A stretch of 64,000 nt of DNA from Candidatus Woesebacteria bacterium RIFCSPLOWO2_01_FULL_39_61. GTDB taxonomy: Bacteria; Patescibacteriota; Microgenomatia; UBA8517. The stretch lies in assembly GCA_001793155.1 (NCBI GenBank), contig MGHI01000040.1, positions 3,209 through 67,208 of the forward strand, given 5' to 3'. Shown in pieces: positions 1-64,000 of this stretch (positions are counted from its first letter, which is position 1; each line of letters starts with the position of its first letter). A program made the translations under genes and the position numbers. The notes below the pieces were generated by a model that saw only the letters and a program-made list of their open reading frames with translations, was not told the origin of the DNA and searched no databases.

Positions 1-146
1 GCCAAAATCCCTTGAGCGAAACGAACAACCGCACGATTGACACATATATGTAAATATCATATATTAGTTTCTAAAATATCGCAACTGAGTAAAAATAGAT
101 CATTTAGCCTACGTCGAAGCGGGGATTGCATCCAGTAGTCCACCTT

Positions 147-1922
147 TCAAGGCGAGGAGGATGTCATTAACTTCTGTCTTGTTATCTCTGTTGTATCAAC
201 TAGGGCGTCACCTTCAAGATCGAAAGAATAAATATTATCAAGCACAACCACTTCTACTTTACTTGTATAATTTTTTGTTGCCTCACCATCTGTATAGGCT
301 GAAACAACCTCTTGCCAATCCGGGGTATAAACAAGGCTCCATGGATAATCGATACCATACTGAAAATAAACTATAACCGGAAATCCAAACATCAAAGAGT
401 GGTGTAGTATCTCAGAATTTGAAGGTTGAAAGTAAAATAAAATTGGCGTGTTCCCGTGCTTGTCGAAAACATCAGGTATTGAGTTTCTAATATTCTCGGT
501 TAAGCGCACTCCCCTAACATCCGAAAGGTGGTTCAAGTATTTAAAGCTTCCCAGTGCATGAATTAATATTGCGAGAATAAAAAAAAGGTATAGGGGAAAT
601 TTGTTCTTAGCATTTGCCACAAAAGCGCTGAGAAGTAAAGTTATTCCAACGGAGGACACTATTAGATATCTTTCTTGTGTGGCCGTTATCACAGAGGGAT
701 TCCTCAGCCAGAAAATAAAGTACCCAAAACCTATAATCGAAAGTATAACTATTGATCTAAAAAAAGAGCTTTTGTTCTTTAAAGTACTTAATAGGACAAC
801 CATTATAAGAATCAGCAAATAACCGCCTGCAAAGAAAGATAATAATTCCGATGTTGTAATAGGGTTTATTTGAAAGTAGGTAAAATAAACACCAGTTGCC
901 AATGTCCAGGCAAAACCGATCCAATATGCCAGATTGAAATATTTTTGCTTTAAATTCGAATATCCGGCTTTAAATAACCGTAAGATGAATCCCAAAATAA
1001 AAATAGCGGGTGTGACTACAAATAATAATGTTTTAATAATGCTTAAAGACTCCCACGACCTTAATACTAATCTGTTAGGGAAAACCATTTGTCCCAGTTG
1101 AGCTATCGGAAACAAAAAGAATTTAAACTCGTATTTTCCGTTTTCGGGTTTGAAGTCCGAAAAATATTTAAAAATACTGTTTATAAAACCGCCGCTTAAT
1201 CTGTTTTCAGTACTGCCAATACCGATTGATCCGCCAATTTTCCCAAAAAGGAAAATCGACAGTACAATTAATATGTATATGGAAATCCGGATAAAAGAGT
1301 ATTTAGTTTCAACCTTCTTAAACCTAAAAAGAAGATAAAGTACTTCAATAAATATTCCTAAAAGAGGTAAAAATGCCATTCTGATAGGCTGAACCACTAT
1401 AGTCAGACCAAAAAGTATTACTGATATAAAAATTAGTTTTAAGGAATCCTTTTCTTTTGATTTAAAAACGCTCAACAGGTACAGGTTAAATAGCGTAATT
1501 GCTATATATGAAGGCATATTAAAAACCCAACCTGTGGTTTCCAAGCCGGTTGAAGTAACTAAAAAAAAGATTGATGCAAGATAAGCAAGTATCTTATCTT
1601 TGAATAAAAATAATACTAGGGGTAAAAAGGAAAAAGCAGCGATTATTCTCATTATAAAAGAGGCGACAAAATAAGGAGTTGGATTTAATCCGTAAAAGTG
1701 ATAAATAATCGCGAATACACTATCTTGCGGGCCGTAATCTGTGAAGAAATAGTTGAAGTAATTGAACTCCCTACCTTCTCCAACAATGTGTTGGAATCTG
1801 TAAAGTGTAAGCAGCGAATCCCCGTCAAAATGAATATTAAAGCTGGGATAAAAAATAATTAATCCAAAGAATATTATTAATAGAGTTACTATTAATTGTT
1901 TATTACTTCTAACAAGTTCCAT
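147..1922 (-). CDS. Polytopic membrane protein, GT-C fold glycosyltransferase-like (PMT/ArnT/GT39-like)
   Basis: 591-aa ORF with >10 predicted hydrophobic helices. Overall architecture resembles phospholipid-carrier-dependent glycosyltransferases. Family assignment is by resemblance only. Confidence 0.5.
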   Translation of the reverse strand: MELVRSNKQLIVTLLIIFFGLIIFYPSFNIHFDGDSLLTLYRFQHIVGEGREFNYFNYFFTDYGPQDSVFAIIYHFYGLNPTPYFVASFIMRIIAAFSFLPLVLFLFKDKILAYLASIFFLVTSTGLETTGWVFNMPSYIAITLFNLYLLSVFKSKEKDSLKLIFISVILFGLTIVVQPIRMAFLPLLGIFIEVLYLLFRFKKVETKYSFIRISIYILIVLSIFLFGKIGGSIGIGSTENRLSGGFINSIFKYFSDFKPENGKYEFKFFLFPIAQLGQMVFPNRLVLRSWESLSIIKTLLFVVTPAIFILGFILRLFKAGYSNLKQKYFNLAYWIGFAWTLATGVYFTYFQINPITTSELLSFFAGGYLLILIMVVLLSTLKNKSSFFRSIVILSIIGFGYFIFWLRNPSVITATQERYLIVSSVGITLLLSAFVANAKNKFPLYLFFILAILIHALGSFKYLNHLSDVRGVRLTENIRNSIPDVFDKHGNTPILFYFQPSNSEILHHSLMFGFPVIVYFQYGIDYPWSLVYTPDWQEVVSAYTDGEATKNYTSKVEVVVLDNIYSFDLEGDALVDTTEITRQKLMTSSSP

Positions 1923-2083
1923 TATGTGTTAACTTCGCAACTCTGAGACAGTTTAAGTGAAAAAGTCCATATATTCAATTCATTTTTCATATACACGAAA
2001 ATGGTAAAATGGTGAACGCCGTTGGTAAAAAAATATTATAGCGAATCGAAGATTCGATTTATAAATTTTGTTAAAAAATTGCT

Positions 2084-2653
2084 ATGAAAACAGTCAAGGA
2101 GCAAGGAAGTGTGCCGAAAATCCGTTTTGAAGCAAAACCATATAAAATAAGTTCTTGGACAGTTCTTAGATTACCCAAAGAAGAAAGCGCAAAGCTTCCG
2201 TCCCGTGCCCTGACAATGGTTAAGGGAACTATTAACGGCTTTCGTTTTCAAGCTCCCTTGGAACCGGACGGCACGGGAAGCCACTGGTTTAGAGTCGATG
2301 AAACACTGCAGAAGAAAGCTCATGTAAAGGCGGAAGACAATGTAAAACTTGAAATTGAACCTTCTCGCGAATGGATAGAGCCGGAAGTTCCCGAGGATTT
2401 GAAGAAGGCTCTTTCAACTTCCAAAAAAGCAGAAGGTCTATGGACGGATATTACGCCAAATGCGCGTTGGGATTGGATCCGCTGGATACGCGCTGTCAAA
2501 ACTCCGGAAACTCGCCACAAGCATATTGAAGTGGCTCTTGCAAAACTCAACAAAGGAACAAGAAGGCCGTGCTGTTTTAACCGTAATCTGTGCAGTGAGC
2601 CATATGTCTCACATAACTGGGCGCTCCTTGCGCCGATGCAGGCGATAAAATAA
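2084..2653 (+). CDS. DUF1905 / YdeI-OmpD-associated family protein
   Basis: 189-aa ORF. N-terminal DUF1905-like beta region (KPYKISSWTVLRLPKEES...GFRFQAPLEPDGTGSHWFRVDE) followed by YdeI-like C-terminal segment (WDWIRWIRAVKTPETRHKHIEVALAKL). Confidence 0.55.
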   Translation: MKTVKEQGSVPKIRFEAKPYKISSWTVLRLPKEESAKLPSRALTMVKGTINGFRFQAPLEPDGTGSHWFRVDETLQKKAHVKAEDNVKLEIEPSREWIEPEVPEDLKKALSTSKKAEGLWTDITPNARWDWIRWIRAVKTPETRHKHIEVALAKLNKGTRRPCCFNRNLCSEPYVSHNWALLAPMQAIK

Positions 2654-2802
2654 ATTACGGCTATCTTACTTTTTCCTGTTCCTGAACACGTCAGTCAGGG
2701 GATGCTTGAGGAGTTTTAATATAACCAATACCCCCCATGAGTTGAAAGTCGGGTAATTTTTTTGTAATAATTAACGTTCAAGCATAAAACTTATGGCAAA
2801 AT

Positions 2803-3277
2803 ATCTTATTGAGTCGCCCCATACCAATAAAGGTTGTTTAGAGGCACTGGATGATATGCTTGTGAATGATCCGAAACTCCTGATATTAAGGTTAAATGGG
2901 ATCCTAAAAAGTTTCCTAAAGATGAGCAGTCTACTATTGTAATTCATCTGGAAATACCAGAGGGAATTCATATTCAGGCGCACAAGCCGGGAGAAGATCT
3001 TATTATACCAACCAATGTTTCACTCAAAGAGACAGAAGATATATCTTTTGGGCAACCAGTTTACCCCGAGCCAAAAAGGCTGCCGGTTTTGTGGTCACGG
3101 GCGACTCTTCTGGTCTATGAAGGATCGGTTGACATCCATTATCCGACTCAGGTAGCAAAAGATGCTAAAGTCGGAAAGCATACAATAGAAGGAAATCTCT
3201 CGTTTCAGGGCTGCACTGATCAACTCTGCCTAACACCCAGAGAACAAAGCTTCGTCTTGATAATGGAGATAAAGTGA
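2803..3277 (+). pseudogene. DsbD N-terminal (DsbD-alpha)-like domain remnant, apparently frameshifted
   Basis: Frame 2 from 2870 to 3277 encodes ...IHIQAHKPGEDLIIPTNVSL...YPEPKRLPVLWSRATLLVYEGSVDIHYP...LSFQGCTDQLCLTPREQSF. This matches the DsbD-alpha periplasmic domain pattern (H..W; YP.P; YE..V; QGC.D..C.PP). The only ATG-initiated ORF upstream (2803, MAKYLIESPH...) is in a different frame, there is no signal peptide, and there is no in-frame canonical start. Confidence 0.35.
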
Positions 3278-3438
3278 GAAACATAATTAATTTTTCGGGT
3301 GAAAACTTAAAATCCAAAACAGAAGAATTGTTTGAGTTTTAAACCACCGATGCAATTCAGTATTAAGAGAAGAGAAAACAGGTTCCGGCTTTGTCCATTT
3401 CTTGTTGATTTTAATTAGGACTCGCTCCCAAATGATAC

Positions 3439-3467
3439 TTGACAACTATTACAACTAGTTGTAGTAT
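3439..3467 (+). promoter_or_regulatory. Sigma70-type promoter (TTGACA-N17-TAGTAT) with embedded 12-bp palindrome ACAACTAGTTGT
   Basis: TTGACA at 3439-3444, 17-nt spacer, TAGTAT at 3462-3467. A perfect palindrome at 3451-3462 overlaps the -10 element. The ATG of the RHH gene lies 8 nt downstream, so the transcript is leaderless or nearly so. Confidence 0.5.
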
Positions 3468-3474
3468 ATGAAGT

Positions 3475-3690
3475 ATGATAACTAATAACCATGACTTGAC
3501 TCTAGCTAACGCTAAAAACAAACAAAGAATAACGCTTTTCGTTAATCCTTCAATTTTGAAACAAGCTAGAGCCCAAGCGGTTGTTGAAGATTTAAGTTTA
3601 ACTTCCCTAGTAGAAAGAGCTTTAACTAAATACTTACCCAAAGAAACAATAATTAAGAAAGCTATAATTAGAGTGGCTCCTGATCCTTAA
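3475..3690 (+). CDS. Ribbon-helix-helix (CopG/Arc-like) DNA-binding protein, probably autoregulatory
   Basis: 71-aa ORF (RITLFVNPSILKQARAQAVVEDLSLTSLVERALTKYL) with a typical RHH beta-strand plus two helices. A palindromic operator sits in its own promoter. Confidence 0.5.
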   Translation: MITNNHDLTLANAKNKQRITLFVNPSILKQARAQAVVEDLSLTSLVERALTKYLPKETIIKKAIIRVAPDP

Positions 3691-3763
3691 ACTCAAATTA
3701 ACAAAGCCGGCGGATAAAGAAAAAATTTTAAGAATCGTAAAATACTAAAGGAGGTGATAAATT

Positions 3764-4162
3764 ATGGCAGAAATTGTAAAAGAAACCGTGACCACTCAAA
3801 ATGAAGGTCCAAAAGCAGCAGTAACTACTGAAGTCAAACGGGTAGCAACCGGTACACAACAAGTTGAATATATAATTTATTTCCTTTTTGGAGTACTGGA
3901 AATACTCCTTGTTTTCAGACTTATTCTCAAGTTGCTGGGGGCAAATGTCTCAAGCGCTTTTGTGCGTTTAATTTACAGCCTTACCGGAATTTTCATCTTA
4001 CCATTCGAAGGAATCTTTCGTAGAGGATTTACCCAAGGAATAGAAACAGCGTCAGTTTTTGAGCCGTCAACATTAGTCGCAATTATTGTTTACGCTGTTT
4101 TGGCTTGGGGAGTTGTAAAGTTGGTACGAGTACTTTCCGGCGAACGACAACAAACAGAATAG
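3764..4162 (+). CDS. YggT family membrane protein
   Basis: 132-aa ORF with two YGGT-like repeats (LLVFRLILKLL...; IFILPFEGIFRRGF). RBS AAGGAGGTG lies upstream. Confidence 0.65.
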   Translation: MAEIVKETVTTQNEGPKAAVTTEVKRVATGTQQVEYIIYFLFGVLEILLVFRLILKLLGANVSSAFVRLIYSLTGIFILPFEGIFRRGFTQGIETASVFEPSTLVAIIVYAVLAWGVVKLVRVLSGERQQTE

Positions 4163-4219
4163 TCTGTTTGACGTGTTTAGCCTGAGGATCTATAGAGAGA
4201 GGGTGAATAAAATACGGGT

Positions 4220-4462
4220 ATTATACTTTGGATTATTTTTGGAGCAATTGCGGGTTGGATCGCTTCTGTAGTTATGAAAACTGATTCCAGTCAAGGCACC
4301 ATGATGGATATCGTATTGGGCATAATCGGTGCGGTTGTTGGCGGTTTTCTTATGGGCTTAGTTGGTCAATCCGGCGTGAACGGATTTACACTCTACAGCT
4401 TGGGGGTAGCAGTCATTGGAGCAATCGTTGTGATTTATATCGGACGCATGCTAAAAAGGTAG
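4220..4462 (+). CDS. GlsB/YeaQ/YmgE family stress-response membrane protein (transglycosylase-associated)
   Basis: The ORF-track ATG is at 4274, but the conserved family N-terminus (LWIIFGAIAGWIASVVMK) is encoded in frame upstream back to a TAA at 4208-4210. No ATG/GTG/TTG start is present there (ATT at 4220 or ATA at 4223 are the options). The C-terminus (GIIGAVVGGF...GVAVIGAIVVIYIGRMLKR) is typical of the family. Confidence 0.55.
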   Translation: MILWIIFGAIAGWIASVVMKTDSSQGTMMDIVLGIIGAVVGGFLMGLVGQSGVNGFTLYSLGVAVIGAIVVIYIGRMLKR

Positions 4463-4518
4463 ATGAAACCTGCTAGTATAGAATTTTTTTGGTTCATTTT
4501 TAAGGGGGTGGTAACTGT

Positions 4519-4662
4519 ATGAATATATCTATGACAAATTTAGGTCCTTTGGCATCGCTTTTGTTCGGTATATTAATTCTTATATTTCCGAAGTTTCTTA
4601 ACTATCTGATAGCCGTTTACCTTATTGTTATTGGAATTATCGGGCTTGGTTTAATAAATTGA
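4519..4662 (+). CDS. DUF3096-like small membrane protein (47 aa; not in ORF track)
   Basis: ATG at 4519 preceded by RBS AAGGGGGTGG. Encodes MNISMTNLGPLASLLFGILILIFPKFLNYLIAVYLIVIGIIGLGLIN, matching the DUF3096 two-helix pattern. Confidence 0.5.
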   Translation: MNISMTNLGPLASLLFGILILIFPKFLNYLIAVYLIVIGIIGLGLIN

Positions 4663-4665
4663 TAG

Positions 4666-5265
4666 TTGGGAAAACTAAATATATATACAAAAATGAAAAA
4701 CCAAAGCGGAGGCGTTGATGTCGGGTCAGAAAAGCTTTATACACAGGACGAAGTTAATAATTTACGTAAGGATTGGAAAGAAAGTCATTCCTCTCAGGCA
4801 AGAGAAATAGAAAAAGAAACTCAAACCGCGGATAAACAAAAAAGACTGAATAACAGAAAGGTTGCAAAATTGGTTAAAAAATCAAATAGAATACTAGTAA
4901 GTATATCCTCACACAAACTTCCTTTTGATTTATTTCCGGACACCATTAACATCGAAGAGGGTAGGATTACGATAATAACCCGCCAATTACTTTCTTCCGA
5001 AGTGCACAGTGTTGATATAAAAGATATTTCCAATATATTTATTAATACATCCTTCTTCTTTTCACAGCTGATCATTATCTCTAAAACTTTTGAAGAAAAT
5101 GAAATAAGAATAAGAAATTTAAGAACCAAAGAAGCAATATTTGTTCGAAGAATCATCGAGGGGTTAAGGATATTCGAAAACAAACAGATAGATACTTCTG
5201 GCTACACAAAGGGAAAGCTTGTCGCTAAGCTCAAAGAATTAAGTACGACAGAAATAGTGACGTAA
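4666..5265 (+). CDS. Hypothetical protein
   Basis: 199-aa ORF. Charged N-terminal third, then a beta-rich segment reminiscent of bacterial PH-like folds. No confident family. Confidence 0.4.
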   Translation: MGKLNIYTKMKNQSGGVDVGSEKLYTQDEVNNLRKDWKESHSSQAREIEKETQTADKQKRLNNRKVAKLVKKSNRILVSISSHKLPFDLFPDTINIEEGRITIITRQLLSSEVHSVDIKDISNIFINTSFFFSQLIIISKTFEENEIRIRNLRTKEAIFVRRIIEGLRIFENKQIDTSGYTKGKLVAKLKELSTTEIVT

Positions 5266-5306
5266 AGAAACGAAAAGGTAGACAAGTAAAATTCAGAAAA
5301 TGGAGG

Positions 5307-5864
5307 TTAATGATGATGAGCCCTTTCCGATGCTTCCAAGTCTTTTATGGCCTTCTCAACTGTATGAATAAACCGAACATAAGCTTCGATATACTTACGA
5401 CCTGAAACCAGATCATTAACTTCATATTTTGCTCTTTCTTTTAGGTGGTGAAATAAATGTCTGCTGATTTCTTTTGATTTATCCGAAGAAATCTTGGCCA
5501 ACACTTTATCCAGTTTCCCTGATTCTATCGCTTTATCTGCTAGGGCAATTTCGGGTTCGATCGAGCCTGCCGGTTTTATTCCCTCATAGGCGACTCCTTC
5601 CCCTTCCCTGTGAATCCTCACCAAAAGTTCAAAAAATTCCATTTCGGCTTTTTCTTTTTCTTCCTTTGTCTTTGCCAGTCTTTTTTTACCTTTTACCCGT
5701 TTGAAGGCCTTTTTTAACTCGTCCTCATTTTCCGGCTTAACCCAAATAAGTACATAGCTGATATTATCCCTGTCCAAAGACTTACGCGCGGCACTAACAA
5801 CGGGACCATCCAGGGTATCGCAGTGAGCTGATGTGTGGGAAGGAAAGATTAAAAAAGCCAGCAC
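5307..5864 (-). CDS. DUF6448 family secreted protein
   Basis: 185-aa ORF. Signal peptide followed by the HCDTLDGPVV motif characteristic of DUF6448. Ends in HHH. Confidence 0.55.
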   Translation of the reverse strand: MLAFLIFPSHTSAHCDTLDGPVVSAARKSLDRDNISYVLIWVKPENEDELKKAFKRVKGKKRLAKTKEEKEKAEMEFFELLVRIHREGEGVAYEGIKPAGSIEPEIALADKAIESGKLDKVLAKISSDKSKEISRHLFHHLKERAKYEVNDLVSGRKYIEAYVRFIHTVEKAIKDLEASERAHHH

Positions 5865-5995
5865 TAAAGAAAAATTACACCAAGAAAAGTATAAATCGGT
5901 GTCTTCACTTTTTTAATTATACCGTGTTTGTTAAGTAGTAAGCTCTGACAAAAAACACAACCCCAAAACTTCTGATAAACTAAAGTAAGGAGGGG

Positions 5996-6181
5996 GTGAT
6001 AATAATGGCAGATATGAATGAAAAATTGAAAGAATGTTTTAAGCCGCACGTTATGATGCATAGCTTATTCGGTTTGGGTCTCGGATTTATACTGGTATCG
6101 CTTATCCCGGGACTTGGAAATTTTTGGCTGGGATTGGTTGTCGCAGGAGTGGCAGTTGCCCTCGATTACACTCGAAAATGA
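5996..6181 (+). CDS. Small two-helix membrane protein
   Basis: 61-aa ORF with strong RBS GGAGGGGGTGAT and two hydrophobic helices. Confidence 0.4.
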   Translation: MIIMADMNEKLKECFKPHVMMHSLFGLGLGFILVSLIPGLGNFWLGLVVAGVAVALDYTRK

Positions 6182-6394
6182 ATAGTACTGCAGTTGAGGT
6201 TTTAAACTAGGTCAATCCGATGGTTTATAGAAAATTTCAAGAAAACCCCGATCTAAACGGGCATGAATTGAACTTTTATATGTCATCCTCTTTTAAGGAA
6301 ATCTACTTTCCAATTCGGGAGGATATCATTGGCTTTTGGCTTCAAATTTGATATTATAGGTTACTATTAATACAGGCAGAGTGAAGCCTCCCCA

Positions 6395-6495
6395 AGCATC
6401 GAAGCTCGGGCTATCTTTTTAAGATACCGCCTTCGGCGGAAGGCGCCTAGCCTAGGTTCATTCATCCCCGAGTCTGGAGACTCGGGGAATTCTGA
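6395..6495. repeat. MITE-like palindromic repeat, copy C (variant with extra GCCTTCGGCGGAAGGC hairpin)
   Basis: Shares ...gttcWattcatcccc[stem-loop]ggggRWtTctgaa with the copies at 7705 and 27183. Contains hairpins CCCCGAGTCTGGAGACTCGGGG and CGCCTTCGGCGGAAGGCG. Confidence 0.5.
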
Positions 6496-6539
6496 ATTTA
6501 GTCTTAAACGCCTGTATTTTTTTAGGTTCAATTTTAAAT

Positions 6540-7706
6540 ATGGAGCCAAAACTATTACATCCAATCAGCTTTAATCCGCGAATCCCCTACCCGGTTACTA
6601 TTCTATTGGCAGGCTTTGCTACCTTCATAATTTCCTTTATCTATTTTTTAAATTTGGACAGCGACTTTGTCTATAAAATTCAAAGACAAGCGGTTGTTCA
6701 AAAAATTGAAAATTACGAATATTCACTTCGGGAAAAAGCCGCAACACAAGCTGTCCATACCGAAGCCGTATCTTACCAACTTCCGTCTGACTTTGCGGTT
6801 TTGCCCTCAGCAAAGTGGGTACCGCAGACGTTTAATAACTGCGGTCCCGCAACTACTTCCATGGTTTTACAGTATTTCGGATACAGCGTTAGCCAGGAAG
6901 ATACAAAATCTGCTTTGAGAACAAATCCTGACGACAAAAACGTTTTTACTTTCGAAATTTCAGATTACTTAAGAAAAAATTACAATATAGAATCCAAACT
7001 TTTATATAACGGAAGTGCTCAAACTCTAAAAACCTTAATCGCAAACGGAATCTATGTCATGGTTGAGGATTGGCTTCATCCGAATGAGGATATCGGACAC
7101 GTAACGATTCTCAGAGGGTTCGACGATAAAAGGGGGATGTTTATCGCAGACGACTCCTACCTGGGTACAAATATTAAATATCCTTATGAAGAATTCGATA
7201 AGACGCAGTGGAAACCTTTTAACCGGGAATATTTACCTGTCTATAAACCTGAACAAAAAGCTCTCGTTGAAACCATAGTCGGAAATGACTGGGATGAAAA
7301 AACTATGTTTGAGAATGCAGTTGAGAAGAATTTAGCGGACACAAAAAAAGATTCCGAGGACATGTATGCCTGGTTTAATGTAGGAACCAGTTATTTTGCA
7401 CTCGGAAAATTCCAGGAAGCAAAAAGTGCATTCGAAAAATCAAAAGAAATCGGCTGGCCGAAAAGAATGCTTTGGTATCAAATTCAACCTGTAGAAACTT
7501 ATATTGCTTTAAGCGAGTCTGATAAAGCCATTCAACTGGCCAATGTCGGGTTAATCGGTAACGATAGTTTCTCAGAACTACATCTTGAGAAGGCCAAAGC
7601 CTATAAAGGACTTGGAGACATGGGTAAAGCCCGTGAAGAGACTGAAAAAGCTCTTTATTACCATCCCAATTATCCGGATGCGAAAGAATTTCTAAACAGT
7701 CTTTGA
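6540..7706 (+). CDS. Membrane-anchored C39-like peptidase domain protein with C-terminal TPR repeats
   Basis: 388-aa ORF. N-terminal TM helix. NNCGPATTSMVLQYFGY matches the catalytic-Cys motif of the Peptidase_C39_2 family. C-terminus has TPR-like helices (AWFNVGTSYFALGKFQEA..., LEKAKAYKGLGDMGKA). Confidence 0.6.
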   Translation: MEPKLLHPISFNPRIPYPVTILLAGFATFIISFIYFLNLDSDFVYKIQRQAVVQKIENYEYSLREKAATQAVHTEAVSYQLPSDFAVLPSAKWVPQTFNNCGPATTSMVLQYFGYSVSQEDTKSALRTNPDDKNVFTFEISDYLRKNYNIESKLLYNGSAQTLKTLIANGIYVMVEDWLHPNEDIGHVTILRGFDDKRGMFIADDSYLGTNIKYPYEEFDKTQWKPFNREYLPVYKPEQKALVETIVGNDWDEKTMFENAVEKNLADTKKDSEDMYAWFNVGTSYFALGKFQEAKSAFEKSKEIGWPKRMLWYQIQPVETYIALSESDKAIQLANVGLIGNDSFSELHLEKAKAYKGLGDMGKAREETEKALYYHPNYPDAKEFLNSL

Positions 7707-7813
7707 TGACATCCTCCGCGGCTTTAAGCCCGCGGTTTCCTCTAAAGGAGGATGACATATGAGCGTTCTATTCATCCCCGACAAATGTCGGAGTTTTCTT
7801 GAATGCTCTTATA
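7705..7813. repeat. MITE-like palindromic repeat, copy A
   Basis: tgacatcctcc-[GCGGCTTTAAGCCCGCGG]-tttcctctaaaggaggatgacatatgagcgttctattcatcccc-[GACAAATGTCGG]-agttttcttgaatgctcttata. Aligns base-for-base with copy B, with compensatory changes in the stems. It supplies the TGA stop of the upstream gene. Confidence 0.6.
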
Positions 7814-7846
7814 ATTGCCACCGAAGTTGGTTAAAATGGTTCTTCA

Positions 7847-9865
7847 ATGAACCACCTCCAACCAATCTCAGGAACTCCTCTTATCCCCCCTTTTTTCGTA
7901 ACCATCTATTTCGCCATTTTTATCGGTATACTTCTTATTACCTATCTTTTTATTCATCTTAAGGCCCGCGATCTTCATATCAGCCATAAACTCAAGAAGT
8001 TAGCCATCTTTGCAACGGTAATAAAAATTCTTGTTATTATCGGAGTTATCCTTGTTGCGACTTACTGGCTCTATCCGGCACCCGCCCCCAGAAAAGTGAT
8101 GCCTCTCAATAACTCTATTCAGGTTCCCCTTAATAATCCCGTAGAAATAGAGTTCGACCGCCCCGTAAATAGACAAGTGATGGAAAAATCAATCTTTCCA
8201 GATACTCCGGGAGTGTGGGTATTTGAAAAACCACTCTATGCCACTCATTTATACCGCAAACTTACTTTCTACCCCCACCAAAGTTTAGAACCCGGAACTG
8301 TCTATAAAATCACACTTTTCAATGTCCAAAACACCAGTAAAATTTCGGACTCCCGCGCTTACAGTCTTACTTTCACCACCCAAAATACTCCTAACGTAAC
8401 CTCAGTAATCCCAAGATCTGATTCGTCGGATATTCCAGTTACTTCTCAGGTAACCATAAATCTTTCAGAAGGAAATGACAGGGTCAGCGATTTTGAGTTC
8501 TCGCTTAATCCGGAAATTTCGTTCAGAACTCAATTAAGTCAAGACAAACATTCTTATCTTCTAATTCCTTTAGAAAATTTCAGTCAGGGTACTACTTATA
8601 CCCTAACTATCCGTAAAACCGATCTTTTTTGGAATCTTGACGAAGACGAAATAATCCACAGGAGTCCGACTACCGAGGAATATAGCGGTACGTTCACCAC
8701 CAAAGAACCTCCGGGAATCGAAGAATTCGCTCCGCCAGATACAAACGCCCCCGTTGACAGCACAATTAAAATCAGATTTACCCAAGCTATGGATCAAAAT
8801 TCCGTAAAAGAAGGTCTGCAGATTGCGCCCGATCCAGGAGGAAAACTTCTGTGGGAGGACGATAAAACCCTAATTATTAAACCTACTAGACTTGAATATG
8901 AGAAAAAGTACACGGTTTTTCTTGCACAGGGAATAAAAGATAAGGAGGGTGGATATCTCATGGAAAAAGTAACTAAAGCGTTCACAACAATAGGATATGT
9001 AAAACCGACTAATTTTTCTCCGTCATCAGGCTGGGAAGGAGTCGGAATCGGAAATCCGATAAAAGTAACTTTTGACCAGGAAGTAAATAAATCTTCCGCT
9101 CAAGAAAAGTTTTCAATAACTCCATACATTAGCGGCGATTTCAGCTGGGAGGGTAATACCCTGATCTTTCAACCCAAAGATAATCTCCCTTTTTCAACTC
9201 AAGTTACCATTAAAATCGGAGGAGGAATAAAAAGCATATATGGACTCGACTCCATACAAGCATTCACAAGTTCCTTTAAGACTCAAAGCCAGGTTTTTAA
9301 ACTCTCGGTTCCGGCATTTCTTCAAAAGCATCCTCTCTCCTGCGAAGTTTCGGCACTTCGAATGACATTGGCTTATAGAGGTATCCAAAAAACAGAAGAG
9401 GAACTTCTAAGTAAAGTTGGTTTTGATCCCACAGAACATATTGGAAACGTCTGGGGAAATCCCTACGAGCGATTTGTCGGCAATGTTGACGGACGGCAAA
9501 TGACGACTGGTTACGGAGTCTACTGGGGTCCTATTGCGCGGGTTGCCAAAGAGTTTACAAATTCTCAATCTTTCGAGGGCTGGGGAGTCAAAGAAGTAAC
9601 CCAAGCCGTTATCCAGGGCAATCCGGTAATTATTTGGGTATTTAGCCGCGGCGGCGTTCCGACCTCTTGGTATACCCCCGGGGGTCAAAAAATCTATGCC
9701 GTAAGCGGAGAACATTCGGTTGTAGTTGTTGGTTTTGTCGGCCCCGCAGAGGACCCGACTCAAATAATAGTCAACGACCCTCTGGTGGGTCAAATTTACT
9801 GGACACGCTCAGTCTTTGACAAAAAATGGTCCGTCTTCAATAGAAGTGGAGTGGTTATCTATTAA
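7847..9865 (+). CDS. Membrane-anchored protein with Ig-like (SbsA/Big-type) repeats and a C-terminal C39-like (YvpB-type) peptidase domain
   Basis: 672-aa ORF. N-terminal TM segments. Central repeated ~90-aa beta-rich modules ending in T.F.T/ I.F..AMD motifs. C-terminal HPLSCEVSALRMTLAYRG...GEHSVVVVG matches the Cys/His arrangement of C39-like peptidases. Confidence 0.6.
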   Translation: MNHLQPISGTPLIPPFFVTIYFAIFIGILLITYLFIHLKARDLHISHKLKKLAIFATVIKILVIIGVILVATYWLYPAPAPRKVMPLNNSIQVPLNNPVEIEFDRPVNRQVMEKSIFPDTPGVWVFEKPLYATHLYRKLTFYPHQSLEPGTVYKITLFNVQNTSKISDSRAYSLTFTTQNTPNVTSVIPRSDSSDIPVTSQVTINLSEGNDRVSDFEFSLNPEISFRTQLSQDKHSYLLIPLENFSQGTTYTLTIRKTDLFWNLDEDEIIHRSPTTEEYSGTFTTKEPPGIEEFAPPDTNAPVDSTIKIRFTQAMDQNSVKEGLQIAPDPGGKLLWEDDKTLIIKPTRLEYEKKYTVFLAQGIKDKEGGYLMEKVTKAFTTIGYVKPTNFSPSSGWEGVGIGNPIKVTFDQEVNKSSAQEKFSITPYISGDFSWEGNTLIFQPKDNLPFSTQVTIKIGGGIKSIYGLDSIQAFTSSFKTQSQVFKLSVPAFLQKHPLSCEVSALRMTLAYRGIQKTEEELLSKVGFDPTEHIGNVWGNPYERFVGNVDGRQMTTGYGVYWGPIARVAKEFTNSQSFEGWGVKEVTQAVIQGNPVIIWVFSRGGVPTSWYTPGGQKIYAVSGEHSVVVVGFVGPAEDPTQIIVNDPLVGQIYWTRSVFDKKWSVFNRSGVVIY

Positions 9866-9924
9866 AATTGACCTACTTTGATCTCTTGACATGAAAAAAT
9901 AGAAATAATTACTATGGTTATAGT

Positions 9925-10875
9925 ATGGATAAATTTAAAAAACTCATAGTTATCCTACTCTTCACAACTCTGGTTTCATCCGTCTTTACACTACTCTTCA
10001 AATCTCCAACTCCAGTTAAATCTCTTACGAATACTGTTGTCATAAACGAAGTGGCCTGGGCGGGTACCGAAGCGTCGGACGCTGATGAGTGGATCGAGCT
10101 TTTTAATGCAACCGGTTCTGATGTAGATTTGACCGGCTGGTCATTAAATGCCACTGATGGCGTCCCAGCCATCGCCTTAAACGGTACAATTCCGGCAAAC
10201 GGGTTTTTCTTGTTGGAAAGAACTGATGACACAACTATTAAAGACATTACAGCCAACCAATTTTTTACAGGAGCGTTGGGTAACGACGGAGAAAGTTTGG
10301 AATTAAGAAACACAAGTAGCGAATTAGTAGATTCAGCTAATGCTGACGGAGGAGCCTGGCCGGCCGGCAGTAGTAGTCCTGCCAAAACTATGGAAAGAAT
10401 AAATCCTTTGCTTGCCGACAGCGACGACAACTGGGCAACCAATGACGGAGCGACAATTAACGGAACCGACTCGGCTGATGGTACAATATTAGGTACCCCT
10501 AAGGCAGCAAATAGTGTACTTAACTTAAGTATAACTCCAACCGAGGGAGTAACCCCCACCCAAGAACCGACTCCTATTCCGACTACTGAGCCAACAGCTG
10601 AACCCACCGTGGTTCCCACCGAAGAGCCAACACCTATTCCGACCGAGGAACCCACACCGATACCAACAGCGGAGCCAACAGCTGAACCAACCGCAATCCC
10701 AACGGGTGAACCATCACCGACATTAACCCCCGTTCCCTCCCCCCAGCCTACTCCTCAGGGAATGGTTATTGGAGTATTGGGATTTGGAACAAATAGAACA
10801 ACATGCAGATTAAGTTTCCGCTTGGCAAGCTTCGGCTTTTTAAGATTCTTCTTGCCACGAATCTCCTGTTCATAA
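9925..10875 (+). CDS. Lamin-tail-domain (LTD) secreted protein with Pro/Thr-rich linker repeats
   Basis: Signal peptide. INEVAWAGTEASDADEWIELFNATGSDVDLTGWSL...GTIPANGFFLL is the LTD signature. Followed by a (T/E)EPTPIPT repeat tract. The C-terminal 40 aa are of doubtful reality. Confidence 0.65.
   Translation: MDKFKKLIVILLFTTLVSSVFTLLFKSPTPVKSLTNTVVINEVAWAGTEASDADEWIELFNATGSDVDLTGWSLNATDGVPAIALNGTIPANGFFLLERTDDTTIKDITANQFFTGALGNDGESLELRNTSSELVDSANADGGAWPAGSSSPAKTMERINPLLADSDDNWATNDGATINGTDSADGTILGTPKAANSVLNLSITPTEGVTPTQEPTPIPTTEPTAEPTVVPTEEPTPIPTEEPTPIPTAEPTAEPTAIPTGEPSPTLTPVPSPQPTPQGMVIGVLGFGTNRTTCRLSFRLASFGFLRFFLPRISCS
10543..10740 (+). repeat. Tandem ~21-24 nt repeats encoding (E/A)EPTPIPT linker
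   Basis: Repeated gaaccnacnccnataccnac units inside the LTD gene. Confidence 0.6.
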
Positions 10876-10907
10876 GACGCTAACTTCAGAATCTGTCCCG
10901 ACTTCTT

Positions 10908-11459
10908 CTATTCTTTTTTTACCAGTTTGCTGAAATCTTTATAAAGTTTTTGAATTTTTGGATCAATCACTAATTTACAATAGAATGCGCCCCTGCTTTT
11001 TTCGTAATAGTCTTTATGAACTTTCTCGGCAGGATAAAAAGAGGTAAAAGGAAGTACTTCCGTTACTATTTTTTGGTTAAACTCTTTTGACTTCTCCAAT
11101 TTACCGACAAAATCGATCGCCAGTTTTTTTTGCTTTTCACCATGATAAAAAATAACCGATCGGTACTGGCTACCCACATCGGCTCCCTGCCGGTTTAAAG
11201 TCGTAGGATCATGAGTAGCGAAAAAAACTTCCAGGAGCTTTGAGAAGGAAATTGCCAGGGGGTCAAACTCGATTTGTATCGCCTCCGCATGACCGGTTAC
11301 TCCGGCAGCCACCTGTTCATAAGAGGGATTTTCCATTTTTCCTCCGGAGTAACCCGGAGTTACACTCCCTACCCCCCTTAGCCTTCTGAAAATTGCCTCT
11401 GTACACCAAAAACATCCTCCCGCAAAGGTTGCTATATCTAATTTTTTATCTTTCATCAC
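10908..11459 (-). CDS. msrA: Peptide-methionine (S)-S-oxide reductase MsrA
   Basis: 183-aa ORF with GCFWCTEAIF active-site motif and full-length MsrA pattern. Confidence 0.9.
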   Translation of the reverse strand: MMKDKKLDIATFAGGCFWCTEAIFRRLRGVGSVTPGYSGGKMENPSYEQVAAGVTGHAEAIQIEFDPLAISFSKLLEVFFATHDPTTLNRQGADVGSQYRSVIFYHGEKQKKLAIDFVGKLEKSKEFNQKIVTEVLPFTSFYPAEKVHKDYYEKSRGAFYCKLVIDPKIQKLYKDFSKLVKKE

Positions 11460-11584
11460 CTAAGTTTACCAAAATTCGGGACCAACATCCCAAACCCTAG
11501 AGAGGAACTTTTTTTAACTATGGTAGAACACAACAAAAACACTTCCTAGAAGTTATTAAACTTTTTACCATATAGGGTAACTTT

Positions 11585-12154
11585 TTAGCTTTCGCTACCC
11601 TTCAAGACTTTTTCGACAACGTCGTGCGGTAGTGATGCCGCAGACATCAAAGCGGCTCGCACTGTTTTACCAACCTCCCCGCCAACCTCATCAGCTGCCT
11701 TTACAACTCCAAGTACCGCTTCTCTTGCAGCATCCCCGGTGGAAACCCCGACAGATCCGGCAGCTTCAATCGCTCCTTCAACCGCCGAGACAGCGACTTC
11801 GCCCAAATCTCCACCCAGTTCTGCCGCTCCGGAAACTGCACCTTGAGCCGCTTTTTGGGCCGCAGAAAGAACGTCTCCCCCCAACTCAGAAACACCAGAG
11901 ACTGCAGAGCTGACCGCACCTTTAGCTGCTCCAACTACTGAAGTTCCAACATCGCTTGCCGCCGAAACGCTTCCGGAGACAATGTCGGCCAAGGTATCCA
12001 TACCAGTGGTTGCCATATCGGAAACATCTTTCAGAGAACCGACTACTTGATTCTTAACGGCTCCCCGCAGTGAAGAAAGTACGTCGTCCGCCCCTTTAAC
12101 TGTCGATACAATTGTGCTACTGACTTCCTTTGCAAAATTAGATAACATTCCCAT
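11585..12154 (-). CDS. Ala/Gly/Val/Ser-rich low-complexity repeat protein (amphipathic-helix repeats), function unknown
   Basis: 189-aa ORF with strong RBS (GAAAGGGGGTGAACA-ATG). Imperfect ~11-residue repeats (AVSGVSELGGDVLSAAQKAAQGAVSGAAELGGDLG). Local GC far above the window average. Confidence 0.5.
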   Translation of the reverse strand: MGMLSNFAKEVSSTIVSTVKGADDVLSSLRGAVKNQVVGSLKDVSDMATTGMDTLADIVSGSVSAASDVGTSVVGAAKGAVSSAVSGVSELGGDVLSAAQKAAQGAVSGAAELGGDLGEVAVSAVEGAIEAAGSVGVSTGDAAREAVLGVVKAADEVGGEVGKTVRAALMSAASLPHDVVEKVLKGSES

Positions 12155-12232
12155 TGTTCACCCCCTTTCACTTTTCAACACTTTAAGTTTAACAAAGACA
12201 AAACCCGGTGTACATCACAAATAGATGTATCG

Positions 12233-12261
12233 TTGCACAATTCAAACTTTTACCCTATAAT
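12233..12261 (+). promoter_or_regulatory. Sigma70-type promoter TTGCAC-N17-TATAAT
   Basis: TTGCAC at 12233-12238, 17-nt spacer, TATAAT at 12256-12261. RBS AAAAGGAGAG precedes the ATG at 12343. Confidence 0.5.
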
Positions 12262-12342
12262 AGCGATGTTCTTTAACAGGCGTCAGAAGCAATAAAAGCC
12301 ATAAAAAAATCCATCAGACAAAAGCAAAAAGGAGAGTGTTTC

Positions 12343-12825
12343 ATGATCACAGTAAGCAGAATCTCGATGTTTGGCCGTATCTACTTGTATTGGGAGCGTA
12401 TGACCGGGGGAAACCCCTACTGGTACCAGGAAAACCTGTGCCATTTTGTAAGGGTCCTCATTTTCTGGACACCACTAGCCTGGTTTACCAAACACCGTCT
12501 TTTCAAGACGGACATAAAACCTTGGATGGTTGTCTCCGCTCTTTTGTTTGCTGCCACCCTAATTCTTTCCCGGGATTTCCGCCTTACCGTTGCGGTCATC
12601 ATTGGAGTGCTACTGGCCATTTTAGGCACAGTAGCAATCGTGTATATAATTGATAAGATATACAACGGAAGCCCAAGACTGCAAAGGCTCGGTCGCTTTC
12701 TCGAAGAGGCTTGGTTCTGGTTCTGGGAGAAAAGATTTGCTCCATTTATTTATCCCTGGACCCTAACTTTAGCCCTTCTCAACGTTTCACTGCAGTTTGG
12801 CTACCTCTTTGGTTCAAGGTTTTAG
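12343..12825 (+). CDS. Hypothetical membrane protein
   Basis: 160-aa ORF with several hydrophobic helices. Overlaps the next ORF in another frame. Confidence 0.45.
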   Translation: MITVSRISMFGRIYLYWERMTGGNPYWYQENLCHFVRVLIFWTPLAWFTKHRLFKTDIKPWMVVSALLFAATLILSRDFRLTVAVIIGVLLAILGTVAIVYIIDKIYNGSPRLQRLGRFLEEAWFWFWEKRFAPFIYPWTLTLALLNVSLQFGYLFGSRF

Positions 12826-13073
12826 CGCTAGTTGAACTCAGTTTTTTGGTCGCGGTCGTTATTGTCGTAGCTATAGCTGGTGTACTGGCACTCTGGGAAC
12901 GCATACGACCGCCAAGAAGATATCAAGTACGGAAAGAGCGTCTTCACATCGAGGACACCAAACTCTACGACAGCCTGGACGTTGCCTGGAAATACGTCAA
13001 AGCCATAAAGCTGCGCATTTGTCCCTTCATCAAAATTGTTGACGACGAAGAGAATGAGGAAGATAAAGATTAG
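12711..13073 (+). CDS. Hypothetical membrane protein (possibly the frameshifted continuation of 12343..12825)
   Basis: 120-aa ORF overlapping the previous ORF by 115 nt in a different frame. Its downstream two-thirds (TM helix plus acidic tail DDEENEEDKD) look protein-like, while the first ~25 codons do not. Confidence 0.35.
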   Translation: MVLVLGEKICSIYLSLDPNFSPSQRFTAVWLPLWFKVLALVELSFLVAVVIVVAIAGVLALWERIRPPRRYQVRKERLHIEDTKLYDSLDVAWKYVKAIKLRICPFIKIVDDEENEEDKD

Positions 13074-13080
13074 CTGACCG

Positions 13081-13170
13081 CCTGTAGGAGATTGACACAA
13101 GCTGTTGGGGAAACCAACAATGAACAATGAACTAAAAGTTCAAACATTCGTTGCAAAATTCCCCAACAGC
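13081..13170. terminator. Long nested palindromic hairpin in convergent intergenic region (putative bidirectional terminator)
   Basis: AGCTGTTGGGGAA ... TTCCCCAACAGCT 13-bp perfect arms. They enclose an inner TGAAC-TAAAA-GTTCA hairpin. Further hairpins CCCGCTAAGCGGG and GCCGAGTCTGATTCGGC follow before the rpoD stop. Confidence 0.4.
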
Positions 13171-13245
13171 TAACTATTACTCGAGATAGTCCTGAAGTTT
13201 TCCCGCTAAGCGGGACTGCGCCGAGTCTGATTCGGCTTGTTTTCT

Positions 13246-14325
13246 TCACTCAAGGTAGTCCTGCAACTTCTTTCTTCTGCTAGGGTGTTTCAGTTTTCTT
13301 AAAGCCTTTGCTTCTATTTGACGAATCCTTTCGCGGGTTACTCCGAATACCTTTCCGACTTCTTCCAGGGTCATTTGTTTATTTCCCTCCAATCCGAATC
13401 GAAGCTTTAGAACCCTCGCCTCCCGATCAGAGAGAGTAGAAAGTACCTCGTCTAAATGATCCTTGAGGAGTTGTTTCGAAGCTGCGTCAACGGGAGAAAG
13501 CTGGCTCTCATCGGGAATAAAATCTCCCAGAAAACTTTCCTGATCCTCTCCGACCGGAGCCTCAAGGCTAGTTACCTCCTGGGCAATTTTAAATATCTCG
13601 CGGACCCTGTCCGCATCAATTTCCGCCTCTTCGGCAATCTCCTCCGCAGTTGGTTCACGACCCAACTCCTGCATAAGACGGCGGCTGATTCTATACAACT
13701 TATTAATAGTTTCAACCATGTGGACAGGAATCCGAATTGTCCTTGCCTGATCGGCAATGGCTCTGGTTATGGCTTGGCGTATCCACCAGGTTGCATAGGT
13801 CGAAAACTTATAACCCTTACGCCAGTCGTATTTCTCAACCGCTCTAATTAATCCCTGATTACCCTCTTGGATAAGATCAAGAAGAGATAGTCCACGACCG
13901 ATATACTTTTTAGCGATTGAGACAACCAACCTAAGATTGGACTCCGTTAATTTATCCTTGGCTGCTTTTTCAGCTTTTTCATAGCGCTTGGCAAGTTCAA
14001 CCTCTTCTTCAGCAACCAGAAGCGGTACTTTACCAATCTCCCGTAAATATTGCCTGACCGGATCAGTTGACTCCGCCCCCCCAAGCTTGGATAATATTTC
14101 AATCTCCCGCTCGAGTTTTTCTTTGGCCTTTTCGTCCGAATCGATTTCCTCTGTTTCCACCGATTCAAATACGTCGATTCCCTCGGCCAGCAACTTATCG
14201 TAAAGCTCGTCTAACTCTTCTAACCTATCTTCGGCGTCGGGAAATACAACTAAAATATCATCCTGAGTCAGGAATCCCTGCTCTCTTCCTCTTTTTATTA
14301 AACCCACAACGTCTTTTCTTTTCAT
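13246..14325 (-). CDS. rpoD: RNA polymerase sigma factor RpoD (sigma-70)
   Basis: 359-aa ORF with regions 1.2, 2 (...[34 protein letters not shown]), 3 and 4 ([25 protein letters not shown]). Confidence 0.92.
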
Positions 14326-14524
14326 ATAGTCATATTAAAACAAAAAGTTAATTTTGACATTTTGTTTGGCAAGCATAGAATTCCTATATACCAAACTCAA
14401 TAATATATGTCATTTTGTTTTGAGTTTGCTATATCTGATTATTTCGCTTTTTTGAATACCCGGGCCTTGCTCGGCAAATTTCCTCTTGACGTATTATAAC
14501 TTTTTGACTGCCAATTCGCACAAC

Positions 14525-16324
14525 TTAGTGTTTTTTAGTATCTAAATCCGGGTTTTCAAGATCATGTAGCTTATTGGTTAAAATATTGTACTTTTCTTGA
14601 GTTTTTAACAATTTCCCCGTTTCCTTTTTAAGTTCCAGGTCTTTTATCTTTAAAGCTGACTTTTTCAATTCTTCCTTAATTTGAACGCTTTGAAGCTGTC
14701 TAACGATAAGTTCTATCTCTTTTTCGTAAGTTTCGGGTTTATCGGCCAAGCCCCTAATGTCCTTCAATACCATATCCGTAAATCCGCTTACCAACTCGTC
14801 GGGGAGCTTGCTTGCAAATATTGACGGATCAAATTCCTTGTTTTTATCCATAAAGAGGGTAAACTCGTCGAGTATTTTTCTGGTTAGCGGGGTTTTAACC
14901 AAAGCTTGGGTCTGACGATTAAGAAGAACTTTGGGATCATAACGAAAGGCTACACTCATAAGACGGTCTTCCAAAAGCTCTCTTCTTCCTTTCTTCTCTT
15001 CACTGGGAATTATTACAACATTAGAAGCTTCTTTATTATCTTCCGTGGGTTTTCTGAAAGATATCTGTTCTGCCACGGCCTCGGGATTTACGCCCAAACG
15101 CCTGGCCACCTCCTGAATATAGTAAGACTGAACAATCTTGTCTGATATACGGGAAAGAATAGGAACGACCTCTCTGCTTATTTTCGCCTTGGCAATTCCG
15201 GTTTTGTCGGTGTTTTTGGCAAAGATGAGATCAATAACAAAATCCCAAACTCCTACTGCGTTCTGCACTGCTTTCTTAAGATAGTCGGGGTTCTGTCTAG
15301 CTGCTTCGTCCGGATCTTTATACTTACCGAGCCTTACCACTCGCATATCAAACCCTTGCCTTTCTGCAATTTCTATACCACGCTTGGCAGCCGAATCACC
15401 GGCAACGTCGGCATCAAGTGCTAAAATTATTTCGTTGGCAAAACGGGATAAAAGTCCCACCTGATCTTCGGTTAGAGCCGAACCCTTGATTGCGACTACA
15501 TTTTTAATACCCGCTTGCCAGCTCGATATCATATCCAACTCCCCCTCAACGACAACTACCGAACCGCTCTTTTTAATATCTTTTTTGGTCGATTCAAGTC
15601 CGTAAAGAATCTTGGATTTGTGATATATATCAGTCTCCGGAGTGTTTATATACTTAGCCAGGTTTAGTTTTTCCTTATCGGGCAAAATTCTACCGGCAAA
15701 ACCTACCACATTACTCCTGTGATCTGATAAAGGAAAGATAACCCTACCACGGAAGCGGTCATATGTCTTTCCGTCTTTAGTATAGATAAGGCCCGCCGAT
15801 TCGAGATCTTTTTGAATAAATTTCTTTTTCTCGATTAAATATTTCCTTATGGCAAACGGTTCGTCAGGAGAATAACCCAACTTAAATGTCCTGATGGTTG
15901 ATATCTTCAATCCACGCCTTAGGAGATAGTCAAGCGCCTTTTTTCCGACTCTGTGACTGGTTAGAACATAATGATAAAAAGCGGTTGTCAAAGAATTCAC
16001 TCGGTAAAGTTTGTCCTTAACCCCCTGCTGACCGGATTGCAAAGGCTTAAGCTGCACCCCGGCACGGTCGGCCAAGAATTTCAGAGCTTCGTAAAAATCC
16101 ATTCCTTCATACTTCTCCAAAAAAGAAATTGCGTCTCCTGATTCTCCGCAGCCAAAACACTTAAAATGCTGAATTTCGGGCGAAACCACAAATGACGGTG
16201 TTTTCTCGCTATGAAAAGGGCACAAGGCTTTGAAGTTCTTTCCGGCCTTCTTTAAGGTAATATAATCCGAAATCACCGAAACAATATCGGATTTTGCTTT
16301 TATTTCATCTACTTGATCACTCAT
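14525..16324 (-). CDS. dnaG: DNA primase DnaG
   Basis: 599-aa ORF with zinc-finger CPFHSEKTPSF...CFGCG, TOPRIM region (VVVEGELD..., ILALDADVAGD). Sits immediately upstream of rpoD, the classic dnaG-rpoD arrangement. Confidence 0.9.
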   Translation of the reverse strand: MSDQVDEIKAKSDIVSVISDYITLKKAGKNFKALCPFHSEKTPSFVVSPEIQHFKCFGCGESGDAISFLEKYEGMDFYEALKFLADRAGVQLKPLQSGQQGVKDKLYRVNSLTTAFYHYVLTSHRVGKKALDYLLRRGLKISTIRTFKLGYSPDEPFAIRKYLIEKKKFIQKDLESAGLIYTKDGKTYDRFRGRVIFPLSDHRSNVVGFAGRILPDKEKLNLAKYINTPETDIYHKSKILYGLESTKKDIKKSGSVVVVEGELDMISSWQAGIKNVVAIKGSALTEDQVGLLSRFANEIILALDADVAGDSAAKRGIEIAERQGFDMRVVRLGKYKDPDEAARQNPDYLKKAVQNAVGVWDFVIDLIFAKNTDKTGIAKAKISREVVPILSRISDKIVQSYYIQEVARRLGVNPEAVAEQISFRKPTEDNKEASNVVIIPSEEKKGRRELLEDRLMSVAFRYDPKVLLNRQTQALVKTPLTRKILDEFTLFMDKNKEFDPSIFASKLPDELVSGFTDMVLKDIRGLADKPETYEKEIELIVRQLQSVQIKEELKKSALKIKDLELKKETGKLLKTQEKYNILTNKLHDLENPDLDTKKH

Positions 16325-16391
16325 TTACCCTGATTATATCTCACTCTTTAATTTTATATAATTAAGTTCAACTTTACTTTTATAAACAAAA

Positions 16392-17717
16392 ATGAAAATA
16401 CTAAAATTAGCTTTTCTCCCAGTCACCACCCTGCTTATCTTTTTATATCTTTACGGAGCGATCCAACATTCTAACTTAATAAACATAAGAACACGTACGG
16501 GAGATCTTGATCACGGCGACCAAGGGGCGTATATAGAGGTAATTAAAAAAACCTATAACGAGAGCTTCAGATTTCTCGGCGATAGAAATAGAATGCCTCT
16601 TTATACTACTTTCCAAGCCATATTTTATACACCGGGCATAACCGATGAACGACTCTTCGCTCAAGCTAAGTTGATCAATATATTTTTTTCAATCTTTCTT
16701 ATCTACCTCATGTTTATCTTTAATCGAAGATACATTTCTAAACTAAGCAATATTGTATTTACACTGATTATTGGCTTTTCTGTCTTTTTGCCCCGGTCCG
16801 CCTATGTACAGCCCGAACTTCTTTACTTCACATTAAGTTTTTTTGCATTTGTGTATTTTTGTAAAACTATCAAACACAAAAAGGTTGCTGATGTTGTCTT
16901 CGCGGCAATCCTGGCTGTGGCGGCTTATATGACAAAGGCTTCGATGCTCCTGGGGTTTGGATTTTTTATCTTTTTTCTTTTTCTGTCCGGCTTAAAGGGA
17001 TACAGAATTAAGAGGATGTTGGCAATTCCGATAATCGCCTTAATAATTTTTTTATCGCTCGTATCTCCATACCTTATTCAAACCAAAAAACTTTATGGAG
17101 GTTATTTTTTCAATTACGCAACTACTTATATGTGGAGTCAGAACTGGGATGAGGCGTTAACCGTCGATAAAAAATTGCGAAATATTGAATACATAAGATC
17201 GCTGTCAAAAGATCAGCTACCGTCATTGGGCAGATACATTAAGGAACGCTCCGCCTCCGATATGAGCTTGCGTATGTTTACCGGCATCATTCTAAATATA
17301 GGTATACTTTTAGGAACGTACGCAACCCTTTCCTCCGCAATTCTTATTTTATACATTCTCTTTTTAATTTATTTTATTTTTTCCAGTATAAGGCTGGATA
17401 GCTTTCGAAGATTCTTAAATCAAAATAAGGCTGTAATAATTTTTATTTTAGGTTATCTTCTTTCATATTTCTTCGCGTTTTCCTGGTATGCTCCGATTGG
17501 TGCCGGCCCAAGGTTTACCTTTACCACTTATATACCCGCTCTTTTTTCTGTCCTTTATCTATCTGAAAAGCTTAGCATTAAGGGAGAAGTTTCAAAATTT
17601 AATCCTATTAGTACTCAACTTTTTTATTTAACTCATATAGCTTCATTTATCATCTTATTTTTGGGAGTAAAAGGCCTAATCTTTCCCTATCTTTTCACTT
17701 CATGGGCTGGGTTCTAG
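16392..17717 (+). CDS. Polytopic membrane protein, GT-C-like glycosyltransferase candidate
   Basis: 441 aa, >10 TM helices, PMT/ArnT-like architecture. Confidence 0.45.
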   Translation: MKILKLAFLPVTTLLIFLYLYGAIQHSNLINIRTRTGDLDHGDQGAYIEVIKKTYNESFRFLGDRNRMPLYTTFQAIFYTPGITDERLFAQAKLINIFFSIFLIYLMFIFNRRYISKLSNIVFTLIIGFSVFLPRSAYVQPELLYFTLSFFAFVYFCKTIKHKKVADVVFAAILAVAAYMTKASMLLGFGFFIFFLFLSGLKGYRIKRMLAIPIIALIIFLSLVSPYLIQTKKLYGGYFFNYATTYMWSQNWDEALTVDKKLRNIEYIRSLSKDQLPSLGRYIKERSASDMSLRMFTGIILNIGILLGTYATLSSAILILYILFLIYFIFSSIRLDSFRRFLNQNKAVIIFILGYLLSYFFAFSWYAPIGAGPRFTFTTYIPALFSVLYLSEKLSIKGEVSKFNPISTQLFYLTHIASFIILFLGVKGLIFPYLFTSWAGF

Positions 17718-18941
17718 AGACTTATTTGCGTTAATAACCTGTTTATCTACTAAACCCAAAACTAGGCTAAATGAAAAGACAAGCATAACAATTATTGTAG
17801 GTACCAACCCCCACCAAAAACTTAAGCTGGTTGCAAAAAACAATGAGAGAGTCAGAAAGATCTTCCTTGTTATCATTACCTTACTATCAAGAAGTGCAAA
17901 GAGGGGTGGGAGAAGGATTACCAAATCATGAAGAAGGGTGTGGCCAGAAAACAATAGAGTAAAAAACACTGCAATTAAAAATCTGTGGCCAAATTTAGCA
18001 TTACGGGGATTTCTTATAAAAACAAGGATTGCCACAAAATAACAAACAACATTAAGGCCAATAGACTTATAACCATACAACCACCCTCTAAAAATAAAGG
18101 CGAGTAATCCATTTAGGCTAACCATCTTTACGGCCTGAGGATCATATTTCCAATAATCCTGGCCTGCGGCAATTATGTGAATATAATCAGAAAGGGTAGG
18201 AGTAATTCCCGAAATTAGTATACTAATTCCTACCAAGATAGCTAACATACTAAGAAAACCCAAGACAAAGCGCCTCTTATCCTGGACCAGGATATATAGA
18301 AACGGTGTAATAATCATAAATTGAGGTTTAATCAAAAAAAGGGCCGTAAATATACCTGCCTGAAATGTTTTTTTTCTGGTCAAGGAAAGAAAAATAAATA
18401 AGGTAACTATGGCTAGAATTAGGGTAGGTTGACCCATGAATAAAGTACCAATTACCGGCAAAAATAAGGGGGGGGAAATATATAAAAAAAGCCTGTTTAT
18501 TTTCTTAAAATATCTAGACGAGAGAAAAATAAGCATCCATAAAAAGAAAATATTTAAGGCTAAAAAAGAAATATAACCCACATCATATTCCATTAGCGAA
18601 AACGGAAGGTAGAAAAGAACAACAAAGGGAGGGTTCATAAACATCGCGACCGGTTTACTTTCCGAAAAAGTAAGCTCCTCTCCTAAATATTTTTTGATAA
18701 GCTTCAATTGGAAGGATCGTTGAACATCTACTTTATAGAGCGAGGAACCCTTCCCTTCCTTCACAATCTGGGCGGCTGTGTAAAAATGAATGAAGTCTGT
18801 CCCAAAAGCAAACTTTCCCCTCATAAGGAAAAGTACATATGAAAATATAAGAAGTACCATCACAATTCCAAAAATAAAAATTGTGGGGGTCGCTAAGTTG
18901 TGTATTGAAAAAAATTTCTTGCTTCGGAAATTTTTAGTCAT
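17700..18941 (-). CDS. Polytopic membrane protein, DUF2029/GT87-like (paralog group B)
   Basis: 413 aa. Shares the motif F..F..AA.IV..GKG..LY with 20557..21777 and 21728..22909. Confidence 0.45.
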   Translation of the reverse strand: MTKNFRSKKFFSIHNLATPTIFIFGIVMVLLIFSYVLFLMRGKFAFGTDFIHFYTAAQIVKEGKGSSLYKVDVQRSFQLKLIKKYLGEELTFSESKPVAMFMNPPFVVLFYLPFSLMEYDVGYISFLALNIFFLWMLIFLSSRYFKKINRLFLYISPPLFLPVIGTLFMGQPTLILAIVTLFIFLSLTRKKTFQAGIFTALFLIKPQFMIITPFLYILVQDKRRFVLGFLSMLAILVGISILISGITPTLSDYIHIIAAGQDYWKYDPQAVKMVSLNGLLAFIFRGWLYGYKSIGLNVVCYFVAILVFIRNPRNAKFGHRFLIAVFFTLLFSGHTLLHDLVILLPPLFALLDSKVMITRKIFLTLSLFFATSLSFWWGLVPTIIVMLVFSFSLVLGLVDKQVINANKSLEPSP

Positions 18942-18989
18942 CGAATCCTCTCTCTTGTAATTTTAAGAGTGCCTTCGTGGCGTTAATTA

Positions 18990-20555
18990 TTACTTATGTT
19001 TTTTTAAAACTACCGCGGTCTCATCCTGGTATACTTCTTCCCACCCGTCTTTTTCTAGCTGTTTTACAAGTTTAAAGTCTTTCTTTTTATAACCAAAGTA
19101 TGTTAAGAAGTTTCCAACTTTTTCAAAATAAACATCGAGTGGCGTATCGTCTTTCGGTTTGGTCCACAAAACTACCTGAATATTATATTCGTCAAATACT
19201 TTCTTATAGTCCAATTCCCCACCGAGAATTTTGGTGTAATCGTCAAAAGCCGAATTTGTTTCCCCGTCGGGAGCATTCCAACGCCAACTCGGCATTCTTC
19301 CATCGACAAATACCTTCTTTTCAGGTATTTTCCAAATCAAATAACCACCCCAACCGTACTCGGTAAAAATTTGTCCGGGAGGAGTATTCTCTTTAAGATA
19401 GTAAACCGCACTTTTGGGATAGTAGTTCTCTTCTGTCAAAGAAATTCCTTCGGCGTAATCAAAAATAAGCTGGAATAAAACAATTCCAAGCACCCCCAGC
19501 CAAGCCCATCTATATGCCTTAAAAATTCTCTCTAAGGCAGATTTCTTATTCTTAAGCTGATTGTGAAATGTCCAAATAGCTTGGGTTACAATCGGTAAAC
19601 CTGCAATTACCAAAAGAGGTAAATGTCTTCTTGAACTAACGGCCTGAACCAAAAAGAAGAAAAACAAAAAAACTTCCTCTGTTTTCAGAAATTTTCTTTG
19701 CTTCCAGACAAAAACCGAAGAAAAAGTACCCAAAACAATCATCGGTAAATTAAGCATGGTAATGGCCGGCATCCACTCGTTAATTGCCCAGCGAAGCTTA
19801 GCATCAACGATTGAAGACCAGACTTCCCTCCAGACACCAAAACCATAGGGATTTACTAGGGTAATAAGAAGGCTGGCAATAAAAATAAAATATGAATATA
19901 AGTTGACTTTCTTTTCTCTTAAGGATCTGGTAATCAATACCAGGAAAAATGACATTAATCCGGATGCAAATCCTCCGTGTGTGTTAGCCCAGACCAGAAA
20001 TATCAGTGGCAAAAAGAGTCTGTATTTTTTCCAAAGTATGTCGTCAAAGATCATCTTGAGGAGTAGTGCGAGAAATACCCAAGTTAAAATCTGGACACGC
20101 ACTCCAAAAAAGACAAAAAGTAAAGAGATAGATAGCAAAAATACAAAATTGGAAAAGTCTCCGAAATCGCCGCCCAAGGACTTCCGATAAATATTTGTCA
20201 AATCTTTCTTGACACTTGATTTTAAAGTTGAATGGGAAATCTTTATCGCCAAAAAAACAAAAAGAGAGTAGATAAGCGCAAGACCTATCTTACCGACAAT
20301 TGGGAAAAGATACGAAAGCGTCAGGCTTTGCAACCAGGCATGATCAACATATGGGAAGGAAGGCATCGTATAACTAAAGGGGTCCTTATATTGTATGCCC
20401 GTCTTGAGAATTAGTTCGCCCGATTTCAACCTCCAGCCAAAATCAGGATCAAGAAAGACAATCGCTCTCGTCCAAAATAAGATTAAAGCCAGCATATAAA
20501 ATATCGCTCTGCCGTACTTCTTTGCAAAGGCCAAAAAATAATTTAAGTGGTACAT
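18990..20555 (-). CDS. Membrane protein with N-terminal polytopic domain and C-terminal soluble domain
   Basis: 521 aa. About 10 TM helices, then a ~170-aa hydrophilic C-terminal domain. Confidence 0.45.
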   Translation of the reverse strand: MYHLNYFLAFAKKYGRAIFYMLALILFWTRAIVFLDPDFGWRLKSGELILKTGIQYKDPFSYTMPSFPYVDHAWLQSLTLSYLFPIVGKIGLALIYSLFVFLAIKISHSTLKSSVKKDLTNIYRKSLGGDFGDFSNFVFLLSISLLFVFFGVRVQILTWVFLALLLKMIFDDILWKKYRLFLPLIFLVWANTHGGFASGLMSFFLVLITRSLREKKVNLYSYFIFIASLLITLVNPYGFGVWREVWSSIVDAKLRWAINEWMPAITMLNLPMIVLGTFSSVFVWKQRKFLKTEEVFLFFFFLVQAVSSRRHLPLLVIAGLPIVTQAIWTFHNQLKNKKSALERIFKAYRWAWLGVLGIVLFQLIFDYAEGISLTEENYYPKSAVYYLKENTPPGQIFTEYGWGGYLIWKIPEKKVFVDGRMPSWRWNAPDGETNSAFDDYTKILGGELDYKKVFDEYNIQVVLWTKPKDDTPLDVYFEKVGNFLTYFGYKKKDFKLVKQLEKDGWEEVYQDETAVVLKKHK

Positions 20556-20556
20556 T

Positions 20557-21777
20557 TTATGCTTCTAGAAAAATATGACTTTTGCCTACTATCAAAAACA
20601 ACACCCCCAGTGTCAGTAGAGGGAAAGATAAATACGCCTGAAATCCTGTATAGGCAAGAATTGGTAGCGCATAGATAACAAACGCCAGAAAGTAGGCAAA
20701 TTTAAACCTCTTTTTCCTACCCCTAAATATCTTATTAAATATAATGTAGAAAGGAATTAAAAGGAGAACATAGTCAAAACTTAGGAAATGAACAGAAAAT
20801 ACTATCGAAAAGAGAATCGTCGAAACGAACAATGTCTCGTAGGTTAATTTACGAGACCGTATCGCAAAAAATATCAGCACCACAAAATATAAAAGAGTAT
20901 TTAGAAAGACCACAAATCTGCCGGATAGATTAGAAAATAAAAAACGGGTATTCGCATAGAAAGATCCCATATCTTGGAATCTGCTTCCATAGTTTGAATT
21001 CTCCGTTGTAAATAAAAACGCAGGATAGCGAAGAAACCACAAGGGATAGGACATGACTGAACTTACTAAGATTAAGAAGGCAAACATTGGAAAAAAACCG
21101 ATCAAAAATTGCTTTTTTTCTCTAACTAAAAAAAAGATAAAAGGTATCGCCGTAAGATATTGTGCCTTAATTATCAAAAGAGACGAAAATACACCGGCAA
21201 GAACATACTTTTTATCTTTTATGCTATTAAAGATAATCAAAAAGATGGTTGTAATTAGCACTGAAAGTTGTCCCATACATAGAGCTTGCAGTGCTGGAAT
21301 AAATACGATCACCAATAAAAATAAGTATTTAGACTTTGCGGAAATGTTTTCAAACACCCTTGTGAGTAGATAGTAAAAAAAGATAAGTAATAAAAAATTT
21401 CCTATGGAAAATATCGTGTAAGCAGTCTCCAGGGAAAGAAAGGTTAAAGGAAGATAGATAAGAAGCACAGCAGGAATTCCTCGGAAAGGCAAGACCCAGT
21501 CACCTATTTTCGGATCTATTACTGACGTTTGAAAAAAATATTGTGTTGGCAAATCATAAAGCAAGCTCCCCTTTCCTGCGGCAAGTATTTCAGCTCCAAC
21601 AAAATAACTGATAAAGTCTGCCGATTTTGAAAAATAACTCCTATTTACCAGAGTTGCCATAAATGTAGCTAAAAATATCGAAAGAAAAGAAGCGTGAACA
21701 ACAATTTTTTTTATAGTTTGTGATTTTTTAGTTTTCTTCATGTGAGCGGCTCCCAGGAAAGAGAAAAAACAGACCAA
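20557..21777 (-). CDS. Polytopic membrane protein, DUF2029/GT87-like (paralog group B)
   Basis: 406 aa. The true start is probably MKKTKKS at 21741, which trims the overlap with the upstream gene. Confidence 0.45.
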   Translation of the reverse strand: MVCFFSFLGAAHMKKTKKSQTIKKIVVHASFLSIFLATFMATLVNRSYFSKSADFISYFVGAEILAAGKGSLLYDLPTQYFFQTSVIDPKIGDWVLPFRGIPAVLLIYLPLTFLSLETAYTIFSIGNFLLLIFFYYLLTRVFENISAKSKYLFLLVIVFIPALQALCMGQLSVLITTIFLIIFNSIKDKKYVLAGVFSSLLIIKAQYLTAIPFIFFLVREKKQFLIGFFPMFAFLILVSSVMSYPLWFLRYPAFLFTTENSNYGSRFQDMGSFYANTRFLFSNLSGRFVVFLNTLLYFVVLIFFAIRSRKLTYETLFVSTILFSIVFSVHFLSFDYVLLLIPFYIIFNKIFRGRKKRFKFAYFLAFVIYALPILAYTGFQAYLSFPLLTLGVLFLIVGKSHIFLEA

Positions 21778-22909
21778 CCATCAAAAATGCGAATTGTAAA
21801 AAATAGGTTGTATTCAAAAAAATTATTGACGGTAGAAAAAATAAAAAAAAGACAATGATTTGGGAAACGTACTTTCTTTTCTCTTTTTTTAAAAAAACCA
21901 GATTTAAGATTATAAAAATCGGAATAAGAGTCACTGTTAAGTCATGGGCCAAAGTGTGCATTGAAAAAAATATTGAAAAAAGAACCGCTGAAATAAAGGA
22001 CTTTTCTCTATCCACTTCTTTATATCTATACCGAAAAATGACCAAAGCTAGTAAATAAAAGATTAAATTAGCTGCAATCAAGAATTCTCGCGGCATCTTA
22101 CTAATCATGTTTTGGGCTAATAAAAAACCATAAAATGTAAAAGACAAAGCCGCATTACTGCCAAGTTTCGGAATCTCGCTGCTTAAAACGAACTCGGGAT
22201 ACTTTTGTAAAGTTTGCCAGCCGGATATATACAAACTCACAGATAATATAAGAAGCATGGAAATAAAAAACCCCTTAAGATATGACTTTTTATCTTCAGA
22301 AAGGATAAACAAAAAGGGGAAAAGGGTTAGATATTGTATTTTCAGCAGAAAGAAAGAGGTAAAAAAACCAAGTAAAAACCATTTTTTCTTTTTTAATAAA
22401 AAATAAAGCGAAGCATATAAAAGTAATAAGATAACTGAAGTCTGCCCCATTCTTAGGGAAAGCAAAACAGGTAAAAAGACAATTGGAATTAAGCCGAGAA
22501 AAGGCTTACCTCTAACCAAATCCCTAAATTGAATCGATAACCAAACCGAGGTCAGCACAAGAATGATGTAGTTGGTGTATACAAAATACTTGTATGCCAT
22601 CAGTGGGTGCAAAAACGAAAACGGTAAAAAGATAATCACCGAAGCTGGAATTAACCTAAAACCGTTTCTATTCCTTACGTCCGTCCTTTCAATATACTTC
22701 TCCTGAATCTGATAGTTGAAACCTATATCATAAAGCTTCTCGCCTTTTCCGTCTTTTACGATTTTAGCTGCAACAAAATGATTAAGAAAATCACTTTCCA
22801 GCAACAAATTCTCCGTTGGTTTGAACAAGATAATTATGGGAATGCTGACTATAAAGAAATATAAGACCAATAGTACCAAATTAACGTTTTTATTTTTGAT
22901 AGTCTTCAT
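21728..22909 (-). CDS. Polytopic membrane protein, DUF2029/GT87-like (paralog group B)
   Basis: 393 aa. Shares the conserved N-terminal motif FLNHFVAAKIVKDGKGEKLYD with the other group B paralogs. Confidence 0.45.
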   Translation of the reverse strand: MKTIKNKNVNLVLLVLYFFIVSIPIIILFKPTENLLLESDFLNHFVAAKIVKDGKGEKLYDIGFNYQIQEKYIERTDVRNRNGFRLIPASVIIFLPFSFLHPLMAYKYFVYTNYIILVLTSVWLSIQFRDLVRGKPFLGLIPIVFLPVLLSLRMGQTSVILLLLYASLYFLLKKKKWFLLGFFTSFFLLKIQYLTLFPFLFILSEDKKSYLKGFFISMLLILSVSLYISGWQTLQKYPEFVLSSEIPKLGSNAALSFTFYGFLLAQNMISKMPREFLIAANLIFYLLALVIFRYRYKEVDREKSFISAVLFSIFFSMHTLAHDLTVTLIPIFIILNLVFLKKEKRKYVSQIIVFFLFFLPSIIFLNTTYFLQFAFLMVGLFFLFPGSRSHEEN

Positions 22910-22957
22910 TAAGGTTTTTAGTATCTATATTACGGATATCGGAATTATATAGGGCAT

Positions 22958-24190
22958 TTAAATGAAGTCTGATAAAAAGGTAATAAACAAATAAAGATTT
23001 GTATGGGCAACAACTAAAATAACGATTTTAAAGGCCTTCGAAAGGATTCTGTATTTTCTCCTGTAGCCAATTAAAAGAATCAAAAAAAGTAAAGGGAGAA
23101 AATCCAACGAATACCTATATCCAAACTGACGATATCCTACTCCGTAATAAAGAAGTATCGGCAATGCGATTATTAAAGCTGTGACCCACATAAGTTTCAA
23201 CAACCGATTTTTATACTTCAGTAAGAAAAGGTACAGAAAGTAAGGCGAGGTAAAAAAGATACTTACTCCCCAGGGATTGGCTTTTATATAAGGGTATGTT
23301 AATACGTGAGAAAGGCCATCCTTGAAAACCGGCGTGGGTGAACTTAACAAGAAGTAATATAAATTTCCAGGGAGATGAATAAGGTTAAAAATTCCGTATT
23401 CCCGAGCTTTAAGGGCCGAACCTTTAATTAACTGAAAATTATAACCCAGTTCAAAAATGTTTCTGAACCTAAGCTGGTTATAAAGAAATGCCAAAAAGAT
23501 AGCCAGGATAAAAGGTGAAATAATCTTAGTTAAATTCAAAAGTCTCGAGCGAAAGGTTGTATGCGTATTAAAATATATATCGGCGACAAAAAGTACTATT
23601 ATTAAGCTTGCAGGAGTTCTGGTCAGAAAAAGTAATCCGCTAATTACCCCTAAAACCCAATGGCGTTTTTTTGACAGAAACTCGTAAAGTCCAAGAAATA
23701 GTAAAAAGGTAGCCACAACTTGAGAGTAATACCAACTCCACGGCCAAAGGGCAACGCCCAGAAAAACTGAACTAAAACAAAAAGCAAAAGCCAAAAACAA
23801 CGAGTCATTTGAAGAGTATTTAATTTTCCTGCAAATCCGATAGATAAGATAAAAAACTCCAGCCACCAAAAAAAATTGTAGATACCCCTGCAGGAAAAAT
23901 TTTCCAAAAAGGCTAAATATATAAACGAAAGGTATTAAAATAATGGCCGGAAAAGGCTGAAGCGGCCAATAAAACTTACCCTCAAAGAGGGCGGTATCAT
24001 AAACTGCAACTTTTGTTTGTGTAAAATAAAGTTTACCTTGCAAAAAAGAGTACGCCAAATTAGAAAATTGTTGGTCTCCGGAGATAAAAAAGTTTAAGAG
24101 TCCGCAAATTAAAAAGAAGAAGATCATGCTCATAATCACAACCCTCTTCCCGAGTGGATAATTTTGGATTGGTTTTTTGAAATTTGCCAT
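22958..24190 (-). CDS. Polytopic membrane protein, GT-C-like (paralog group C)
   Basis: 410 aa. Shares FLQGKLYF...YDTALFEGKFYWPLQPFPAIILIPFV with 26461..27828, 27904..29106 and 29131..30351. Confidence 0.45.
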   Translation of the reverse strand: MANFKKPIQNYPLGKRVVIMSMIFFFLICGLLNFFISGDQQFSNLAYSFLQGKLYFTQTKVAVYDTALFEGKFYWPLQPFPAIILIPFVYIFSLFGKFFLQGYLQFFLVAGVFYLIYRICRKIKYSSNDSLFLAFAFCFSSVFLGVALWPWSWYYSQVVATFLLFLGLYEFLSKKRHWVLGVISGLLFLTRTPASLIIVLFVADIYFNTHTTFRSRLLNLTKIISPFILAIFLAFLYNQLRFRNIFELGYNFQLIKGSALKAREYGIFNLIHLPGNLYYFLLSSPTPVFKDGLSHVLTYPYIKANPWGVSIFFTSPYFLYLFLLKYKNRLLKLMWVTALIIALPILLYYGVGYRQFGYRYSLDFLPLLFLILLIGYRRKYRILSKAFKIVILVVAHTNLYLFITFLSDFI

Positions 24191-24196
24191 GTGTGA

Positions 24197-25708
24197 TCAT
24201 TTACCAGGATTTGCTACATATAAGTTTACCTCTTCGTGATCGTTAGAGGTCCCGGCAACGTTTTTAAGTCCAAATTTATTAGCGAAATTTGTCAAATACT
24301 CTTCTTTATACCAGCCGTCGAATTCGTTTTTGGAAACAATTAAAAACAAGGTGTTGTCTAAGGTTTCTTTATTTAATTTAGAGTGTCTTTTTATATCTTT
24401 TTCGGCAAGTATATTAAATCGCCGGGAGAGAAAAAAAGGCTGGAAATAGCGATCTGGCGACAGTTTATCAAAAGTAAAGTAAAGCTGGGGATAGTAAGTT
24501 ACAACCATCAAATATTCCTTGGAGTCCAGAAGGTCTTTGTGATTCGTTATAAAATTTTGAACCCGGGTAAGATCTGAGTCTCTATCTTCGCTAAAAAGAA
24601 AGTGGCGGTAACTACCCACCTCCGATATAAAAAGCAACAGTAAAACGGATGCTAGTAAGTGCGACATCCTGGTCTCTGGAATTATTTTCCTCCCCTGAAG
24701 AGCAGAATTTCCTCTGAAAGATAAAGCTATTATCAAGACCATAGCTATCGTGACAATCAAAGAGAATTGTACGAAATGGTGAAAATAAAATAACCCCCCT
24801 ACAAAAGTCGATGAGATCGAGGCGAAAAAGATTGCAAATATCAAAAACTTATACTCTATTAACTTATTATTTAGTAGACTGAAATAAAGGAGGGGAATAA
24901 CCAAGATTATGGATAAAAACAATCTCGTTTCAGAAGAGATGTTTAAAACTAGCTGTCTTAAATAATCGGTTTTTATCAAGCGAGAGTATCCCGAGTTAAA
25001 AACTAGTAAATTATCAATTAAGTAGTCCAGCCTGCCCCCCAAAACAACGTAAAATAAAATTACCGAGAGGAAAGATACTATAGACCCGACAAAAAATTTT
25101 AAAAATATAGCCAATTTCTCACCCTTACTTAAAAACCAGACCAAGGGAACAATTCCCCAAAAAATAGTCGTCGGTCTGGTAAGTATTGCCAAAGAGTAAA
25201 GAATTCCAGCAAAAAAGACTTTTTTTCTTTCTACTAACAAAAGCGATGAAAGTATAAAGAAAAAAGCCACGGTTTCGGAGTATACGCCTCCTGTAAATGT
25301 CCCTATCGAGTAACTTTTGATAAGAAGGGTAATAAAAAAAGAAAGAAATATTCCCCACTTACCTGATAGTAAGTTTTGCACCTTAAACCAACTGGTTGCA
25401 ATCTTAATTGAAAAGAAGGACAAAAAAGTATCCAGGATGGTACTTGTCACAATTAATGCAAGTTTGTAGTTATTTTTAAAAAAGAGATATAAAACCGAGA
25501 AGAAAAAGTAAAGTACAGGGCCTTTATTATCGGCAAAATCTACATACATGTCTTTCCCTTGGGCAACGCCACGACCGATATAATAAAAGGAAAAAAAGTC
25601 AGGATCAATATTTCCCCAAAGAAAGCTTAAGGATACCAAAAAACTAGTTATAATAATTACCAAGAAAAGGTGCTTTTCCTTAATTTTTAAATTTCGATTA
25701 ACCTGCAT
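24197..25708 (-). CDS. Polytopic membrane protein with C-terminal soluble domain, GT-C-like
   Basis: 503 aa. N-terminal ~11 TM helices, then a ~150-aa soluble domain. Confidence 0.45.
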   Translation of the reverse strand: MQVNRNLKIKEKHLFLVIIITSFLVSLSFLWGNIDPDFFSFYYIGRGVAQGKDMYVDFADNKGPVLYFFFSVLYLFFKNNYKLALIVTSTILDTFLSFFSIKIATSWFKVQNLLSGKWGIFLSFFITLLIKSYSIGTFTGGVYSETVAFFFILSSLLLVERKKVFFAGILYSLAILTRPTTIFWGIVPLVWFLSKGEKLAIFLKFFVGSIVSFLSVILFYVVLGGRLDYLIDNLLVFNSGYSRLIKTDYLRQLVLNISSETRLFLSIILVIPLLYFSLLNNKLIEYKFLIFAIFFASISSTFVGGLFYFHHFVQFSLIVTIAMVLIIALSFRGNSALQGRKIIPETRMSHLLASVLLLLFISEVGSYRHFLFSEDRDSDLTRVQNFITNHKDLLDSKEYLMVVTYYPQLYFTFDKLSPDRYFQPFFLSRRFNILAEKDIKRHSKLNKETLDNTLFLIVSKNEFDGWYKEEYLTNFANKFGLKNVAGTSNDHEEVNLYVANPGK

Positions 25709-25727
25709 GGTAAATGCTCCCGGAAAC

Positions 25728-26453
25728 TTAAAAGGGGGGAAATAAACTTAAAAGCGTAGATAATCCATACTTAACACTTCTTGTAAAACTAATAGAAGAC
25801 GCTTCATTAAAATAACGAACCGGAACGGGAGTTTCTCCAACCCGAAAACCACGCCTGATTGCCGAAATTAGTATTTGTTGATCAAATACAAAGTCGTCAG
25901 AAAATTTGTGAAACGGCACCCTTTTAAGCACCTTTTGGTGAAAGGCGCGAAAACCGGTATGATATTCTGATAAATTCTGACCAAGGATGATATTTTCCAC
26001 AATAGTTAATAGCCTATTTCCCAAATATTTATAGAGGGGCATCCCGCCGGCCAACGACTCTTTTCTGGTTCTAATTCTTGAACCCAACATTAGGTCAAAA
26101 CGTCCTTCAATAATCGGTTTTACCAATTCTTCAACCAAACTGCTGTCGTATTGATAATCCGGATGAATCATCACAACAATATCGGCTCCCTCGTTTAAAG
26201 CCAACGTATAACAGCTTTTTTGATTTCCGCCATAACCCCTGTTCTGGGGGTGAACAAAGGTCTTAATACGAAGGCGTTTGGCAATTTCTACGGTTTTATC
26301 GTGACTTCCGTCATCAACCAGTATTATTTTATTAACAATTTTTTTGGGTATATCCTCGTAAGTCTTTTTTAAAGTTTTTTCCGCATTGTAAGCCGGCATC
26401 ACTACTACTATTTTCTCAAAATTGATTCTTTTTCTCTTAGATGTGCTTTTCAT
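25728..26453 (-). CDS. GT2-family polyprenol-phosphate sugar transferase (DPM1/GtrB/ArnC-like)
   Basis: 241-aa ORF: VVMPAYNAEKTLKKTYEDIP...ILVDDGSHDKT...HPDYQYD..., a typical GT-A DxD-fold Dol-P-Man/Und-P-Glc synthase pattern. Confidence 0.8.
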   Translation of the reverse strand: MKSTSKRKRINFEKIVVVMPAYNAEKTLKKTYEDIPKKIVNKIILVDDGSHDKTVEIAKRLRIKTFVHPQNRGYGGNQKSCYTLALNEGADIVVMIHPDYQYDSSLVEELVKPIIEGRFDLMLGSRIRTRKESLAGGMPLYKYLGNRLLTIVENIILGQNLSEYHTGFRAFHQKVLKRVPFHKFSDDFVFDQQILISAIRRGFRVGETPVPVRYFNEASSISFTRSVKYGLSTLLSLFPPF

Positions 26454-26460
26454 AAATTTA

Positions 26461-27828
26461 TTAATTCATAAAGTAGGCTGTTATAAAAAAATATAAATTC
26501 GTCAGCGACGAAACAAAAATTAACAACTTAAACCCATCGGAAAGTTTACCGAACGTATTCTTATAATTTTTAATAAGTAGGAAAAAAAGAAGCGGCAGAA
26601 AATCAAGAGCATAACGATATCCGAACTGGCGAGAACCTATCGCGTAATATAGAAATATTGAAAACGCGATTACGGATATTGTTAGCATGAGAATTTTGGA
26701 CAACTTGTCTTTATACGAAAGTAAAAATAAGTAGCCAAAGATTGGCGACGTAACAAAAATACTCATCCCCCACGGGTCTGCCTTTACAAAAGGGAAAGTC
26801 AAAACGTGAGAAATTTCATCTTTGAAAACTGGAAGCGGCGTTGCTAAGAGAAAATAATATAAGTTTCCTGGAATGTGATAAAGACTTAGCACTCCATAGT
26901 CGCGAGCCTTGGTTGAACCCGCCAAATTAATGGCGTTAGTATAACCAAATTCAAAAACGTTCTGAAACCGTATCCAGTTATAGGCGAAAAAGAGTATAAA
27001 AGCTAGGATAACTGGGGTACATAATAAAAAAACCTTTTTCGTTTTCTCAATCCAGCCCTCTCCCTTATTTGTAAGAATGCTCATTAAAGGAAACACAAGA
27101 ATTCCTACAGATGACGCCCTGGTTAATAAAAGCAGTCCCACAAATAAACCCAACAAAACTTCTGGCACCTTGTTCAACGAGTTATGACGTCCTCCCCACC
27201 TTGAAAGGCGGGGTATCCCTAAGGAGGACGACATATCGGCGTTCAATTCATCCCCGCCCTGAAGGGTGGGGTTTTCTTGAATGCCGTTATAAATAAGAAG
27301 GAATATAAGTAGTGTTACTAGTGTATGGGCAATAAAACCTGGCCACAAAGCACTACCCAAGAATACCGTTGAGAAGCAAAAAGCAAAAGCTAAAAACAAA
27401 GAATCCTCATGTTCGTATTTAACTTTTCTTGCAACCTTATAGCAAAGATAAAAAACTAAAATCACCAATAACGGCTGAATATAGCCGTGATATATACGAA
27501 CCCCCAACAAATGAGAAACCAGCACAAAGGGTAATAAAAATACAGCCGGAAAAGGGCCGTGAGGAGAATAGTAGTTTCCTCTATCGGGGGTTGTGTCTAA
27601 CCAACTTCCATCAGGCTGGGTTAAAAAATAAGTCTTTCCGGACCAAAAAGATTCAGCCAAACGGGTGAAGTATTCACCCTTGAGAGTAAAATTAAATGCG
27701 ACAACGACTGAAAAAAACAAGATAATAGAAACCTTCAAAATTCTGGTCATTTTTTCAAATAATAATAACAAAAATAATCTCTGATAAAAAATTTCCCCGG
27801 AGACACCCCCACAACACCCTTCCTTCAT
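26461..27828 (-). CDS. Polytopic membrane protein, GT-C-like (paralog group C) carrying an in-frame ~40-aa insertion derived from a MITE-like repeat
   Basis: 455 aa. Relative to paralog 22958..24190 it contains the extra segment ...NPTLQGGDELNADMSSSLGIPRLSRWGGRHNSLNKVPEV... This segment is encoded exactly by repeat copy B (27183..27295). Confidence 0.5.
   Translation of the reverse strand: MKEGCCGGVSGEIFYQRLFLLLLFEKMTRILKVSIILFFSVVVAFNFTLKGEYFTRLAESFWSGKTYFLTQPDGSWLDTTPDRGNYYSPHGPFPAVFLLPFVLVSHLLGVRIYHGYIQPLLVILVFYLCYKVARKVKYEHEDSLFLAFAFCFSTVFLGSALWPGFIAHTLVTLLIFLLIYNGIQENPTLQGGDELNADMSSSLGIPRLSRWGGRHNSLNKVPEVLLGLFVGLLLLTRASSVGILVFPLMSILTNKGEGWIEKTKKVFLLCTPVILAFILFFAYNWIRFQNVFEFGYTNAINLAGSTKARDYGVLSLYHIPGNLYYFLLATPLPVFKDEISHVLTFPFVKADPWGMSIFVTSPIFGYLFLLSYKDKLSKILMLTISVIAFSIFLYYAIGSRQFGYRYALDFLPLLFFLLIKNYKNTFGKLSDGFKLLIFVSSLTNLYFFITAYFMN
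27183..27295. repeat. MITE-like palindromic repeat, copy B (inside CDS 26461..27828, in frame)
   Basis: tgacgtcctcc-[CCACCTTGAAAGGCGGGG]-tatccctaaggaggacgacatatcggcgttcaattcatcccc-[GCCCTGAAGGGTGGGG]-ttttcttgaatgccgttata. About 80% identical to copy A outside the stems, and the stems are compensatory. Confidence 0.6.
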
Positions 27829-27829
27829 T

Positions 27830-27905
27830 ATCGGGCGGGGCCTTAAGAGGGAGGCATAAATATTTATCTACCGAGTCAGTGTCGAAAGTTTTCTTGAATG
27901 CTTCT
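27830..27905. repeat. Degenerate partial MITE-like repeat, copy D
   Basis: ...ttaagagggaggcataaatatttatctaccgagtcagtgtcgaaagttttcttgaatgcttctata shares the 3' portion (taaRgRggagg...gttttcttgaatgcYNNtata) with copies A and B. Confidence 0.3.
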
Positions 27906-29106
27906 ATAAAAATACACTAAGAAAAAGGTAAAAATTAAAAAGCGAACTAAGCAATATCACAAATTTTATTTTTATTGATAGTTGTCGAGGCTTAATCGAG
28001 TATAAAAGGAGAAGAAATAAAAAGGGCAAAACATCGATCATGTATCTCGGTCCGACCTGTGTCCATCCTGGTGAATAATACGTAAAGAGAATTGTAACTA
28101 TTATCAAAATTGTCAAAAGCGATAGCCTAACTATCCTTTTTTTAAAATTAGCTCTAAAGACACTAAGGAATATTGGAGAAACTACAAAGAAACTTGTCCC
28201 GGGCTCAACTACTTTCAGAAAGGGTAATTTAGGGATTAATTTCGATATTAGAATGTTTCTATTTTCTACAAAACTAACTTCAAAGGTTTTAATAAAATAG
28301 TAGTAGAAGTTCATTGGAATATTACTAAAGGCAAATAAACTATTTCCAGTTGGAAAACTTGTAACTTTCGTATAGCCGCTGTCTAAAAAATTTCCGAACC
28401 GTAAGTAGTTATAAATCATAAGTACAAAAACCATCAATACATACGGGGTAGAAAGGCTTGCCAACTTAGCAAATTTTTCTCTTAACCTATATTTAGGGTT
28501 AAGAAAAATTTCAAATATGAAAAACATTATCGTCAAACCGGTAATAAATCTGGAAGCAAGGGCTAAAGCAGAAAAAAATCCAATAACAAAATACCTCTTC
28601 TTCCCTAAAAATTCATAAATTGCTAATAGGACAAAAAAAACACCCACAGATTGAGACAAATAAGAGCTTATTGGAATAACAGATATACTCTGATAGACGG
28701 AAGCCAGACAAAAAGCATAAGCAAGGTATAAAGAGTCCTTAGTATTATATTTGAAAGATTTGGATATGCGAAAACAAATGAAAAGAGCACCCAAGAAAAC
28801 AAAAACATGAAGAAGGCTTTGATAAAAAGGAGCTTTAAATAAGTCAGAAATAAAAACAAAAGGAATAAGTAAAATCGCAGGCGTCGGACCCTGATGAAGA
28901 TAGTATTTCCCGTCGTAGAGTACGTAGTCTTCCTGAATCGATGTGTGTACTAAATATAATCTTTTATTGATAAATGACCTGGCCAATTCGGTGTAACCTG
29001 AAAAGTCTCCGATAACGTTAATATATAAATTAAATATTAATATAAGAGAGGTAAAAATAATTAGAAAAATCAATATCAATTTTGATGAATAATGTCTATG
29101 CTCCAT
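27904..29106 (-). CDS. Polytopic membrane protein, GT-C-like (paralog group C)
   Basis: 400 aa. Motif FINKRLYLVHTSIQEDYVLYDGKYYLHQGPTPAILLIPFVFI. Confidence 0.45.
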   Translation of the reverse strand: MEHRHYSSKLILIFLIIFTSLILIFNLYINVIGDFSGYTELARSFINKRLYLVHTSIQEDYVLYDGKYYLHQGPTPAILLIPFVFISDLFKAPFYQSLLHVFVFLGALFICFRISKSFKYNTKDSLYLAYAFCLASVYQSISVIPISSYLSQSVGVFFVLLAIYEFLGKKRYFVIGFFSALALASRFITGLTIMFFIFEIFLNPKYRLREKFAKLASLSTPYVLMVFVLMIYNYLRFGNFLDSGYTKVTSFPTGNSLFAFSNIPMNFYYYFIKTFEVSFVENRNILISKLIPKLPFLKVVEPGTSFFVVSPIFLSVFRANFKKRIVRLSLLTILIIVTILFTYYSPGWTQVGPRYMIDVLPFLFLLLLYSIKPRQLSIKIKFVILLSSLFNFYLFLSVFL

Positions 29107-29130
29107 ATTATCAGTATTAAAATGTTTCTC

Positions 29131-30351
29131 TTAAACAAACATTTGTGCATTTCCAATCATACGCGCTATAAATAAATACAAATTAAACAAGGAGCTAAAA
29201 ATTATTAATGTCTTTGCAAATGTGGAAACATTTTGTTTTCTAAATGAAAATAAAAGCATAATAAATGCAAAGGGTAATAAATCAAGCAGATAACGAGGCC
29301 CCAACTGATAGTCTTCCCCTGAATAATAAAAAAGTAGTAAAGCCAAAAGTATGATTATCGAAGCTAGCAAAGATGATTTCACAAGTTTATTTTTTATCTT
29401 TACCTTTAAGAGATAAAAAAATACCGGAGATACTACAAAAAAGCTGGTACTGGGATAGGCAACAAGGTGGGGTATATTAAGTGTTATACCACCAAGTACT
29501 ACTTGCTTATTATTGAGAATATAAACCTGTAAGCCTTTTAAAAAATAGGTATAAAAATTATTGCGAAGATACCTGATTCCGAAAAGCGGGTCTCCTACCG
29601 GAAGAGTTGGATTATTTATTAAATAACCAGTCTCAAAAAAACTCTCGAATCTGACAAAATTATAAATTAGCAAAAGCACACCCGCAAATCCGATTGGAAG
29701 TAATAGATAAAACAAATCCCTAATTTTATTTTTCAGTGAAGATTTACTATATAAGATATCGAAGACAAAAAAGGCTAAACCTAAAATCGTAAATGCCCTA
29801 GTTGCCAAAACCAAAGATAATAAAACACCTGTAAGAAAATGTTTTCTGTAAAAAAGATATATATAGATTGCCAAAAGCATAAAAAAGACGCTTATTTCTT
29901 GGCCAAAGAACCAGCTAACTGAAAAAAAGGCTATAAACTGGAAAACCGAAGCAAAACAAAATGCGTAAGCGAGGTATCTAGAATTTTCGCCCCCGAATTT
30001 AAAATACCGCGCGATTTTATAACAAAGTATAAAAATTCCCAAGCTTATAAAAAACTGCAAATATCCTTGCTTGAAGTTAAGTCCAACGATATCAAAGACG
30101 AATACGAAAGGCATCAAGATAACTGCAGGCAGAGGTCCTTGATGCCAATAGTGCTTTGAATCATATAAAACCAAATCCATCTCCTTATAGCCATCTGGAA
30201 AATACAATTTGCCTTCCAAAAAGGATTGCGAAAGAGCTAAATACTGATCGTTGATGTTTATTTTCAAATTTAAAGCGAAGACTAAACTAAAAAAAACGAC
30301 CAAAAAAATATCTACAATTATTTCAGGAAAGTGAATTTTAGCTAAGCGCAT
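29131..30351 (-). CDS. Polytopic membrane protein, GT-C-like (paralog group C)
   Basis: 406 aa. Motif FLEGKLYFPDGYKEMDLVLYDSKHYWHQGPLPAVILMPFVFV. Confidence 0.45.
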   Translation of the reverse strand: MRLAKIHFPEIIVDIFLVVFFSLVFALNLKININDQYLALSQSFLEGKLYFPDGYKEMDLVLYDSKHYWHQGPLPAVILMPFVFVFDIVGLNFKQGYLQFFISLGIFILCYKIARYFKFGGENSRYLAYAFCFASVFQFIAFFSVSWFFGQEISVFFMLLAIYIYLFYRKHFLTGVLLSLVLATRAFTILGLAFFVFDILYSKSSLKNKIRDLFYLLLPIGFAGVLLLIYNFVRFESFFETGYLINNPTLPVGDPLFGIRYLRNNFYTYFLKGLQVYILNNKQVVLGGITLNIPHLVAYPSTSFFVVSPVFFYLLKVKIKNKLVKSSLLASIIILLALLLFYYSGEDYQLGPRYLLDLLPFAFIMLLFSFRKQNVSTFAKTLIIFSSLFNLYLFIARMIGNAQMFV

Positions 30352-30452
30352 AATTTATTTTAGTAAATATTCTTTTAAATATACTGGAAGAATTAAACTT
30401 ACTGAAGATAGAGCAACCCAACGAAGGCGGGCTAAGTGGGACGAGTTTCGTA

Positions 30453-30947
30453 CTAGTTTTCTAAATATTTGAGCAAAAATACTGCAGAGTTTCCTTTTCC
30501 ATATTGATAATCTTTAATCCAACCCGCATCTTCATAACCATTCTTTTTATAAAAGTTAACGACCCCATCATCTCCTTTGTTAGTGTAAACAAACATTTTA
30601 CGAGCCCCTTTACTATGAGCATATTCTTCTAGTTTGCCAAGAATTTTAGATCCGACTCCCTTGCCTGCATGTTCGGGATTAACTGCTGCGATTACTATTA
30701 CCCATTTCTCGATTCCTTCATTTCCATTTATGGGATTTTCCTGTTGAGCATAGGTCATACCCAATATTTCATTGTCATCAGATAATGCTAATACACAAGC
30801 GCCTTTTTCTTCATGGATAGCTTTAACCATTTCTGTAAAGGAAAACCATTGTTCCACTGACGAATCTGGTGTTGCAGAAAAAGCCTTTCTAGCGATAGCT
30901 TCGATTGGTTCTATATCTTGGTTAACGTTGAATAATTCTGTTCGCAT
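30453..30947 (-). CDS. GNAT family N-acetyltransferase
   Basis: 164 aa. Acetyl-CoA binding motif region VIVIAAVNPEHAGKGVGSKILGKLEEYA. Confidence 0.7.
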   Translation of the reverse strand: MRTELFNVNQDIEPIEAIARKAFSATPDSSVEQWFSFTEMVKAIHEEKGACVLALSDDNEILGMTYAQQENPINGNEGIEKWVIVIAAVNPEHAGKGVGSKILGKLEEYAHSKGARKMFVYTNKGDDGVVNFYKKNGYEDAGWIKDYQYGKGNSAVFLLKYLEN

Positions 30948-31216
30948 ATATAAAGTGTATCATCGGGAGTTCGAAAATAGTCCGATTAAACGTTTTGGGG
31001 CGGTGCCTAGTTGACTATGTTGGAACCTTTTTTAAAGAACAACTTGAAAGTATTTCCATTACTCCACGGCCAAGATTGGCACTGCAACGAGTCTGATTAT
31101 ACTAAATTCGGGCACGCATTAGTAAGCGAACTTCGAACTTTATGATATTAGGTTGATGGATATTTCTCAAAAAGTATTCGAAGCCTTGCAGAAAGAATTG
31201 GAGGTTTAAGCTATGG

Positions 31217-32548
31217 TTATAGCTTTAATACATAACTTTCATAACCATTGTATGGCTGTGTTTTGCCTTCAAAATTCACATTTATCTTTAACTCAGATTC
31301 TCCACTTCCAGTAAATGTTATGTTTTTAGTCAACTCACGAGATTGTCCAGAAGTCAAATCTATATTTTGAAAGTTCTCGGTGGCTAAAACTTTCACCTCA
31401 CCATCTGTGGTGAAGCCATCATTTGTTCTTTTGTAGGGGGTTTGTGAAATTGACAAAGATTTTAGAACAGCATTCTCTTTACTAACATTCGTCAGCTCAA
31501 TATCAAAGACATTACTAACTCCACTCTTGATTGGTCTTTTATACTTAATCTTCATCACAATCTTATTACTGTAACGCAAATCACTCCATATAAGCCCTTG
31601 TTCTGATGGATATTCTGTGGGAGCATATAAACTACTTTCAAAGACCAGTAAATCACCATCAAGCTTAACCTCTGAATTTATAGAATAGTTTTCACCTTTG
31701 GAACGGAAATCGCAATCTTTCACTGGTTCTTCTCTATGCGTTTGTCCTTCTCTTAAAGACCATAAACCAGCTTGAGAACATTCTCCATTATTGAAGTTTG
31801 CTACATACTTTCCATCTTTCAAAAATTCGATTTCAGTTGGTAATCTAAATAAATCTAAATCGTTAGTTTTCTTCCATTTTTTTGCTGTAAGCTTGTTAAA
31901 TAAATCAGAAGTATTTACCCTCGGCAGGTTATCAGCTGTATATGTGTTACCACTATCTGTAATCGCTTCACATTTACCTAACCTTTCACCTGCCAATGAA
32001 ATTCGGTCACTTTTTATTACAAATCCCCAAGCGTCACCAGAACTTAAAAAGATTACTCCTGAATCTGAACCGCTTGCTTCAAAGTTCCAATTACCTTGAC
32101 CTGAACCTTCTGGATAATCTGAAAAGTGTGACCATTTGTAAGTTCCGTTTTTAGTAAAAGCGTAGTTTTTTGCAGTAGGTGCAAGCATACTTTTCCCTGA
32201 AATATCATCTTTATTGCACCAAGTGTTAGCAGTCAGTTTATCAAACAGAGTTCCTTTGTCTAAACTTGAAGCTGTTGGCTGCGAAGATGTCGTATCAAAG
32301 TTAGATGGAATACTTTTATTTGATAACTTTGTGGGTAACAGATTAGATTTTGTAGCAAGCAAATAACCAACTACCCCAATTACTGTCACAAGAAATAAAA
32401 CTCCCAAAATGATGAGAATTGAGCCTTTTTGGTTTTTTATTAGACTTCGGAAAGTGGATTGAGATTGAATTAGTGATTTAGAAGGATTTACAGGCTGATT
32501 ATAATTGTCCACTTCCATATAGTTATAGTATTTCAAATACGAGGGCAA
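31217..32548 (-). CDS. Hypothetical membrane-anchored extracytoplasmic protein
   Basis: 443 aa. N-terminal signal-anchor helix (ILIILGVLFLVTVIGVVGYLL), then a beta-rich Ser/Thr/Asn-rich domain. Confidence 0.45.
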   Translation of the reverse strand: MPSYLKYYNYMEVDNYNQPVNPSKSLIQSQSTFRSLIKNQKGSILIILGVLFLVTVIGVVGYLLATKSNLLPTKLSNKSIPSNFDTTSSQPTASSLDKGTLFDKLTANTWCNKDDISGKSMLAPTAKNYAFTKNGTYKWSHFSDYPEGSGQGNWNFEASGSDSGVIFLSSGDAWGFVIKSDRISLAGERLGKCEAITDSGNTYTADNLPRVNTSDLFNKLTAKKWKKTNDLDLFRLPTEIEFLKDGKYVANFNNGECSQAGLWSLREGQTHREEPVKDCDFRSKGENYSINSEVKLDGDLLVFESSLYAPTEYPSEQGLIWSDLRYSNKIVMKIKYKRPIKSGVSNVFDIELTNVSKENAVLKSLSISQTPYKRTNDGFTTDGEVKVLATENFQNIDLTSGQSRELTKNITFTGSGESELKINVNFEGKTQPYNGYESYVLKL

Positions 32549-32895
32549 AATACAATGAGTTTTTCATAGGGGGTATACCACCCCATTTTTGACCATCCAA
32601 AACCCATTATGACCTTTCTCCAATCCGTAGCATATTTTTGAAAACTGGTAATTGCTGAACTCGTGCTTCAAGGGTATCTTTTGGTACCCTTAACTTCACA
32701 CTATGTAAGTCCGCACCATCATTATATTAAGTACTCTAATATAATAGTTATATTGATAAGTATAAAGAGATATACGCCATGCTATTTTGACAAGTGTTAG
32801 CTTCAAAGGTCTTAAATATGCTTGTGTCTCTATAAAACTTCTGAAAGTTATGGGACTTTAAGCTATAATCAGAGCACAAATTAGATGGAAATGGT

Positions 32896-33468
32896 ATGGA
32901 TAATAAAGTTAATAGTGAAGCAATCAGTCTTGTTAAAAAAATCCTAAGAATAACTTCTCCTACTGGTAAGATACCAGCATTAATTATCCAACCACGCAAT
33001 AAAGTAACACGAAATAATAGTAATGCAATTTATTATTCAAACCCCCATGTCATAGATTTCCTGGTGTCAGAAAGTGTAATTAGAGTTATCAATATCTTAA
33101 AGAAAGATGCTGCCCCAAAGGATTTTTCATTCAAAGTTTCTTTTAGGAGAAATGAGGCAGAAGAATTCCTGTATGTTATTTGTCATGGAGACTTCTCCTG
33201 GGATAAAAGAGATGGAACTTGGACTTACAAAGACAGGTCATATCCTTTTAAGCTGGGTACTGGACAATATAGGTTGATAAATCTATTTATGGAGAATCAG
33301 AATACTCACTTTACGGAGGATGAGATTATTACAACTTACAGTTCAAAAAGAGAAGACGATATTAAACGATTGACAAATGACTTAATAAAAGAAATTAGAA
33401 GGCCGTTGAAGATACCGAAAAAGCACTTCATTCCTGGAGATGGCTATATCTTCAAACCCATCCTTTGA
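32896..33468 (+). CDS. Hypothetical protein with C-terminal winged-helix (OmpR/PhoB Trans_reg_C-like) segment
   Basis: 190 aa. C-terminal YRLINLFMENQNTHFTEDEIITTYS...DIKRLTNDLIKEIRRPL resembles the wHTH of OmpR-family effectors. Confidence 0.35.
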   Translation: MDNKVNSEAISLVKKILRITSPTGKIPALIIQPRNKVTRNNSNAIYYSNPHVIDFLVSESVIRVINILKKDAAPKDFSFKVSFRRNEAEEFLYVICHGDFSWDKRDGTWTYKDRSYPFKLGTGQYRLINLFMENQNTHFTEDEIITTYSSKREDDIKRLTNDLIKEIRRPLKIPKKHFIPGDGYIFKPIL

Positions 33469-33545
33469 TATTCCTTAATCTTCTCCAATTCTTCCCCAAT
33501 TAATTTCGTATCAACTTCGCAAAATATCGCCTATTCTTCCAGTAT

Positions 33546-33740
33546 ATGGGAAGCTCGCAATCCATTACCTGGTTGAGTCTTGAACTTCAAGAGGAAATTA
33601 GAAAGCACTTCCAGCCTAAGTACAAACAGCCATTAACTGACGAACGAGTAATAAGAATTGCCGATAATCTGACCTCTGTAATGGAAGTTTTGCTCAAGAT
33701 GAGATGGAGACAAAAGTATGGAAATCTTTCAAGACCTTAA
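33546..33740 (+). CDS. Hypothetical small protein
   Basis: 64-aa ORF, no recognisable family. Confidence 0.3.
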   Translation: MGSSQSITWLSLELQEEIRKHFQPKYKQPLTDERVIRIADNLTSVMEVLLKMRWRQKYGNLSRP

Positions 33741-34089
33741 TATCACAGAACCATTTATTCAGAAACACTTCATTAAGTATCCACAGGCCTCTATAAGTTT
33801 TGTCTTTCGCAAGTTGAGAAACAGGCAAAGTTTGTCTTTCTTTGGTGATTATCCCCTCATTTCAGTTGTTGTTGCGACCATGCGAGAAATGGGCATTCCT
33901 GTCAAAAGAAGGATGCTCCGTAAAACTTTTAATCAATCGAAGGAATTGAGGGGGAAGATTACACTTCTCGACCAACTTTTAAGTGATGAAATCCCGCACA
34001 AAGATTTAGCTGGAATACCCTACAACACACGATATAGTGGCAAGACGACTATTGCATCATCCAAAGGAGGAAATGCCCATGAAATCTGA
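33718..34089 (+). CDS. Hypothetical protein
   Basis: 123-aa ORF, no recognisable family. Confidence 0.3.
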   Translation: MEIFQDLNITEPFIQKHFIKYPQASISFVFRKLRNRQSLSFFGDYPLISVVVATMREMGIPVKRRMLRKTFNQSKELRGKITLLDQLLSDEIPHKDLAGIPYNTRYSGKTTIASSKGGNAHEI

Positions 34090-34315
34090 TTTTTTTATTA
34101 CAAAAGACCTGGGACTTTCAGGAGCCTTACATTCAAAAGGAGTAAAACTCGTGCGAGTAGATAGGCAGGGGAAATTGTGTTTCTTTGTATTTGAGAATCG
34201 TTCTTTATGCGAATCACTCCAGCAACAGTTTTATGCCAAAACTCTTGATGTAGATGCTTTGGAATATACAAACAGCTTGAGGGTCTTAAAAGACCTTGTT
34301 TTTTCAAGGAGTTAA
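34079..34315 (+). CDS. DUF5659-like small phage-associated protein
   Basis: Start moved to the ATG at 34079, which has RBS AAGGAGG 9 nt upstream. MKSDFFITKDLGLSGALHSKGVKLVRVDRQGKLCFFVFEN...VDALEY..SLRVLKD matches the DUF5659 pattern (TkDLyLaa.L...G.kL..i.r.g....FvFe). Confidence 0.45.
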   Translation: MKSDFFITKDLGLSGALHSKGVKLVRVDRQGKLCFFVFENRSLCESLQQQFYAKTLDVDALEYTNSLRVLKDLVFSRS

Positions 34316-34327
34316 GCTAAAGAAATT

Positions 34328-34639
34328 ATGGAAATGTCAGATGAACATGTCAAAATCCGAGTTTTTATTAAAGACAAGGGCAACTTGTTAGCGAATGCGA
34401 CTATATCCCTTGAAACCGTATATTTTGGTTTTATTACAATCAAAGACTTTCAAATCTGGCGAAGTCAAAATCTCAACAGCAGACTCCAAGAATACATCAA
34501 CATCAAACCTCTACAGAGAAATGTTTATGGCAAGTGGCTAGACAGAGTATTTTTTGAAGATACAGAGAAATGGTACGAGCTAGAAGCAAAAATTTACGAT
34601 GCTTATTTTATGGCTCGAAGTAAAGCAAGTGATAAGTGA
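34328..34639 (+). CDS. SpoVG-like small protein
   Basis: 103 aa. MEMSDEHVKIRVFIKDKGNLLANATISLETVYFGFITIKDFQIW aligns with the SpoVG N-terminus (ME.TDV.L.RV...GRMRA.ASITLD.EFVVH.IRVIDG). Confidence 0.4.
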   Translation: MEMSDEHVKIRVFIKDKGNLLANATISLETVYFGFITIKDFQIWRSQNLNSRLQEYINIKPLQRNVYGKWLDRVFFEDTEKWYELEAKIYDAYFMARSKASDK

Positions 34640-34924
34640 ACATAGTAACTATGTAGGATATAGGAACCAGTATAGTAACGCTTTCCCTTACAAGGAAATC
34701 TTGCTTATTACTTTATAGAGTTCGTTACTTTATTAGTCATTGTTACTTGTTAGTTATAGTTACTGTAGTGTTTCAAGTAAGATTATGAGATTAAATATAG
34801 CTTGCAACCGAACCTAAAACTTGAGATAATGAGACTGTGCTCAGGGAAATAGGTGAAGTTTTTTAATGCCCTCGTAGGACAGGACTTCACCGTTCTGAGC
34901 ACAACCTGCGGGGGCATTTAAGTT

Positions 34925-36436
34925 ATGGACAAACTTATACACATTCAGTATTCAAGGAAATCATCAGAGGAAGAAGAACGCCAAGCATTATCTATCGAGG
35001 CACAAGAAAGAGAACTGACAGACTTTGCTGACAGGGTTAAGTTTGAAGTAATAAAACCACGACTGGTTGAGACAAAATCTGCACACAAACCTGGTCGTGG
35101 AATCTTCAACGAGATGCTAGACAAAATTGAACGAGGTGAAGCTAATGCAATCCTTTGTTGGAAGTTAGACAGACTCGCTCGCAATGCTCTTGATGGTGGG
35201 AGAATTGTGTGGTTGATGGATGAAGGCAAATTGAAACAGATAGATACTCCCTACAAATCATTTAAAAATACTGCTGACGATAAGTTTTTGATGAGCATTG
35301 AGTTTGGTATGAGTAAGAAATACTCTGATGATTTAAGCGACAATGTTAAACGAGGAATTAGACAAAAGTACGAGCTTGGACAATACCCAAATCTTGCACC
35401 AATTGGTTACATCAACATGAAGATTGATGGTGTAATTAACATCTACCCAGACCCAGAACGCAAAGATTTAGTTATCAGAATCTTCGTTGAATATGCTACT
35501 GGAAAGTACTCACTTGGAGGATTAACTGATATGGTTTTCAAGTGGGGTCTAAGAACTCGAAGGAATAAACCAATCAGTAAATCTCATCTTCACAGAATCT
35601 TGCAAAATCCCCTGTATCATGGCCAATTTGAACATGGTGGAGAGTTACACAATGGCAGCTACGAACCACTCATCACAAAGAAATTATTTGATGATGTTCA
35701 GGCAGTATTAAACGACAGAAGTAAACCGAAGAAGATTGATAATGAATGGCCGTATGCTGGACTTATCAAATGTGGTTGCGGATGTGGTGCATCAGTTATC
35801 TTTGAAACAAAGAAGAAGTATTATAAAAAGACTGATAGAAATGCTGAATATACTTACGCACGTTCAAGCAGAAGATGCAGCAAATGTGCTCAACAAGGGA
35901 TAACTCTTAAAGAACTTGAGCAGATGATTGACGAGAAACTAATTCCTGTCTCAATTGATGAGGATACTTGGAGATTGGGAATTAAACTCCTTAATGCGAA
36001 GTACGATTCAGAGGCGAAACACAGAGCACAAGTTGTTGAAAGTCAACAAAGACAGTACCAGAGAATCCAATCTGAACTTGATGGATATTTTAAGATGCGG
36101 GCACGGGAGGAGATGACAAGCGATGAGTTTGTTGCCAAAAAGAAAGCAATTCTGGAAGAACAGGCAAAATTGAAGGACAAGATTAACGAAGGTTTGGAGG
36201 GTCAAAGGACTTGGTTGGAACTTGCTGAAGATTTCTTTACAACTGCTTACGAGGCACGGAACGTACTTAATAGTGATATTTTGGAAGACAAACGAATGGC
36301 AGTTAAAAAGATTGGTTGGAACCTCTTGTTAATGAACGAAAAGCTCGTCTGGACGTACCAAGAGCCCTATGATGTACTCCTAAAACCCACTTATCGTTCT
36401 GACCTGCGGAGACGAGAGGATTCGAACCTCTGGTAA
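34925..36436 (+). CDS. Large serine recombinase (phage-integrase type)
   Basis: 503 aa. N-terminal resolvase catalytic domain (IQYSRKSSEEEERQALSIEAQ...KSAHKPGRGIFNEML...LCWKLDRLARN), recombinase domain, Cys-rich zinc ribbon (CGCGCG...CSKC), and a C-terminal coiled coil. The 3' end overlaps tRNA-Ser(UGA). Confidence 0.85.
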   Translation: MDKLIHIQYSRKSSEEEERQALSIEAQERELTDFADRVKFEVIKPRLVETKSAHKPGRGIFNEMLDKIERGEANAILCWKLDRLARNALDGGRIVWLMDEGKLKQIDTPYKSFKNTADDKFLMSIEFGMSKKYSDDLSDNVKRGIRQKYELGQYPNLAPIGYINMKIDGVINIYPDPERKDLVIRIFVEYATGKYSLGGLTDMVFKWGLRTRRNKPISKSHLHRILQNPLYHGQFEHGGELHNGSYEPLITKKLFDDVQAVLNDRSKPKKIDNEWPYAGLIKCGCGCGASVIFETKKKYYKKTDRNAEYTYARSSRRCSKCAQQGITLKELEQMIDEKLIPVSIDEDTWRLGIKLLNAKYDSEAKHRAQVVESQQRQYQRIQSELDGYFKMRAREEMTSDEFVAKKKAILEEQAKLKDKINEGLEGQRTWLELAEDFFTTAYEARNVLNSDILEDKRMAVKKIGWNLLLMNEKLVWTYQEPYDVLLKPTYRSDLRRREDSNLW

Positions 36437-36495
36437 CCTCTGCAGGCTACACCGATTTTCAAGATCGGCCCGTTCATCCACTCCGGCACGTCTCC
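36407..36495 (-). tRNA. tRNA-Ser (anticodon UGA)
   Basis: Manual fold: acceptor GGAGACG/CGTCTCC, D-arm CCGGAGTGGATGAACGG, anticodon loop CTTGAAA, long variable arm, T-arm AGAGGTTCGAATCCTCT, discriminator G. Confidence 0.8.
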
Positions 36496-36499
36496 CCGG

Positions 36500-36586
36500 C
36501 GGAGGAGGTGGGATTCGAACCCACGCGAGCTTTTAAGGCTCACGCGCTCTCCAAGCGCGCGGAATGAACCACTATCCGACTCCTCC
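36500..36586 (-). tRNA. tRNA-Ser (anticodon GGA)
   Basis: Manual fold: acceptor GGAGGAG/CTCCTCC, anticodon stem CGCGC/GCGCG with loop TTGGAGA, long variable arm GAGCCTTAAAAGCTC, T-arm GTGGGTTCGAATCCCAC. Confidence 0.75.
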
Positions 36587-36598
36587 GAATATAGCCAA

Positions 36599-37183
36599 TT
36601 ATACCAAACTCTCCTGTATTCCCGAATCTAAAATCTTTTCTGCTTGATCAAGAAATTTTTTCTCTCCAGAAAAGCTAAGCTTTTTTCTTGCCTTCTCAAA
36701 TTCCAACCATTCAACTTTTTCTGTCTCAAATCCAGGACCTTGATGCATATCTTTTATCCATCTCATAAGATAAAAAGTTACAAATTTCAATTTCTTGCCA
36801 CCTTCTTTTGATGTGTAGAAATATCTCTCCGTACCGATTTTTTCTATAATTTTTGCTTCCACACCGCCCTCTTCTCTTACTTCTCTTCGCGCAGCGTTTT
36901 GAAGATCAGCTTCATTTGCTTTTTTCTCTCCCGAGGCCAATGGTCCCGGTTTTTGCCCGTCGTCACAGTCGTCAATCCATCCCTTGGTAAACCTCCAAAC
37001 GTTCCCAGGATAACCCTTGGTGGGACTTGATTTTGCCACTAACCAATATATCCTAACTTTCCTACCTTCCCTTTCTTTTACTTTTTTAAAGACAATTCCT
37101 CCCGCTGAAAATTCCCTGACTATTCCTGGAGCTTGGTTTATATCTAGGGGTTCTTTTTTTTGGCCTTTCTTTCCTTTTTCCAC
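36599..37183 (-). CDS. NUDIX hydrolase
   Basis: 194 aa. Nudix box GEKKANEADLQNAARREVREEGGVEAKI (GX5EX7REVXEEXGV). Confidence 0.7.
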   Translation of the reverse strand: MEKGKKGQKKEPLDINQAPGIVREFSAGGIVFKKVKEREGRKVRIYWLVAKSSPTKGYPGNVWRFTKGWIDDCDDGQKPGPLASGEKKANEADLQNAARREVREEGGVEAKIIEKIGTERYFYTSKEGGKKLKFVTFYLMRWIKDMHQGPGFETEKVEWLEFEKARKKLSFSGEKKFLDQAEKILDSGIQESLV

Positions 37184-37593
37184 TTTTTATATACTCCCCG
37201 TGCTTCCTTCAACATGGTTTTTTCTCTCTTGGAGGAAAGCTTTTTTACAGTCTGTGAGTAATCAAACCAATTGGCATCCGGAAACCCGATTATATCTTTG
37301 GCAAATGACTTTGATAACATTAAATAGTATAGGTATCTTTGGGGAACTATTTTCCCGTTGATATTTGTCACGCCTCCCGCACGCCCGACTTCTTCTAAAA
37401 CTCTGGTCGTCATAAAAGCCTTTTCCCCCATCATACGCAGTGCCGCACGAACGGAAGATTCACCTCTTCTAACCGTTACCTTGGGAATCTCCCAAACATC
37501 ATCGTCTTGATGCTTAATCAAAAACCATTCGGGCTTATTGTGCTGTTCCCTAAAAACAATGGCTCCCGAAACTAAAACTAAATTTTTATTCAT
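37144..37593 (-). CDS. NUDIX-like hydrolase (degenerate Nudix box)
   Basis: 149 aa. GAIVFRE...RRGESSVRAALRMMGEKAF resembles a Nudix fold with a non-canonical box. Overlaps the downstream NUDIX gene by 40 nt. Confidence 0.5.
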   Translation of the reverse strand: MNKNLVLVSGAIVFREQHNKPEWFLIKHQDDDVWEIPKVTVRRGESSVRAALRMMGEKAFMTTRVLEEVGRAGGVTNINGKIVPQRYLYYLMLSKSFAKDIIGFPDANWFDYSQTVKKLSSKREKTMLKEARGVYKKWKKERKAKKKNP

Positions 37594-37602
37594 AACTTTA
37601 CT

Positions 37603-37866
37603 TTAACTTGAGGCACCTTCAAAGTAAAACCTAAGCATCTTCTTAATACTTCTTCTCCCCCAACCACTTTTAAGAAATCTTTCCCTAGCTTTTGCATCTT
37701 TAATTATCAAAAAGCCTTCATAATATATCAATTTATACGGCCTATACAGTTTTGTTGCCAAACTCTCTCCAAAGTTGTGTTCCTTAAGTCTTCTGTCAAC
37801 ATTATCAGTAGAACCGATATATAGACTTCTGTTTACTTCACTTCGAATAATATAGACAAAAAACAT
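37603..37866 (-). CDS. GIY-YIG nuclease family protein (short single-domain type)
   Basis: 87 aa. MFFVYIIRSEVNRSLYIGSTDNVDRRLKEHN with GIY...YIG motifs. Confidence 0.7.
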   Translation of the reverse strand: MFFVYIIRSEVNRSLYIGSTDNVDRRLKEHNFGESLATKLYRPYKLIYYEGFLIIKDAKARERFLKSGWGRRSIKKMLRFYFEGASS

Positions 37867-37934
37867 AGCGTCGCGTAATAAATCAAAGATTTAAACGCGA
37901 CAGCCACGTTTAAATTGCTTGGCAATTTATTACG

Positions 37935-38025
37935 TGGCGGTGGGGACAGGATTTGAACCTGCGCGAGGGGATTAACCCTCAAAGGTTTAGCAAACCTTCG
38001 CCTTAGACCACTCGGCCACCCCACC
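37935..38025 (-). tRNA. tRNA-Ser (anticodon GCU), CCA encoded
   Basis: Manual fold: acceptor GGTGGGG/CCCCACC, D-arm GCCGAGTGGTCTAAGGC, anticodon loop TTGCTAA, long variable arm, T-arm GCAGGTTCAAATCCTGT, 3' GCCA. Confidence 0.8.
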
Positions 38026-38101
38026 CCGGCTAAGCCCCAATTATATCAAAACTGAGCATAGTAGAAAATACGACATTTATGTATAATGTTTTTTAGACAA
38101 A

Positions 38102-38659
38102 ATGGCTGCTCAAACACAAAAAACGGCATCGACTAAGAATCCTCAAGAGGACTACGCGGCTACGCCCCCTCCGCAGCCCATACAACCCGAAAAGGAACTC
38201 TTTGCCTGGCACGCGCCGGCCAGACCTTTCAAAAGGAGGGGTAAGGAATTTTGGATGACAATAATAGCAATAGCATCACTATTTAGTTTTATCTTGTTCC
38301 TGGCCGAAGGCGCAATGCCGGTAATTCTTATCGTTTCGGTCATTTTTCTTTTTTATGTTTTATCAAACGTCGAACCTGAAGAGATTCAATATAAAATAAC
38401 AACCAGAGGAATAAGGGTGGTAGGAAGACTGACCGACATGATGCTTATTTCCAGATTCTGGTTTTCAAAAAGATTCGATAAGGACCTACTTATTTTGGAA
38501 ATCTTACAAATACCCGGCAGGCTGGAACTCGTAATAAACGGAAAAGATTTAGAAAAAATAAGGAAAGTATTATCCATCTATCTACCTGAGGAAGAAATTC
38601 CTCCAACCAATTTTGATAAACTCTCGGGCTGGCTCTCAGAAAAACTTCCGGGGAATTAA
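38102..38659 (+). CDS. Hypothetical membrane protein (two TM helices followed by beta-rich domain, PH-like?)
   Basis: 185-aa ORF. Pro-rich N-terminus, TM hairpin (WMTIIAIASLFSFILFLAEGAMPVILIVSVIFLFYVL), soluble C-terminus. Confidence 0.4.
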   Translation: MAAQTQKTASTKNPQEDYAATPPPQPIQPEKELFAWHAPARPFKRRGKEFWMTIIAIASLFSFILFLAEGAMPVILIVSVIFLFYVLSNVEPEEIQYKITTRGIRVVGRLTDMMLISRFWFSKRFDKDLLILEILQIPGRLELVINGKDLEKIRKVLSIYLPEEEIPPTNFDKLSGWLSEKLPGN

Positions 38660-38692
38660 AAATCTTCCCTATTTTTGATAAAATATAACCAC

Positions 38693-38768
38693 GCACCCGT
38701 AGCTTAATGGATAAAGCGTCGGCTTGCGGAGCCGTAGATTGCGAGTTCAACTCTCGCCGGGTGCACCA
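38693..38768 (+). tRNA. tRNA-Arg (anticodon loop TTGCGGA, apparent anticodon GCG), CCA encoded
   Basis: GCACCCGTAGCTTAATGGATAAAGCGTCGGCTTGCGGAGCCGTAGATTGCGAGTTCAACTCTCGCCGGGTGCACCA aligns position-for-position with bacterial tRNA-Arg (E. coli Arg-ACG/CCG). C35 and A73 are present. Confidence 0.7.
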
Positions 38769-38902
38769 CGTCAAACGTGGTAGACAAGCGCTTTCGTCTT
38801 TAATACAAAATTTCTGAAAGAAATTTTGAAAGAAAAGCTGGTAGAGCGGAAAGTATTTTGAAACGGCAGTGAAAGAATACGATCAGCAAACCTATCTTGA
38901 CG

Positions 38903-38950
38903 CGGTGGGTTGTCCGAGTGGTTTAAGGAGCTGGTTTCAAACCCCGCACC
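38903..38950 (+). pseudogene. 5' fragment of a tRNA-Ser-like gene (acceptor 5' strand plus D-arm plus start of anticodon arm), truncated
   Basis: GCGGTGGGTTGTCCGAGTGGTTTAAGGAGCTGGTTT matches the 5' half of the neighbouring tRNA-Ser genes (GGTGGGGTGGCCGAGTGGTCTAAGGCG...). No complementary 3' half follows. Confidence 0.4.
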
Positions 38951-38987
38951 TTTATTTAAGTAAAGAAAATCGTAAATATGTTTAATA

Positions 38988-39074
38988 GGCGGGATGCTGG
39001 AGAGGTCTAACAGGCTGGTCTCGAAAACCATGCGCTTCGTAAGAGGTACGGGGGTTCGAATCCCTCTCCCGCCG
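38988..39074 (+). tRNA. tRNA-Ser (anticodon CGA)
   Basis: Manual fold: acceptor GGCGGGA/TCCCGCC, anticodon stem CTGGT/ACCAT with loop CTCGAAA, long variable arm, T-arm GGGGGTTCGAATCCCTC, discriminator G. Confidence 0.75.
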
Positions 39075-39115
39075 CAGGTAAAGGTGCGGGGCGAATCCTC
39101 TACCCACCGCCCACA

Positions 39116-39787
39116 TTATCGGGATAAAGTTAATCCCCAAACCTCACCGGCTCCGCCTCTTTTGAGAACTCTTCCGACTTCTTTCAGGGTGGTACCAGTT
39201 GTCATAACATCGTCAAATACTACAATACTAGCGCCGTTTAGCTTTTTACTGCTATTCAAAGCAAAGACGTCTTTCAAATTCATCTTTCTTTGTTTCCCTC
39301 TTAGCTCGACTTGGGGTACCGTAGAAGATTTTCTGACGACCTGCTCCGGACTAAAATTCCACCCCATTTTTTCCGCAATTATTTTTCCGATCCTTTCCGA
39401 TTGATTAAATCCTCTCCAGCGCTCACGCCGCATGTACAAGGGAACCGGAACTAGGATTGTGTTGGACGGAAGTGCGTGAACATTGGTCTTCAAATAATGT
39501 ACGGTGTAAACTGCCAGTTCGTCGGCAATTTCATATGCAAAATTGTACTTTAATTTCAAAATCGACTGACGAATTACTTTTTCGTATTCCCAGATAGATA
39601 CTGCTCCGTCTAATCCCCAAGGTCTTTTGCACTTTATGTGAGTGAATCCGTCAACTGACGGTTTTTCGCATTCGACACAAATTTGCCTTACCAGTCTTAC
39701 TTTCCCTAAACAAGCCGGGCAAAGGAAATAATTTTTCATCCTGCAGCCTAAACAAAACTTTGGAAAGAGGATATCAACTAAGTTCAT
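39116..39787 (-). CDS. comF: ComF family protein (double zinc-ribbon plus phosphoribosyltransferase domain)
   Basis: 223 aa. N-terminal CLGC...CPAC...CVEC...HIKC zinc ribbons. C-terminal PRTase motif IVVFDDVMTTGTTL. Confidence 0.75.
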   Translation of the reverse strand: MNLVDILFPKFCLGCRMKNYFLCPACLGKVRLVRQICVECEKPSVDGFTHIKCKRPWGLDGAVSIWEYEKVIRQSILKLKYNFAYEIADELAVYTVHYLKTNVHALPSNTILVPVPLYMRRERWRGFNQSERIGKIIAEKMGWNFSPEQVVRKSSTVPQVELRGKQRKMNLKDVFALNSSKKLNGASIVVFDDVMTTGTTLKEVGRVLKRGGAGEVWGLTLSR

Positions 39788-39869
39788 AATGAGCTAAAAT
39801 ATAAAAACCTATAAAGTCATTACAAAATGGCTTTATATAACTCGTCGTAGGCTCAAGACGAGTTTCGTA

Positions 39870-40319
39870 ATGAGTTCTATGAAAATTATAAACAGAAAAG
39901 CCTCATTCCATTATAAGATTCTTGAAAAATACGAGGGAGGAATCGTTCTTGGAGGAGGAGAAGTAAAATCTTTAAAAGTGGGAGGGGCTGATATTTCAAA
40001 TTCCTACGCGAAAATCGTCAACGGCGAAGTTTATCTAATCAATGCAAATATACCTATCGAAGGCAAAAGGGACTACAACTCAACAAGGTCGCGCAAAATT
40101 CTTCTTCATAAAAGCGAGATCGTATCTATTAATACCAAGATTAAGGCCAAAAAATTGACCCTTATCCCCCTCAAGATGTATAATAAGGGGCGTTTAATTA
40201 AGATAGAATTGGCTTTAGCCAAACCCAAGCGCGAGTTTGAAAAAAGACAAGCTATTAAAAAGAAAGATCTTGAACGCGAGATTGAACGGGAATTAAGAGG
40301 AGAAAAGAAAATTAATTAA
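39870..40319 (+). CDS. smpB: SsrA-binding protein SmpB
   Basis: 149-aa ORF. ...NRKASFHYKILEKYEGGIVLGGGEVKSLK... and a C-terminal basic tail are typical of SmpB. tmRNA lies immediately downstream. Confidence 0.9.
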   Translation: MSSMKIINRKASFHYKILEKYEGGIVLGGGEVKSLKVGGADISNSYAKIVNGEVYLINANIPIEGKRDYNSTRSRKILLHKSEIVSINTKIKAKKLTLIPLKMYNKGRLIKIELALAKPKREFEKRQAIKKKDLEREIERELRGEKKIN

Positions 40320-40417
40320 CAAAAATTGCATTTGCAATTTTTGAAAGGAGAAGCCAGCGAAAAGCCAATATCCCGAGCTTGTCGAGGGATAAAGGCGTCG
40401 AAGCTAGGCTTCGACGC

Positions 40418-40774
40418 GGGGACGATACAAAAGGTTTCGACGGAAAACGTACTTTGAAATCTGCAAGCCGAGTATAACACTTCTCGTAAATCACGTGTTA
40501 AAAACATAATTGCTGATCGCGATTATAATTACGCCTACGCCTAAAAAACGGACGCGTTGTCTTGCCGGATACGATTCTCAACCGCGCTGGTGAGGCATAA
40601 ACCCAGTTGAGATGCGGAAAGTATGTCTGGTTTTATATACTTTCCCAAGATTTAAAACCAAATTCCTAACTTTTTCTTTGGTTTTTAATTTTAGGAATAA
40701 AACCAAAGCCAAATACGCTTGTAGAAGATTTTAAATTAGTTTTTCGGACGAGGGTTCGAATCCCTCCGTCTCCA
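40418..40774 (+). ncRNA. ssrA: tmRNA (ssrA)
   Basis: 5' GGGGACGATACAAAAGGTTTCGACGG (compare the canonical GGGGCUGAUUCUGGAUUCGACGG). 3' GGACGAGGGTTCGAATCCCTCCGTCTCCA forms the T-arm plus acceptor that pairs with the 5' GGGGACG. An internal tag-like frame GCT GAT CGC GAT TAT AAT TAC GCC TAC GCC TAA (ADRDYNYAYA-stop) is present; the exact resume codon is uncertain. Confidence 0.8.
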
Positions 40775-40840
40775 CACTTCGCTACTTTCAATATGAAAGT
40801 AGCTTCGCGTGGTAAACCACACAGTATTTAAAAACCTTCT
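40767..40840 (+). repeat. Direct repeat X: tmRNA 3' terminus plus downstream flank (also repeated at 42259..42320)
   Basis: CCGTCTCCACACTTCGCTActttcaatatgaaagtaGCTTCGCGtGgtaaACCACAcAGT versus 42259 CCGTCTCCACCACTTCGCTAatGCTTCGCGgtGcaagcACCACAtAGT. Confidence 0.45.
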
Positions 40841-40960
40841 TTACATGATATGCGAAGTGTGTCCCGCGTAGCTTTTTTAGCCAGCGTAGCTTTAGCGAAG
40901 TCGGCAGCGAAGTAGGGCAGTGTTTATAAATTCTTATTTACGGTACGATGAGTAAGTTCA

Positions 40961-41197
40961 ATGTATTTCGTCTATATATTAAAATTGAATAATGGCCAGT
41001 ATTATTCGGGTTATTCGTCAAATCTGAAACAAAGAGTGGTGGATCATAAAAAAGGGAGGATAGACGCAACTAAAAATTTTCGGCCTTTAGACCTTGTTTA
41101 TTATGCAGGTTTTAAGACCCGAAAATTAGCAACTAATTTTGAAAAGTATCTTGAATCAAGCTCCGGTTTTGCTTTCAGGAATAAACATTTAATTTAA
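40961..41197 (+). CDS. GIY-YIG nuclease family protein (short single-domain type)
   Basis: 78 aa. MYFVYILKLNNGQYYSGYSSNLKQRVVDHKKG. Confidence 0.7.
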   Translation: MYFVYILKLNNGQYYSGYSSNLKQRVVDHKKGRIDATKNFRPLDLVYYAGFKTRKLATNFEKYLESSSGFAFRNKHLI

Positions 41198-41378
41198 TTA
41201 TCATGTAAATATCTCTCCCCGACCCCTTTTTGTGCCCGACGGGGTCAAAATGTAAGGTAATATAAGGTTGGAGTGTTCTCTTATAACTGTGGATTCTATC
41301 CACGGTTTCAAGCTTTGCTTACCGAGTCTGACTCGGCCAAGCTATGCTTATAATTCGTGCTAATCGCTTAGCAAAAAA

Positions 41379-42077
41379 CTATGAAGTCGCTCTCCATTTC
41401 AAAACGTTAAGGTCATCAGCAGTACAACTATCTATTCCAAGGGAAAGTAATTTTTCGTAATCCTCCTTGCTGTCTGTGGGCAAATGGGAACCAATTTTAT
41501 AGCCTTTTTTATGGAATCTTTCAACCCTGTCTTTGTTCCAAAAACCCTCTGGTTTGTCCAACCAGATAGTAGAAGCACCAGTAAGTTTAAGGTAACTCAG
41601 CATTAGATAATCACCAAACTCCTCAGTCATCCAATCCTCGATTAGATAGGGTTTGGTAATCATTCCTATATTCGCTTTAGGTGCAAGCTCTCTTATGTAT
41701 CTTAGTAAAGGCAGTATTCCCGAGGTAATTTCAAAATTTTCCAATTTGTGTTTATATACCAAGTCAACTACCGCTTTTACTGTTTCAATTTCTGGTGGTT
41801 TTATTTCTATCTGTATCTTGCCTTTATCTGAGAATGTTTCAATTACCTCTTCTAGTTTTGGATAATCCAAATTCTTGTCATGAAGAAACTTGTGTGTAAG
41901 ATAAACACCTTTATTGGGTTGGTAGTAAACATCGATTTCAACACCATCCGCTCCCTTATCGAAAGCACTTTTTATGCCTTCGATTGTGTTGTCATCATGA
42001 CTTTTTCTATCTCCCCTGTGCCCAAGAACAAGAAGATTGCTCATTAAAGCTATTTTACACCAAATTGTGTAAATCAA
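41379..42077 (-). CDS. Glycerophosphodiester phosphodiesterase (GDPD) family protein
   Basis: LVLGHRGDRKSHDDNTIEGIKSAFDKGADGVEIDV... is the GDPD catalytic motif. The likely true start is MSNLLVLGHRGD at 42044. Confidence 0.7.
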   Translation of the reverse strand: MIYTIWCKIALMSNLLVLGHRGDRKSHDDNTIEGIKSAFDKGADGVEIDVYYQPNKGVYLTHKFLHDKNLDYPKLEEVIETFSDKGKIQIEIKPPEIETVKAVVDLVYKHKLENFEITSGILPLLRYIRELAPKANIGMITKPYLIEDWMTEEFGDYLMLSYLKLTGASTIWLDKPEGFWNKDRVERFHKKGYKIGSHLPTDSKEDYEKLLSLGIDSCTADDLNVLKWRATS

Positions 42078-42258
42078 AAACTACTTACGTAGCATTACCG
42101 TCGGTGTACCCGAAATCATAGAGTTCAGATACTATGATGTGACTGATTACTGGAAAGAATTTTTGTCATTCGTGACTAAATCTAAGGCTAAAGGAGAAGC
42201 TTTAAGTACAGAAAACCATTTGAAAATATATTCCTCAATCTGGTTCCAATTATTTACC

Positions 42259-42320
42259 GCCGTCTCCACCACTTCGCTAATGCTTCGCGGTGCAAGCACC
42301 ACATAGTTAAATAGCAACGG
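42259..42320 (+). repeat. Direct repeat Y: second copy of tmRNA 3'-terminus/flank motif
   Basis: See repeat X. CGTCTCCAC reproduces the last 8 nt of the tmRNA acceptor strand plus the discriminator region, 1.5 kb downstream of ssrA. Confidence 0.45.
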
Positions 42321-42390
42321 GCGGCGGCACAAGAAGTTTAGCGAACGGTATCCCTCCGTAGCCTTGGCGAAAGGGGACAAATAAGATGTT

Positions 42391-44340
42391 CTATTCAAGG
42401 TGTTTTAATTCAATGGAGTAAAGTTTCTCTTGGGCCAGAAGAATTAGCTTCTTTTCCTTTTCGGAAACGACTATTGAAGTCGTACTTTTAGTTTCGGCGG
42501 ATATATATTGAGCCTTATATTTTCCTTCTTTATCAATAACTACCACACGGGAATTTTCCGGATCAAGAATATATAAGTGTTCGGATTGGTCGTCTGTAAA
42601 AAGTGTTTTTGGATTTTTGATTTCGGGGTATACTCCTTCTGATTTAAAATCTTGTTTATTACCTAAACTGAACTTTAATATCGAAGCGTCTTTGCCTAAT
42701 ATCCAAATGGACCCGTCTATAATAAACGACCGGGAATTATTCAAATCTATAACAACCTCCGACGCCAACCAGTTTTTTCTGGAACCAAAACCCTCACTGC
42801 TTCCCGCGAATCGCCAGATCATGGATGTATCTTCTTCAAGAAGATACATGTTCCCCGCATAAGGATATATCATAACGTCTCCGGTCCAATCTTTATCTAC
42901 AACTTTGACAAGTCTGTCTTTTAGTTCAAAAATGCCGTCGGAGTTAGATATAAATATTCTACCTGCGTAGACGCCGATATCGTCAACTTTGTTAATCGCA
43001 GACGGGCCGGCAACAACCTCGCTCCTTTTCGTGTCAAGAGCTATGCTGACGACTTTTCTTGCATTTTTATCGAGAATGAAAAGCTTGCCATCGGAAAGGA
43101 TAATATCATCTGACTTAAAACCATTTGACAGGAGTGTTAAATCAACATAAAGTTCGGTGTCTAGCTTATATTCACCCAAAATCTTTCCCTGAGATTCATT
43201 AAGTCTATCTGCCAACTGAGTAAGTTGCGGATCCTTAATGTTCTCACTTAAAAGTTTGGCTACGATAGCCTTACTTTCCGCAAACAGTTCTCTCGAACGC
43301 ACCGGATTTAATGAATATATCTCTTCGGCTTCGTCCAGCTGGTGAACAGCCCCTGCCAACTCCGCCTGATAACGGGATTTATAGTCGTTGAGCTTTTTTT
43401 GTCTAATCCCAAAAAAAATACTTAGGACTAGCAAAAATAAAATTATAAACCCGGCTGATGCAAAGGTTTTTCTTTTATTTTTATCTTTTAAACTTTCTTG
43501 GTTGGCTCCGACATAGAATTTCCTTTCAGGAACCTTTTTGAAAAGAGGGGTTATTTTATTTTTCAGGTTATCAATCCAATTTTTATTGTGTCCGAAGTCT
43601 TGTTCAGTCTTGTCCGCAGAAGCTTTATTAGTTTCTAAACCAAGACTGTTCATTACTACATTTTCTGAAGACTCACCAACTTTCTGGTTCAAGTTGGCCG
43701 TTTGATTCTCCAGATCCTTTGCTTGGTTGCATTTAAGAGCTAATAATCCAAGTTTTCCGTTCCCGCTTTCTGAATGAGTGTCTCTTGCGAATAACTCAAC
43801 GGCTTCTGCCAAACCCCGAGGAGAAAGCGTACTTAAAACTTTAGCCAAATCAAATCGAGAAAAGAATTTCGAAGTTCCGAGTACAATGATATCCTGATCT
43901 TTTAGAAAGCCTGATGCAAGCTCCATATCCATCGCACCCGTTTTGAGGATAGGAATAATATTTTTGTCACGAATCAATACTACACCCGCCCCACGAACCG
44001 TAGCTAAATAAGCAACATTTTCAACCTGAACCATCGCTACAATTTCGATATCCCTTATGTTTTCAGTAAAATCTTCCAGTACACCGGATATTGCATTTTT
44101 GAGACTAATATAAGGACTATCGCTGCCTTCAAAGTAATCTTTGTAGATTTTACCCAAAAGTTCCCTGCCTAAAATTGTATTTTCTATTCCTTTTTCGCTA
44201 TCACCGACCGAAAGTACTACGTAAAGTTCTCCTTTTGACGATAACTTGGATTCGTCTTGGGGTTTGAAAATATGGACTTGCGACCAGCCCGTTTCGTCCG
44301 GTCGGCCTGTTAGTGTTACTGGATCAAGATTTACTGCCAT
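42391..44340 (-). CDS. Membrane protein with N-terminal degenerate PP2C-like (pseudophosphatase?) domain and large extracytoplasmic beta-rich C-terminal domain
   Basis: 649 aa. N-terminal ~200 aa with PP2C-like motif VAMVQVENVAYLATVRGAGVVLIRDKNI (compare A.VGDSRAYL.R.G) lacking catalytic Asp/Gly. One TM helix (FIILFLLVLSIFFGI), then a ~320-aa repetitive beta domain. Confidence 0.4.
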   Translation of the reverse strand: MAVNLDPVTLTGRPDETGWSQVHIFKPQDESKLSSKGELYVVLSVGDSEKGIENTILGRELLGKIYKDYFEGSDSPYISLKNAISGVLEDFTENIRDIEIVAMVQVENVAYLATVRGAGVVLIRDKNIIPILKTGAMDMELASGFLKDQDIIVLGTSKFFSRFDLAKVLSTLSPRGLAEAVELFARDTHSESGNGKLGLLALKCNQAKDLENQTANLNQKVGESSENVVMNSLGLETNKASADKTEQDFGHNKNWIDNLKNKITPLFKKVPERKFYVGANQESLKDKNKRKTFASAGFIILFLLVLSIFFGIRQKKLNDYKSRYQAELAGAVHQLDEAEEIYSLNPVRSRELFAESKAIVAKLLSENIKDPQLTQLADRLNESQGKILGEYKLDTELYVDLTLLSNGFKSDDIILSDGKLFILDKNARKVVSIALDTKRSEVVAGPSAINKVDDIGVYAGRIFISNSDGIFELKDRLVKVVDKDWTGDVMIYPYAGNMYLLEEDTSMIWRFAGSSEGFGSRKNWLASEVVIDLNNSRSFIIDGSIWILGKDASILKFSLGNKQDFKSEGVYPEIKNPKTLFTDDQSEHLYILDPENSRVVVIDKEGKYKAQYISAETKSTTSIVVSEKEKKLILLAQEKLYSIELKHLE

Positions 44341-44364
44341 GCTTATTTTAAGAAGAAAAAAATA

Positions 44365-44589
44365 TTAAAGAATAAAAAAGGATATTACCAAAACAAAAAG
44401 GGATGCAATCGCATGAACCAGAGCCAAAGTCTTTATGGGAGTCTCAAAACCCACTTTTAAAGTCTCTGTCATTAACTTAACTTGTCTTACAACAACCACG
44501 GCAAAAACTAAATATATAAAAAGAAAGAAAATAATGCCCGATTTTGTAACTAATAAGAATGTGTCTCCCAAAAAATTGAGGTTGTTCAT
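44365..44589 (-). CDS. Small two-helix membrane protein
   Basis: 74-aa ORF with two hydrophobic helices. Confidence 0.35.
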   Translation of the reverse strand: MNNLNFLGDTFLLVTKSGIIFFLFIYLVFAVVVVRQVKLMTETLKVGFETPIKTLALVHAIASLFVLVISFFIL

Positions 44590-44595
44590 AGACGT

Positions 44596-45306
44596 TTAAC
44601 GGACTCTCCCTTCTAGCTTTTCTTGCTCCTCTTCCAAGCGCAACTCTCTTAGTATCTTTGCGACTTTATCAGGGTTAGGTACGTCTTCAAATTCGATCTT
44701 TGGAACTTCGGCGGCTGTTTGAATTACGACATCTCCGTAATGAAGATAGGTCCGAATCGCTCCACCAACCTCTACCGTAACATCCTGAATTTGGTCGATA
44801 TTTGCGTCTGTAATTTCTCTATAAAAAAGATTCACAAAATCGACCTCAACAATTCTTTCGTCTGTAACTATATTTACATGGAAAAACCATGTTAAAAATT
44901 TTTCTAAAGCAATGGCAAAAGTTATCAGATACCAAATCATCACAAGGACAGACTGAAATCCCAAAGGAAGCAAATCAAAAAACGAAAATAGAGGTAAGAA
45001 AGCCGGAGCAAGTATCATTAGAAACACCAAAAATAGCCATCCCAAATTAGAAACGGGGTGTCTCCGTATAAGAAGAATAACCTTTTCCTCAGGGTCTTCA
45101 TTGATAAACTGTACATAATCGGGATAATAGCAAAAAGAGGCTAGCGGATTGTGGGTATGGTCCTTAAAATTGTGTCCGTGAGGATGGGGTAATTGAACCG
45201 GAATCTCCTGAACCGCATTTTTGTGAATTTTAATATTTGGTTTTTCTGATATGGGAGCTTTTAGACTTCTAACCCCTGAGTCTTTTGATTTGAATATATC
45301 GGGCAC
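44596..45306 (-). CDS. Bacterial PH-domain (bPH_2 / DUF304, YdbT-like) membrane protein
   Basis: 236 aa. EKVILLIRRHPVSNLGWLFLVF... TM hairpin, then ...TDERIVEVDF... The PH-like beta region is typical of bPH_2. Confidence 0.55.
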   Translation of the reverse strand: MPDIFKSKDSGVRSLKAPISEKPNIKIHKNAVQEIPVQLPHPHGHNFKDHTHNPLASFCYYPDYVQFINEDPEEKVILLIRRHPVSNLGWLFLVFLMILAPAFLPLFSFFDLLPLGFQSVLVMIWYLITFAIALEKFLTWFFHVNIVTDERIVEVDFVNLFYREITDANIDQIQDVTVEVGGAIRTYLHYGDVVIQTAAEVPKIEFEDVPNPDKVAKILRELRLEEEQEKLEGRVR

Positions 45307-45401
45307 GTTAAGCGATTATATCACTTTTTAAGTTCAAAAATTAAAATTCAAAGCGCAAAATGACAAGTCAAAATCTAAAATTTTTGAATTTTGAATTGTT
45401 T

Positions 45402-47186
45402 TTAAATCTTTTCAACATTAAAAAGCGAGCTTTTTAATCCTACATATCCAGGAGCCCGAAGGTTGAAGGCTTTTTTAAATTCGTCACCTGCCACACTTAC
45501 ACTTCCCTTATTGGTAGAAAAAGTTACTGTCTGAGTTGATCCCGAATTTGAATACACAACGGATACACCGGTTACACTTGAATATCCGCCGATTGCCGCC
45601 AAATCAGATATCGAATAAGGATTTCCTTTCCAGCAATTTGTATCAACAGGAGAAATCCGGGAGGCATCCCCTCCTCCTTTATACAGAATTTGCCAGGCGT
45701 TAAGAATATCCGCCATTTCCGCTCCGGTAAGCCAGGGGTTACTCCTTCCGCAGGTAGATCCTCCCCGCGTTTTGTACCAAGCTTTATAGAACCAGGGAGA
45801 AGAGGCAGTCTTTTCATAAGCCTGACTAGGCCAATTCCCGCCGTCAGCATCCTTTATCCCGTTCCAACCCCACTGGGTAATGGTAAATCCACCGCTGGTT
45901 GAAGCATAATAAGTTGTTGCGGGGGTACCGCCGCGGGTAATTACCCAACCCCGGGTCGCCCGAACAGCCTCCGCCCACTTTCCGCTTTTTAGCTGAGGCT
46001 TATAAACCTGGCAGGACTCCGTCGGACAAATAGTCCCGGCACCATTATTTGTAACAGCCAAGGCGTATGACCTGGCAGAAACTGCCTGAGCTTTGAGTGC
46101 CTCCATGCCTCCGTTATCACCCCAACTCTCCGGCACCTCGTAAATTCCCAATAGATAATTCTCTTCGAAAGGTATACGTCCGTAACCCGTCACTCCGATC
46201 GTTGCCGGAACGGAATATCCTTTTGTAAGCTCCGCTCCCTGAAAATAAGCGGCTAAAATTGTTTCTGCGGATTGGCCCTTTTTGCTTCTTCCGTAAGCAC
46301 CATACTGACTTAGACCAGTCCGGTGCGGTGCTCCGAACGAAAATGCCGCATATGCCGGCCGAAAACCCGGGTCGCAGAAATTCGAAGATCCGGGAGGACC
46401 GGAACATGGTTCTAGGGTTGGCGGTGTGTCTCCAACCGAGGTTTGAAATCCTCCGGCCTTGAGTGCCAAAAGCTCCTCCTGTTTAGCGGATAAACTTGCC
46501 AAGTAATCTTCGGTTTTCGCCACCTCGCCAGCCAAAAAGGTGGCTCGCTCGTTGACTTTTTGCTTAAGAGCCGAGAGGTTGCTTTTATTCTTTTCGAGGT
46601 TTTCTTTATCTCCCTTAAGTTTAACTAAGTCCTGCCCGTATTTTTCCATTGTTAAAATATCCTCATTGGCAGCCTTTTTTCGGAACGCCAATTCTCGAAA
46701 GGCATCGGTTGCGTTTTGACTCGAGAGAAAGGGGGCAATGGGATCGTAAAATCTTATGAAGCGGTAGTGATTATTTGCTTTCTCCTCAAAAATTTCTTGT
46801 GCGTAGGCAAGGTCTTCTTCTCGATTCTCTATGTCGTTCTGGTTAATTGTAAGTTGGGTTGACAAACCATTGATACGTTTCTCGAGGCTGGCTAGCTGGG
46901 TTTTTAAATCTGACAATTCTTTTTTATTGTATTCCTGAGCCGGCTTTAGTGCGTTTATTTCCTGTTCAATTCTGGTAAGACAAAAATCAATATCACCCGG
47001 CCCAGGACTATCACAGTTTGGTTCAGCGGAAATAGTAGTAAGTTGTAAGTAGTAAGTTGTAAGAAGTAAGAGAGTTAACGCTAAGGTGAAACCGAGAGTG
47101 GATCGTATTTTCTTTGAAAATTTATTTATTTGAGAATTTTTTGTAAATTGTAAATTGTAAATTGTAAATTTCAGCATGTTCCCCAT
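45402..47186 (-). CDS. SpoIID/LytB domain protein with N-terminal coiled coil (cell-wall amidase enhancer-like)
   Basis: 594 aa. Signal peptide, ~200-aa coiled-coil region, C-terminal LKAQAVSARSYALAVTNN...YYASTSGG... SpoIID/LytB motifs. The 5' end of the CDS is built from (TTGTAAA)n and AGTAAGTTGTA tandem repeats. Confidence 0.65.
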   Translation of the reverse strand: MGNMLKFTIYNLQFTKNSQINKFSKKIRSTLGFTLALTLLLLTTYYLQLTTISAEPNCDSPGPGDIDFCLTRIEQEINALKPAQEYNKKELSDLKTQLASLEKRINGLSTQLTINQNDIENREEDLAYAQEIFEEKANNHYRFIRFYDPIAPFLSSQNATDAFRELAFRKKAANEDILTMEKYGQDLVKLKGDKENLEKNKSNLSALKQKVNERATFLAGEVAKTEDYLASLSAKQEELLALKAGGFQTSVGDTPPTLEPCSGPPGSSNFCDPGFRPAYAAFSFGAPHRTGLSQYGAYGRSKKGQSAETILAAYFQGAELTKGYSVPATIGVTGYGRIPFEENYLLGIYEVPESWGDNGGMEALKAQAVSARSYALAVTNNGAGTICPTESCQVYKPQLKSGKWAEAVRATRGWVITRGGTPATTYYASTSGGFTITQWGWNGIKDADGGNWPSQAYEKTASSPWFYKAWYKTRGGSTCGRSNPWLTGAEMADILNAWQILYKGGGDASRISPVDTNCWKGNPYSISDLAAIGGYSSVTGVSVVYSNSGSTQTVTFSTNKGSVSVAGDEFKKAFNLRAPGYVGLKSSLFNVEKI

Positions 47187-47272
47187 TATACCAAGCTTGT
47201 GTCGACTAATCTTTCAAACTTTAATTCTTATTTTCAACTCTTTATATATTGTGCTAAACTTTTTAAAAGATA

Positions 47273-47737
47273 ATGAAAGTAAAAATTACAAAGATACTCA
47301 CCAGTATTTTTCTTTTTCTATTCCTACTATTCTCCTTTAACAAAGTTACCTATGCTGGTATTTTACCCGGACCCGAAAGATGTACTCCCTCAGGTGGTGG
47401 ATTTTGGGGGTGGATAACAGAAGCCAATACTGGTATTGATACTGCAATTGGTTGTATACCTCTTGAAATCGGATTCTTCGGATCTTCGGGTGGCGCCCGA
47501 TCTTTTACCGCTTTTATGCTCCGTTGGGCAGCCGGCCTCGGAGGAGGAATTGCTTTTATACTTATAGTCTATGCGGGTTTTATGATTACTACCGCAGCAG
47601 GCAATCCCCAACGTCTGCAGGCGGGAAGAGAACTCTTAACCTCTGCCATATCCGGTCTACTGATGCTTATCTTCTCTGTTTTTATCCTGAGAGTCGTCGG
47701 AATTGATATTTTGGGCTTAGATGCTCTCGGATTGTAA
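47273..47737 (+). CDS. T4SS pilin-like protein (VirB2/TrbC-like, CPR type), paralog 1
   Basis: 154 aa. Signal peptide, Gly-rich region, then ...YAGFMITTAAGNPQRLQAGRELLTSAISGLLMLIFSVFIL (hydrophobic-motif-hydrophobic) as in the following seven paralogs. Confidence 0.45.
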   Translation: MKVKITKILTSIFLFLFLLFSFNKVTYAGILPGPERCTPSGGGFWGWITEANTGIDTAIGCIPLEIGFFGSSGGARSFTAFMLRWAAGLGGGIAFILIVYAGFMITTAAGNPQRLQAGRELLTSAISGLLMLIFSVFILRVVGIDILGLDALGL

Positions 47738-47748
47738 TAGTCATCAAA

Positions 47749-48072
47749 ATGGATATTGAAATTGCAGGACTACCGTTTTCTGATTGGGAAACACAAACTC
47801 TCCCTTTATTAGCCAATCAACCAATAGGGACTGTAATTAATACTTTTATAAGATACCTTTTTCCTATCGCCGGATTAGTCCTTTTGGCTTATTTAATCTT
47901 TGGAGGTTACAAATATCTCACCTCCATGGGTGATCCCAAAAAAATTCAGGAGTCGAGACTAAATATTACCTACGCAATTGTTGGGTTTGCAATTTTGATT
48001 GCGGCATATTGGGTAGTTCTTGTTGCTGCAAGGGTTCTTAATATTCCGGCAATAAATCAAATATTTAGGTAG
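47749..48072 (+). CDS. T4SS pilin-like protein, paralog 2
   Basis: 107 aa. ...LVLLAYLIFGGYKYLTSMGDPKKIQESRLNITYAIVGFAILIAAYWVV... Confidence 0.5.
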   Translation: MDIEIAGLPFSDWETQTLPLLANQPIGTVINTFIRYLFPIAGLVLLAYLIFGGYKYLTSMGDPKKIQESRLNITYAIVGFAILIAAYWVVLVAARVLNIPAINQIFR

Positions 48073-48087
48073 TCACAAGATACTGTT

Positions 48088-48402
48088 ATGCAAAAAATTG
48101 CCATCGATTTTTCAAGCAACTTTTTCGGGGCACCGGGTCATTTTCTTTCCACCCTCACCGGCGTAGGCACCCTTGCCTCAGTACTTCTTGCCAACGCACT
48201 TATTATTGCAGGGGTAGTTTTTATACTGCTTATTATCATTGGCGGAATACAAATGATTAGTGGCGCCGGCAAATCTCCCCAAGAAGTGGCGCGGGGCAAG
48301 GAAATTATTCTCGCCGCTATTCTTGGTTTTATCATAATTTTTGTTTCCTACTGGATAGTAAGAATTATAGAAAGATCATTTGGTGTTAACATTTTGGGTT
48401 AA
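48088..48402 (+). CDS. T4SS pilin-like protein, paralog 3
   Basis: 104 aa. ...IIGGIQMISGAGKSPQEVARGKEIILAAILGFIIIFVSYWIV... Confidence 0.5.
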   Translation: MQKIAIDFSSNFFGAPGHFLSTLTGVGTLASVLLANALIIAGVVFILLIIIGGIQMISGAGKSPQEVARGKEIILAAILGFIIIFVSYWIVRIIERSFGVNILG

Positions 48403-48420
48403 AGATCGTACAATCAATTT

Positions 48421-48750
48421 ATGAATCCCTTTGGAACTATCGCCCCGCCCCCAGGAGTAGCCAGTTTTGGCGGAGGTCTCGGCGGTCTCCCCGCCTTTCT
48501 TAATGTAATATTTAAAACCTTAATTATGATTGCAGGAGTTTATACTCTTCTAAATTTTGTCTTTGCAGGATATACCTTTCTTTCCGGAGCCGGGGATCCC
48601 AAAAAGATTCAGGATTCGTGGGCAAAGATATGGCAATCTATTATTGGACTAACGGTCGCAGCCGGATCTTTCGTGCTGGCGGCGCTTTTAGGACTTTTAC
48701 TTTTCAGGGATTCAAATGCAATACTCCAACTAAGAATCTTTGGACCTTAA
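48421..48750 (+). CDS. T4SS pilin-like protein, paralog 4
   Basis: 109 aa. ...FVFAGYTFLSGAGDPKKIQDSWAKIWQSIIGLTVAAGSFVLA... Confidence 0.5.
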   Translation: MNPFGTIAPPPGVASFGGGLGGLPAFLNVIFKTLIMIAGVYTLLNFVFAGYTFLSGAGDPKKIQDSWAKIWQSIIGLTVAAGSFVLAALLGLLLFRDSNAILQLRIFGP

Positions 48751-48771
48751 CTTTGAAATTTTGCATATAAA

Positions 48772-49143
48772 ATGAACCAGTTATCAATATCTATACCAAT
48801 AGGAAATTTAAGAGGCACAGGGCCGCTGGGTTTTGAGAATGTATCCTCTACACGCTCTGTTGGTTATATTCTAAATCAGGTTATATCCGTTTTGGTTGGG
48901 GCAATGACGTTATTTGCAACAATTTGGTTTTTGATCTTATTAATCACGGCTGCGTACAGCTGGATGAATGCGGGAGGGGATAAAGTGGCACTCGAGAACG
49001 CAAGACAAAAAATGTTACATGCAGTAATAGGCCTGACGATTGTCATCGTGGCAATTTTTGTTGCCGACTTTATCGGCTTTATTCTCGGCGTTCCGGACAT
49101 TTTGAACGTCGAAGGATTCATAACCAGAATACTAAATCCCTAA
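48772..49143 (+). CDS. T4SS pilin-like protein, paralog 5
   Basis: 123 aa. ...LITAAYSWMNAGGDKVALENARQKMLHAVIGLTIVIVAIFVA... Confidence 0.5.
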   Translation: MNQLSISIPIGNLRGTGPLGFENVSSTRSVGYILNQVISVLVGAMTLFATIWFLILLITAAYSWMNAGGDKVALENARQKMLHAVIGLTIVIVAIFVADFIGFILGVPDILNVEGFITRILNP

Positions 49144-49146
49144 GTT

Positions 49147-49521
49147 ATGATAACTTTTATTCCATCGGTTATCTACGCACAAGTATATCAACCGCCGGCA
49201 AGGCGAATTGTAAACCCTTTATTAAATGTAACTCTTCAAATATTAAGTGGGAATATTTTTATTTCACGCTTTCTTCCAGCTCTTTTAACTCTGCTTTTTG
49301 TTATCGGTTGCATTTATTTTCTTTTTATATTTACCCTGGGGGCAATCCAGTGGATCAATTCAGGGGGGGATAAAGTAAAACTTGAACAAGCAAGGGACAG
49401 GGTTACACAGGCGGTTATCGGATTGGGAGTTCTTTTGTCTGTCTATGGTGTTTTAAGTCTTCTGGAGTACTTCTTTGGAACGAATCTCAGGTCCTTTAAC
49501 ACCAACAGTATTAGGATTTAG
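49147..49521 (+). CDS. T4SS pilin-like protein, paralog 6
   Basis: 124 aa. MITFIPSVIYAQ signal. ...GAIQWINSGGDKVKLEQARDRVTQAVIGLGVLLSVYGVL... Confidence 0.5.
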   Translation: MITFIPSVIYAQVYQPPARRIVNPLLNVTLQILSGNIFISRFLPALLTLLFVIGCIYFLFIFTLGAIQWINSGGDKVKLEQARDRVTQAVIGLGVLLSVYGVLSLLEYFFGTNLRSFNTNSIRI

Positions 49522-49596
49522 GCGTCTAATTCAAAGCTAAATTACCTCTTGACAAGTGCCAATCGCTAACTTCATAATGACTATTAAGATAAATAT

Positions 49597-49944
49597 ATGA
49601 CAACTTTTCTGCCATCAACGGTTTTTGCACAGATAAATCTTACGCCTCGAGGACAGTTTACAACATTAAACAGTATAACTATCGGTAATATAATTTCTGC
49701 AATTATTATACTTGTTTTAATTGTTGCAGCTTTAGTCTTTTTCTTCATGCTAGTTTGGGGTGGCATTAAATATATAACATCGGGTGGTGATAAGGCCCAG
49801 ACAGAAGCAGCAAGAAGTCAAATTACAGCAGCTTTAATCGGTTTGGTGATAGTTTTTGCCGCTTGGGCTATTATAAATTTGGTTAACCTATTCTTCGGAA
49901 TAAACATACTTAACTTAAATATACCTAACGCGCAAGCTCCGTAA
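49597..49944 (+). CDS. T4SS pilin-like protein, paralog 7
   Basis: 115 aa. MTTFLPSTVFAQ signal. ...VWGGIKYITSGGDKAQTEAARSQITAALIGLVIVFAAWAIINLV... Confidence 0.5.
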   Translation: MTTFLPSTVFAQINLTPRGQFTTLNSITIGNIISAIIILVLIVAALVFFFMLVWGGIKYITSGGDKAQTEAARSQITAALIGLVIVFAAWAIINLVNLFFGINILNLNIPNAQAP

Positions 49945-49960
49945 AGCTAGGGTTAGGGTA

Positions 49961-49984
49961 AGCCCCGAAAGGGGCTTTTTTTTT
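49961..49984 (+). terminator. Rho-independent terminator
   Basis: AGCCCC-GAAA-GGGGCT followed by T8 (49977-49984), 17 nt after the stop of pilin paralog 7. Confidence 0.8.
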
Positions 49985-50047
49985 GGCAGGAAAAAATGCC
50001 TGGAGAATGTTATTGCCCCATTTCCCATCTTGCGTTACACTTAATTT

Positions 50048-50368
50048 ATGATTCCTTTGAATCCTTGCACTAACCCTGATTATGTAAGAGGTACCGTACC
50101 AACCTTGGCTTATCTCGAATGTCTATTTGGAAGAACAGCCAATATTATCTTGGGTTTGGCAGGAATTGCACTTTTTATTATGTTACTCATCGGTGGTTTT
50201 AGGTATATGACGTCAGGAGGAGATCCCAAAGCGCTTGATTCCGCCCAAAAAACCATTACCTATGCTATTATCGGGCTAGTTCTCACGGCTAGCTCCTATC
50301 TCTTCTTGCGCTTTGTCGGAGCAATAACCGGAGCTGATGTTTTTAATTTTTATATTTTCCGCCCCTAA
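50048..50368 (+). CDS. T4SS pilin-like protein, paralog 8
   Basis: 106 aa. ...LLIGGFRYMTSGGDPKALDSAQKTITYAIIGLVLTASSYLFL... Confidence 0.5.
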   Translation: MIPLNPCTNPDYVRGTVPTLAYLECLFGRTANIILGLAGIALFIMLLIGGFRYMTSGGDPKALDSAQKTITYAIIGLVLTASSYLFLRFVGAITGADVFNFYIFRP

Positions 50369-50371
50369 TCT

Positions 50372-53182
50372 ATGAGGCTGCCTACTACAAAAATAGGATT
50401 ACTTCTAGAAACGCTTCTTTTTTTAATTATTATTATATTTTCAGTTAAGACGGCGAAGGCTCAAATTCCCCCGCCCTACGTTCCTTGTAATCAAGTAAGA
50501 AGTCCGGAGTTTCATTCATTACGTCCTTACCAAGCCAGTCCCTGCAACCAAGAAGCAACCGAGCTTGCTTTATATTGCGACAGTAGCTTTGTTCTACCTG
50601 ATACTTTTGTTATTGACAAAACGTTTTCAAATCCACCCACCAGCTGGGTTTATTCATACCTTGGCAATCCAATATCACCCGTGCGTCCTGAGGACTCTTT
50701 TAATCAACCTGCGTGCAGGTTCTGTGTGGGAAATTTCTGTGCTGTAAGTTTGGGAACAGCCTGTGTTGCCGACCTAAACCAGTGCCAAACTAATACAGAT
50801 TGCTTCAACAGCTGCAGAAACAATCTTGACGGCACCGAGACGTGCACTTTCCTCGTTAACCGAGAAAGAGACGTTGCGATTGATCTGTCCGGGGCAGAAT
50901 TCCCAATAATGGGAAATACCCAGGACGTTATAAATAGCCAAAACCTGTGGGGTAATAGCCTGCCTTTTGACGTCTTTGATGTTTCGGAACCGTTGGATGC
51001 TTACGACCCCACCAAAGTGAACGAGTATGTGAGTTGGTACCTTAACGGAATAATAAACAGGGCTGAATACAAAACTCTTGATCCCGATGACCCCAATGAC
51101 TTTCTTAAAATTACTGACTTCTCCGGACCCATAAGAAAATTACTCTCCTTTGAGAACCAAATTACCCAAAGGGTAAGTCAAATTAATGAAGCTAATGAAG
51201 GCGACGTTCGCCACAATCAGGTCGTGGGCTGTGACAATCTTACCGGTAACCCCACAGAGTGCTATCCACAGAGAGCTGGAGTAAGGGAAAGGAGACTGAG
51301 AGATTGGCTTCCCAACAACCTTCCGCCCTTAAGGGAAGCTTTTGATAACTTCTCAGACTACTGGGGGGCCTATACTGACTGGAGAAATGGAAATCCACGC
51401 TTTATCGGCAACCTCTTCGACTATATTCCCTTTTCTTCAACCGAGGACAGGAAAGGGCTCGACGAGGCAGTTTTTCAGTCTATTCAACCGGCTCAACCTT
51501 ACGTAAGAATTGTCTCGGCCACCCTTACCCAAACTCCGGCTGACTTATTCTTTGCCCACATCGAAGAAACCGCAGGATTGGCTAATATTCTTCAGAAAAC
51601 TTTCGCTTTTCGAGGGGCGGCTTTAGACGGTCCTCCTGCCAATATCGCGCCTCCGGCAAATGCCTACTGCGACCTGGTCGAGGTAAGAAGCAACCCCGGA
51701 GATGATCTTTTTGCCGGGGAAATTCGCGTCCACCTCGAATACGAGGCACAAATTGACTGTAGTTTCCTCATCCCTTATCTCTGGCCGAATCCTGCCGAAG
51801 GAGTGCCTCCCGGAAATGTCTGTGAGAATCTGGCCGGGGGAACATGTCAGTACATTCCAGAAAATTATCAGTGTGATTACGTCTATGGGCCAGTAGATTG
51901 TCCACCAGATCCACTTAACCCTGAAGTTATATACTGTGCCGTCAATTGCCGTCCACTATCAAACACCGCGGCCTGTGCCGATCTCGGCAAACAGTGCTAT
52001 CCAAGCACTTGGGGATCCTGTACTGGTGTCACCGAAAATGTTTTTGTCTGCCCAGCCGGTGTTGACTGTACTGCCGTTATTTGCCAGGCGGGCAGCTTTT
52101 GCGACGGTGACGGTTGTTTGCCGGGATCCTTTTGTGCAAATAATTACTGTCCTCCGGGTTATGATTGTTACGATAATCCCTGCTCGGGGTCAGATGTCTG
52201 CGCCAACGGTTGTGTCCAGCCAATCACTGAGCCAAACCTGACCCAGCAGTGTCCAGTTACTGTCAACGTTAATCTCGGTACAGTTACTCATACCCCGAAA
52301 GCCGACGAGCTTTGGAGCCGATTTGTTTCGGGTCCGGCCGGGATCTTCAGAAGAGTATTCCCTAAGATAGAACCCGGTGCGCCGATTGAAGCCTTGTGGG
52401 ACATTCCGGCTTCGACACCGGTAACATTCACCGCCCCGGGACTGGTGTATGTCGGAATTCCGGGATCAGGACGTACCCAGCCCGAGCTTTACTTCCCCCA
52501 CATAGGAGGAATCCACCAATATTTCTTAAAATGTATTCAAAGAGCTCTAAGGCCGCAGGGATTCGGAGAGCCCTGCATATCGGGCTCCCCCGGCACGAAT
52601 GCGCCGACCGATAGCACCTGTCCCAATGTTCCCGATTCCGCAATACCAGCCAGGTGGATCGGGCCTGCAGGATCAGGAATAAAAGACCATTTTATATGGG
52701 CGGCGGATCTTTGGTGCGGGGGGGTTGGAGAGAATATGGCTGAAGAGTGTTATAACTACGTAGTTCAACAATCATTGGCGGCCGGAGTAAACCCCGCCTT
52801 TTCACTTTCCATCTGGCTTCATGAGTCGGCAGCCAGCAATTATACCTGCAGCGGTGCCGGTGCCCAGGACTTTGGTATAAATGATCCGTCGATTGCCATG
52901 AACCTGGTTCTGCAACTTCAGCGTTTCCTTACTCTACCTTACTCAAGCACATATCTTTACTGTCGTACGCAGGCACAATCCCGCGGCCTTGATCCCATGT
53001 TCGGATTTCTGGATCGTTTCCGTGACGGTAATTGTGATTTTGTTCAAAATGGATCCAATGCCGGGTGGAGTTTTTATCAAAACATGATGAGCTTTGCTTG
53101 GCCTTTAGTTACTGAGCCCATAAGAAATTGTGTAACAGGCTGGTTTGGGATATTGTGGCCTACCGACTTTGCCTGTCCGTAA
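50372..53182 (+). CDS. Large Cys-rich secreted protein with C-terminal lysozyme-like/lytic-transglycosylase-like region (candidate T4SS-associated cell-wall hydrolase or pilus adhesin)
   Basis: 936 aa. Signal peptide (LLLETLLFLIIIIFSVKTAKAQ), about 70 Cys including clustered CxxC-rich stretches (residues ~480-620). The C-terminal ~130 aa (...NPAFSLSIWLHESAASNYTCSGAGAQDFGIN...) resemble the ES...S/GAxG catalytic region of SLT/lysozyme-like domains. Confidence 0.45.
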   Translation: MRLPTTKIGLLLETLLFLIIIIFSVKTAKAQIPPPYVPCNQVRSPEFHSLRPYQASPCNQEATELALYCDSSFVLPDTFVIDKTFSNPPTSWVYSYLGNPISPVRPEDSFNQPACRFCVGNFCAVSLGTACVADLNQCQTNTDCFNSCRNNLDGTETCTFLVNRERDVAIDLSGAEFPIMGNTQDVINSQNLWGNSLPFDVFDVSEPLDAYDPTKVNEYVSWYLNGIINRAEYKTLDPDDPNDFLKITDFSGPIRKLLSFENQITQRVSQINEANEGDVRHNQVVGCDNLTGNPTECYPQRAGVRERRLRDWLPNNLPPLREAFDNFSDYWGAYTDWRNGNPRFIGNLFDYIPFSSTEDRKGLDEAVFQSIQPAQPYVRIVSATLTQTPADLFFAHIEETAGLANILQKTFAFRGAALDGPPANIAPPANAYCDLVEVRSNPGDDLFAGEIRVHLEYEAQIDCSFLIPYLWPNPAEGVPPGNVCENLAGGTCQYIPENYQCDYVYGPVDCPPDPLNPEVIYCAVNCRPLSNTAACADLGKQCYPSTWGSCTGVTENVFVCPAGVDCTAVICQAGSFCDGDGCLPGSFCANNYCPPGYDCYDNPCSGSDVCANGCVQPITEPNLTQQCPVTVNVNLGTVTHTPKADELWSRFVSGPAGIFRRVFPKIEPGAPIEALWDIPASTPVTFTAPGLVYVGIPGSGRTQPELYFPHIGGIHQYFLKCIQRALRPQGFGEPCISGSPGTNAPTDSTCPNVPDSAIPARWIGPAGSGIKDHFIWAADLWCGGVGENMAEECYNYVVQQSLAAGVNPAFSLSIWLHESAASNYTCSGAGAQDFGINDPSIAMNLVLQLQRFLTLPYSSTYLYCRTQAQSRGLDPMFGFLDRFRDGNCDFVQNGSNAGWSFYQNMMSFAWPLVTEPIRNCVTGWFGILWPTDFACP

Positions 53183-53215
53183 ATTAATCAACCGATTTTC
53201 AGTTTTCATTTCACA

Positions 53216-53641
53216 ATGAATAAACCAATAACTAAATTTTCAAATAAAAGAAAATACGACCTGGAAGAAAGAACGGCCAGATTTGCAGAAAATGTTATAG
53301 GTTTGGTAAAACAAATACCTGTCAATCCAGTCAATAAACGGATTATAGAACAACTCGTAGGAAGCGCGGGTTCTCTAGGAGCAAATTATTGCGAAGCGAA
53401 TGAGGCTGAAAGCAAAAAGGATTTCATCCACAAAATAGGAATTTGTAAAAAGGAGACTAAAGAAGCGAAACACTGGCTAAGATTGCTAAAGGTGTCTGAC
53501 CACGAGTATGAATTAGGTGTTGAGCCCTTATCAGAAGAGGCTCAAGAACTACTTCTAATTTTTTCTTCAATTAACCAGTCTGCGAAACGCAAAAGTATTG
53601 AAAATTATTATTTGAAAAATTCGTTGAAAATTGAATCTTGA
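53216..53641 (+). CDS. Four-helix-bundle protein (23S rRNA IVS protein / Avd-like fold family)
   Basis: 141 aa. YDLEERTARFAENVIGLVKQIP...IIEQLVGSAGSLGANYCEANEAESKKDFIHKIGICKKETKEAKHWLRLL matches the family pattern (F...L..Q..RA..SI..NIAEG......KD...FL.IA.GS..E....L.L). Confidence 0.6.
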   Translation: MNKPITKFSNKRKYDLEERTARFAENVIGLVKQIPVNPVNKRIIEQLVGSAGSLGANYCEANEAESKKDFIHKIGICKKETKEAKHWLRLLKVSDHEYELGVEPLSEEAQELLLIFSSINQSAKRKSIENYYLKNSLKIES

Positions 53642-53658
53642 AAATTGAAAATTAAAAT

Positions 53659-55392
53659 GTGCTATTATTTAATTACAAAATGTTTAAGAAACTGCTTTTA
53701 ATTTTTCTTTCTGTAAATATTCTCCTTCTAAGCGGCTTTTCTCCTTTTGTCCGATCGGCCCGCGCACAAGAATCCACTTGGTTCAGGCAAAGTTTTTATG
53801 AGTGGTATACAAAAGTCTATGATACCGACGCAACTCCTGCCGACGAAATTTACGGGGAACGCTACACCGCAGCCCAGGTTGAATGGGTCATATATGGAAT
53901 TTGGGCGTTTTGGGTTAACCAATTTATAGTACCCGATGTTGCCGCTTGCCTTTTTGCAGCCGTTAGTGATCTAGATGACTTGGGCACCTGTTTAATCGAT
54001 AGTCTTACACAACTTTTTGAAGATCTTCTTGACAGAATCACTTACAATCCGAACAACATAAATCCCGCTTTAGCTCTAGACCACTACTCCAAACCTCTTC
54101 CTTCCATGGTCTTTGAGAGCCGTCCTCTTTCTGGAATCACCTATGTAAAAGATAAGTTTAATTTGGTTGGCGAGGTTTATGCACAGCAGGGTTTTGGCTT
54201 TAGCAGACTTGAATTCATACAGCCCTTATGGCAGGCCGCACGCGATATCAGTTTCTTCTTCTTGGTTCTGGCAACAGTTATTATGGCCTTCATGATCATG
54301 TTTAGAGTCAAGCTCTCGCCCCAAACCGTAATCAGCATACAGTCGGCCATACCCAAGGTAGTTATGGGGATTATACTTATCACTTTCTCCTATGCTATTG
54401 CAGGTTTTATGATTGATCTTGTTTACGTAACCATAGGTTTACTTGCGTCCATGTTCGATTTAGCCATACCGGACGTACCTGGAATCGTCCAGTCCGGCAT
54501 CTATTACAGACTAATGACCGAGGGCATCCCTTTTATCGGACTTGGTGCTTTTGGACTCATGATTCTTTATCTGCCCATGTTTTTTATCTCCTTCACCATT
54601 GCCATTGTCGGAAATCTAGGAGTATTAAACCTTTTAGGGATTTTTGCGATAGCGCCCTTGATATCGATGGTTGTTACTCTCATCGTTTTGTTCGTACTTC
54701 TTTTTATAACCATAAAAATTCTTTGGATGTTAATAAAAACAGTTGTTGCAATTTTCTTACTTGTTATTTTCGGACCTGTCTATATCTTGGGCGGGGTAGT
54801 CTTTCCCTCTTTTGGGTTTGGCAGCTGGATTAAACAACTGGCTTCCAACTTGGCTGTCTACCCCGTAGCCGGAGCTATGTTTATCCTATCTTATATGTTT
54901 TTAGTTTGGGGAAGTTTTGTGGTGTTTTTAGATTTGTTTAATATAGATACCTGCGATCCCGGGCTCAACCCCTTGACGCACCTTTTAAATCAAATATTTA
55001 ATGCTTTGGGTTTCAACGCTTGTGTATCAGGGAACGTATGGCAACCACCTCTAACTTTAAATGGCGCCCCGGGTGGCACTGCTACTGGCTTAATTTTCTG
55101 CTTTGTAAGTTTGTCAATTCTATTTTTGATTCCAAAGACAGCGGATATCATTAAGGGTTTGATCTCCGGCCGTCCATATGCCTACGGAACCGCAATCGGC
55201 GAAGCGTTTGGCCCTGCAGCAATGGGTGCCGCGGCGGGTTGGGGATATATATCTGGCGGCCCCGCCGCCAAACTAAGAGCAGTTCAAGAAGGCAGAATTA
55301 CCCTGTCTCCAGAAGTCCAGGAACGTTATAGAAGAATGGATAGGATATACGGCTTAATTAACCAAGTAACTGGCTTCGGAAGAAGAAAGTAG
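53659..55392 (+). CDS. Polytopic membrane protein, candidate VirB6/TrbL-like T4SS channel component
   Basis: 577 aa. Signal/anchor, then about 8 TM helices spread over the protein with Gly-rich loops. Topology resembles TrbL/VirB6 family proteins. No sequence motif was confirmed. Confidence 0.35.
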   Translation: MLLFNYKMFKKLLLIFLSVNILLLSGFSPFVRSARAQESTWFRQSFYEWYTKVYDTDATPADEIYGERYTAAQVEWVIYGIWAFWVNQFIVPDVAACLFAAVSDLDDLGTCLIDSLTQLFEDLLDRITYNPNNINPALALDHYSKPLPSMVFESRPLSGITYVKDKFNLVGEVYAQQGFGFSRLEFIQPLWQAARDISFFFLVLATVIMAFMIMFRVKLSPQTVISIQSAIPKVVMGIILITFSYAIAGFMIDLVYVTIGLLASMFDLAIPDVPGIVQSGIYYRLMTEGIPFIGLGAFGLMILYLPMFFISFTIAIVGNLGVLNLLGIFAIAPLISMVVTLIVLFVLLFITIKILWMLIKTVVAIFLLVIFGPVYILGGVVFPSFGFGSWIKQLASNLAVYPVAGAMFILSYMFLVWGSFVVFLDLFNIDTCDPGLNPLTHLLNQIFNALGFNACVSGNVWQPPLTLNGAPGGTATGLIFCFVSLSILFLIPKTADIIKGLISGRPYAYGTAIGEAFGPAAMGAAAGWGYISGGPAAKLRAVQEGRITLSPEVQERYRRMDRIYGLINQVTGFGRRK

Positions 55393-55485
55393 AACAAAAC
55401 CCCCGTGAATTATTCCTGAAAGTTTGGCGCATGCTCGATTCCGCGCTGGTGAAAAACCAGAATAGTATTACACCTATATAACTTC

Positions 55486-58400
55486 TTAAGGAGTCGGTGT
55501 TGTAGTCTGAACTGCTCGCCTCTTCTTTTTCTCTTCATCTATTCGTCTTTGTTCTTCTTCGAAAGCTTCGATTTCTTTTGCCATTTTCTTCGATATACCC
55601 CTTCTTGATCTCTCTCGTGGAGCAAAAAGCGTTCCTTCTATATAAATGTCGTATAAAAGGTTCCAATCACTTGTTAATACATCTCTTGCGTGCAACGAGT
55701 CGTAAAGTTGTTTACGCCGTTCTGGGCTCATAAAAAATCGATTATCGGAAAGTACGGAGGTTACTATAGCATTATATGCAGACTCGGGAATATCAAGTAT
55801 TGTTTCTGCTTGTCCGGTAACAAACCCCTTTTCTGGGCTCATTATTAAAGCTGTTGCTCCGAGAAGATAGGCACGATCGGTAAATATCGGAGCCAATTTT
55901 GCATCCCCCCTAACTTTAATCCACTTATCAAGAAAGGATTCCCTCGACAATCTTTTCTTGGGATCCCCGCTCATTTGGTGCCCCTCAAGTGCCACAACAG
56001 CACTGCCAACATCCCAATAATAACCCCACCATTCACCAGCCCTAACTTCATCAAGCACTTTACCGGCGTTTTCATTTCCATTTTCAGTCAGATCAACAAG
56101 CTCAATCGGAACTTCTTTTGTGATTGTTTTTTGTCCTTTTTCAAATTTGATCACGGCTTTTTGTGCAGTCTCGATTGGCACTGCCCTAACATACCTTTCT
56201 TTATCTATAAGTACGTCTGCTATTGAAGTTGATGGGTGCCTGCTTCTTTCTCCCGTCTGCGGATCTGCATATTCTTGCCCTCCCGTATCAATCATCTCCA
56301 ATACACTGTAGAACATCCTCTCCGGAATATAATCTCTTTCGCCTTCGTCAAATTCTTCCCTGAAAGTCGTTCCCTTTTTGGTTTTTCTATCCTTAACACT
56401 GTAATTTTCCCTTGTCCACTCACCTAGGGGACCACCGTATGCGCGTTCTGCGTTTAAGGTTCGTTCCATATCAGCCGCTTTCCGCTCTGCCTCGTCAAGC
56501 TTGTCGGGTGCTATCCGTCCAGCAGCCACATCCTCTCGTATCCGCTTTATCTCTGCCGACTTTCTTTCAAATCTCTTTCTGGCAGAAAGTCGTTCTTTTA
56601 GTTTAAGTCCCGGTGAAAAAAGTTCTCTTACTCCATCCGAAATTGTAGCCGATTCCTGTAGCTTTATAGCATAATCTTTGCGTGTGGGATCATCCTCCTC
56701 CTTAATAGCCTCTGTTTGTGCTCTGTAGACGTCTCCCGAATCATAAGCGCCGGTAGCGTAAAAAAGGTCATCGGCGGCATGAACGGAGGTTTGAATTAAA
56801 TCTTCTACTGTAACCCGATGATCTGTTGCCCATTTTCTAGCTTCTTCCACTTCTTTCTGGTGGTTCTCTAGATTTCTTTCTGCTTTAGTTATTTCCGCAT
56901 CAACATCTTCCCCCTGTACTTTTCTTGTTTTTAAGCTCTCCAATTCATCAATTGATTTCTGCAACCCCTGGTCGCTGAGTCTTTCAGACATCGCCTTCGT
57001 TAAAGCCTTTCTATAAGCGTCAAGGTTCTTTTTATCTGATAAAAGCTGATAGCCTGTTTCCGATAATACAAATTGTTTGAAGTTGAAACCTGTAGCAAAA
57101 TTTAATTTTTCAACCTTCTCTTGCACCTTAACAAGCTCGTCCCCTTGAAATTCTCCCCTTTGTATCTTTTCGGTTAATGTTTTTGCTTCTTCGGCTGCCT
57201 CGGCCCCTACTTTGTCCGGAAAATCTTGGAACACGTCTTTTGCAAGGGTTAAAACCGCCATTCGAAATCCGGGTGTATTATCCCAAGCCTCCCTGAAATA
57301 TTCGCGGGAAAGCCTGGCTCCCTGGGCTTCGATCCAATTTTCGGACGTTTTTGCTCCGGTTAACTCTTTAATATATGAAAGGTAATTGAGCTGTAAAAAT
57401 AGTCTGATTGAATCCTGATATTTCTCCCTATCCTCGTTACTTATCCGGGTGCCGTCCGGTCTTTGTTCAAACCTGAACCAGTACGGGTTGCTCGAATCAA
57501 ACCCTTCGGGGTTTGTAAAAGCCCTGTGCTTCATCGCGTGAACAACGGCCTCGTAACCGGAAAGAAGCGCTCGGTTTTGCTCTACTGCCATCCTATATTG
57601 ACCCTCGGTAAAGTCAGCCATTTTCTTTAATTGTTCAAGCAGTGCATCTCCAGCCACGGCCCCACCAGTAGCAACTTCTGGTTTTCTGTATTTACCCTTT
57701 CCTTGAATAAAGTCGGAGGCGTCTTTTTTTAACTGCGGTCTTTCCTTACCCCATCGTTCGAGATCAATGGTTTTTCCGTACCTGTCAAGGTATAATTTCG
57801 CTTCTTCTGCCACCTTTCTATATTCAGTGGCAGTTTTGGTGTCTCCCGCAGCTTCTGCAGCCAGAGCCGCACCTGGGTAATATTCAAGTTGTGCTTCAGC
57901 AAGATGAAACTCCATTTGATCTAACGCTCCTCCGATATAGGCCGAAGACATTCCCCCAAAATCAACGGTTGATCGATTCAAACTTCTGGTTTCTACTCTA
58001 TGTAGTTCAGATGCGTTTCTACCAAGACCGCCAATTACATCCATTGCATCTATGTAATCATTATCCATTTGAGCCTTTTTTATTTGTACGTTAATCCCCC
58101 GAACCTCACCCGACACCGGATCTGTATGTCTAAAAATTCCAGCGGCTTTTGCTGACTGGACTAAAACTTCATCTCGGGCAAATTTCAGTCCTTCTACCGC
58201 CTTAGCAACCTCATCATCCGTTAAATTTTGTCCGTTTACTGTAAACCCACTTGGTGTATCAACTAAACCCAATAGTCTATTCTGAATTAAAAGAAATAGA
58301 CTTTCGTTGGGATCCTGGGCTTTTTCTCTGTTGATTTCTTCAATTATCCCCATTAACTTTTCGCTGTCTCTAAACTCTACATGTAAGGCTCCGATTGTGG

Positions 58401-58689
58401 CCTTTTCTAAAACTTCCCTGTACACAAGCTTCTTTTCATCAGATAGTGTACCTCCTTCAAATAGTAGAGCCTTCGTGTTTTTTTCCTGAAGCCTATCTAT
58501 ATATTCCCTTCTAGACATAGACCTTTTTTCAATGTCCCCAAGAATTGCATCCATCCTCTCTGAATCAGGATCGTTACCAATATATCTCTTACCCTCTAGT
58601 TTTCCGCTACTTGGTTCCCAACTGGTGGTCGCAATTTTTATATCTGGTCGTCCTTCTCCTTCTGGTCCGTCGCTCATTTTTCCTTTCAC
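55486..58689 (-). CDS. Large hypothetical soluble protein (1067 aa), no TM segments, function unknown
   Basis: The ORF track starts at GTG (58689). The ATG (MSDGPEG) lies 4 codons in. Preceded by the RBS GAAAGGA and a TTCACA-N16-TATAAT promoter. Charged, helix-rich, no recognisable catalytic motifs. Confidence 0.5.
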   Translation of the reverse strand: MKGKMSDGPEGEGRPDIKIATTSWEPSSGKLEGKRYIGNDPDSERMDAILGDIEKRSMSRREYIDRLQEKNTKALLFEGGTLSDEKKLVYREVLEKATIGALHVEFRDSEKLMGIIEEINREKAQDPNESLFLLIQNRLLGLVDTPSGFTVNGQNLTDDEVAKAVEGLKFARDEVLVQSAKAAGIFRHTDPVSGEVRGINVQIKKAQMDNDYIDAMDVIGGLGRNASELHRVETRSLNRSTVDFGGMSSAYIGGALDQMEFHLAEAQLEYYPGAALAAEAAGDTKTATEYRKVAEEAKLYLDRYGKTIDLERWGKERPQLKKDASDFIQGKGKYRKPEVATGGAVAGDALLEQLKKMADFTEGQYRMAVEQNRALLSGYEAVVHAMKHRAFTNPEGFDSSNPYWFRFEQRPDGTRISNEDREKYQDSIRLFLQLNYLSYIKELTGAKTSENWIEAQGARLSREYFREAWDNTPGFRMAVLTLAKDVFQDFPDKVGAEAAEEAKTLTEKIQRGEFQGDELVKVQEKVEKLNFATGFNFKQFVLSETGYQLLSDKKNLDAYRKALTKAMSERLSDQGLQKSIDELESLKTRKVQGEDVDAEITKAERNLENHQKEVEEARKWATDHRVTVEDLIQTSVHAADDLFYATGAYDSGDVYRAQTEAIKEEDDPTRKDYAIKLQESATISDGVRELFSPGLKLKERLSARKRFERKSAEIKRIREDVAAGRIAPDKLDEAERKAADMERTLNAERAYGGPLGEWTRENYSVKDRKTKKGTTFREEFDEGERDYIPERMFYSVLEMIDTGGQEYADPQTGERSRHPSTSIADVLIDKERYVRAVPIETAQKAVIKFEKGQKTITKEVPIELVDLTENGNENAGKVLDEVRAGEWWGYYWDVGSAVVALEGHQMSGDPKKRLSRESFLDKWIKVRGDAKLAPIFTDRAYLLGATALIMSPEKGFVTGQAETILDIPESAYNAIVTSVLSDNRFFMSPERRKQLYDSLHARDVLTSDWNLLYDIYIEGTLFAPRERSRRGISKKMAKEIEAFEEEQRRIDEEKKKRRAVQTTTPTP

Positions 58690-58757
58690 TAATCAAATTA
58701 TATCATCTTAATTATACTTCATCTATAAATTTTGTGAAAACGCTTCAGGTTTGAAAA
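58671..58757. repeat. Direct repeat R1: promoter plus 5' end of the 1067-aa gene plus conserved upstream element TTTGTGAAAACGCTTCAGGTTTGAAA
   Basis: ccgtcgctcatttttcctttcactaatcaaattatatcatc...tttgtgaaaacgcttcaggtttgaaa. About 90% identical to R3 (60308..60385) apart from a 13-nt indel. Confidence 0.6.
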
Positions 58758-58989
58758 AAAATGGAAGAAATATCACTTTAAGAAATTCCTCTAACGTCAT
58801 AGAGGCCTGGTTTAAAATACTCTGAAAGGTTCCCATCGCAACTTCCTTGTGGTTGGGAATAATGATAGTTTGAAGTTTACCTCTCCAAAAACCCTTAAGT
58901 TTGACGTGGCTTCCCTTCTGAGATACTTTGTAAAATCCTGCCTTTTTAAAAGATTTTATGATTACTCTGGCTGAGTAAAGCTTAGGCAT
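58723..58989 (-). CDS. hicA: HicA family toxin (mRNA interferase)
   Basis: Start taken at MPKLYSAR. ...KKAGFYKVSQKGSHVKLKGFWRGKLQTIIIPNHKEVAMGTFQSILNQASMTLEEF matches the HicA core (GSH..., P.H...G.L..IL). The C-terminal tail runs into repeat R1. Confidence 0.6.
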   Translation of the reverse strand: MPKLYSARVIIKSFKKAGFYKVSQKGSHVKLKGFWRGKLQTIIIPNHKEVAMGTFQSILNQASMTLEEFLKVIFLPFFFKPEAFSQNL

Positions 58990-59197
58990 AAATAAGTCGT
59001 AGCTCAGGGTTTTTTGGAACACCAACGGTCGGAAGTTTAACGTTCTCGTCTTCCAACAGCAATTCAACGGCTTCCTTTAAATTGTTAAGGGCCTCTTTTT
59101 CTGTTCTACCTTGGCTGGCAAGCTCAATTCCGATGAGTTTAGCAACAAACAATTTTTCTTCCTGCCAAACAAGGGCTGACAATTTCCTCTTCGCCAT
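58982..59197 (-). CDS. hicB: HicB family antitoxin (short form)
   Basis: Start taken at MAKRKLSALVWQEEKLFVAKLIGIELASQGRTEKEALNNLKEAVELLLED, the UPF0150/HicB N-terminal pattern. Overlaps hicA by 8 nt. Confidence 0.6.
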   Translation of the reverse strand: MAKRKLSALVWQEEKLFVAKLIGIELASQGRTEKEALNNLKEAVELLLEDENVKLPTVGVPKNPELRLIYA

Positions 59198-59248
59198 ACT
59201 AGCTAATAGTAGTAAAAACAACTGCAGTAATCAAGGATTAATTAATTT

Positions 59249-59275
59249 TGTGAAAACGCTTCAGGGTTGAAAGGA
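59249..59275. repeat. Partial repeat R2: conserved upstream element TTTGTGAAAACGCTTCAGGGTTGAAA
   Basis: 27-bp copy located about 50 bp upstream (minus-strand sense) of the hicB start. Confidence 0.5.
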
Positions 59276-59381
59276 AATAATATTATCGATTTTATTCTCG
59301 AATCTCGGGAGTCTGAAAATAGTGCAAATTTACTGATATAATAGAGAGAGTACATTTTCGGAATGCGATGTCTGTAAGCTC

Positions 59382-59633
59382 ATGCTACAAAAAATTTTAC
59401 AAAATAAGCCTTATCTGGCCTGGTATGTTAAAAATAGAAGTACGCTTTCGGACGTGAGTACGTTGGAACATATTTTATCCTACGGTAATTGGGACGATAT
59501 TTTGGAAGCAGAAAAGACCGTGGGAATCTCTAAAATGAAGTCTCTTTTTCAAGAAATCGCATCAAAAAAAAGAGTAAACCTCAAACCACAAACGCTCAAT
59601 TTCTTTCAAAACTATTTCGATAAATATGCATGA
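59382..59633 (+). CDS. Hypothetical small protein, possible cognate partner (AbiEi-like antitoxin?) of the downstream nucleotidyltransferase
   Basis: 83-aa ORF overlapping the downstream AbiEii-like gene by 8 nt (translational coupling). No confident family match. Confidence 0.3.
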   Translation: MLQKILQNKPYLAWYVKNRSTLSDVSTLEHILSYGNWDDILEAEKTVGISKMKSLFQEIASKKRVNLKPQTLNFFQNYFDKYA

Positions 59634-60237
59634 AGAAATTCTATCGGAAAATCAAAAGAGGCTTCTTCCTCTCCTAAATAGATTCTCGGGAAAATTCGGG
59701 CTGGTTGGCGGAACCGCAATTGCACTACATATTGGCCATAGAAGGTCCCTCGACCTTGACCTGGCAACTCTTGAAAGTACAAAAAACGAAAAAGTAGCGA
59801 ACGAAGTAAGAAGTCTTTACTCAATAGAAAGTGTTCTTGTCGATGAAGTAAACGAATTAAGTATAGTTGTAGAATCCGTCAAGCTCACTTTCTTTACCTA
59901 CCCTTTCCACATTGAATTTACAGACAAGCTGACCCAAGTTTTAAAAATGCCAGATTTAGTAACACTATCTTCTATGAAAGCTTACGCTCTGGGGAGAAGA
60001 GCAAAATGGAAGGATTATGTGGATTTGTATTTTGTTTTTAAGAATTACTCTTTAAAGGATGTTGTAGATAAGTCAAAAGGGATCTTCAAGGGTGAGTTTA
60101 ACGAAAAATTATTTAGAGAAGAACTTAGTTATTTTGAAGACATAGATTATTCAGAAGAAATTGACTATATGGAAGGCTTTAAGACGAACGACGACGTCAT
60201 TAGAAATGCTCTAAAGGAAGTCAGCCTTCAGAAGTAA
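59626..60237 (+). CDS. AbiEii/AbiGii-type nucleotidyltransferase toxin (DUF1814 family)
   Basis: 203 aa. ...FGLVGGTAIALHIGHRRSLDLDL... is the GGTAL..GHR.S.D.D motif of AbiEii-family NTases. Confidence 0.65.
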   Translation: MHEEILSENQKRLLPLLNRFSGKFGLVGGTAIALHIGHRRSLDLDLATLESTKNEKVANEVRSLYSIESVLVDEVNELSIVVESVKLTFFTYPFHIEFTDKLTQVLKMPDLVTLSSMKAYALGRRAKWKDYVDLYFVFKNYSLKDVVDKSKGIFKGEFNEKLFREELSYFEDIDYSEEIDYMEGFKTNDDVIRNALKEVSLQK

Positions 60238-60307
60238 TAACTAAAACCTGGTGACCAGTTAACTTGAAGCCAACCTTTTTCAGTACAGTTTTCGCTCACT
60301 CCCAGCT

Positions 60308-60385
60308 CCGTCACTCATTTTTCCTTTCACTAATCAAATTATACCATCATTAGAAAAGTTTGTGAAAACGCTTCAGGGTTGAAAA
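60308..60385. repeat. Direct repeat R3: orphan duplicate of the promoter and first codons (MSDG...) of the 1067-aa gene
   Basis: ccgtcactcatttttcctttcactaatcaaattataccatcattagaaaagtttgtgaaaacgcttcagggttgaaa. Read on the minus strand it gives TTCACA-N17-TATAAT, an RBS, and ATGAGTGACGGA. The ORF then terminates after 12 codons. Confidence 0.6.
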
Positions 60386-60435
60386 AGCACGTTCACGAGG
60401 TAAGGTAAAGGGTGAAGGTTAAAGGGTAAAAGAAA

Positions 60436-60822
60436 ATGACTATTCCCTCCCAAGTCACTAGCTACAAAAAATTACAACTATATCAGAAGGCCAGGCTTTT
60501 AGTTCTTAAAACATACCAGATTACATCCTTATATCCAAAGTCAGAATTGTATTCATTGGTTCCTCAGATGCGAAGATCAGCCATGTCTGTACTTGCAAAT
60601 ATTGTAGAAGGATATTCAAAAGAAAGCGCACCTGAATATGCCAGATTTTTAACTATTTCTATCGGATCTATAACTGAACTCGAGGTTTATTTAGACATCT
60701 CTTTAGATTTGGGTTACCTTTCAAAAGATAAACTTGATAAAATGAATACAATAATAATTGAAGTAAAAAGACTTTTGTACGGATCAAGAAAAAGGGCTCG
60801 AGAAAAGATAAGTATAAAGTAA
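60436..60822 (+). CDS. Four-helix-bundle protein (23S rRNA IVS protein / Avd-like fold family)
   Basis: 128 aa. LQLYQKARLLVLKTYQITSLYPKSELYSLVPQMRRSAMSVLANIVEGYSKESAPEYARFLTISIGSITELEVYLDISLDLGYL is a strong match to the family consensus. Confidence 0.7.
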   Translation: MTIPSQVTSYKKLQLYQKARLLVLKTYQITSLYPKSELYSLVPQMRRSAMSVLANIVEGYSKESAPEYARFLTISIGSITELEVYLDISLDLGYLSKDKLDKMNTIIIEVKRLLYGSRKRAREKISIK

Positions 60823-60856
60823 CTTTCACCTTTTACCTCTTGCCTTTTACCTATAC

Positions 60857-61882
60857 ATGGATCAAGAACACCCGATACCGCAACAAATTTCAGCCTATCA
60901 ATTCAGGCTGGTCGGAGATATGACCTTGAAACAGTTTTTTCAGGTTGCTGCCGGAGTTTTAATTTCTTTGGTTATTTATTCTTCGGGTCTGACGCCGTAT
61001 ATTAAATGGCCGCTGATAATCCTTTCATTTTTGGCGGGCATTGCTTTTGCCTTTTTTCCGCTTGAAGATAGACCGCTCTCTAAATGGCTTTTCCTTTTTG
61101 TAAAAGCAATATACTCTCCTACAATTTATACCTGGAAAAAAAAAGTTGTCGAACCTCAGTTTTTCCAACCCGAACCGATTTCTCAGCCTACTTCGATGCC
61201 TCAAACACCTGCCATAGAGGATTTGGCAACTAAACAGGCTCCTGTACCAAGTCTGGAGCCTTCTCCGAAGGAGTTTCAAAAATTTGAACAGCGCGAAAAA
61301 GAATTTATGTCAAAGGTGTCGGAACAATTTGAGTCAGCAAAAAAAGTTGAACTTGGCGGGAAAGCTCCACGACAAGTTCCTCTGGATAATGATAAGGTTA
61401 AGGTTCCCCAAGTTCCGGCCCTGACGGTCGAAAAGACAGAGAAAAAGCCCGTCGTTCCAATCCCGGAACTTAGCGTTTCGGACGTCGGAAGCGAAATAAC
61501 CGCTTCCGTCGGACAAAGAATGAACGAGGTTAAACTCGCGGAATTTTCTCCGGAAGCAGCACCCCCAACCCCTCCCACAAAATCCAACATTGTTGTGGGA
61601 CAGGTCATAGATTCAAAAGGCATGATTATTGAAAATGCAATTCTTGAAATTAAAGATCCTGAAGGCCGTTCGGTAAGAGCTCTCAAAAGCAACAAGCTAG
61701 GGCACTTTATGATTGTTACGCCTTTGGCAAACGGTAAATATGAGATAATAACTGAGAAAGAAGGGTTTACCTTTGAACCGATATCCTTTGAAGCAAGAGG
61801 AGATATTATACCACCGGTTTTCGTCAAAGCCAATCAAATTGAAGCTAATCTAGCTACTAATCAACCAACAATGGTTAACTAA
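60857..61882 (+). CDS. Membrane protein: N-terminal PrgI/VirB3-like TM hairpin, Pro-rich linker, C-terminal carboxypeptidase-regulatory-like beta-sandwich
   Basis: 341 aa. ISAYQFRLVGDMTLKQFFQVAAGVLISLVIY...PLIILSFLAGIAFAFFP resembles PrgI-family proteins that precede VirB4 in Gram-positive-type T4SS. The C-terminal VVGQVIDSKGMIIENAILEIKDPEGRSVRALKSNKLGHFMIVTPLANGKYEI resembles the CarboxypepD_reg fold. Confidence 0.4.
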   Translation: MDQEHPIPQQISAYQFRLVGDMTLKQFFQVAAGVLISLVIYSSGLTPYIKWPLIILSFLAGIAFAFFPLEDRPLSKWLFLFVKAIYSPTIYTWKKKVVEPQFFQPEPISQPTSMPQTPAIEDLATKQAPVPSLEPSPKEFQKFEQREKEFMSKVSEQFESAKKVELGGKAPRQVPLDNDKVKVPQVPALTVEKTEKKPVVPIPELSVSDVGSEITASVGQRMNEVKLAEFSPEAAPPTPPTKSNIVVGQVIDSKGMIIENAILEIKDPEGRSVRALKSNKLGHFMIVTPLANGKYEIITEKEGFTFEPISFEARGDIIPPVFVKANQIEANLATNQPTMVN

Positions 61883-61896
61883 AAAAATATTACAAA

Positions 61897-62565
61897 ATGG
61901 CAATACCTTTTCTAAGTACTCCTGATAAAACAATTCTTTCAACCACGCAGGACCTTATTCCTTTAGCTGATATTGTCGACGGAGTTGTGATCTATAAAAA
62001 CGGAGGCGCTGCCCAAATCATGGAATCAACTTCTCTTAATTTTGGCCTCTTAAGCGAAAACGAACAAGAAGCAGTTATTGCATCATATGCGGGACTTCTT
62101 AACTCTTTCAATTTCCCAGTCCAAATCGTGGTCAGGTCACAAAAAAAGGATATCTCTATTTATATGAATTTCTTAAACGAAGCCCAATCTAAAATTAATA
62201 ATCCAAAATTGATTCATATAATGGAAGACTATAAAAATTTTATAGCCGAAGCGATTAAAAAGAAAAATGTGCTTAGTAAAAAGTTCTATATCGTGGTTTC
62301 CTTTTCTCCTTTCGAACTAGGATTAGGAAAGTCTTTAGTAACAACTTTTAGGCCATCGAAAAAAGGGGCACTCTTACCATTTCCCAAATCCTACGTTGTA
62401 AGAAAAGCAAAAATTGCTCTTTTCCCTAAAAGAGAACACTTAGCAAGACAGGCAAGAAGATTAAATATTCAGCTAAAACCCCTGTCGAACGAAGACCTTA
62501 TCCGACTTTTTTATAATACTTATAACCCTGAACCTCCTGTAAAGGAAATGGGGATTCTGGGATAA
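61897..62565 (+). CDS. VirB4/TrbE N-terminal domain-like protein (CagE_TrbE_VirB-like), in frame with the downstream ATPase ORF
   Basis: 222 aa. DLIPLADIVDGVVIYKNGGAAQIMESTSLNFGLLSENEQEAVIASYAGLLNSFNFPVQIVVRSQ follows the VirB4 N-domain pattern (L..D.I..L.DGS....I..G..FEL..E.E.......FN.LL......V.IY..LVR). Terminated by a single TAA. Confidence 0.4.
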   Translation: MAIPFLSTPDKTILSTTQDLIPLADIVDGVVIYKNGGAAQIMESTSLNFGLLSENEQEAVIASYAGLLNSFNFPVQIVVRSQKKDISIYMNFLNEAQSKINNPKLIHIMEDYKNFIAEAIKKKNVLSKKFYIVVSFSPFELGLGKSLVTTFRPSKKGALLPFPKSYVVRKAKIALFPKREHLARQARRLNIQLKPLSNEDLIRLFYNTYNPEPPVKEMGILG

Positions 62566-62655
62566 GCTGCTGCGGAATTGATACTGCAGCAGTCTCGAAC
62601 TTTGTGTGAGACTAGCTTGTTCACTCCTCGCCCAAAGGCGAGTTTGAATAAATAT

Positions 62656-64000
62656 ATGAAGCTGCCGAGCCTATTTAGAAAAAAACCAAAAGAAAAAGAG
62701 AGTCAAAAACCGGATATAAATAAAGCCGATCAGGTCATTAGCCCTACTGACCAAAAATCTCCGACAGCTACAGCCGCAGGGGTTAATAACGGCAAAAACA
62801 TACCTCCACCGGATAAGCCAAAAATAGATGACCCCGTTGTTGCAATTAGTCAAAATGAAAGTCTTATAAATGTAATTGCTCCCGAGATGGTCGAGTTGGA
62901 TTTTGACTTTTTTAGGGTTAACAATGTCTATTTGCGCACGCTTTTCATTTCGGGTTATCCGAGATTTGTTTCTCCGGGATGGCTAGAACAGGTCATTAAC
63001 TTTAATAGCTCCCTCGACATCTCATTTTTTATCTATCCGATTGAGGGCAAAGGAGTGCTGGATGATCTCCTACACAAGGTTGCCGAAATGGAAGCGGAAA
63101 TTGCAACCGATCTTGAGCGTGGAAAAATAATCAATCCGGCAACACAGGCAAGGCTTGACGACGCAAGGCTTCTGCAAGATGAATTGGTCAAAGGAGCCGA
63201 GCATTTTTTTGAATTCGCTTTCTATATTACTATCCGCGCCTTTGACTTTGAGCAACTAAATCAAATTACTAAACAAGTCGAGTCAACGCTGGGGTCGCTT
63301 CTTATAACCGCAAAGCACAGCACTCTCGATATGGAAAACGGGTTCCTTTCAACCTCTCCCTTCGGCTTAGACAGAATTTCGATTACCCGCAACATGGATA
63401 CAACTTCTTTGTCAACAACCTTCCCCCTCACCTCGGCTGAGTTGTCCAGCGACAAAGGAGTGCTTTACGGAATTAACTCTCAAAACGGATCTTTTATTAT
63501 TTTTGATCGGTTCTCGATGGAAAATTCCAACATGACCGTGTTCGCGACTAGCGGAGCTGGAAAATCTTATTTCGTTAAACTCGAATCTCTGAGGTCTCTA
63601 ATGCTTGGGTCGGAGGTAATTATCATTGACCCCGAAAGCGAATATAAAGCGCTATCCGACGCCGTCGGAGGAGAATATCTCACATTTTCTTTTAATTCCC
63701 CAAGCAAAATCAATCCCTTCGGGCTTTCCCAAATTCATGAGGAGGGTGAAAATCAATTAAACCTAAAAATTCTTTCGCTGCATTCGCTTTTCAAAATTAT
63801 TATGGGAGCGATCACTCCTCCCCAAGAAGCCCTTCTGGATCGGGCTCTCGTCGAAACTTACAGATCAAAAGGAATTGATATGGATCCTACAACCCAAACT
63901 AAGGAACCTCCTCTAATGGAGGATTTATACAAAGTATTAATCGGAATGGAGGTTCCGGAAGCCCTCGATTTGGCCGCTCGAATCGAAAAGTATGTTCGAG
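62656..64000 (+). CDS. virB4: VirB4/TrbE/CagE-family conjugal-transfer ATPase (5' partial; runs off window end)
   Basis: ...DFDFFRVNNVYLRTLFISGYPRFVSPGWLEQVINFNSSLDISFFIYP... is the typical VirB4 core start. Walker A FATSGAGKSY. The ORF is open to the window end, so it was not listed in the ORF track. Confidence 0.7.
   Translation, partial: MKLPSLFRKKPKEKESQKPDINKADQVISPTDQKSPTATAAGVNNGKNIPPPDKPKIDDPVVAISQNESLINVIAPEMVELDFDFFRVNNVYLRTLFISGYPRFVSPGWLEQVINFNSSLDISFFIYPIEGKGVLDDLLHKVAEMEAEIATDLERGKIINPATQARLDDARLLQDELVKGAEHFFEFAFYITIRAFDFEQLNQITKQVESTLGSLLITAKHSTLDMENGFLSTSPFGLDRISITRNMDTTSLSTTFPLTSAELSSDKGVLYGINSQNGSFIIFDRFSMENSNMTVFATSGAGKSYFVKLESLRSLMLGSEVIIIDPESEYKALSDAVGGEYLTFSFNSPSKINPFGLSQIHEEGENQLNLKILSLHSLFKIIMGAITPPQEALLDRALVETYRSKGIDMDPTTQTKEPPLMEDLYKVLIGMEVPEALDLAARIEKYVR

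Follow-up and report, generated by a model that had tools for sequence, protein, structure and literature searches.

We propose that an array of 11 genes (positions 16392–30351, about 14 kb) within the window, by which we mean the whole 64-kb stretch of DNA analyzed here, encodes a system for lipid-carrier-dependent glycosylation outside the cytoplasmic membrane. It would be of the 'three-component' type, in which a GT-C transferase works together with a flippase and a synthase of polyprenol-phosphate sugars, and we assign this reading a probability of about 0.65. Because the membrane proteins are of the GT-C type, group B belongs to GT87, and the single family-2 glycosyltransferase (GT2) resembles such synthases, lipid-carrier-dependent extracytoplasmic glycosylation, as already suggested in the initial annotation, is the best reading of the locus.

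Layout of the array

The array consists of 10 polytopic membrane proteins, each with 8–13 TM segments by a crude hydropathy count, and one soluble GT2. Ten of the genes are co-directional on the minus strand, where neighbors overlap by up to 14 nt or lie at most 101 nt apart, and gene A (16392–17717, plus strand) is convergent with them and overlaps the 3' end of the gene at 17700–18941 by 18 nt. The ORF coordinates of the initial annotation match ours exactly, but it had counted 11 membrane proteins besides the GT2, although one of the minus-strand genes is the GT2, and it had left four proteins outside its two paralog groups where we count three (A at 16392, D at 18990, and E at 24197). A GNAT acetyltransferase gene (30453–30947, minus strand; PF00583, E = 2e-14) lies co-directionally 101 nt upstream of C4, and its membership of the system is uncertain.

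Enzyme families of the array

Group B consists of three related GT87 (DUF2029) GT-C glycosyltransferases on the minus strand, as first annotated: B1 (413 aa, 17700–18941), B2 (20557–21741), and B3 (393 aa, 21728–22909). All three score above the curated Pfam cut-off for GT87 (PF09594, cut-off 25 bits; B1, 74.3 bits, E = 1.6e-20; B2, E = 1.4e-14; B3, E = 2.2e-14), and their mutual identity of 30–33% (blastp, E = 1e-32 to 1e-49) is far beyond chance. The mechanical ORF of B2 extends to a TTG at 21777, and the source contig calls the same gene as 394 aa; B2 probably has this length and starts at the ATG at 21741. The sequence motifs originally reported for groups B and C are present, but only approximately (e.g. 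DFIHFYTAAQIVKEGKGSSLY in B1 and FLQGKLYF...FEGKFYWPLQPFPAIILIPFV in C1).

The four proteins of group C, C1 (410 aa, 22958–24190), C2 (26461–27828), C3 (27904–29106), and C4 (29131–30351), all on the minus strand, are likewise related, at 28–44% identity (blastp, E = 1e-38 to 1e-98). C1 is 44% identical to C2, 34% to C3, and 36% to C4, and C3 and C4 (40% identical) belong to one clade. They represent a GT-C family of Patescibacteria that has no Pfam model, and phmmer and hmmsearch retrieved no sequence relative of C1 from the PDB. When the AlphaFold (AF2) model of C1 (pLDDT 93.3, pTM 0.93) was compared to the PDB with Foldseek, the top 23 matches all had the GT-C fold (20 glycosyltransferases and three PIG-U chains); the best was ALG12 (9s6t, E = 8.4e-5), and others included PIG-M, STT3, Pmt4, AglB, ArnT, ALG3, AftB, ALG9, and PimE (9dm5/9dm7). 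C2 carries a 35-residue in-frame insertion; its ortholog in a sibling species (L082), which is 74% identical, lacks both this insertion and the N-terminal 26 residues, and the true start of C2 is probably M27 at 27750.

Protein E (503 aa, 24197–25708, minus strand), which has a C-terminal soluble domain, had been listed as not obviously related to group B or C. Profile comparison shows that it is distantly related to group C (hhalign probability 96%, E = 3e-9, 303 columns); its N-terminal 200 residues also align to GT87 with a probability of 53%. The E family is rare, with 14 relatives in a search of 5.8 billion proteins. Protein A (441 aa) has no direct Pfam or NCBIfam match itself, but 18 out of 40 aligned members of its family (720 cluster representatives at E ≤ 1e-3, with a conserved RNRMPLY motif) match PMT_2 (PF13231, best E = 2.6e-9). 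The initial division into at least three paralog groups and four others has to be revised accordingly: A is a divergent PMT_2-type (GT39/GT83-like) GT-C, and D forms a family of its own, with STT3 and DPY19 as the closest folds among solved structures. Several enzyme families of the array are without a Pfam or NCBIfam model.

Outside the array, an ORF at 147–1922 (minus strand) encodes a 591-aa protein, F, that had been listed as a twelfth GT-C-like gene. F is indeed polytopic, with a C-terminal soluble domain, but it has no match in Pfam, NCBIfam, or the PDB, and profile comparisons did not connect it to A, B, C, or D. Its family has an invariant G34 and D35 right after TM1 (consensus FGDD, the first D being Gly in F), a motif that is GT-C-like without being diagnostic.

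A candidate synthase and a proposed pathway

The GT2 (241 aa, 25728–26453, minus strand; PF00535, E = 8e-23) has no TM segments and is the only protein with a glycosyltransferase domain among the genes with a Pfam record or scan, which account for most of the window, though not for all of its ORFs. Its nearest matches are polyprenol-phosphate sugar synthases, in line with its first description as DPM1/GtrB-like: in NCBIfam it matches AglJ, PpgS, and Dol-P-hexose transferase best, with each score under the equivalog cut-off (AglJ, 79.5 vs 325 bits), and its sole sequence relative in the PDB is the Dol-P-Man synthase of P. furiosus (5mlz, E = 1.7e-7), the DXD of which aligns to H97-P-D99. We regard the GT2 as a candidate polyprenol-phosphate hexose synthase.

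In the pathway that we propose, the GT2 would charge polyprenol phosphate with a hexose taken from a nucleotide sugar on the inner side of the membrane, a protein encoded outside the locus would flip the lipid-linked sugar, and the ten GT-Cs (three GT87, four of family C together with their relative E, a PMT_2-like one, and one of STT3/DPY19-like architecture) would each add one sugar to surface acceptors at the outer face. The acceptors might be proteins, either secreted or anchored, but also a lipoglycan or a wall polymer, and different GT-Cs might form different linkages or serve different acceptors. We infer that the GT2 supplies the donor to the GT-Cs of the array and that all ten work in a single pathway, and likewise the sugar identity, the acceptors, and the flipping. 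In favor of such a system are, besides the families and folds of the membrane proteins, their conserved Asp after TM1, and the matches of the GT2, the operon-like packing, the conserved gene order in L082, the GT2 orthologs that neighbor genes of families B, C, D, or E elsewhere, and a fusion protein of GT87 and D. Against it stand the GT2 scores far below all NCBIfam equivalog cut-offs and the HPD at the DXD position, the existence of non-catalytic GT-C-fold members such as PIG-U, and the D orthologs that mostly lack a neighboring GT2. A search of the 64-kb window for a GtrA/Wzx-type flippase yielded no candidate, which also counts against it.

Protein D and the possibility of independent pathways

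D (521 aa, 18990–20555, minus strand) combines a GT-C fold with a soluble domain at its C-terminus, and its family is widespread in Microgenomates and has no Pfam model. Its 14 best Foldseek matches in the PDB (AF2 model, pLDDT 89.8) are all GT-C proteins, led by STT3 (8age_A, E = 9.6e-7), DPY19, ALG12, and PglB. A GT2 lies beside the D ortholog in only 10 out of 80 loci, and since most other species have none there, D is at least independent of an adjoining synthase. The array could bring together GT-Cs of several independent pathways with different donors, with D transferring a polyprenol-diphosphate-linked oligosaccharide en bloc, in the manner of an oligosaccharyltransferase or ligase, rather than a single sugar made by the GT2. 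This alternative, which we consider unlikely but the most serious of those weighed here, draws on the STT3 subunits (E = 1e-6 to 1e-5), DPY19, and PglB among the top structural matches, on the occurrence of D relatives in at least 564 species genomes, mostly without GT2, B, C, or E nearby, and on the first-external-loop (EL1) motif DPDFGWR, which appears to resemble the Asp-containing EL1 motif of STT3/AglB. However, neither D nor 33 of its homologs match Pfam STT3, D has no sequence relative in the PDB even by profile, and its TM-scores are just 0.4–0.58. The defining WWDYG motif is also absent; in the C-terminal domain, where YGWGGY...DGRMPSW is conserved, YGWGGY takes a conserved position. 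Moreover, D has a GT87 gene on either side, with 1 nt separating it from B2, and is fused to GT87 in the protein P0140.

Age and copy number of the array

The array is present in the same gene order in the sibling species L082, with orthologs that are 54–74% identical, and close GT2 orthologs adjoin B, C, D, or E genes at three other loci (L005, L025, and L031). C3 has orthologs in L082 (63%) and L006. Some copy-number turnover does exist: B3 has no ortholog within the sibling locus, C4 has no clear one (best match there 42%), and the sibling carries additional C genes, at least six in all. At the D-ortholog locus, we count 10 large polytopic genes here vs 0–5 in 37 other species, which makes it an extreme example of a theme common in Microgenomates.

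The initial annotation had suggested an expansion possibly under diversifying selection, and recent, fast-diversifying paralogs could in principle generate surface-glycan variation for phage evasion or host recognition. The copy-number differences from the sibling and from the 37 other species would fit this idea, as would the lower ortholog identity of the GT-Cs compared to RpoD (98%), GT2 (82%), and DnaG (76%), although polytopic membrane proteins usually diverge faster. However, the paralogs are just 28–44% identical and each groups with orthologs of other species rather than with its neighbors in the array; they are therefore old, and the duplications long predate the species. The conserved gene order in the sibling and the two deep clades of the C family tree, which are common to other Patescibacteria, point in the same direction, and we consider a recent diversifying expansion improbable.

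The membrane proteins as GT-C enzymes

The assignment of all ten membrane proteins to the GT-C type, rather than to transporters, is supported by Pfam for B1–B3, by AlphaFold models for C1 and D, by the profile link to C for E, and by the PMT_2 matches of its family for A. In the fold searches with C1 and D, almost all significant PDB matches were GT-C enzymes, at probabilities of 0.9–1.0 and TM-scores of 0.35–0.58, whereas transporters, GPCRs, and ABC proteins appeared only as noise (probability <0.15, TM-score about 0.1). This outcome speaks against the transporter identity that, according to the initial annotation, would have overturned its reading. The catalytic acid of solved GT-C enzymes sits just after TM1, and in every family of the array an Asp directly after TM1 is invariant or at least 90% conserved: D43 in A (nearly invariant, followed by an invariant Q44), D49 in B (invariant in B1), D65 in C (invariant, in the first external loop of C1), D36/D38 in D (a DPD at 36–38, at least 90% conserved), and D35 and D37 in E (both invariant). 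A Lys/Arg-rich N-terminus precedes TM1 in all these families. The weak Pfam matches of homologs comprise the GT-C families GT87, DUF2079, DUF2142, PMT_2, ALG10, Mannosyl_trans4, and TMEM260-like, as well as single weak matches to unrelated families, and include no transporter family. It is therefore very improbable, given these fold, motif, and Pfam results, that some or all of A, C, D, and E are transporters, flippases, or structural proteins, similar only in having many TM helices, even though those of the window have no direct Pfam match, one E homolog is labeled 'MFS family permease' at its source, and the non-catalytic PIG-U is among the C1 fold matches.

Comparison with known systems

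The only library models with a signal for family C are the Leptospira LA_3751/LA_3752 putative glycosyltransferase family (NF047440; E = 6e-4 for C1, and 6e-4 to 6e-2 across C1, C2, and C4) and Pfam DUF2079 (matched by 4 out of 36 homologs), far below the cut-offs (18.7 vs 200 bits) and both themselves uncharacterized. Structurally, C1 best matches eukaryotic lumenal ALG/PIG enzymes (ALG3/9/12 and PIG-M; 9s6t, 9s6r, 9s6u, and 9wno; E = 8e-5 to 4e-2, TM-score 0.41–0.51), which use polyprenol(dolichol)-P-sugar donors. Like these, it is a compact GT-C, about 400 aa long and with no large soluble domain, but at 10–15% identity there is no relation at the sequence level, and they come from another domain of life and use other acceptors. 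D shares its architecture with the oligosaccharyltransferases STT3/AglB/PglB (GT66) and the C-mannosyltransferase DPY19: an acidic motif follows TM1, and the polytopic GT-C core leads into an extracytoplasmic domain at the C-terminus. It differs from them in lacking a Pfam STT3 match and WWDYG, and in its much smaller C-terminal domain (about 145 aa).

Three-component periplasmic systems include GtrA/GtrB/GtrC (enterobacterial O-antigen), CsbB/GtcA/YfhO (Firmicute teichoic acids), and ArnC/ArnT. As in these, a gene for a GT2 nearest to the polyprenol-phosphate sugar synthase clade adjoins genes for outer-face GT-Cs. However, where these systems have one GT-C, the single synthase here accompanies ten, which belong to at least four families, no flippase gene was found in the surroundings of the array (64-kb window), and the synthase has HPD at the DXD position and is short and soluble (241 aa, no TM), unlike GtrB/CsbB with their two C-terminal TM helices.

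Actinobacterial polyprenol-phosphate-mannose pathways combine Ppm1 with PimE and Rv2181 (GT87), MptA/B, and Pmt (GT39) in PIM/LM/LAM synthesis and protein O-mannosylation. In the array, GT87 enzymes likewise occur with a PMT-type enzyme and a DPM1-like synthase, and its several sequence-diverged GT-Cs would likewise each add one sugar in a pathway. In contrast to the dispersed actinobacterial genes, those described here are clustered; half of the enzymes (C1–C4 and E) come from a family without a Pfam model, and no GT-B genes for phosphatidylinositol mannosides were seen in the window. GT87 and Dol-P-Man synthase genes have previously been noted in a Saccharibacterium (PMC6031116). Overall, we propose that this tiny-genome, uncultured Woesebacteria-like bacterium carries a crowded version of a known arrangement for decorating the cell surface.

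Layout of the array

The array at 16392-30351 is best explained as a three-component system that glycosylates acceptors outside the cytoplasmic membrane by way of a lipid carrier. Folds, motifs, layout, and conservation are shown below, and we infer that the genes serve one pathway. A mechanical ORF list returned its genes at exactly the coordinates of the initial annotation. From 30351 down to 17700, the minus strand carries ten co-directional genes with spacing from a 14-nt overlap to 101 nt: C4 (29131-30351), C3 (27904-29106), C2 (26461-27828), a glycosyltransferase gene, GT2 (25728-26453), E (24197-25708), C1 (22958-24190), B3 (21728-22909), B2 (20557-21741), D (18990-20555), and B1 (17700-18941). 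A single plus-strand gene, A (16392-17717), converges on B1 and overlaps this last minus-strand gene by 18 nt. The initial annotation counted 11 membrane proteins in addition to GT2; the array itself stands, and the count becomes ten polytopic proteins and one GT2, as one of the minus-strand genes is the soluble GT2, which lacks hydrophobic segments. Similarly, the four proteins that it placed outside paralog groups B and C are three, namely A, D, and E. Both paralog groups were recovered well above chance by all-against-all BLASTP, with 30-33% identity among B1, B2, and B3 (E 1e-32 to 1e-49) and 28-44% among C1-C4 (E 1e-38 to 1e-98). The ORFs of B2 and C2 probably begin too far upstream: 394 aa are called for B2 on the source contig, and the alignment of C2 to its ortholog begins only at M27. 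Promoter-like sites were not enriched over shuffles, terminator-like sites were modestly above them (22 vs 13.2 ± 3.6), and neither scan gave usable operon boundaries.

Assignment of the polytopic proteins to GT-C families

B1, B2, and B3 pass Pfam PF09594 (GT87/DUF2029) with 74.3, 54.9, and 54.2 bits, respectively, against a curated gathering score of 25. This family comprises PimE-type polyprenol-P-Man mannosyltransferases. Residue D49 (B1 numbering), just past TM1, is invariant in 24 sequences, and we take PimE D58 to be the reference for the GT87 catalytic Asp in the first extracytoplasmic loop. Judged by sequence, B1-B3 are GT87 members that have the conserved putative catalytic Asp in this loop.

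Direct Pfam and NCBIfam searches with A, C1-C4, D, E, and the polytopic protein F (147-1922, -) gave nothing usable, the C proteins yielding weak NCBIfam signals to the Leptospira LA_3751/LA_3752 putative-GT family, and PDB sequence and profile searches with C, A, F, and D gave nothing. For A, C1-C4, D, and E we therefore used family alignments together with structure and profile methods. The AlphaFold model of family C (alignment of 36 sequences; pLDDT 93.3) has GT-C folds as all of its best 23 PDB matches (probability 0.8-1.0, TM-score 0.34-0.55), including ALG12, PIG-M, STT3, Pmt4, AglB, ArnT, ALG3, AftB, ALG9, PimE, and PIG-U, the last being a non-catalytic GT-C-fold protein. Transporters and receptors lie at noise level against this model (transporter probability at most 0.08). 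The predicted structure places C1-C4 in the GT-C fold superfamily. E aligns to the family C profiles with an hhalign probability of 96% (E 3e-9, 303 columns), which makes it a profile-level relative of C with an extra C-terminal domain and, via this homology, a predicted GT-C. Comparisons of D with GT87 (22%), E with A (1%), and E with D (2%) were too weak for use.

The family D model (alignment of 33 sequences; pLDDT 89.8) likewise falls within the GT-C fold superfamily, as predicted from its best 14 matches, which are all GT-C (12 of 14 with E<=1e-3) and are headed by STT3 (E about 1e-6), followed by DPY19, ALG12, and PglB. In this model, the GT-C core is followed by an alpha/beta domain of some 145 residues at the C-terminus. 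This ranking supports the main rival to our reading, namely that several pathways are mixed in the array, with D using polyprenol-PP-linked oligosaccharides like an oligosaccharyltransferase. However, neither D nor 33 homologs matched Pfam STT3 (PF02516), and the conserved motif of the C-terminal domain is YGWGGY(L/I)IW rather than WWDYG, which argues against GT66 (STT3/AglB/PglB) membership. The likeness seen is at the level of the fold only.

A itself has no match to PF13231 (PMT_2) at E<=1. Family A comprises 720 cluster representatives, and 18 of 40 sampled homologs (E 1e-33 to 1e-172 to A) match PMT_2, with a best E of 2.6e-9. By transitivity through these homologs, A is read as a putative divergent ArnT/PMT-type GT-C.

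Weak Pfam matches that recur among homologs of C, D, and E were to GT87, DUF2079, DUF2142, ALG10, Mannosyl_trans4, and TMEM260-like families; other weak matches were singletons to unrelated families, and none was to a transporter family. In solved GT-C enzymes, the catalytic acid is located just after TM1. Each family of the array has an acidic residue directly past TM1 (A D43, B D49, C D65, D D36-P-D38, and E D35-P-D37), and in every one TM1 is preceded by a Lys/Arg-rich N-terminus. The GT-C nature proposed in the initial annotation, against which a match to transporter families was to count, is thus borne out by the fold, profile, and motif results: the matches are to GT-C proteins, transporters remain at noise level, and the acidic residue follows TM1.

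The proposal of a twelfth GT-C-like gene, F, fared differently. F encodes a 591-aa polytopic protein with a C-terminal soluble domain, and G34 and D35 past TM1 are invariant in its family (consensus FGDD). No sequence or profile link to GT-C was found by Pfam (F and 24 homologs gathered from metagenomes), NCBIfam, or PDB profile search, and hhalign probabilities against the A, B, C, and D profiles were all below 8%. On other metagenomic contigs (L086/L087, L103, L104/L106, and L108), two or three family F genes stand in tandem, so this family is itself prone to tandem paralogy.

A candidate polyprenol-phosphate sugar synthase

GT2 has a GT-A-type domain, PF00535 (E 8e-23). Its three highest-ranking NCBIfam models (E 1e-22 to 1e-17) describe enzymes that produce polyprenol-monophosphate sugars, namely AglJ, PpgS, and a haloarchaeal Dol-P-hexose transferase. 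The scores are far under the equivalog cut-offs (79.5 bits vs 325 for AglJ and 64.6 vs 370 for PpgS). Its sole PDB sequence relative is the Pyrococcus Dol-P-Man synthase 5mlz (E 1.7e-7), the DAD of which aligns to H97-P-D99 of GT2, and there is no canonical DXD. Of the DPM1/GtrB-like synthase initially proposed, the best similarity to the DPM1/Ppm1/GtrB/AglJ/PpgS clade holds, while equivalog scores and a canonical DXD are lacking. Given the sub-cut-off scores, the short soluble form, and H97-P-D99, we infer a synthase role rather than demonstrated family membership; a candidate polyprenol-phosphate sugar synthase is the best-supported assignment for GT2.

Conservation and age of the paralogs

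The proteins of the array are also present on many metagenome contigs, and their closest named relatives are in Candidatus Woesebacteria and other Microgenomates/Patescibacteria. In a sibling species (locus L082; RpoD 98% and DnaG 76% identical), the array is found in the same order beside dnaG-rpoD, which also adjoin it here. Identity to the sibling orthologs is 62% for A, 54% for B1, 69% for D, 60% for B2, 64% for C1, 59% for E, 82% for GT2, 74% for C2, and 63% for C3. The sibling locus has no B3 and no clear C4 ortholog, and its 21.5 kb contain extra members of family C, of which there are at least six. A neighbour-joining tree of family C shows two deep clades, a C1/C2-type and a C3/C4-type, in which each C paralog of the window groups beside orthologs of other species and not beside its array neighbours. 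The paralogs must therefore be old, and some copies have been gained or lost in individual lineages. This, together with the shared gene order, argues against a recent expansion under the diversifying selection suggested initially. Ancient duplication does not exclude faster-than-average evolution of the array paralogs; at 54-74% amino-acid identity between orthologs, synonymous sites are saturated for dN/dS.

The GC content of the array (0.32-0.37) is lower than that of its flanks (0.40-0.47) because it encodes membrane proteins rich in Phe, Ile, Leu, Tyr, and Lys. A horizontally transferred island was rejected, as composition accounts for the GC content and the array is syntenic beside dnaG-rpoD in the sibling species.

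Family D is present in at least 564 GTDB species genomes. Among 80 D-ortholog loci, 17 have B within 10 kb, 8 have C, 3 have E, and 10 have a GT2 gene, and close GT2 orthologs adjoin GT-C genes in three loci (L005, L025, and L031). Complete 21-kb D loci contain 0-5 large polytopic ORFs (median 2), compared to 10 in the window. A database protein of 910 aa from a single contig (P0140) has a GT87 domain (18-392) fused to a D-family domain (408-910), the same order as B2 and D, which are 1 nt apart in the window; it could be either a genuine fusion linking both activities or a frameshift or gene-calling artefact. A few kb from the GT-C array of the sibling, at 20561-21566 of L082, lies a gene of the Wzy_C type (O-antigen ligase/PglL-like), whose 777-aa product has TPR repeats; it may point to a further step in these organisms that transfers a polyprenol-PP-linked glycan.

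Other features of the window

C2 contains an in-frame insertion of about 105 nt (27170-27275, -), or 35 residues (...NGIQENPTLQGGDELNADMSSSLGIPRLSRWGGRHN...), that is missing from the 74%-identical sibling ortholog and from the C paralogs. The insertion is GC-rich within an AT-rich gene, is made up of two similar hairpins (CCCCACCCTTCAGGGCGGGG and CCCCGCCTTTCAAGGTGGGG), and has a folding z-score of -4.9. Its motif has one weak 3-mismatch match elsewhere in the window (138-157) and none in 112 other fetched loci. A small palindromic insertion element, tolerated in a loop, is one possible explanation.

Outside the array, the window holds T4SS-pilin-like genes, surface proteins with Big/LTD domains, tRNAs, a tmRNA, and a serine recombinase, which is gene content typical of CPR. 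The gene at 9925-10875 (+) encodes a secreted protein that has a Lamin-tail domain (LTD) and, at 10555-10718, a tandem repeat rich in Pro and Thr (PT repeat, period 24/36 nt). Linkers of this composition are typical sites of O-glycosylation, which makes this protein a possible candidate acceptor of the GT-C array. The gene at 31217-32548 (-) is co-directional with and upstream of a GNAT acetyltransferase gene (30453-30947, -) and the array. Its 443-aa product, which matches no Pfam family, has a single membrane anchor at the N-terminus and a linker rich in Ser and Thr, and may be a surface protein or acceptor. About nine small T4SS-pilin-like (PF18895) genes form an array at ~47270-50370 (+), followed by large proteins without Pfam match (936 aa, and 577 aa with 10 TM) and, further along, by a PrgI-family protein (50372-55392 and 60857-61882), so that the region looks like a CPR type-IV-secretion/pilus-like locus. 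Two genes at 53216-53641 (+) and 60436-60822 (+) encode 23S_rRNA_IVP/bAvd-like four-helix bundles. Avd-like genes can accompany diversity-generating retroelements; such an element was rejected, with no long direct repeats near these two genes and no template/variable repeat pair found in the window. At 34925-38030, a large serine recombinase gene (Resolvase, Recombinase, and zinc ribbon) adjoins a tRNA-Ser gene cluster, with the 3' end of the recombinase ORF overlapping tRNA-Ser(tga) at 36406-36495. This region, some 4.5 kb away from the array, could be a hotspot for integration or what is left of an integrated element.

Proposed system and its significance

In the lipid-carrier-dependent system that we favor, GT2 would charge polyprenol phosphate inside the cell, a flippase presumably encoded outside the window would carry the lipid-linked product across the membrane, and the ten GT-Cs would add sugars to surface acceptors outside. 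The coupling of the GT-Cs to the GT2 product, the sugar, and the acceptor are presumed.

The kind of system is already known, and the array reveals no new mechanism. New are the GT-C assignment of C, its rare relative E, and D, which have no Pfam or NCBIfam model and are found mainly in Patescibacteria, and the unusual density of the GT-C array. Several large families of 'hypothetical membrane proteins' are hereby given a fold and a probable function as enzymes: D is encoded in at least 564 species genomes, C has hundreds of relatives, and A has 720 cluster representatives. The conserved Asp past TM1 is a concrete target for biochemistry. CPR/Patescibacteria genomes are about 1 Mb in size and have lost most biosynthesis. 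Spending 14 kb on ten outward-facing glycosyltransferases points to surface glycans as a major investment, which may bear on host attachment, phage evasion, or envelope stability. A bolder reading, which we consider improbable, is that C/E and D are undescribed, mainly patescibacterial GT-C families that form, with the GT87 and PMT_2-like proteins, an assembly line whose product is a complex coat of surface glycan or glycoprotein around an ultra-small cell that is probably episymbiotic, with D (at least 564 Microgenomates species) as an STT3-like protein glycan transferase independent of the PglB lineage.

In the literature on GT-C proteins in Patescibacteria, we found no paper describing such arrays; the single related note reports GT87 and Dol-P-Man synthases in a Saccharibacterium, a CPR genome (PMC6031116). 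Three-component systems consist of a synthase, a flippase, and a GT-C. We found no GtrA/GtcA- or Wzx-type flippase candidate in the 64-kb window and no such small multi-TM ORF in or beside the array; the T4SS-pilin-like genes at 47-50 kb account for all small TM proteins of the window. The deep sequence divergence of the GT-Cs suggests that they might each form distinct linkages or serve distinct acceptors, much like the enzymes of the ALG/PIG pathways or those that make PIM/LM/LAM in mycobacteria.

Follow-up and report, generated by a model that had tools for sequence, protein, structure and literature searches.

A mobile palindromic repeat of about 110 nt has inserted in frame into a membrane glycosyltransferase-like gene in the 64,000 nucleotides of Woesebacteria DNA analysed here (the window). 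This repeat, copy B, is probably a non-autonomous miniature of the IS200/IS605 family, which would have landed in the gene through the action of a Y1 transposase supplied in trans. It belongs to a family of at least 153 distinct copies in Woesebacteria/Microgenomates, about one fifth of which lie in open reading frames. An earlier note on this DNA, made from the sequence alone, had reported a MITE-like in-frame insertion that kept the reading frame and introduced no stop codons. The frame is preserved and no stop codons were brought in, and the mobile palindromic repeat in a GT-C-like gene was confirmed; the resemblance to a MITE was borne out in part only, as detailed below.

Copy B had been placed at 27183-27295 of the window. 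The repeat is real, but its bounds are 27184-27292, a GC-rich segment located wholly within the mechanical ORF 26461-27828 (minus strand, 455 aa). This ORF had been taken as the host gene. The coding sequence probably starts at M27 instead (26461-27750, minus strand, 429 aa), since the gene callers and all orthologs begin there; the 78 nt of the ORF ahead of M27 overlap a decayed copy of the same element. The net insert of copy B comprises 105 nt (27184-27288, minus strand), corresponding to 35 codons and to residues ~157-191 of the 429-aa form, while the remaining four positions (27289-27292) carry the tetranucleotide TTAT on the minus strand (ATAA on the plus strand), which is present in empty sites and thus lies outside the insert. 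On the minus strand, which is the sense strand of the gene and the proposed top strand of the transposon, copy B reads AACGGCATTCAAG...GGAGGACGTCAT.

Copy B is an insertion, because exactly these 35 codons are missing from three paralogs, from the five homologs nearest to the gene and from its syntenic ortholog (locus L059). In alignments with the host protein, the three paralogs leave a gap of 35 columns and the five closest homologs show the same gap opposite the insert, so that the extra segment, estimated earlier at ~40 residues, is real and has 35. When the 105 nt are taken out, the gene aligns without gaps over 398 nt with L059, which has the same gene order. The segment might still be conceived as an ancestral loop of this paralog lineage, resembling the other repeats at the nucleotide level by chance. 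However, it is missing from the syntenic ortholog (80% identity) and from 58 further homologs, its DNA matches window positions 7706-7814 with 77% identity over 111 nt (E 8e-16) and it scores 115 bits against the covariance model of the family (model R1). We therefore give this explanation practically no credence. All population variants of the gene retain the insert and the open frame: every member of the gene cluster carries it, and no empty allele was found in the population.

The host protein has no match in Pfam and is named RgtA/B/C/D-like in UniRef. According to its AlphaFold2 (AF2) model, which has a pLDDT of 92 overall, it adopts a GT-C membrane fold, and the top Foldseek matches in the PDB are AglB, PglB, ArnT, AftB, STT3 and PMT (probability 0.99-1, TM about 0.45). 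The 35 residues of the insert form the sole low-confidence loop of this otherwise confident model. Confidence is lowered from about residue 160 to residue 196, between the helices 137-157 and 197-210, and all pLDDT values below 50 are confined to the insert (model residues 180-192). Hence, the predicted effect of the insertion is to add 35 hydrophilic residues to a loop between two membrane helices, provided that the insert is translated. The encoded peptide would then include, for instance, GGDELNADMSSSLGIPR. Translation of the insert and continued function of the protein are inferred.

Further copies of the element reside in the window. Copy A (7706-7814, top strand on the minus strand, 109 nt including ATAA) is intergenic and reaches 110 bits in the covariance model; it starts on the base that completes the stop codon of ORF 6540-7706. 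Copy C (6225-6329, top strand on the plus strand, 105 nt including TTAT), likewise intergenic, is more decayed (70 bits). For both, locus L060 provides the empty site, which reads GTCTTTG|ATAATTACC for copy A and GGATTAT|TGACTTTTGGC for copy C. Partial copy D (100-172, plus strand), recognised by repeat match and motif, is a fragment of the right-end domain consisting of ATGACATCCTCC plus hairpin P2 on the minus strand, and furnishes the final codons of ORF 147-1922 (minus strand) together with its TGA stop. Copies A and B point one way, copies C and D the other; besides copy A, the segment of copy B also matches 6236-6293 and 140-172, both on the minus strand. The decayed copy (27811-27909, minus strand), which shares sequence with the spurious upstream part of the 455-aa ORF, lies between the two glycosyltransferase paralogs and holds the stop codon of ORF 27904-29106. 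It was recognised by motif, only its end TTCTTGAATGCTTCTATAA is clear, and the match to the model is weak (15.5 bits, E 0.28).

Analyses of the family were based on a first set of 57 copies and a larger set of 153 distinct copies, and model R1 was built from small copies only. The repeat is sharply bounded, also where it is intergenic, and ranges from 100 to 113 nt. Near-identical copies occur in LBWP01 (GW2011_GWA1_39_21), DYGS01000001.1 and CP066686.1. No copy was found in viral contigs. Two arrangements among the first 57 loci were considered as autonomous copies and rejected, since both are without a transposase: two half copies around a Nudix gene (L020, 5098-6104) and a 196-nt compound variant (L046, 1700-1895). 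The element also breaks assemblies, with contigs ending inside it.

The element is composed of two end domains that abut with a linker of 2 nt. In copy B, the left-end domain (27237-27286, minus strand) consists of helix P5 (27237-27246/27277-27286) enclosing hairpin P4 (27252-27259/27264-27271), which is followed on the minus strand by the conserved motif GATGAA. The right-end domain (27184-27234, minus strand) consists of helix P1 (27184-27193/27225-27234) and hairpin P2 (27194-27201/27206-27213); a further helix, P3, is present in most copies and reduced in copy B. Accordingly, five helices replace the two stem-loops proposed earlier. The compensatory changes between copies A and B, also claimed before, are there (A-U to G-C in P1, C-G to G-C in P5) and generalise to the 57 copies, in which 94% of cells are paired and double changes occur in 21 of 39 pairs. 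None of 500 shuffles was as good, and slid controls reached 36-45% pairing. Folding z-scores range from -4.3 to -5.6 on either strand, computed as RNA or as DNA.

The covariation upholds the idea of selection on structure, but recognition of single-stranded DNA explains it as well as RNA does, because wobble pairs show no strand bias (23 G.U versus 36 A.C). This matters for the alternative that the repeat is a functional structured RNA, such as a terminator-plus-promoter cassette, an mRNA-stability element or a small ribozyme, which spreads by recombination and enters genes by accident. As in functional RNAs, the helices vary in sequence while junction nucleotides are conserved. Moreover, hairpin P4 is followed by UUUUCUU on the plus orientation, the end TGTTATAA(T) constitutes an extended -10 box, and in several copies a co-oriented ORF begins 7-15 nt downstream. 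In a permissive scan around copy A, the best sub-threshold Rfam match was HgcC (other strand, 18.4 bits, E 0.024), and a scan of the window with Rfam 15 at gathering thresholds retrieved tmRNA and tRNAs only. On the other hand, no Rfam family is matched at gathering score, the wobble counts carry no signal of a transcribed strand, no conserved promoter precedes the element, copies occur in both orientations within ORFs and in all intergenic contexts, and presence or absence is precise and tied to TTAT. We regard an RNA function as the basis of the family as improbable; individual copies may nevertheless exert secondary regulatory effects. The element lengthens ORFs, supplies stop codons and can rebuild -10 promoter boxes. 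Two candidates of other kinds were dropped: a hammerhead or K-turn at the conserved junctions, judged by eye, misfits the core motifs, and an integron attC site lacks the R'/R'' consensus and a cassette array.

The insertion site of the element is shown by three pairs of filled and empty sites (copies A and C versus L060, copy B versus L059). In each pair the element sits directly 3' of (A/T)TTAT, the empty sites reading ...TTTAT|, ...ATTAT| and ...ATTAT|, and the net insert equals the element length minus 4. In the 57 copies, the TTAT/ATAA columns are nearly invariant, while the other flank is unconstrained apart from a weak A/T preference. A search of the joined flanks against all loci revealed no empty sites beyond these three. 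Terminal inverted repeats are absent, as the 5' end ATGACATCCTCC does not resemble TTATAACAGCAT, which is the 3' end in reverse complement, and no flank repeat of at least 3 nt was detected in any of the 57 copies. The dinucleotide AT is common to both junctions and indistinguishable from the element ends, so that the sole possible duplication measures 2 bp. The likeness to Correia elements drawn in the earlier note does not extend to terminal inverted repeats, and no target duplication is demonstrable.

Could the element nonetheless be a classical MITE, moved by a DDE transposase through cut-and-paste on double-stranded DNA with duplication of a 2-bp AT target? Each of the three filled sites does have AT at both junctions where its empty counterpart has a single AT, and these genomes carry Rve-type (DDE) transposase genes (L183, L186). 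However, the two ends are unrelated, conservation of the target is one-sided, with a nearly invariant ATAA facing a weak A/T preference, and both ends match an IS200/IS605 element that inserts without duplication. A classical MITE is accordingly highly improbable.

The layout of the ends instead fits the IS200/IS605 reading. Hairpins P4 and P2 covary and are subterminal: P4 is separated from the left cleavage site by 17 nt, and P2 from the right end by 10 nt. In IS608, the left cleavage site TTAC is paired with the left guide AAAG and the right cleavage site TCAA with the right guide GAAT; each guide is immediately 5' of its hairpin foot, and position -4 of the cleavage site pairs with the second guide nucleotide, -3 with the first and -1 with the fourth, whereas the third is non-canonical (PMC5934647). 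In the 57 copies, the 4 nt ahead of the hairpin feet read AANA on the left and GANA on the right, and the corresponding cleavage sites are TTAT and TCAT. Read by analogy with IS608, these tetranucleotides would be the guides: at the sequence level all Watson-Crick positions of the scheme agree, T versus C at position -3 goes with A versus G in the guide, and the variable third guide position of the element is the one that is non-canonical in IS608. In copy B, the putative left guide is the complement of 27272-27275 and the putative right guide the complement of 27214-27217, and the right cleavage site TCAT (complement of 27184-27187) is found 10 nt past the hairpin foot.

Both ends of the element are akin to those of a transposase-bearing Woesebacteria insertion sequence, the closest autonomous IS. 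This 553-bp IS, labelled Candidatus Woesebacteria (P0348), encodes a PF01797 Y1 transposase and occurs in two contexts. Joining its flanks yields an intact aroB reading frame, which shows that its insertion is precise, after TTTAT and without duplication. Its layout, TTAT|17 nt ending AGAAAA-[hairpin]-GATGAAT ... GATG-[hairpin]-AGATTGTTCAC|, has three features in common with the element: TTAT as target, a spacer of 17 nt and the motif AGAAAA-hairpin-GATGAAT. Model R1 matches the left end of the IS (model positions 64-97, 21.2 bits, E 0.0075) and, weakly, its right end (positions 8-46, 14.4 bits, E 0.21). The two matches run colinear with the model on the strand opposite to tnpA, which lies between them. 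The two differ in the right cleavage site (TCAC in the IS, TCAT in the element) and in the right linker (11 and 10 nt, respectively), and similarity is modest beyond the motifs flanking the hairpins. Neither the 64-kb window nor about 1.36 Mb of element-bearing loci contain a Y1 transposase gene, with the exception of L183, the sole transposase match among the metagenome loci. There, a small copy and a related tnpA are 330 nt apart, and this tnpA is on the same strand as the proposed top strand of that copy. Searches of the first 562 kb with an approximate IS200 TnpA sequence and with the HUH...Y motif retrieved nothing.

These observations suggest the following course of events. The element would have kept the left-end and right-end domains of such an IS, joined head to tail, and lost the transposase gene, as in palindrome-associated transposable elements (PATEs). 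A Y1 (HUH) transposase provided in trans would cut out one strand of the element and reinsert it into single-stranded DNA immediately 3' of TTAT, without target duplication. Copy B would thereby have landed after ATT-TAT in the sense strand of the GT-C gene, where 105 nt with one open frame would leave the gene intact and add the 35 hydrophilic residues to the inter-helix loop.

The habit of inserting in frame is not restricted to the GT-C gene and extends to essential genes. Among the 153 distinct copies, 33 are situated in frames that stay open for 30 codons or more to each side, and among the hosts are ArgRS, a class I aminoacyl-tRNA synthetase, Mur ligases, TsaD, a P-type ATPase, GT4 and GT-C enzymes. 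With ~20% of copies in frame in real genes, the comparison with Rickettsia palindromic elements (RPEs) in the earlier note proved apt. Net length is divisible by three in 74% of copies, the commonest classes being 105, 108 and 111 nt, and the element keeps one open frame on each strand. A rule that the gene is always on the TTAT strand (14/14 in the first 57 copies) was withdrawn, as the larger set gave 21 versus 12; among ORFs longer than 300 aa the orientations are 17 versus 5.

In principle, such inserts could be excised from the transcript or the protein, as introns or inteins are, leaving the mature protein unchanged, and P1, P5 and the invariant central linker would bring the two junctions close together. 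Yet the net length is a multiple of three in 20 of 21 genic copies in reverse orientation, and none of the 21 contains a stop codon, which would be needless if the segment were spliced out. Furthermore, no known ribozyme or intron core was found, and the segment comprises just 35 residues without intein motifs. Removal of this kind is thus a very remote prospect, and we retain translation of an in-frame IS200/IS605-type miniature as the probable reading. Whether the family has been shaped by selection to be compatible with coding, rather than being tolerated in genes by accident, is a different matter. The length bias to threes, the open frame on each strand and the TTAT target, which is frequent in the AT-rich coding sequence of these genomes, speak for it, and we put this forward as a tentative proposal with somewhat less than even weight.

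Rickettsia is the best-known case of selfish DNA that lies in frame in protein genes, and the same habit is now seen in Woesebacteria of the candidate phyla radiation (CPR). There is little room for the element except within genes, because these CPR genomes are ~1 Mb in size and densely coding. The ends bear the signature of single-strand "peel and paste" transposition, which offers a concrete, testable mechanism with the defined target TTAT, and insertion would provide a route to new surface loops in tRNA synthetases, cell-wall ligases and TsaD. Should the coding-compatible proposal be true, a miniature would persist in small gene-dense CPR genomes as surface loops, essential genes included. 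It would represent a second independent system of the RPE type, the first with an inferable transposition chemistry, and suggest a testable origin for RPEs. Annotation of CPR genomes would benefit from a model of the element.

Several known repeat families share features with the element. Correia-type elements and other MITEs (ERIC, BOX, RUP) are likewise about 100-150 bp long and dispersed in many copies; their transcripts fold too, some copies lie in genes, and they can act as promoters or terminators as a side effect. These families carry inverted repeats at their termini and duplicate their target (TA in Correia elements). The short hairpin repeats of the REP/RAYT system are presumed substrates of a Y1 HUH enzyme that acts on single-stranded DNA, as proposed here. 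REPs are single hairpins of 20-40 nt with a 5' GTAG, essentially extragenic and clustered around a single RAYT gene, whereas the element has two domains, uses TTAT/TCAT sites and is often genic. HgcC (Rfam RF00062) also represents GC-rich hairpins in an AT-rich genome and aligns weakly with the element at GAUGA...GAAC and GGAGGAxGUCA, but with 18.4 bits against a gathering score of 50 the element is a non-member.

Closest in mechanism are IS200/IS605 elements (IS608) and PATEs, with which the element has in common insertion 3' of a fixed tetranucleotide, lack of terminal inverted repeats and of a target duplication beyond the ambiguous AT, one subterminal hairpin per end and putative 4-nt guides that complement the cleavage site as they do in IS608 (PMC5934647). 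It differs in its size of just 100-113 nt, its abutting domains and its length bias to threes. The long helices P1 and P5, which enclose each hairpin and covary, have no described counterpart in IS608, and frequent tolerated insertion into coding sequence is not a reported habit of PATEs in the literature searched. In their behaviour towards genes, RPEs are the nearest parallel: they too are short palindromic repeats found between genes and in frame in unrelated protein genes, where they add a conserved peptide in fold-compatible loops (PMC10969869). RPEs belong to Alphaproteobacteria, whereas the element belongs to CPR/Microgenomates; and in contrast to RPEs, for which PMC10969869 gives no transposition mechanism, the insertion site of the element and a plausible mechanism can be read from its ends.

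The minus-strand ORF 26461-27828 (455 aa) contains at 27184-27292 a GC-rich island (53% GC vs. 37% in the surrounding 2 kb), hereafter copy B. A local BLAST search of the window with this island gave matches to 7706-7814 (77% over 111 nt, E 8e-16), to the opposite-strand stretch 6236-6293 and, as a fragment, to 140-172. Protein alignment with the three neighbouring paralogs (22958-24190, 27904-29106, 29131-30351) revealed a 35-column gap at the position of the repeat. By virtue of GC island, BLAST matches and paralog gap, the repeat reported in the earlier note is real and lies wholly inside the coding sequence at the site of the extra residues, which number 35 rather than ~40; the repeat coordinates shift by one to three bases. 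A protein search with the ORF product retrieved 257 relatives; in each of the five closest, these 35 residues are missing. The nearest relative, P0002 (80% identity aligned, 74% by BLASTP), is encoded on contig L059 in a syntenic cluster, in which GT-C/GT87 paralogs and a GT2 gene follow in the same order. On the gene strand, the empty site of this ortholog reads CTC ATT TAT / GGC TTT, while the filled site of copy B reads CTT ATT TAT / AAC GGC ... CGT CAT / AAC TCG, and the window minus 105 nt aligns with L059 without gap over 398 nt. Judged by these sequence comparisons, the 35-residue segment is an insertion and not an old loop; it is absent from the three paralogs, the five closest homologs and the syntenic L059 ortholog. 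The insert-bearing gene was found in 67 assembly blocks, and every variant of it within its 90% cluster has kept the insert.

An AlphaFold model of the host protein (59 homologs) reached a mean pLDDT of 92. Values below 50 were confined to the insert (model residues 180-192), with confidence lowered from ~160 to 196, i.e. between helices 137-157 and 197-210. In Foldseek, the model matched the GT-C enzymes AglB, PglB, ArnT, AftB, STT3 and PMT, and the host protein is a predicted GT-C-fold enzyme. Since the equivalent loop of the paralogs is short and Lys/Arg-rich, the positive-inside rule, the sole basis of this assignment, places it probably in the cytoplasm. The gene belongs to a minus-strand run (18990-30351) of some nine paralogs resembling membrane glycosyltransferases (GT-C, GT87) together with one GT2, an arrangement conserved in L059. 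The 455-aa ORF is probably over-extended; gene callers and orthologs begin at M27 (27750). The upstream region 27751-27909 contains a decayed element copy, whose TTATAG end includes the stop codon of paralog 27904-29106. In another sample (SRR3989344), the 833-aa product P0248, which corresponds to window 26461-29106, joins the upstream GT-C paralog and the copy B gene in one reading frame (...LLSSLF/IFYQRLFLL...), with loss of the intergenic stretch that holds the decayed element.

An exact-pattern scan of one genome per species identified 57 stretches of DNA with the element, several copies per genome, and lineage labels, where given, were Woesebacteria, Microgenomates or Patescibacteria. 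A metagenome scan added at least 120 further stretches, and none was found in viral contigs. The copies share sharp boundaries (ATGACATCCTCC ... GCTGTTATAA) between unrelated flanks; the modal length is 112 nt, and copies A (7706-7814, minus strand) and B measure 109 nt. Several copies each were also present in MAGs titled "uncultured Gammaproteobacteria bacterium" (L004, L009, L011, L014, L017, L023, L024, L030, L032, L034, L039, L050, L051, L058), a label that looks doubtful because they carry the Woesebacteria element. Contigs frequently stop inside or beside the element (P0244, ending at ...NGIQENPALQGG, P0247 and many metagenome loci); thus, the repeat fragments metagenome assemblies. In Woesebacteria GW2011_GWA1_39_21, a GC-rich hairpin repeat, AAACTACCACGGACTAAAGTCCGTGG...GATGAATTCAATA, adjoins copies (L020 3865-3915 and 5895-5990; L022 flank), hence these genomes possess more than one hairpin-repeat family. 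Elsewhere, the window carries a coding tandem repeat (10555-10718, family D1) with a period of 24-36 nt and many Pro/Thr/Glu codons, in the gene that lies downstream of the one for the Big_5/C39 protein, and five tRNA genes plus a tmRNA gene (156 bits) within 4.4 kb (36407-40777).

Five helices were supported by RNAalifold (53 copies) and by a model-based realignment (57 copies): P1 surrounds hairpins P2 and P3 in a three-way junction, and hairpin P4 sits inside P5, separated from it by a conserved internal loop. Of all cells, 94% were paired, with both-sided changes in 21 of 39 pairs. Shuffles were as good as the observed alignment in 0/500 cases on four of five measures and in 1/500 on the other, and pairing dropped to 36-45% when partners were slid by 1-3 columns as a control. 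The covariation behind the proposal of a selected structure is thus borne out, albeit for five helices instead of two stem-loops. Copy B yielded folding z-scores of -4.3 to -5.6 and the same fold on either strand, as RNA or DNA. Since wobble pairs (23 G.U vs. 36 A.C) gave no strand signal, single-stranded DNA could be the constrained molecule just as well as RNA. No Rfam match reached the gathering score, the best sub-threshold hit being HgcC (18 bits vs. 50 required).

How the element inserts could be read from a relative's contig, L060 (86% identical TPR/C39 protein), which lacks copies A and C (6225-6329, plus strand). For copy A, the empty site GTCTTTG/ATAATTACC in L060 corresponds to GTCTTTG/ATGAC...CTCTT/ATAATTGCC in the window, and for copy C, GGATTAT/TGACTTTTGGC corresponds to GGTTTAT/AGAAA...ATATCAT/TGGCTTTTGGC. 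In all three filled/empty pairs, including copy B, the four conserved bases at the end (ATAA, or TTAT when read on the opposite strand) are part of the target, the net insert equals element length minus four, and the other flank is unconstrained. No target duplication beyond an ambiguous AT was detectable in copy flanks or in these pairs, nor were there terminal inverted repeats at the element ends. Because the TTAT target is fixed, the other flank free, duplication not evident and terminal inverted repeats missing, the insertion behaviour is that of IS200/IS605 elements and not of MITEs. Hence, a mobile in-frame palindromic insertion is supported, but the former MITE-like label gives way to the more precise IS200/IS605-type.

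On the TTAT strand, the element reads TTAT / AACAGCATTCAAG-AANA-(P4 hairpin)-GATGAA-TTGAACGCTG-AT-ATGTCATCCT-(P3)-G-ANA-(P2 hairpin)-AGGATGTCAT /. The IS608 cleavage sites TTAC and TCAA are recognised by AAAG and GAAT, respectively, each guide being the four bases directly 5' of a hairpin foot; T-4 pairs with guide base two and T-3 with guide base one (PMC5934647). Transferred to the element, this scheme fits at every Watson-Crick position of the sequence, pairing TTAT with AANA and TCAT with GANA, and the sole difference between the cleavage sites (T/C at position -3) is mirrored by A/G in the putative guide. The variable putative guide base falls where both IS608 guides have A opposite a cleavage-site A and therefore form no Watson-Crick pair. 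The spacing is 10 nt between the right hairpin foot and the element end, and 17 nt between the left cleavage site and the hairpin foot on that side.

When metagenome loci were queried with an IS200 transposase, one Y1 transposase gene (tnpA) was found (L183 3290-3709). A small copy lies 330 nt away, and its TTAT-bearing strand is also the strand of this gene. The surrounding mobile-element cluster (L183 2353-4300) comprises, besides a small copy and a tRNA-like sequence, an rve-type (DDE) transposase ORF overlapping the 3' end of tnpA. The L183 transposase has 910 homologs, with PF01797 in 120 of 120 listed. Among them is P0348, annotated as IS200/IS605 transposase of Candidatus Woesebacteria, whose IS boundaries could be fixed because its gene occurs in two genomic contexts. 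This 553-bp IS reads ...TTTAT / TCTTCCTTTGCAGAAAAC[CCCAGTTTTTTAAAACTGGG]GATGAATGG ... tnpA ... GATG[CTCCGGCTTTTAAGCCGGAG]AGATTGTTCAC /. When its outer flanks are joined, the 3-dehydroquinate synthase frame is intact again; therefore, it also inserts after TTAT without duplication. It shares with the small element the TTAT target, a 17-nt spacer ending AGAAAA and GATGAAT after the hairpin, and its putative guides fit the same code (AAAA with TTAT, GATG with TCAC). R1, a covariance model built from small copies only, matched this IS at its left end with 21.2 bits (E 0.0075) and, weakly, at its right end with 14.4 bits (E 0.21). The two matches follow the model order on the strand opposite tnpA, which lies between them; this is the arrangement that would remain after an internal deletion in such an IS. 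No tnpA was found in the 64-kb window, and the transposase acting in this genome is therefore inferred. R1 also scores 30.9 bits with the 3' half of a 129-nt insertion relative to L060 (6379-6507, plus strand); this half, GGTTCATTCATC-(hairpin)-GAATTCTGAAT...TCTTAA, resembles the left-end domain. The insertion terminates at TTAA, not ATAA, had no second copy among the sequences searched and may represent a second, related family.

Among at least 153 distinct copies, net length was divisible by three in 113/153 (74%), the commonest lengths of 112, 109 and 115 nt corresponding to net 108, 105 and 111. Genic copies, counted where the frame had at least 30 open codons to either side, numbered 33/153; the gene lay on the TTAT strand in 21 (net length divisible by three in 20 of these) and in the other orientation in 12. 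The consensus has one open frame per strand, copy B reading ...NGIQENPTLQGGDELNADMSSSLGIPRLSRWGGRH.... According to Pfam the hosts are real genes, encoding arginyl-tRNA synthetase, a class I aminoacyl-tRNA synthetase, two Mur ligases, TsaD, P-type ATPase, ComM/Mg-chelatase and Fic, as well as Wzy-like, GT4, GT87, ALG10-like and PMT-type transferases. A right-end fragment at 100-172 (minus strand) supplies the last eight codons (...LMTSSSP) and TGA stop of the 591-aa ORF 147-1922 (minus strand), so that here the element has reshaped the C-terminus of a protein. At the 3' ends of copies (window 7806-7846; L005, L006, L024, L028, L030, L044), -10-like boxes coincide in part with the target ATAA(T), and an extended -10 (TGTTATAAT) is re-formed by GCTGTT at the element end. 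Co-oriented ORFs beginning 7-15 nt downstream of several copies suggest leaderless genes whose promoters outlived the insertion.

Taken together, the analysis confirms the earlier finding and supports its interpretation, while classifying the element more precisely. In the literature searched, no account of such elements from Patescibacteria was found, and no Rfam model covers the element. The in-frame habit in real genes parallels that of Rickettsia palindromic elements (RPEs; PMC10969869). The ingredients, IS200/IS605 miniatures and RPE-type in-frame palindromic DNA, are known; what appears new is that the two are combined in CPR bacteria, that net lengths favour multiples of three and that essential genes are among the insertion sites.

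Follow-up and report, generated by a model that had tools for sequence, protein, structure and literature searches.

Large-cargo genome engineering relies chiefly on serine integrases, which are considered to target protein-coding genes. The large serine recombinases (LSRs) of phiC31, Bxb1, Listeria A118/LI and SPbeta (SprA/YokA) are built of a resolvase domain, a recombinase domain and a zinc ribbon with a coiled coil, the same architecture as in the LSR described here, and as in our element they act on short att sites with a tiny common core and a motif shifted by 5 bp in attP. The clade to which our LSR belongs differs from this type in that it targets the tRNA 3' terminus, where the universal T-loop provides the half-site motif, in that its attP lies inside the integrase ORF and in that it is confined to Patescibacteria and their phages. 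In the P4-type, mv4 (tRNA-Ser) and pSAM2/AICE systems the integrase gene lies directly next to the 3' end of a tRNA gene that stays functional, and hotspot arrays are formed, as is the case here. However, these systems use tyrosine recombinases, i.e. another family with another chemistry, and duplicate a tRNA segment of 15-60 bp, compared to a 4-bp core here; in contrast to them, no arm-type sites are evident in our element. In SSV1-type integrase splitting and BPs-type mycobacteriophage immunity the C-terminus of an element protein is altered by integration, which results in free and integrated isoforms, as we propose here. The consequence there is gene disruption or the removal of a degradation tag. 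Both depend on tyrosine integrases, whereas here a serine integrase would swap its own tail. Serine integrases have been assigned to tRNA genes before: of 297 S-Int elements, TIGER predicted 14 to lie in t(m)RNA genes, a usage flagged as unreported before and as needing proof (Mageeney et al. 2020, PMC7192596). Those calls, computational like ours, are a handful from complete genomes and, unlike the present case, came without att architecture, clade or CPR connection. The LSR survey of Durrant 2022 nowhere mentions tRNA. A natural clade landing at tRNA 3' ends fills the gap in target choice left by both studies.

The window, i.e. the whole 64-kb stretch of DNA analysed here, comes from a Microgenomates-group CPR bacterium. 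To our knowledge, few mobile elements have been described in Patescibacteria, which are hard to manipulate, and the element presented here offers a first concrete model for small (4.6-11 kb) integrative elements in this group. It is likely that positions 31000-36409 form a 5.4-kb integrative element, which its own LSR has inserted at the very 3' terminus of a tRNA-Ser(UGA) gene; as an explanation of the whole locus this is the best one. The LSR belongs to a large, apparently undescribed CPR-wide clade whose landing sites are tRNA genes. A preliminary description of the locus had also proposed an LSR-driven element at the tRNA-Ser gene's 3' end, and our analysis agrees. It had considered a serine recombinase at tRNA-Ser noteworthy, with which we agree, since serine integrases do not usually target tRNA genes (Mageeney et al. 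2020, PMC7192596). The features of the locus are the following:

30975..31030, + strand: attL, the only P'-PWM match in the 64-kb window; the same core and motif lie upstream of relatives' LSRs
31004..31096, + strand: detached coding segment of the integrase C-terminal tail (CLVDYVGTFFKEQLESISITPRPRLALQRV, then a stop), from attP reconstruction and selection
31217..32518, - strand: cargo gene, 433 aa, between attL and the conserved module
32519..32895, no strand: internal intergenic control region (the "AT-rich gap" of the preliminary description), from the L009 alignment
32896..33468, + strand: 190-aa protein that weakly matches a winged helix at its C-terminus (Pfam Trans_reg_C, E=7e-4, below the cut-off)
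33546..33740, + strand: 64-aa protein with homologues near LSRs
33718..34089, + strand: 123-aa ORF from the ORF list, homologues in 6 of 77 loci
34079..34315, + strand: DUF5659 protein, 78 aa in the public contig (Pfam DUF5659, 27 bits, cut-off 23.6)
34328..34639, + strand: 103-aa ORF, homologues in 8 of 77 loci
34802..34830, + strand: promoter-like site of the integrase gene (TTGCAA, 17 nt, TG-GATAAT), from a consensus scan
34837..34917, + strand: structured 5' leader of the integrase mRNA, a predicted H-type pseudoknot, from covariation and a covariance model
34925..36436, + strand: large serine recombinase, integrated-state form, 503 aa (Pfam, alignment A1, ORF)
36380..36435, + strand: attR, from comparison of Ser-subfamily integrases and motif spacing
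36407..36495, - strand: tRNA-Ser(UGA), the integration target, left intact (ARAGORN and Rfam, 56.5 bits)

As previously noticed, the LSR gene enters the antisense 3' end of the tRNA gene by 30 nt (36407..36436), so that its last 10 codons, nine sense codons (RRREDSNLW) and the stop, are encoded by the antisense strand of the acceptor and T-arm. ARAGORN and Rfam agree on a minus-strand tRNA gene at 36406/36407..36495. Because attL and attR have only GCGG in common, the overlapped tRNA sequence is host DNA: from it the integrated ORF takes its final eight sense codons and its stop (36410-36436), and the ninth overlapped codon, CGG, lies within the shared core. The mature tRNA is unchanged and a replacement tRNA half is not needed. 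The earlier suggestion that the element brings a replacement tRNA 3' end had to be abandoned, given that GCGG is all that the att sites share and that a copy of the tRNA 3' end is absent leftward. The overlap itself is not due to chance, because tRNA-encoded "DSN"-type tails terminate 71 of 120 database homologues, a further 35 of the 120 stop within the acceptor region, and a minus-strand tRNA gene (17 tRNA species) is found at the 3' end of the LSR ORF in 55 of 79 related Patescibacteria loci.

The domain check by HMM that the preliminary description had advised matched Pfam Resolvase (63.9 bits, residues 7-153) and Recombinase (49 bits), and weakly Zn_ribbon_recom (20.4 bits, cut-off 25.3), which is on record for many homologues. 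Y9, R11, S13 and Q20 are invariant among the 39 homologues of alignment A1, R11/S13 being catalytic, and so are the zinc-ribbon residues C283, C287 and C321. The AlphaFold model of the homologue P0008 contains long paired helices (349-452) between beta hairpins. The protein has a resolvase domain with the serine nucleophile and a recombinase domain and, after it, a zinc ribbon into which a coiled coil is inserted, as LSRs do; its closest solved relative is SPbeta YokA/SprA, at low identity (E=5e-11). Conservation of the LSR reaches ...KPTYRSD(LR), and the remaining RREDSNLW and stop come from the host tRNA DNA.

In attL, a host B arm (~30975-30999) is followed by the core GCGG (31000-31003) and the P' arm TGCCTAGTTGACTATGTTGGAACC (31004-31027/31030), which scores 33.7 bits with a leave-out P'-PWM against a shuffle maximum of 17.9. 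In attR, the P arm (~36380-36405) is the 3' end of the integrase ORF, the core occupies 36406-36409 and the host B' arm (36410-36435) consists of the acceptor 3' strand and T-arm of the tRNA. The Ser-subfamily integrase genes all end in ...TAYCGTTCTGACCTGCGG, after which comes whichever tRNA-Ser the host has, and the common core corresponds to tRNA positions 74-71. With attR composed of P arm, GCGG and tRNA, and attL of flank, GCGG and P' arm, the exchange is predicted to take place inside GCGG, with TGCCTAGTTGACTATGTTGGAAC as the P' arm of attL; the crossover dinucleotide is probably GG. Since the core has only 4 bp, the crossover was placed entirely by comparison: in the Ser subfamily the sequence to the left of GCGG (CCT) is common to attP and attR, and that to the right (TGCCTAG) is common to attP and attL. 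The unoccupied tRNA-Ser(UGA) locus would read ...AAACGTTTTGGG, then GCGG.

The T-loop sequence TTCGAAC starts 12 nt past the core in B', and TTGGAAC starts 17 nt past the core in P', exactly 5 bp farther away, which is the known offset between attP and attB of LSRs. Established structural work on LSRs reportedly places the outer half-site motif of attP 5 bp farther from the centre, compared to attB. The 5-bp spacing difference recurs in the related loci L048, L050 and L008. Our sites are short, share the small core GCGG and have the outer motif 5 bp farther out in attP, as expected of an LSR; judged by this geometry, the B' half-site takes its outer motif from the T-loop (TTCGAAC), of which TTGGAAC in P' is the mimic. 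The B arm, formed by the host flank, is not conserved from one host to another, unusually for an LSR attB of 40 bp.

The conserved P' arm cCTaGTTGACTATGTTGGAAC is found upstream of the LSR in the same orientation across relatives, with 27 plus-strand matches and none on the minus strand in ~1.3 Mb. Each is preceded by 4-7 nt that match the 3' terminus of the cognate tRNA; agreement was observed at 20 of 21 testable sites, where chance would give ~1/256 for each. In this comparison the P' arm is kept in relatives and the core of 4-7 nt alone changes with the tRNA occupied. The att architecture of the clade is readable as a 4-7-bp core, a T-loop half-site motif and a conserved P' arm, the analysis gives dozens of predicted attP/attB pairs, and it suggests how specificity could move between tRNA species. 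Elements of 4.4-11 kb in L018, L021, L048, L050, L054 and L062 are flanked by the tRNA 3' end as a long direct repeat. Several loci contain multiple attL-like sites or attP-type junctions beside truncated integrases; therefore, arrays and decay are common and the window copy could belong to an array.

The left end at attL (31000-31030) makes the element ~5.4 kb long and brings the 433-aa cargo gene into it. The preliminary description had placed this end within 32550-32895 or further left: the first option is an internal regulatory region, and the second proved correct. The sole recombinase of the element is of the serine family, not of the tyrosine family as in a classical tRNA-gene island, and in place of a distal direct repeat of at least 15 bp of the tRNA 3' part only GCGG is shared. 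The tRNA 3' 17-mer has no plus-strand copy with up to 3 mismatches in the 64 kb, and a leftward search for its 17- or 32-mer found none; some relatives, unlike the window element, do have repeats of 16-20 bp. At 5.4 kb the element is also too small for a prophage. Structural or packaging PHROG families are missing among its proteins, and PHROG matches are limited to the integrase and two of unknown function (190-aa protein). More distant relatives occur in viral contigs of 30-60 kb.

The preliminary description had noticed neither the position of attP within the integrase ORF, hence the tail change on integration, nor that this is the rule across the large CPR-wide clade. Reconstruction of attP gives a 525-aa integrase. 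Given the position of attP, excision would restore a conserved 32-aa tail, joined in frame in the excised circle, and integration would swap in tRNA-encoded residues. The detached tail segment is 90% identical to that of L009 (the closest related element) and 85% to that of L010, and with a pN/pS of ~0.27 (about 0.2-0.35) its frame appears to be under purifying selection. It matches the tails of attP-form proteins, and the predicted attP 40-mer is present verbatim in the natural contig L197. Full-length attP-form integrases are encoded in the viral contigs L118 and L119 and seen in 7 database proteins; integrated and attP-form copies both occur in nature. Tail exchange would result in two isoforms whose activity, partner binding or stability may not be the same; AlphaFold models the tail with low confidence (pLDDT <50).

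Expression of the integrase may be controlled as well. The -10 box of its promoter-like site is kept in relatives, with invariant ATAAT columns (alignment A3). The leader downstream is predicted to fold into the helices P1 (GUGCUCAG/CUGAGCAC), P2 (GGUGAAGU/ACUUCACC) and P3 (AUGCCCUCG/CGGGGGCAU), and the 3' strand of P3 overlies the presumed ribosome-binding region just 5' of the ATG at 34925. In the alignment of 11 leaders 98.9% of the cells are paired, compared to 35-49% in slid controls, and 14 of the 25 pairs show compensatory changes. The covariance model found the leader in 17 loci, always on the plus strand; a comparison with Rfam gave no match. Such a pseudoknot would gate integrase translation by sequestering the ribosome-binding site, and convergent tRNA transcription may further lower expression in the integrated state. 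The tail swap on integration and the covarying leader are directly testable regulatory ideas. One would go further and suggest, tentatively and with rather more doubt than belief, that the clade reads the invariant acceptor/T-arm geometry of tRNA as half of attB, that retargeting amounts to little more than a change of the 4-7-bp core, and that there are long (excised) and short (integrated) isoforms, with the tail as a state sensor setting directionality or stability and the pseudoknot as a riboregulator of integrase translation.

It could be argued that the element was integrated as described and is now an immobile relic, its integrase being kept for another role or decaying. The element is present in all 24 contigs read, including every one with the flanking genes, an empty attB or a circular attP junction was not found for it, and relatives often contain arrays and truncated remnants of the integrase. 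However, the integrase ORF is complete and lacks none of the catalytic and zinc residues. Both att sites are canonical, conservation extends to the leader RNA, and the detached tail frame is under purifying selection. Additionally, a comparison of the window with L009 gives 57-92% identity for the proteins of the element, far above the hosts' own proteins (at most 35%). We consider a fixed relic unlikely.

It is quite unlikely that the locus is a tandem array of two members, namely an older element from 31004 to ~32620, whose integrase is lost save for its last ~45 nt, and an intact 3.8-kb element, joined via a decayed attP-type junction at ~32590-32645. Arrays or internal attP-type junctions do exist in L010, L035, the L008 remnant and L197, and 32596-32612 is like a P arm (TCC-AAAACCCA-TTAT), with CCGTAGCATATTTTTGAAAAC loosely like P'. 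Nevertheless, the similarity is weak (3% of shuffles, and likewise 3% of genomic windows, attain its score of 20) and the GCGG core is missing there; the outer att sites and the mechanism are unaffected either way. Very improbable is the original proposal of a 3.9-kb element (32550-36495) that begins on the left within the AT-rich gap and brings along a replacement 3' end for the tRNA: nucleotide similarity to L009 does begin at ~32578, the 6-bp TGACCT occurs at 32611 and 36400 and its flank is faintly like the integrase gene 3' end, but chance would be expected to give a 6-mer match, the "scar" similarity lacks significance (its score is attained by 3% of shuffles), no tRNA 3'-end copy exists anywhere leftward, and the family-wide P' arm is missing from the gap and present at 31006, and in L009 and L010 as well it lies upstream of variable cargo, so that 32578 is a boundary between cargo and core module and not an element end.

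Among the other genes of the 5.4-kb element, the 64-aa protein has homologues in 36 of 77 loci, on the LSR strand and 10-1300 nt upstream of the LSR (in most cases 0.3-1.3 kb), and the DUF5659 protein in 33 of 77 loci, 0.4-1.2 kb upstream, being a neighbour in L006 and L008 too. Both are conserved partners of the integrase and the likeliest candidates for directionality factors or regulators. The DUF5659 assignment made earlier holds (27 bits), and the protein would have 92 aa if the GTG at 34037 is taken as its start. The "SpoVG-like" label of the 103-aa ORF found no support, as Pfam, PHROG and PDB searches gave no match. The proposed wHTH protein retains its Trans_reg_C match, although a sub-threshold one; this 190-aa protein has homologues in only 4 of 77 loci and may act either in regulation or in replication initiation. 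The control region in front of it contains a hairpin (AAGGGTA..TACCCTT), AT-rich direct repeats and promoter-like sites at 32841-32869 (+) and others on the minus strand, and its part at 32630-32760 is ~99% identical to L009. The 433-aa cargo protein has no recognisable domain and no match in Pfam and PHROG searches; its slot varies among related elements, with a 120-aa ORF in L009 and three ORFs in L010.

The feature is a serine-integrase element with three unusual and testable properties: it targets a tRNA gene via the T-loop, its attP lies inside the integrase open reading frame (ORF), and it carries a dedicated leader RNA. The preliminary description of a large serine recombinase (LSR) ORF running into the 3' end of tRNA-Ser(UGA) was correct as written, with regard to the ORF, the placement of the tRNA by ARAGORN and Rfam and the overlap of 30 nt. 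The assignment to the serine recombinases was likewise borne out by HMM comparison: the Pfam families Resolvase and Recombinase and, weakly, the recombinase zinc ribbon match the encoded protein, which also matches the PHROG 'integrase' and has the SPbeta large serine recombinase YokA/SprA as its nearest solved relative. Within the overlap, the acceptor and T-arm of the tRNA, read on the antisense strand, supply the final nine sense codons (RRREDSNLW) and the stop codon.

Features of the element and its surroundings (window coordinates)
31000/31004 to 36405/36409: the element, 5,406 bp
Order within the element, left to right: P' arm and tail segment; 433-aa cargo; control region; 190-aa protein; 64-aa protein; 123-aa ORF; DUF5659 protein; 103-aa ORF; integrase
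34837-34917: leader RNA
34925..36436, plus strand: LSR (integrase), 503 aa
36407..36495, minus strand: tRNA-Ser(UGA)
36400-40800, about 4.4 kb: tRNA cluster with tRNA-Ser UGA, GGA, GCU and CGA, tRNA-Arg(GCG), smpB and tmRNA (tag ADRDYNYAYA)

The tRNA-Ser(UGA) gene is the left edge of the cluster, which holds four tRNA-Ser genes, one tRNA-Arg and one tmRNA. Every tRNA-Ser gene there ends with GCGG[AT]G in the + strand sense of the site, and all are therefore potential integration targets, of which UGA only is occupied. Beside the tRNA/tmRNA cluster, at 37603-37866 and ~40900-41200, are two short ORFs with a GIY-YIG domain (87 and 78 aa), which may be homing-endonuclease-like genes.

The overlap with a tRNA is a property of the whole integrase clade. 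Among the 120 best database matches (40-100% identity), the named sources are Microgenomates-group CPR bacteria plus one labelled 'archaeon'. These homologues share the end ...PYDVLLKPxYRSD, which is followed in 71 of the 120 by 'DSNP/ESNP/DSNL'-type tails, that is, by translated GGATTCGAACC, the antisense T-arm; in 35 more the ORF terminates shortly after it enters the acceptor stem, within a few codons. When one genome was scanned for each GTDB species, 79 loci were obtained, nearly all from named or inferred Patescibacteria MAGs (a few bear other or evidently wrong taxon labels), and a minus-strand tRNA was located at the 3' end of the LSR ORF in 55 of them. Seventeen tRNA species are targeted in these 55 loci (Ser, Tyr, Trp, Gln, Asn, Asp, Lys, Leu, Gly, Pro, Glu), and tRNA identity tracks the LSR subclade. 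In viral contigs of 30-60 kb from IMG/VR, more distant LSRs run into tRNA-His, Gly and Thr at the contig ends. Mageeney et al. (2020; PMC7192596) assigned 14 of 297 S-Int elements to t(m)RNA genes, a use that in their words 'has not been reported previously' and is in need of proof. Durrant et al. (2022) analysed protein-coding targets alone and mention tRNA nowhere in the text. In the full-text literature, the coverage of which is incomplete, we found neither the clade nor its att architecture described, nor the tail swap or the leader, so that a prior account is possible.

The preliminary interpretation was partly right. A serine-integrase element at tRNA-Ser stands; the displaced copy of the tRNA 3' end that was expected on the left does not, as the + strand of the whole 64-kb window matches neither the 32-mer from the tRNA 3' end, at 3 mismatches or fewer, nor the 17-mer, at 5 or fewer. 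In inverted orientation, the tRNA-Ser(UGA) 3' 17-mer recurs with 2 mismatches (chance expectation ~0.01) at 56529-56545, in a 1067-aa ORF 20 kb from the tRNA. A crossover deep in the tRNA, in the T-loop, was rejected for the window because the Ser-subfamily genes diverge directly past GCGGAG, each according to its host tRNA. The closest related element is L009, whose integrase is 92% identical to that of the window, and nucleotide similarity to it begins at ~32578. A TGACCT crossover at 32611/36400, with an in-frame tail LSPIRSIFLKTGNC, was rejected as well: chance alone would produce such a shared 6-mer, the site lacks the family P' arm and the local likeness to attP is not significant.

The decisive clue to the putative other end of the element is instead a 107-bp stretch at 31000-31106, which is 85-90% identical in L009 and in the related locus L010 and partially matched in L011 (43 bp, 86%). 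It starts with GCGG-TG-CCTAGTTGACTATGTTGGAACC, a string also present 3' of integrase genes or remnants without an adjoining tRNA (the remnant in L008, and contig L197). In ~1.3 Mb of related loci, a position weight matrix built from the P' motif matched 27 times on the LSR strand, each time upstream of the LSR, and never on the other strand. In the window it gave a single match, at 31006, which scored 33.7 bits against a matrix that excluded this site; the maximum in shuffled windows was 17.9 bits.

The 4-7 nt that precede the P' motif match the 3' terminus of the tRNA found at the LSR end of the same locus in 20 of 21 testable sites, and these cores differ by tRNA: GCGG for Ser, GCAGG(GG) or TGGCAGG for Trp, GCTG/GTTG/GATG for Gln and GCTC for Asn. 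In the Ser subfamily all integrase genes end with ...TAYCGTTCTGACCT-GCGG-AG, followed by the host's own tRNA-Ser, and all attL sites read host flank-GCGG-TGCCTAG. The attP-type junctions of this subfamily read ...TTCTGAYCT-GCGG-TG and continue into a P'-type arm (TGCCTAG in L197, TGTCTGG in the L008 remnant, TGTGCG in L116). Sequence on the left of GCGG is thus tied to the integrase and that on the right to the P' arm, which places strand exchange within GCGG, tRNA positions 74-71 read on the + strand. As GG is the sole non-palindromic dinucleotide in this core, it is the likely crossover dinucleotide.

Reconstructed attachment sites and predicted junction sequences
Reconstructed attB: ...AAACGTTTTGGG-GCGG-AGACGAGAGGATTCGAACC
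Reconstructed attP: ...CTTATCGTTCTGACCT-GCGG-TGCCTAGTTGACTATGTTGGAACC
Predicted attP junction: CTTATCGTTCTGACCTGCGGTGCCTAGTTGACTATGTTGGAACC
Predicted attB junction: GATTAAACGTTTTGGGGCGGAGACGAGAGGATTCGAACC

The 40-nt centre of the predicted attP occurs verbatim in L197, an unrelated metagenome contig. In the B' arm the T-loop sequence TTCGAAC begins 12 nt past the core, and in the P' arm TTGGAAC begins 17 nt past it. An outward shift of 5 bp in attP is a hallmark of large serine integrase sites, known from LSR structural work, and the offset of the P' and B' motifs here is the same. Because acceptor and T-arm lengths are invariant, this geometry is the same for every tRNA. Some subfamilies (L018, L021, L048, L050, L054 and L062) have retained a longer identity with the tRNA, and there direct repeats of 16-20 bp flank elements of 4.4-11.2 kb; in L048 and L050 a GTTGGAAC/GTTGTAAC motif follows past the repeat at the same spacing. 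The host-side B arm is not conserved, which suggests that recognition proceeds mainly via the tRNA half-site.

Two further observations concern these sites. The closest relative with a different tail (P0002 in L115, 1975-2012; 80% amino acid identity) departs from the window after ...CGTTCTGA, seven nt 5' of the GCGG core, and ends with RSEIAYQNCQL*, a tail explained by neither the attP nor the attR configuration. In L089 and L098-L100, JGI metagenome contigs of unrelated organisms with the same tRNA-Ser 3' sequence as the window, a 22-nt copy of the tRNA 3' end (GCGGAGACGAGAGGATTCG) lies ~68 nt downstream of the tRNA and is the signature of another insertion or duplication.

The 3' end of the integrase ORF forms the P arm of the reconstructed attP, and its reading frame runs on into the P' arm; the excised circle would therefore encode an integrase of 525 aa, ending with ...YRSDLRCLVDYVGTFFKEQLESISITPRPRLALQRV. 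Tails related to that of the window (VDYVG[TN][FY][FY].., DDVRTFY.., NFVRTYY.., LVDEVRNYY..) occur in attL sites, in seven full-length database proteins and in two viral contigs in attP configuration. With its first seven codons excluded because they coincide with the DNA site, the tail has pS of ~0.34 and pN of ~0.09 in five close pairs, which indicates that its frame is kept by selection though the tail is detached when the element is integrated. The AlphaFold model of the attP-form homologue P0008 is a canonical LSR with a low-confidence tail containing one short helix. The tail might serve in directionality control, in partner binding or as a degron.

The third property concerns the ~80 nt 5' of the integrase start codon, which are conserved even in 40%-identical relatives. 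Their alignment yields three helices (P1-P3) that form an H-type pseudoknot, with the 3' strand of P3 (CGGGGGCAU) directly before the ATG. In this alignment 98.9% of cells are paired versus 35-49% in slid controls, and compensatory changes were found in 14 of 25 pairs. The covariance model matched 17 loci, on the LSR strand in all, the window's leader has no counterpart in Rfam, and a promoter-like site with a conserved -10 box adjoins it. Covariation in the leader is strong, and the leader appears to be a cis-regulatory RNA motif that is new and peculiar to the integrase clade. An att-like string at 34889-34911 (CCGTTCTGAGCACAACCTGCGG), 5' of the integrase start, was rejected as an integrase-binding mimic, since the 3' strands of P2 and P1 together with the start of P3 account for it better.

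The 433-aa cargo gene of the element lies on the opposite strand and its slot carries different genes in L009 and L010; the 190-aa protein has a weak winged-helix match, and comparison with PHROG revealed no phage structural genes in the element. The 64-aa family (36 of 77 loci) and the DUF5659 family (33 of 77) are same-strand companions of the integrase, and either is an obvious candidate directionality factor or regulator. Noncoding 32630-32760, within the control region, is ~99% identical to L009 versus ~82% elsewhere in the element. A perfect hairpin of 7 bp (AAGGGTA..TACCCTT) lies in this stretch together with AT-rich direct repeats (TATATTAAGTA / TATATTGATAAGTA), and the stretch may serve as an operator or origin. 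Proteins of the element share 57-92% identity with those of L009, whereas host proteins with a detectable match are only 30-35% identical, a difference that argues for horizontal movement rather than shared descent.

Searches for the element in other states covered several sources. Neither the predicted attB with a flexible gap nor the tRNA 3' 27-mer (27 contexts, all unrelated) revealed an empty site in the JGI metagenomes, two attP patterns gave no circular junction of the window's element in IMG/VR, and exact-protein look-up of both flanking genes returned occupied loci only. As neither an empty site nor a circular junction was found for this exact element, its present activity is inferred. 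The related contig L006 was rejected as a circular mini-element, as terminal overlap is absent. The tRNA-side metagenome contig L005 stops 29 nt inside the integrase 3' end (window ~36377), and this end may be an assembly-graph branch hinting at population heterogeneity at the junction.

Relatives often form arrays or leave truncated integrases beside attP-type junctions. L010 (11467-16414) is a tandem of a related element's integrase, a degenerate P'-like arm and a second island, which contains a HAD hydrolase, a nucleoside hydrolase and a 445-aa LSR (only 38% identical) and ends ~250 nt before tRNA-Ser(GGA); at 16500-16660 of the same locus, a second tRNA-like sequence appears to enclose or interrupt a tRNA. 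A second leader and an integrase-sized gap lie upstream of an attP-type junction in L035 (3924-5600), a leader without integrase is present in L043 (5813-6100), and in L008 (1400-1500) and L197 P' arms are fused to truncated integrase 3' ends.
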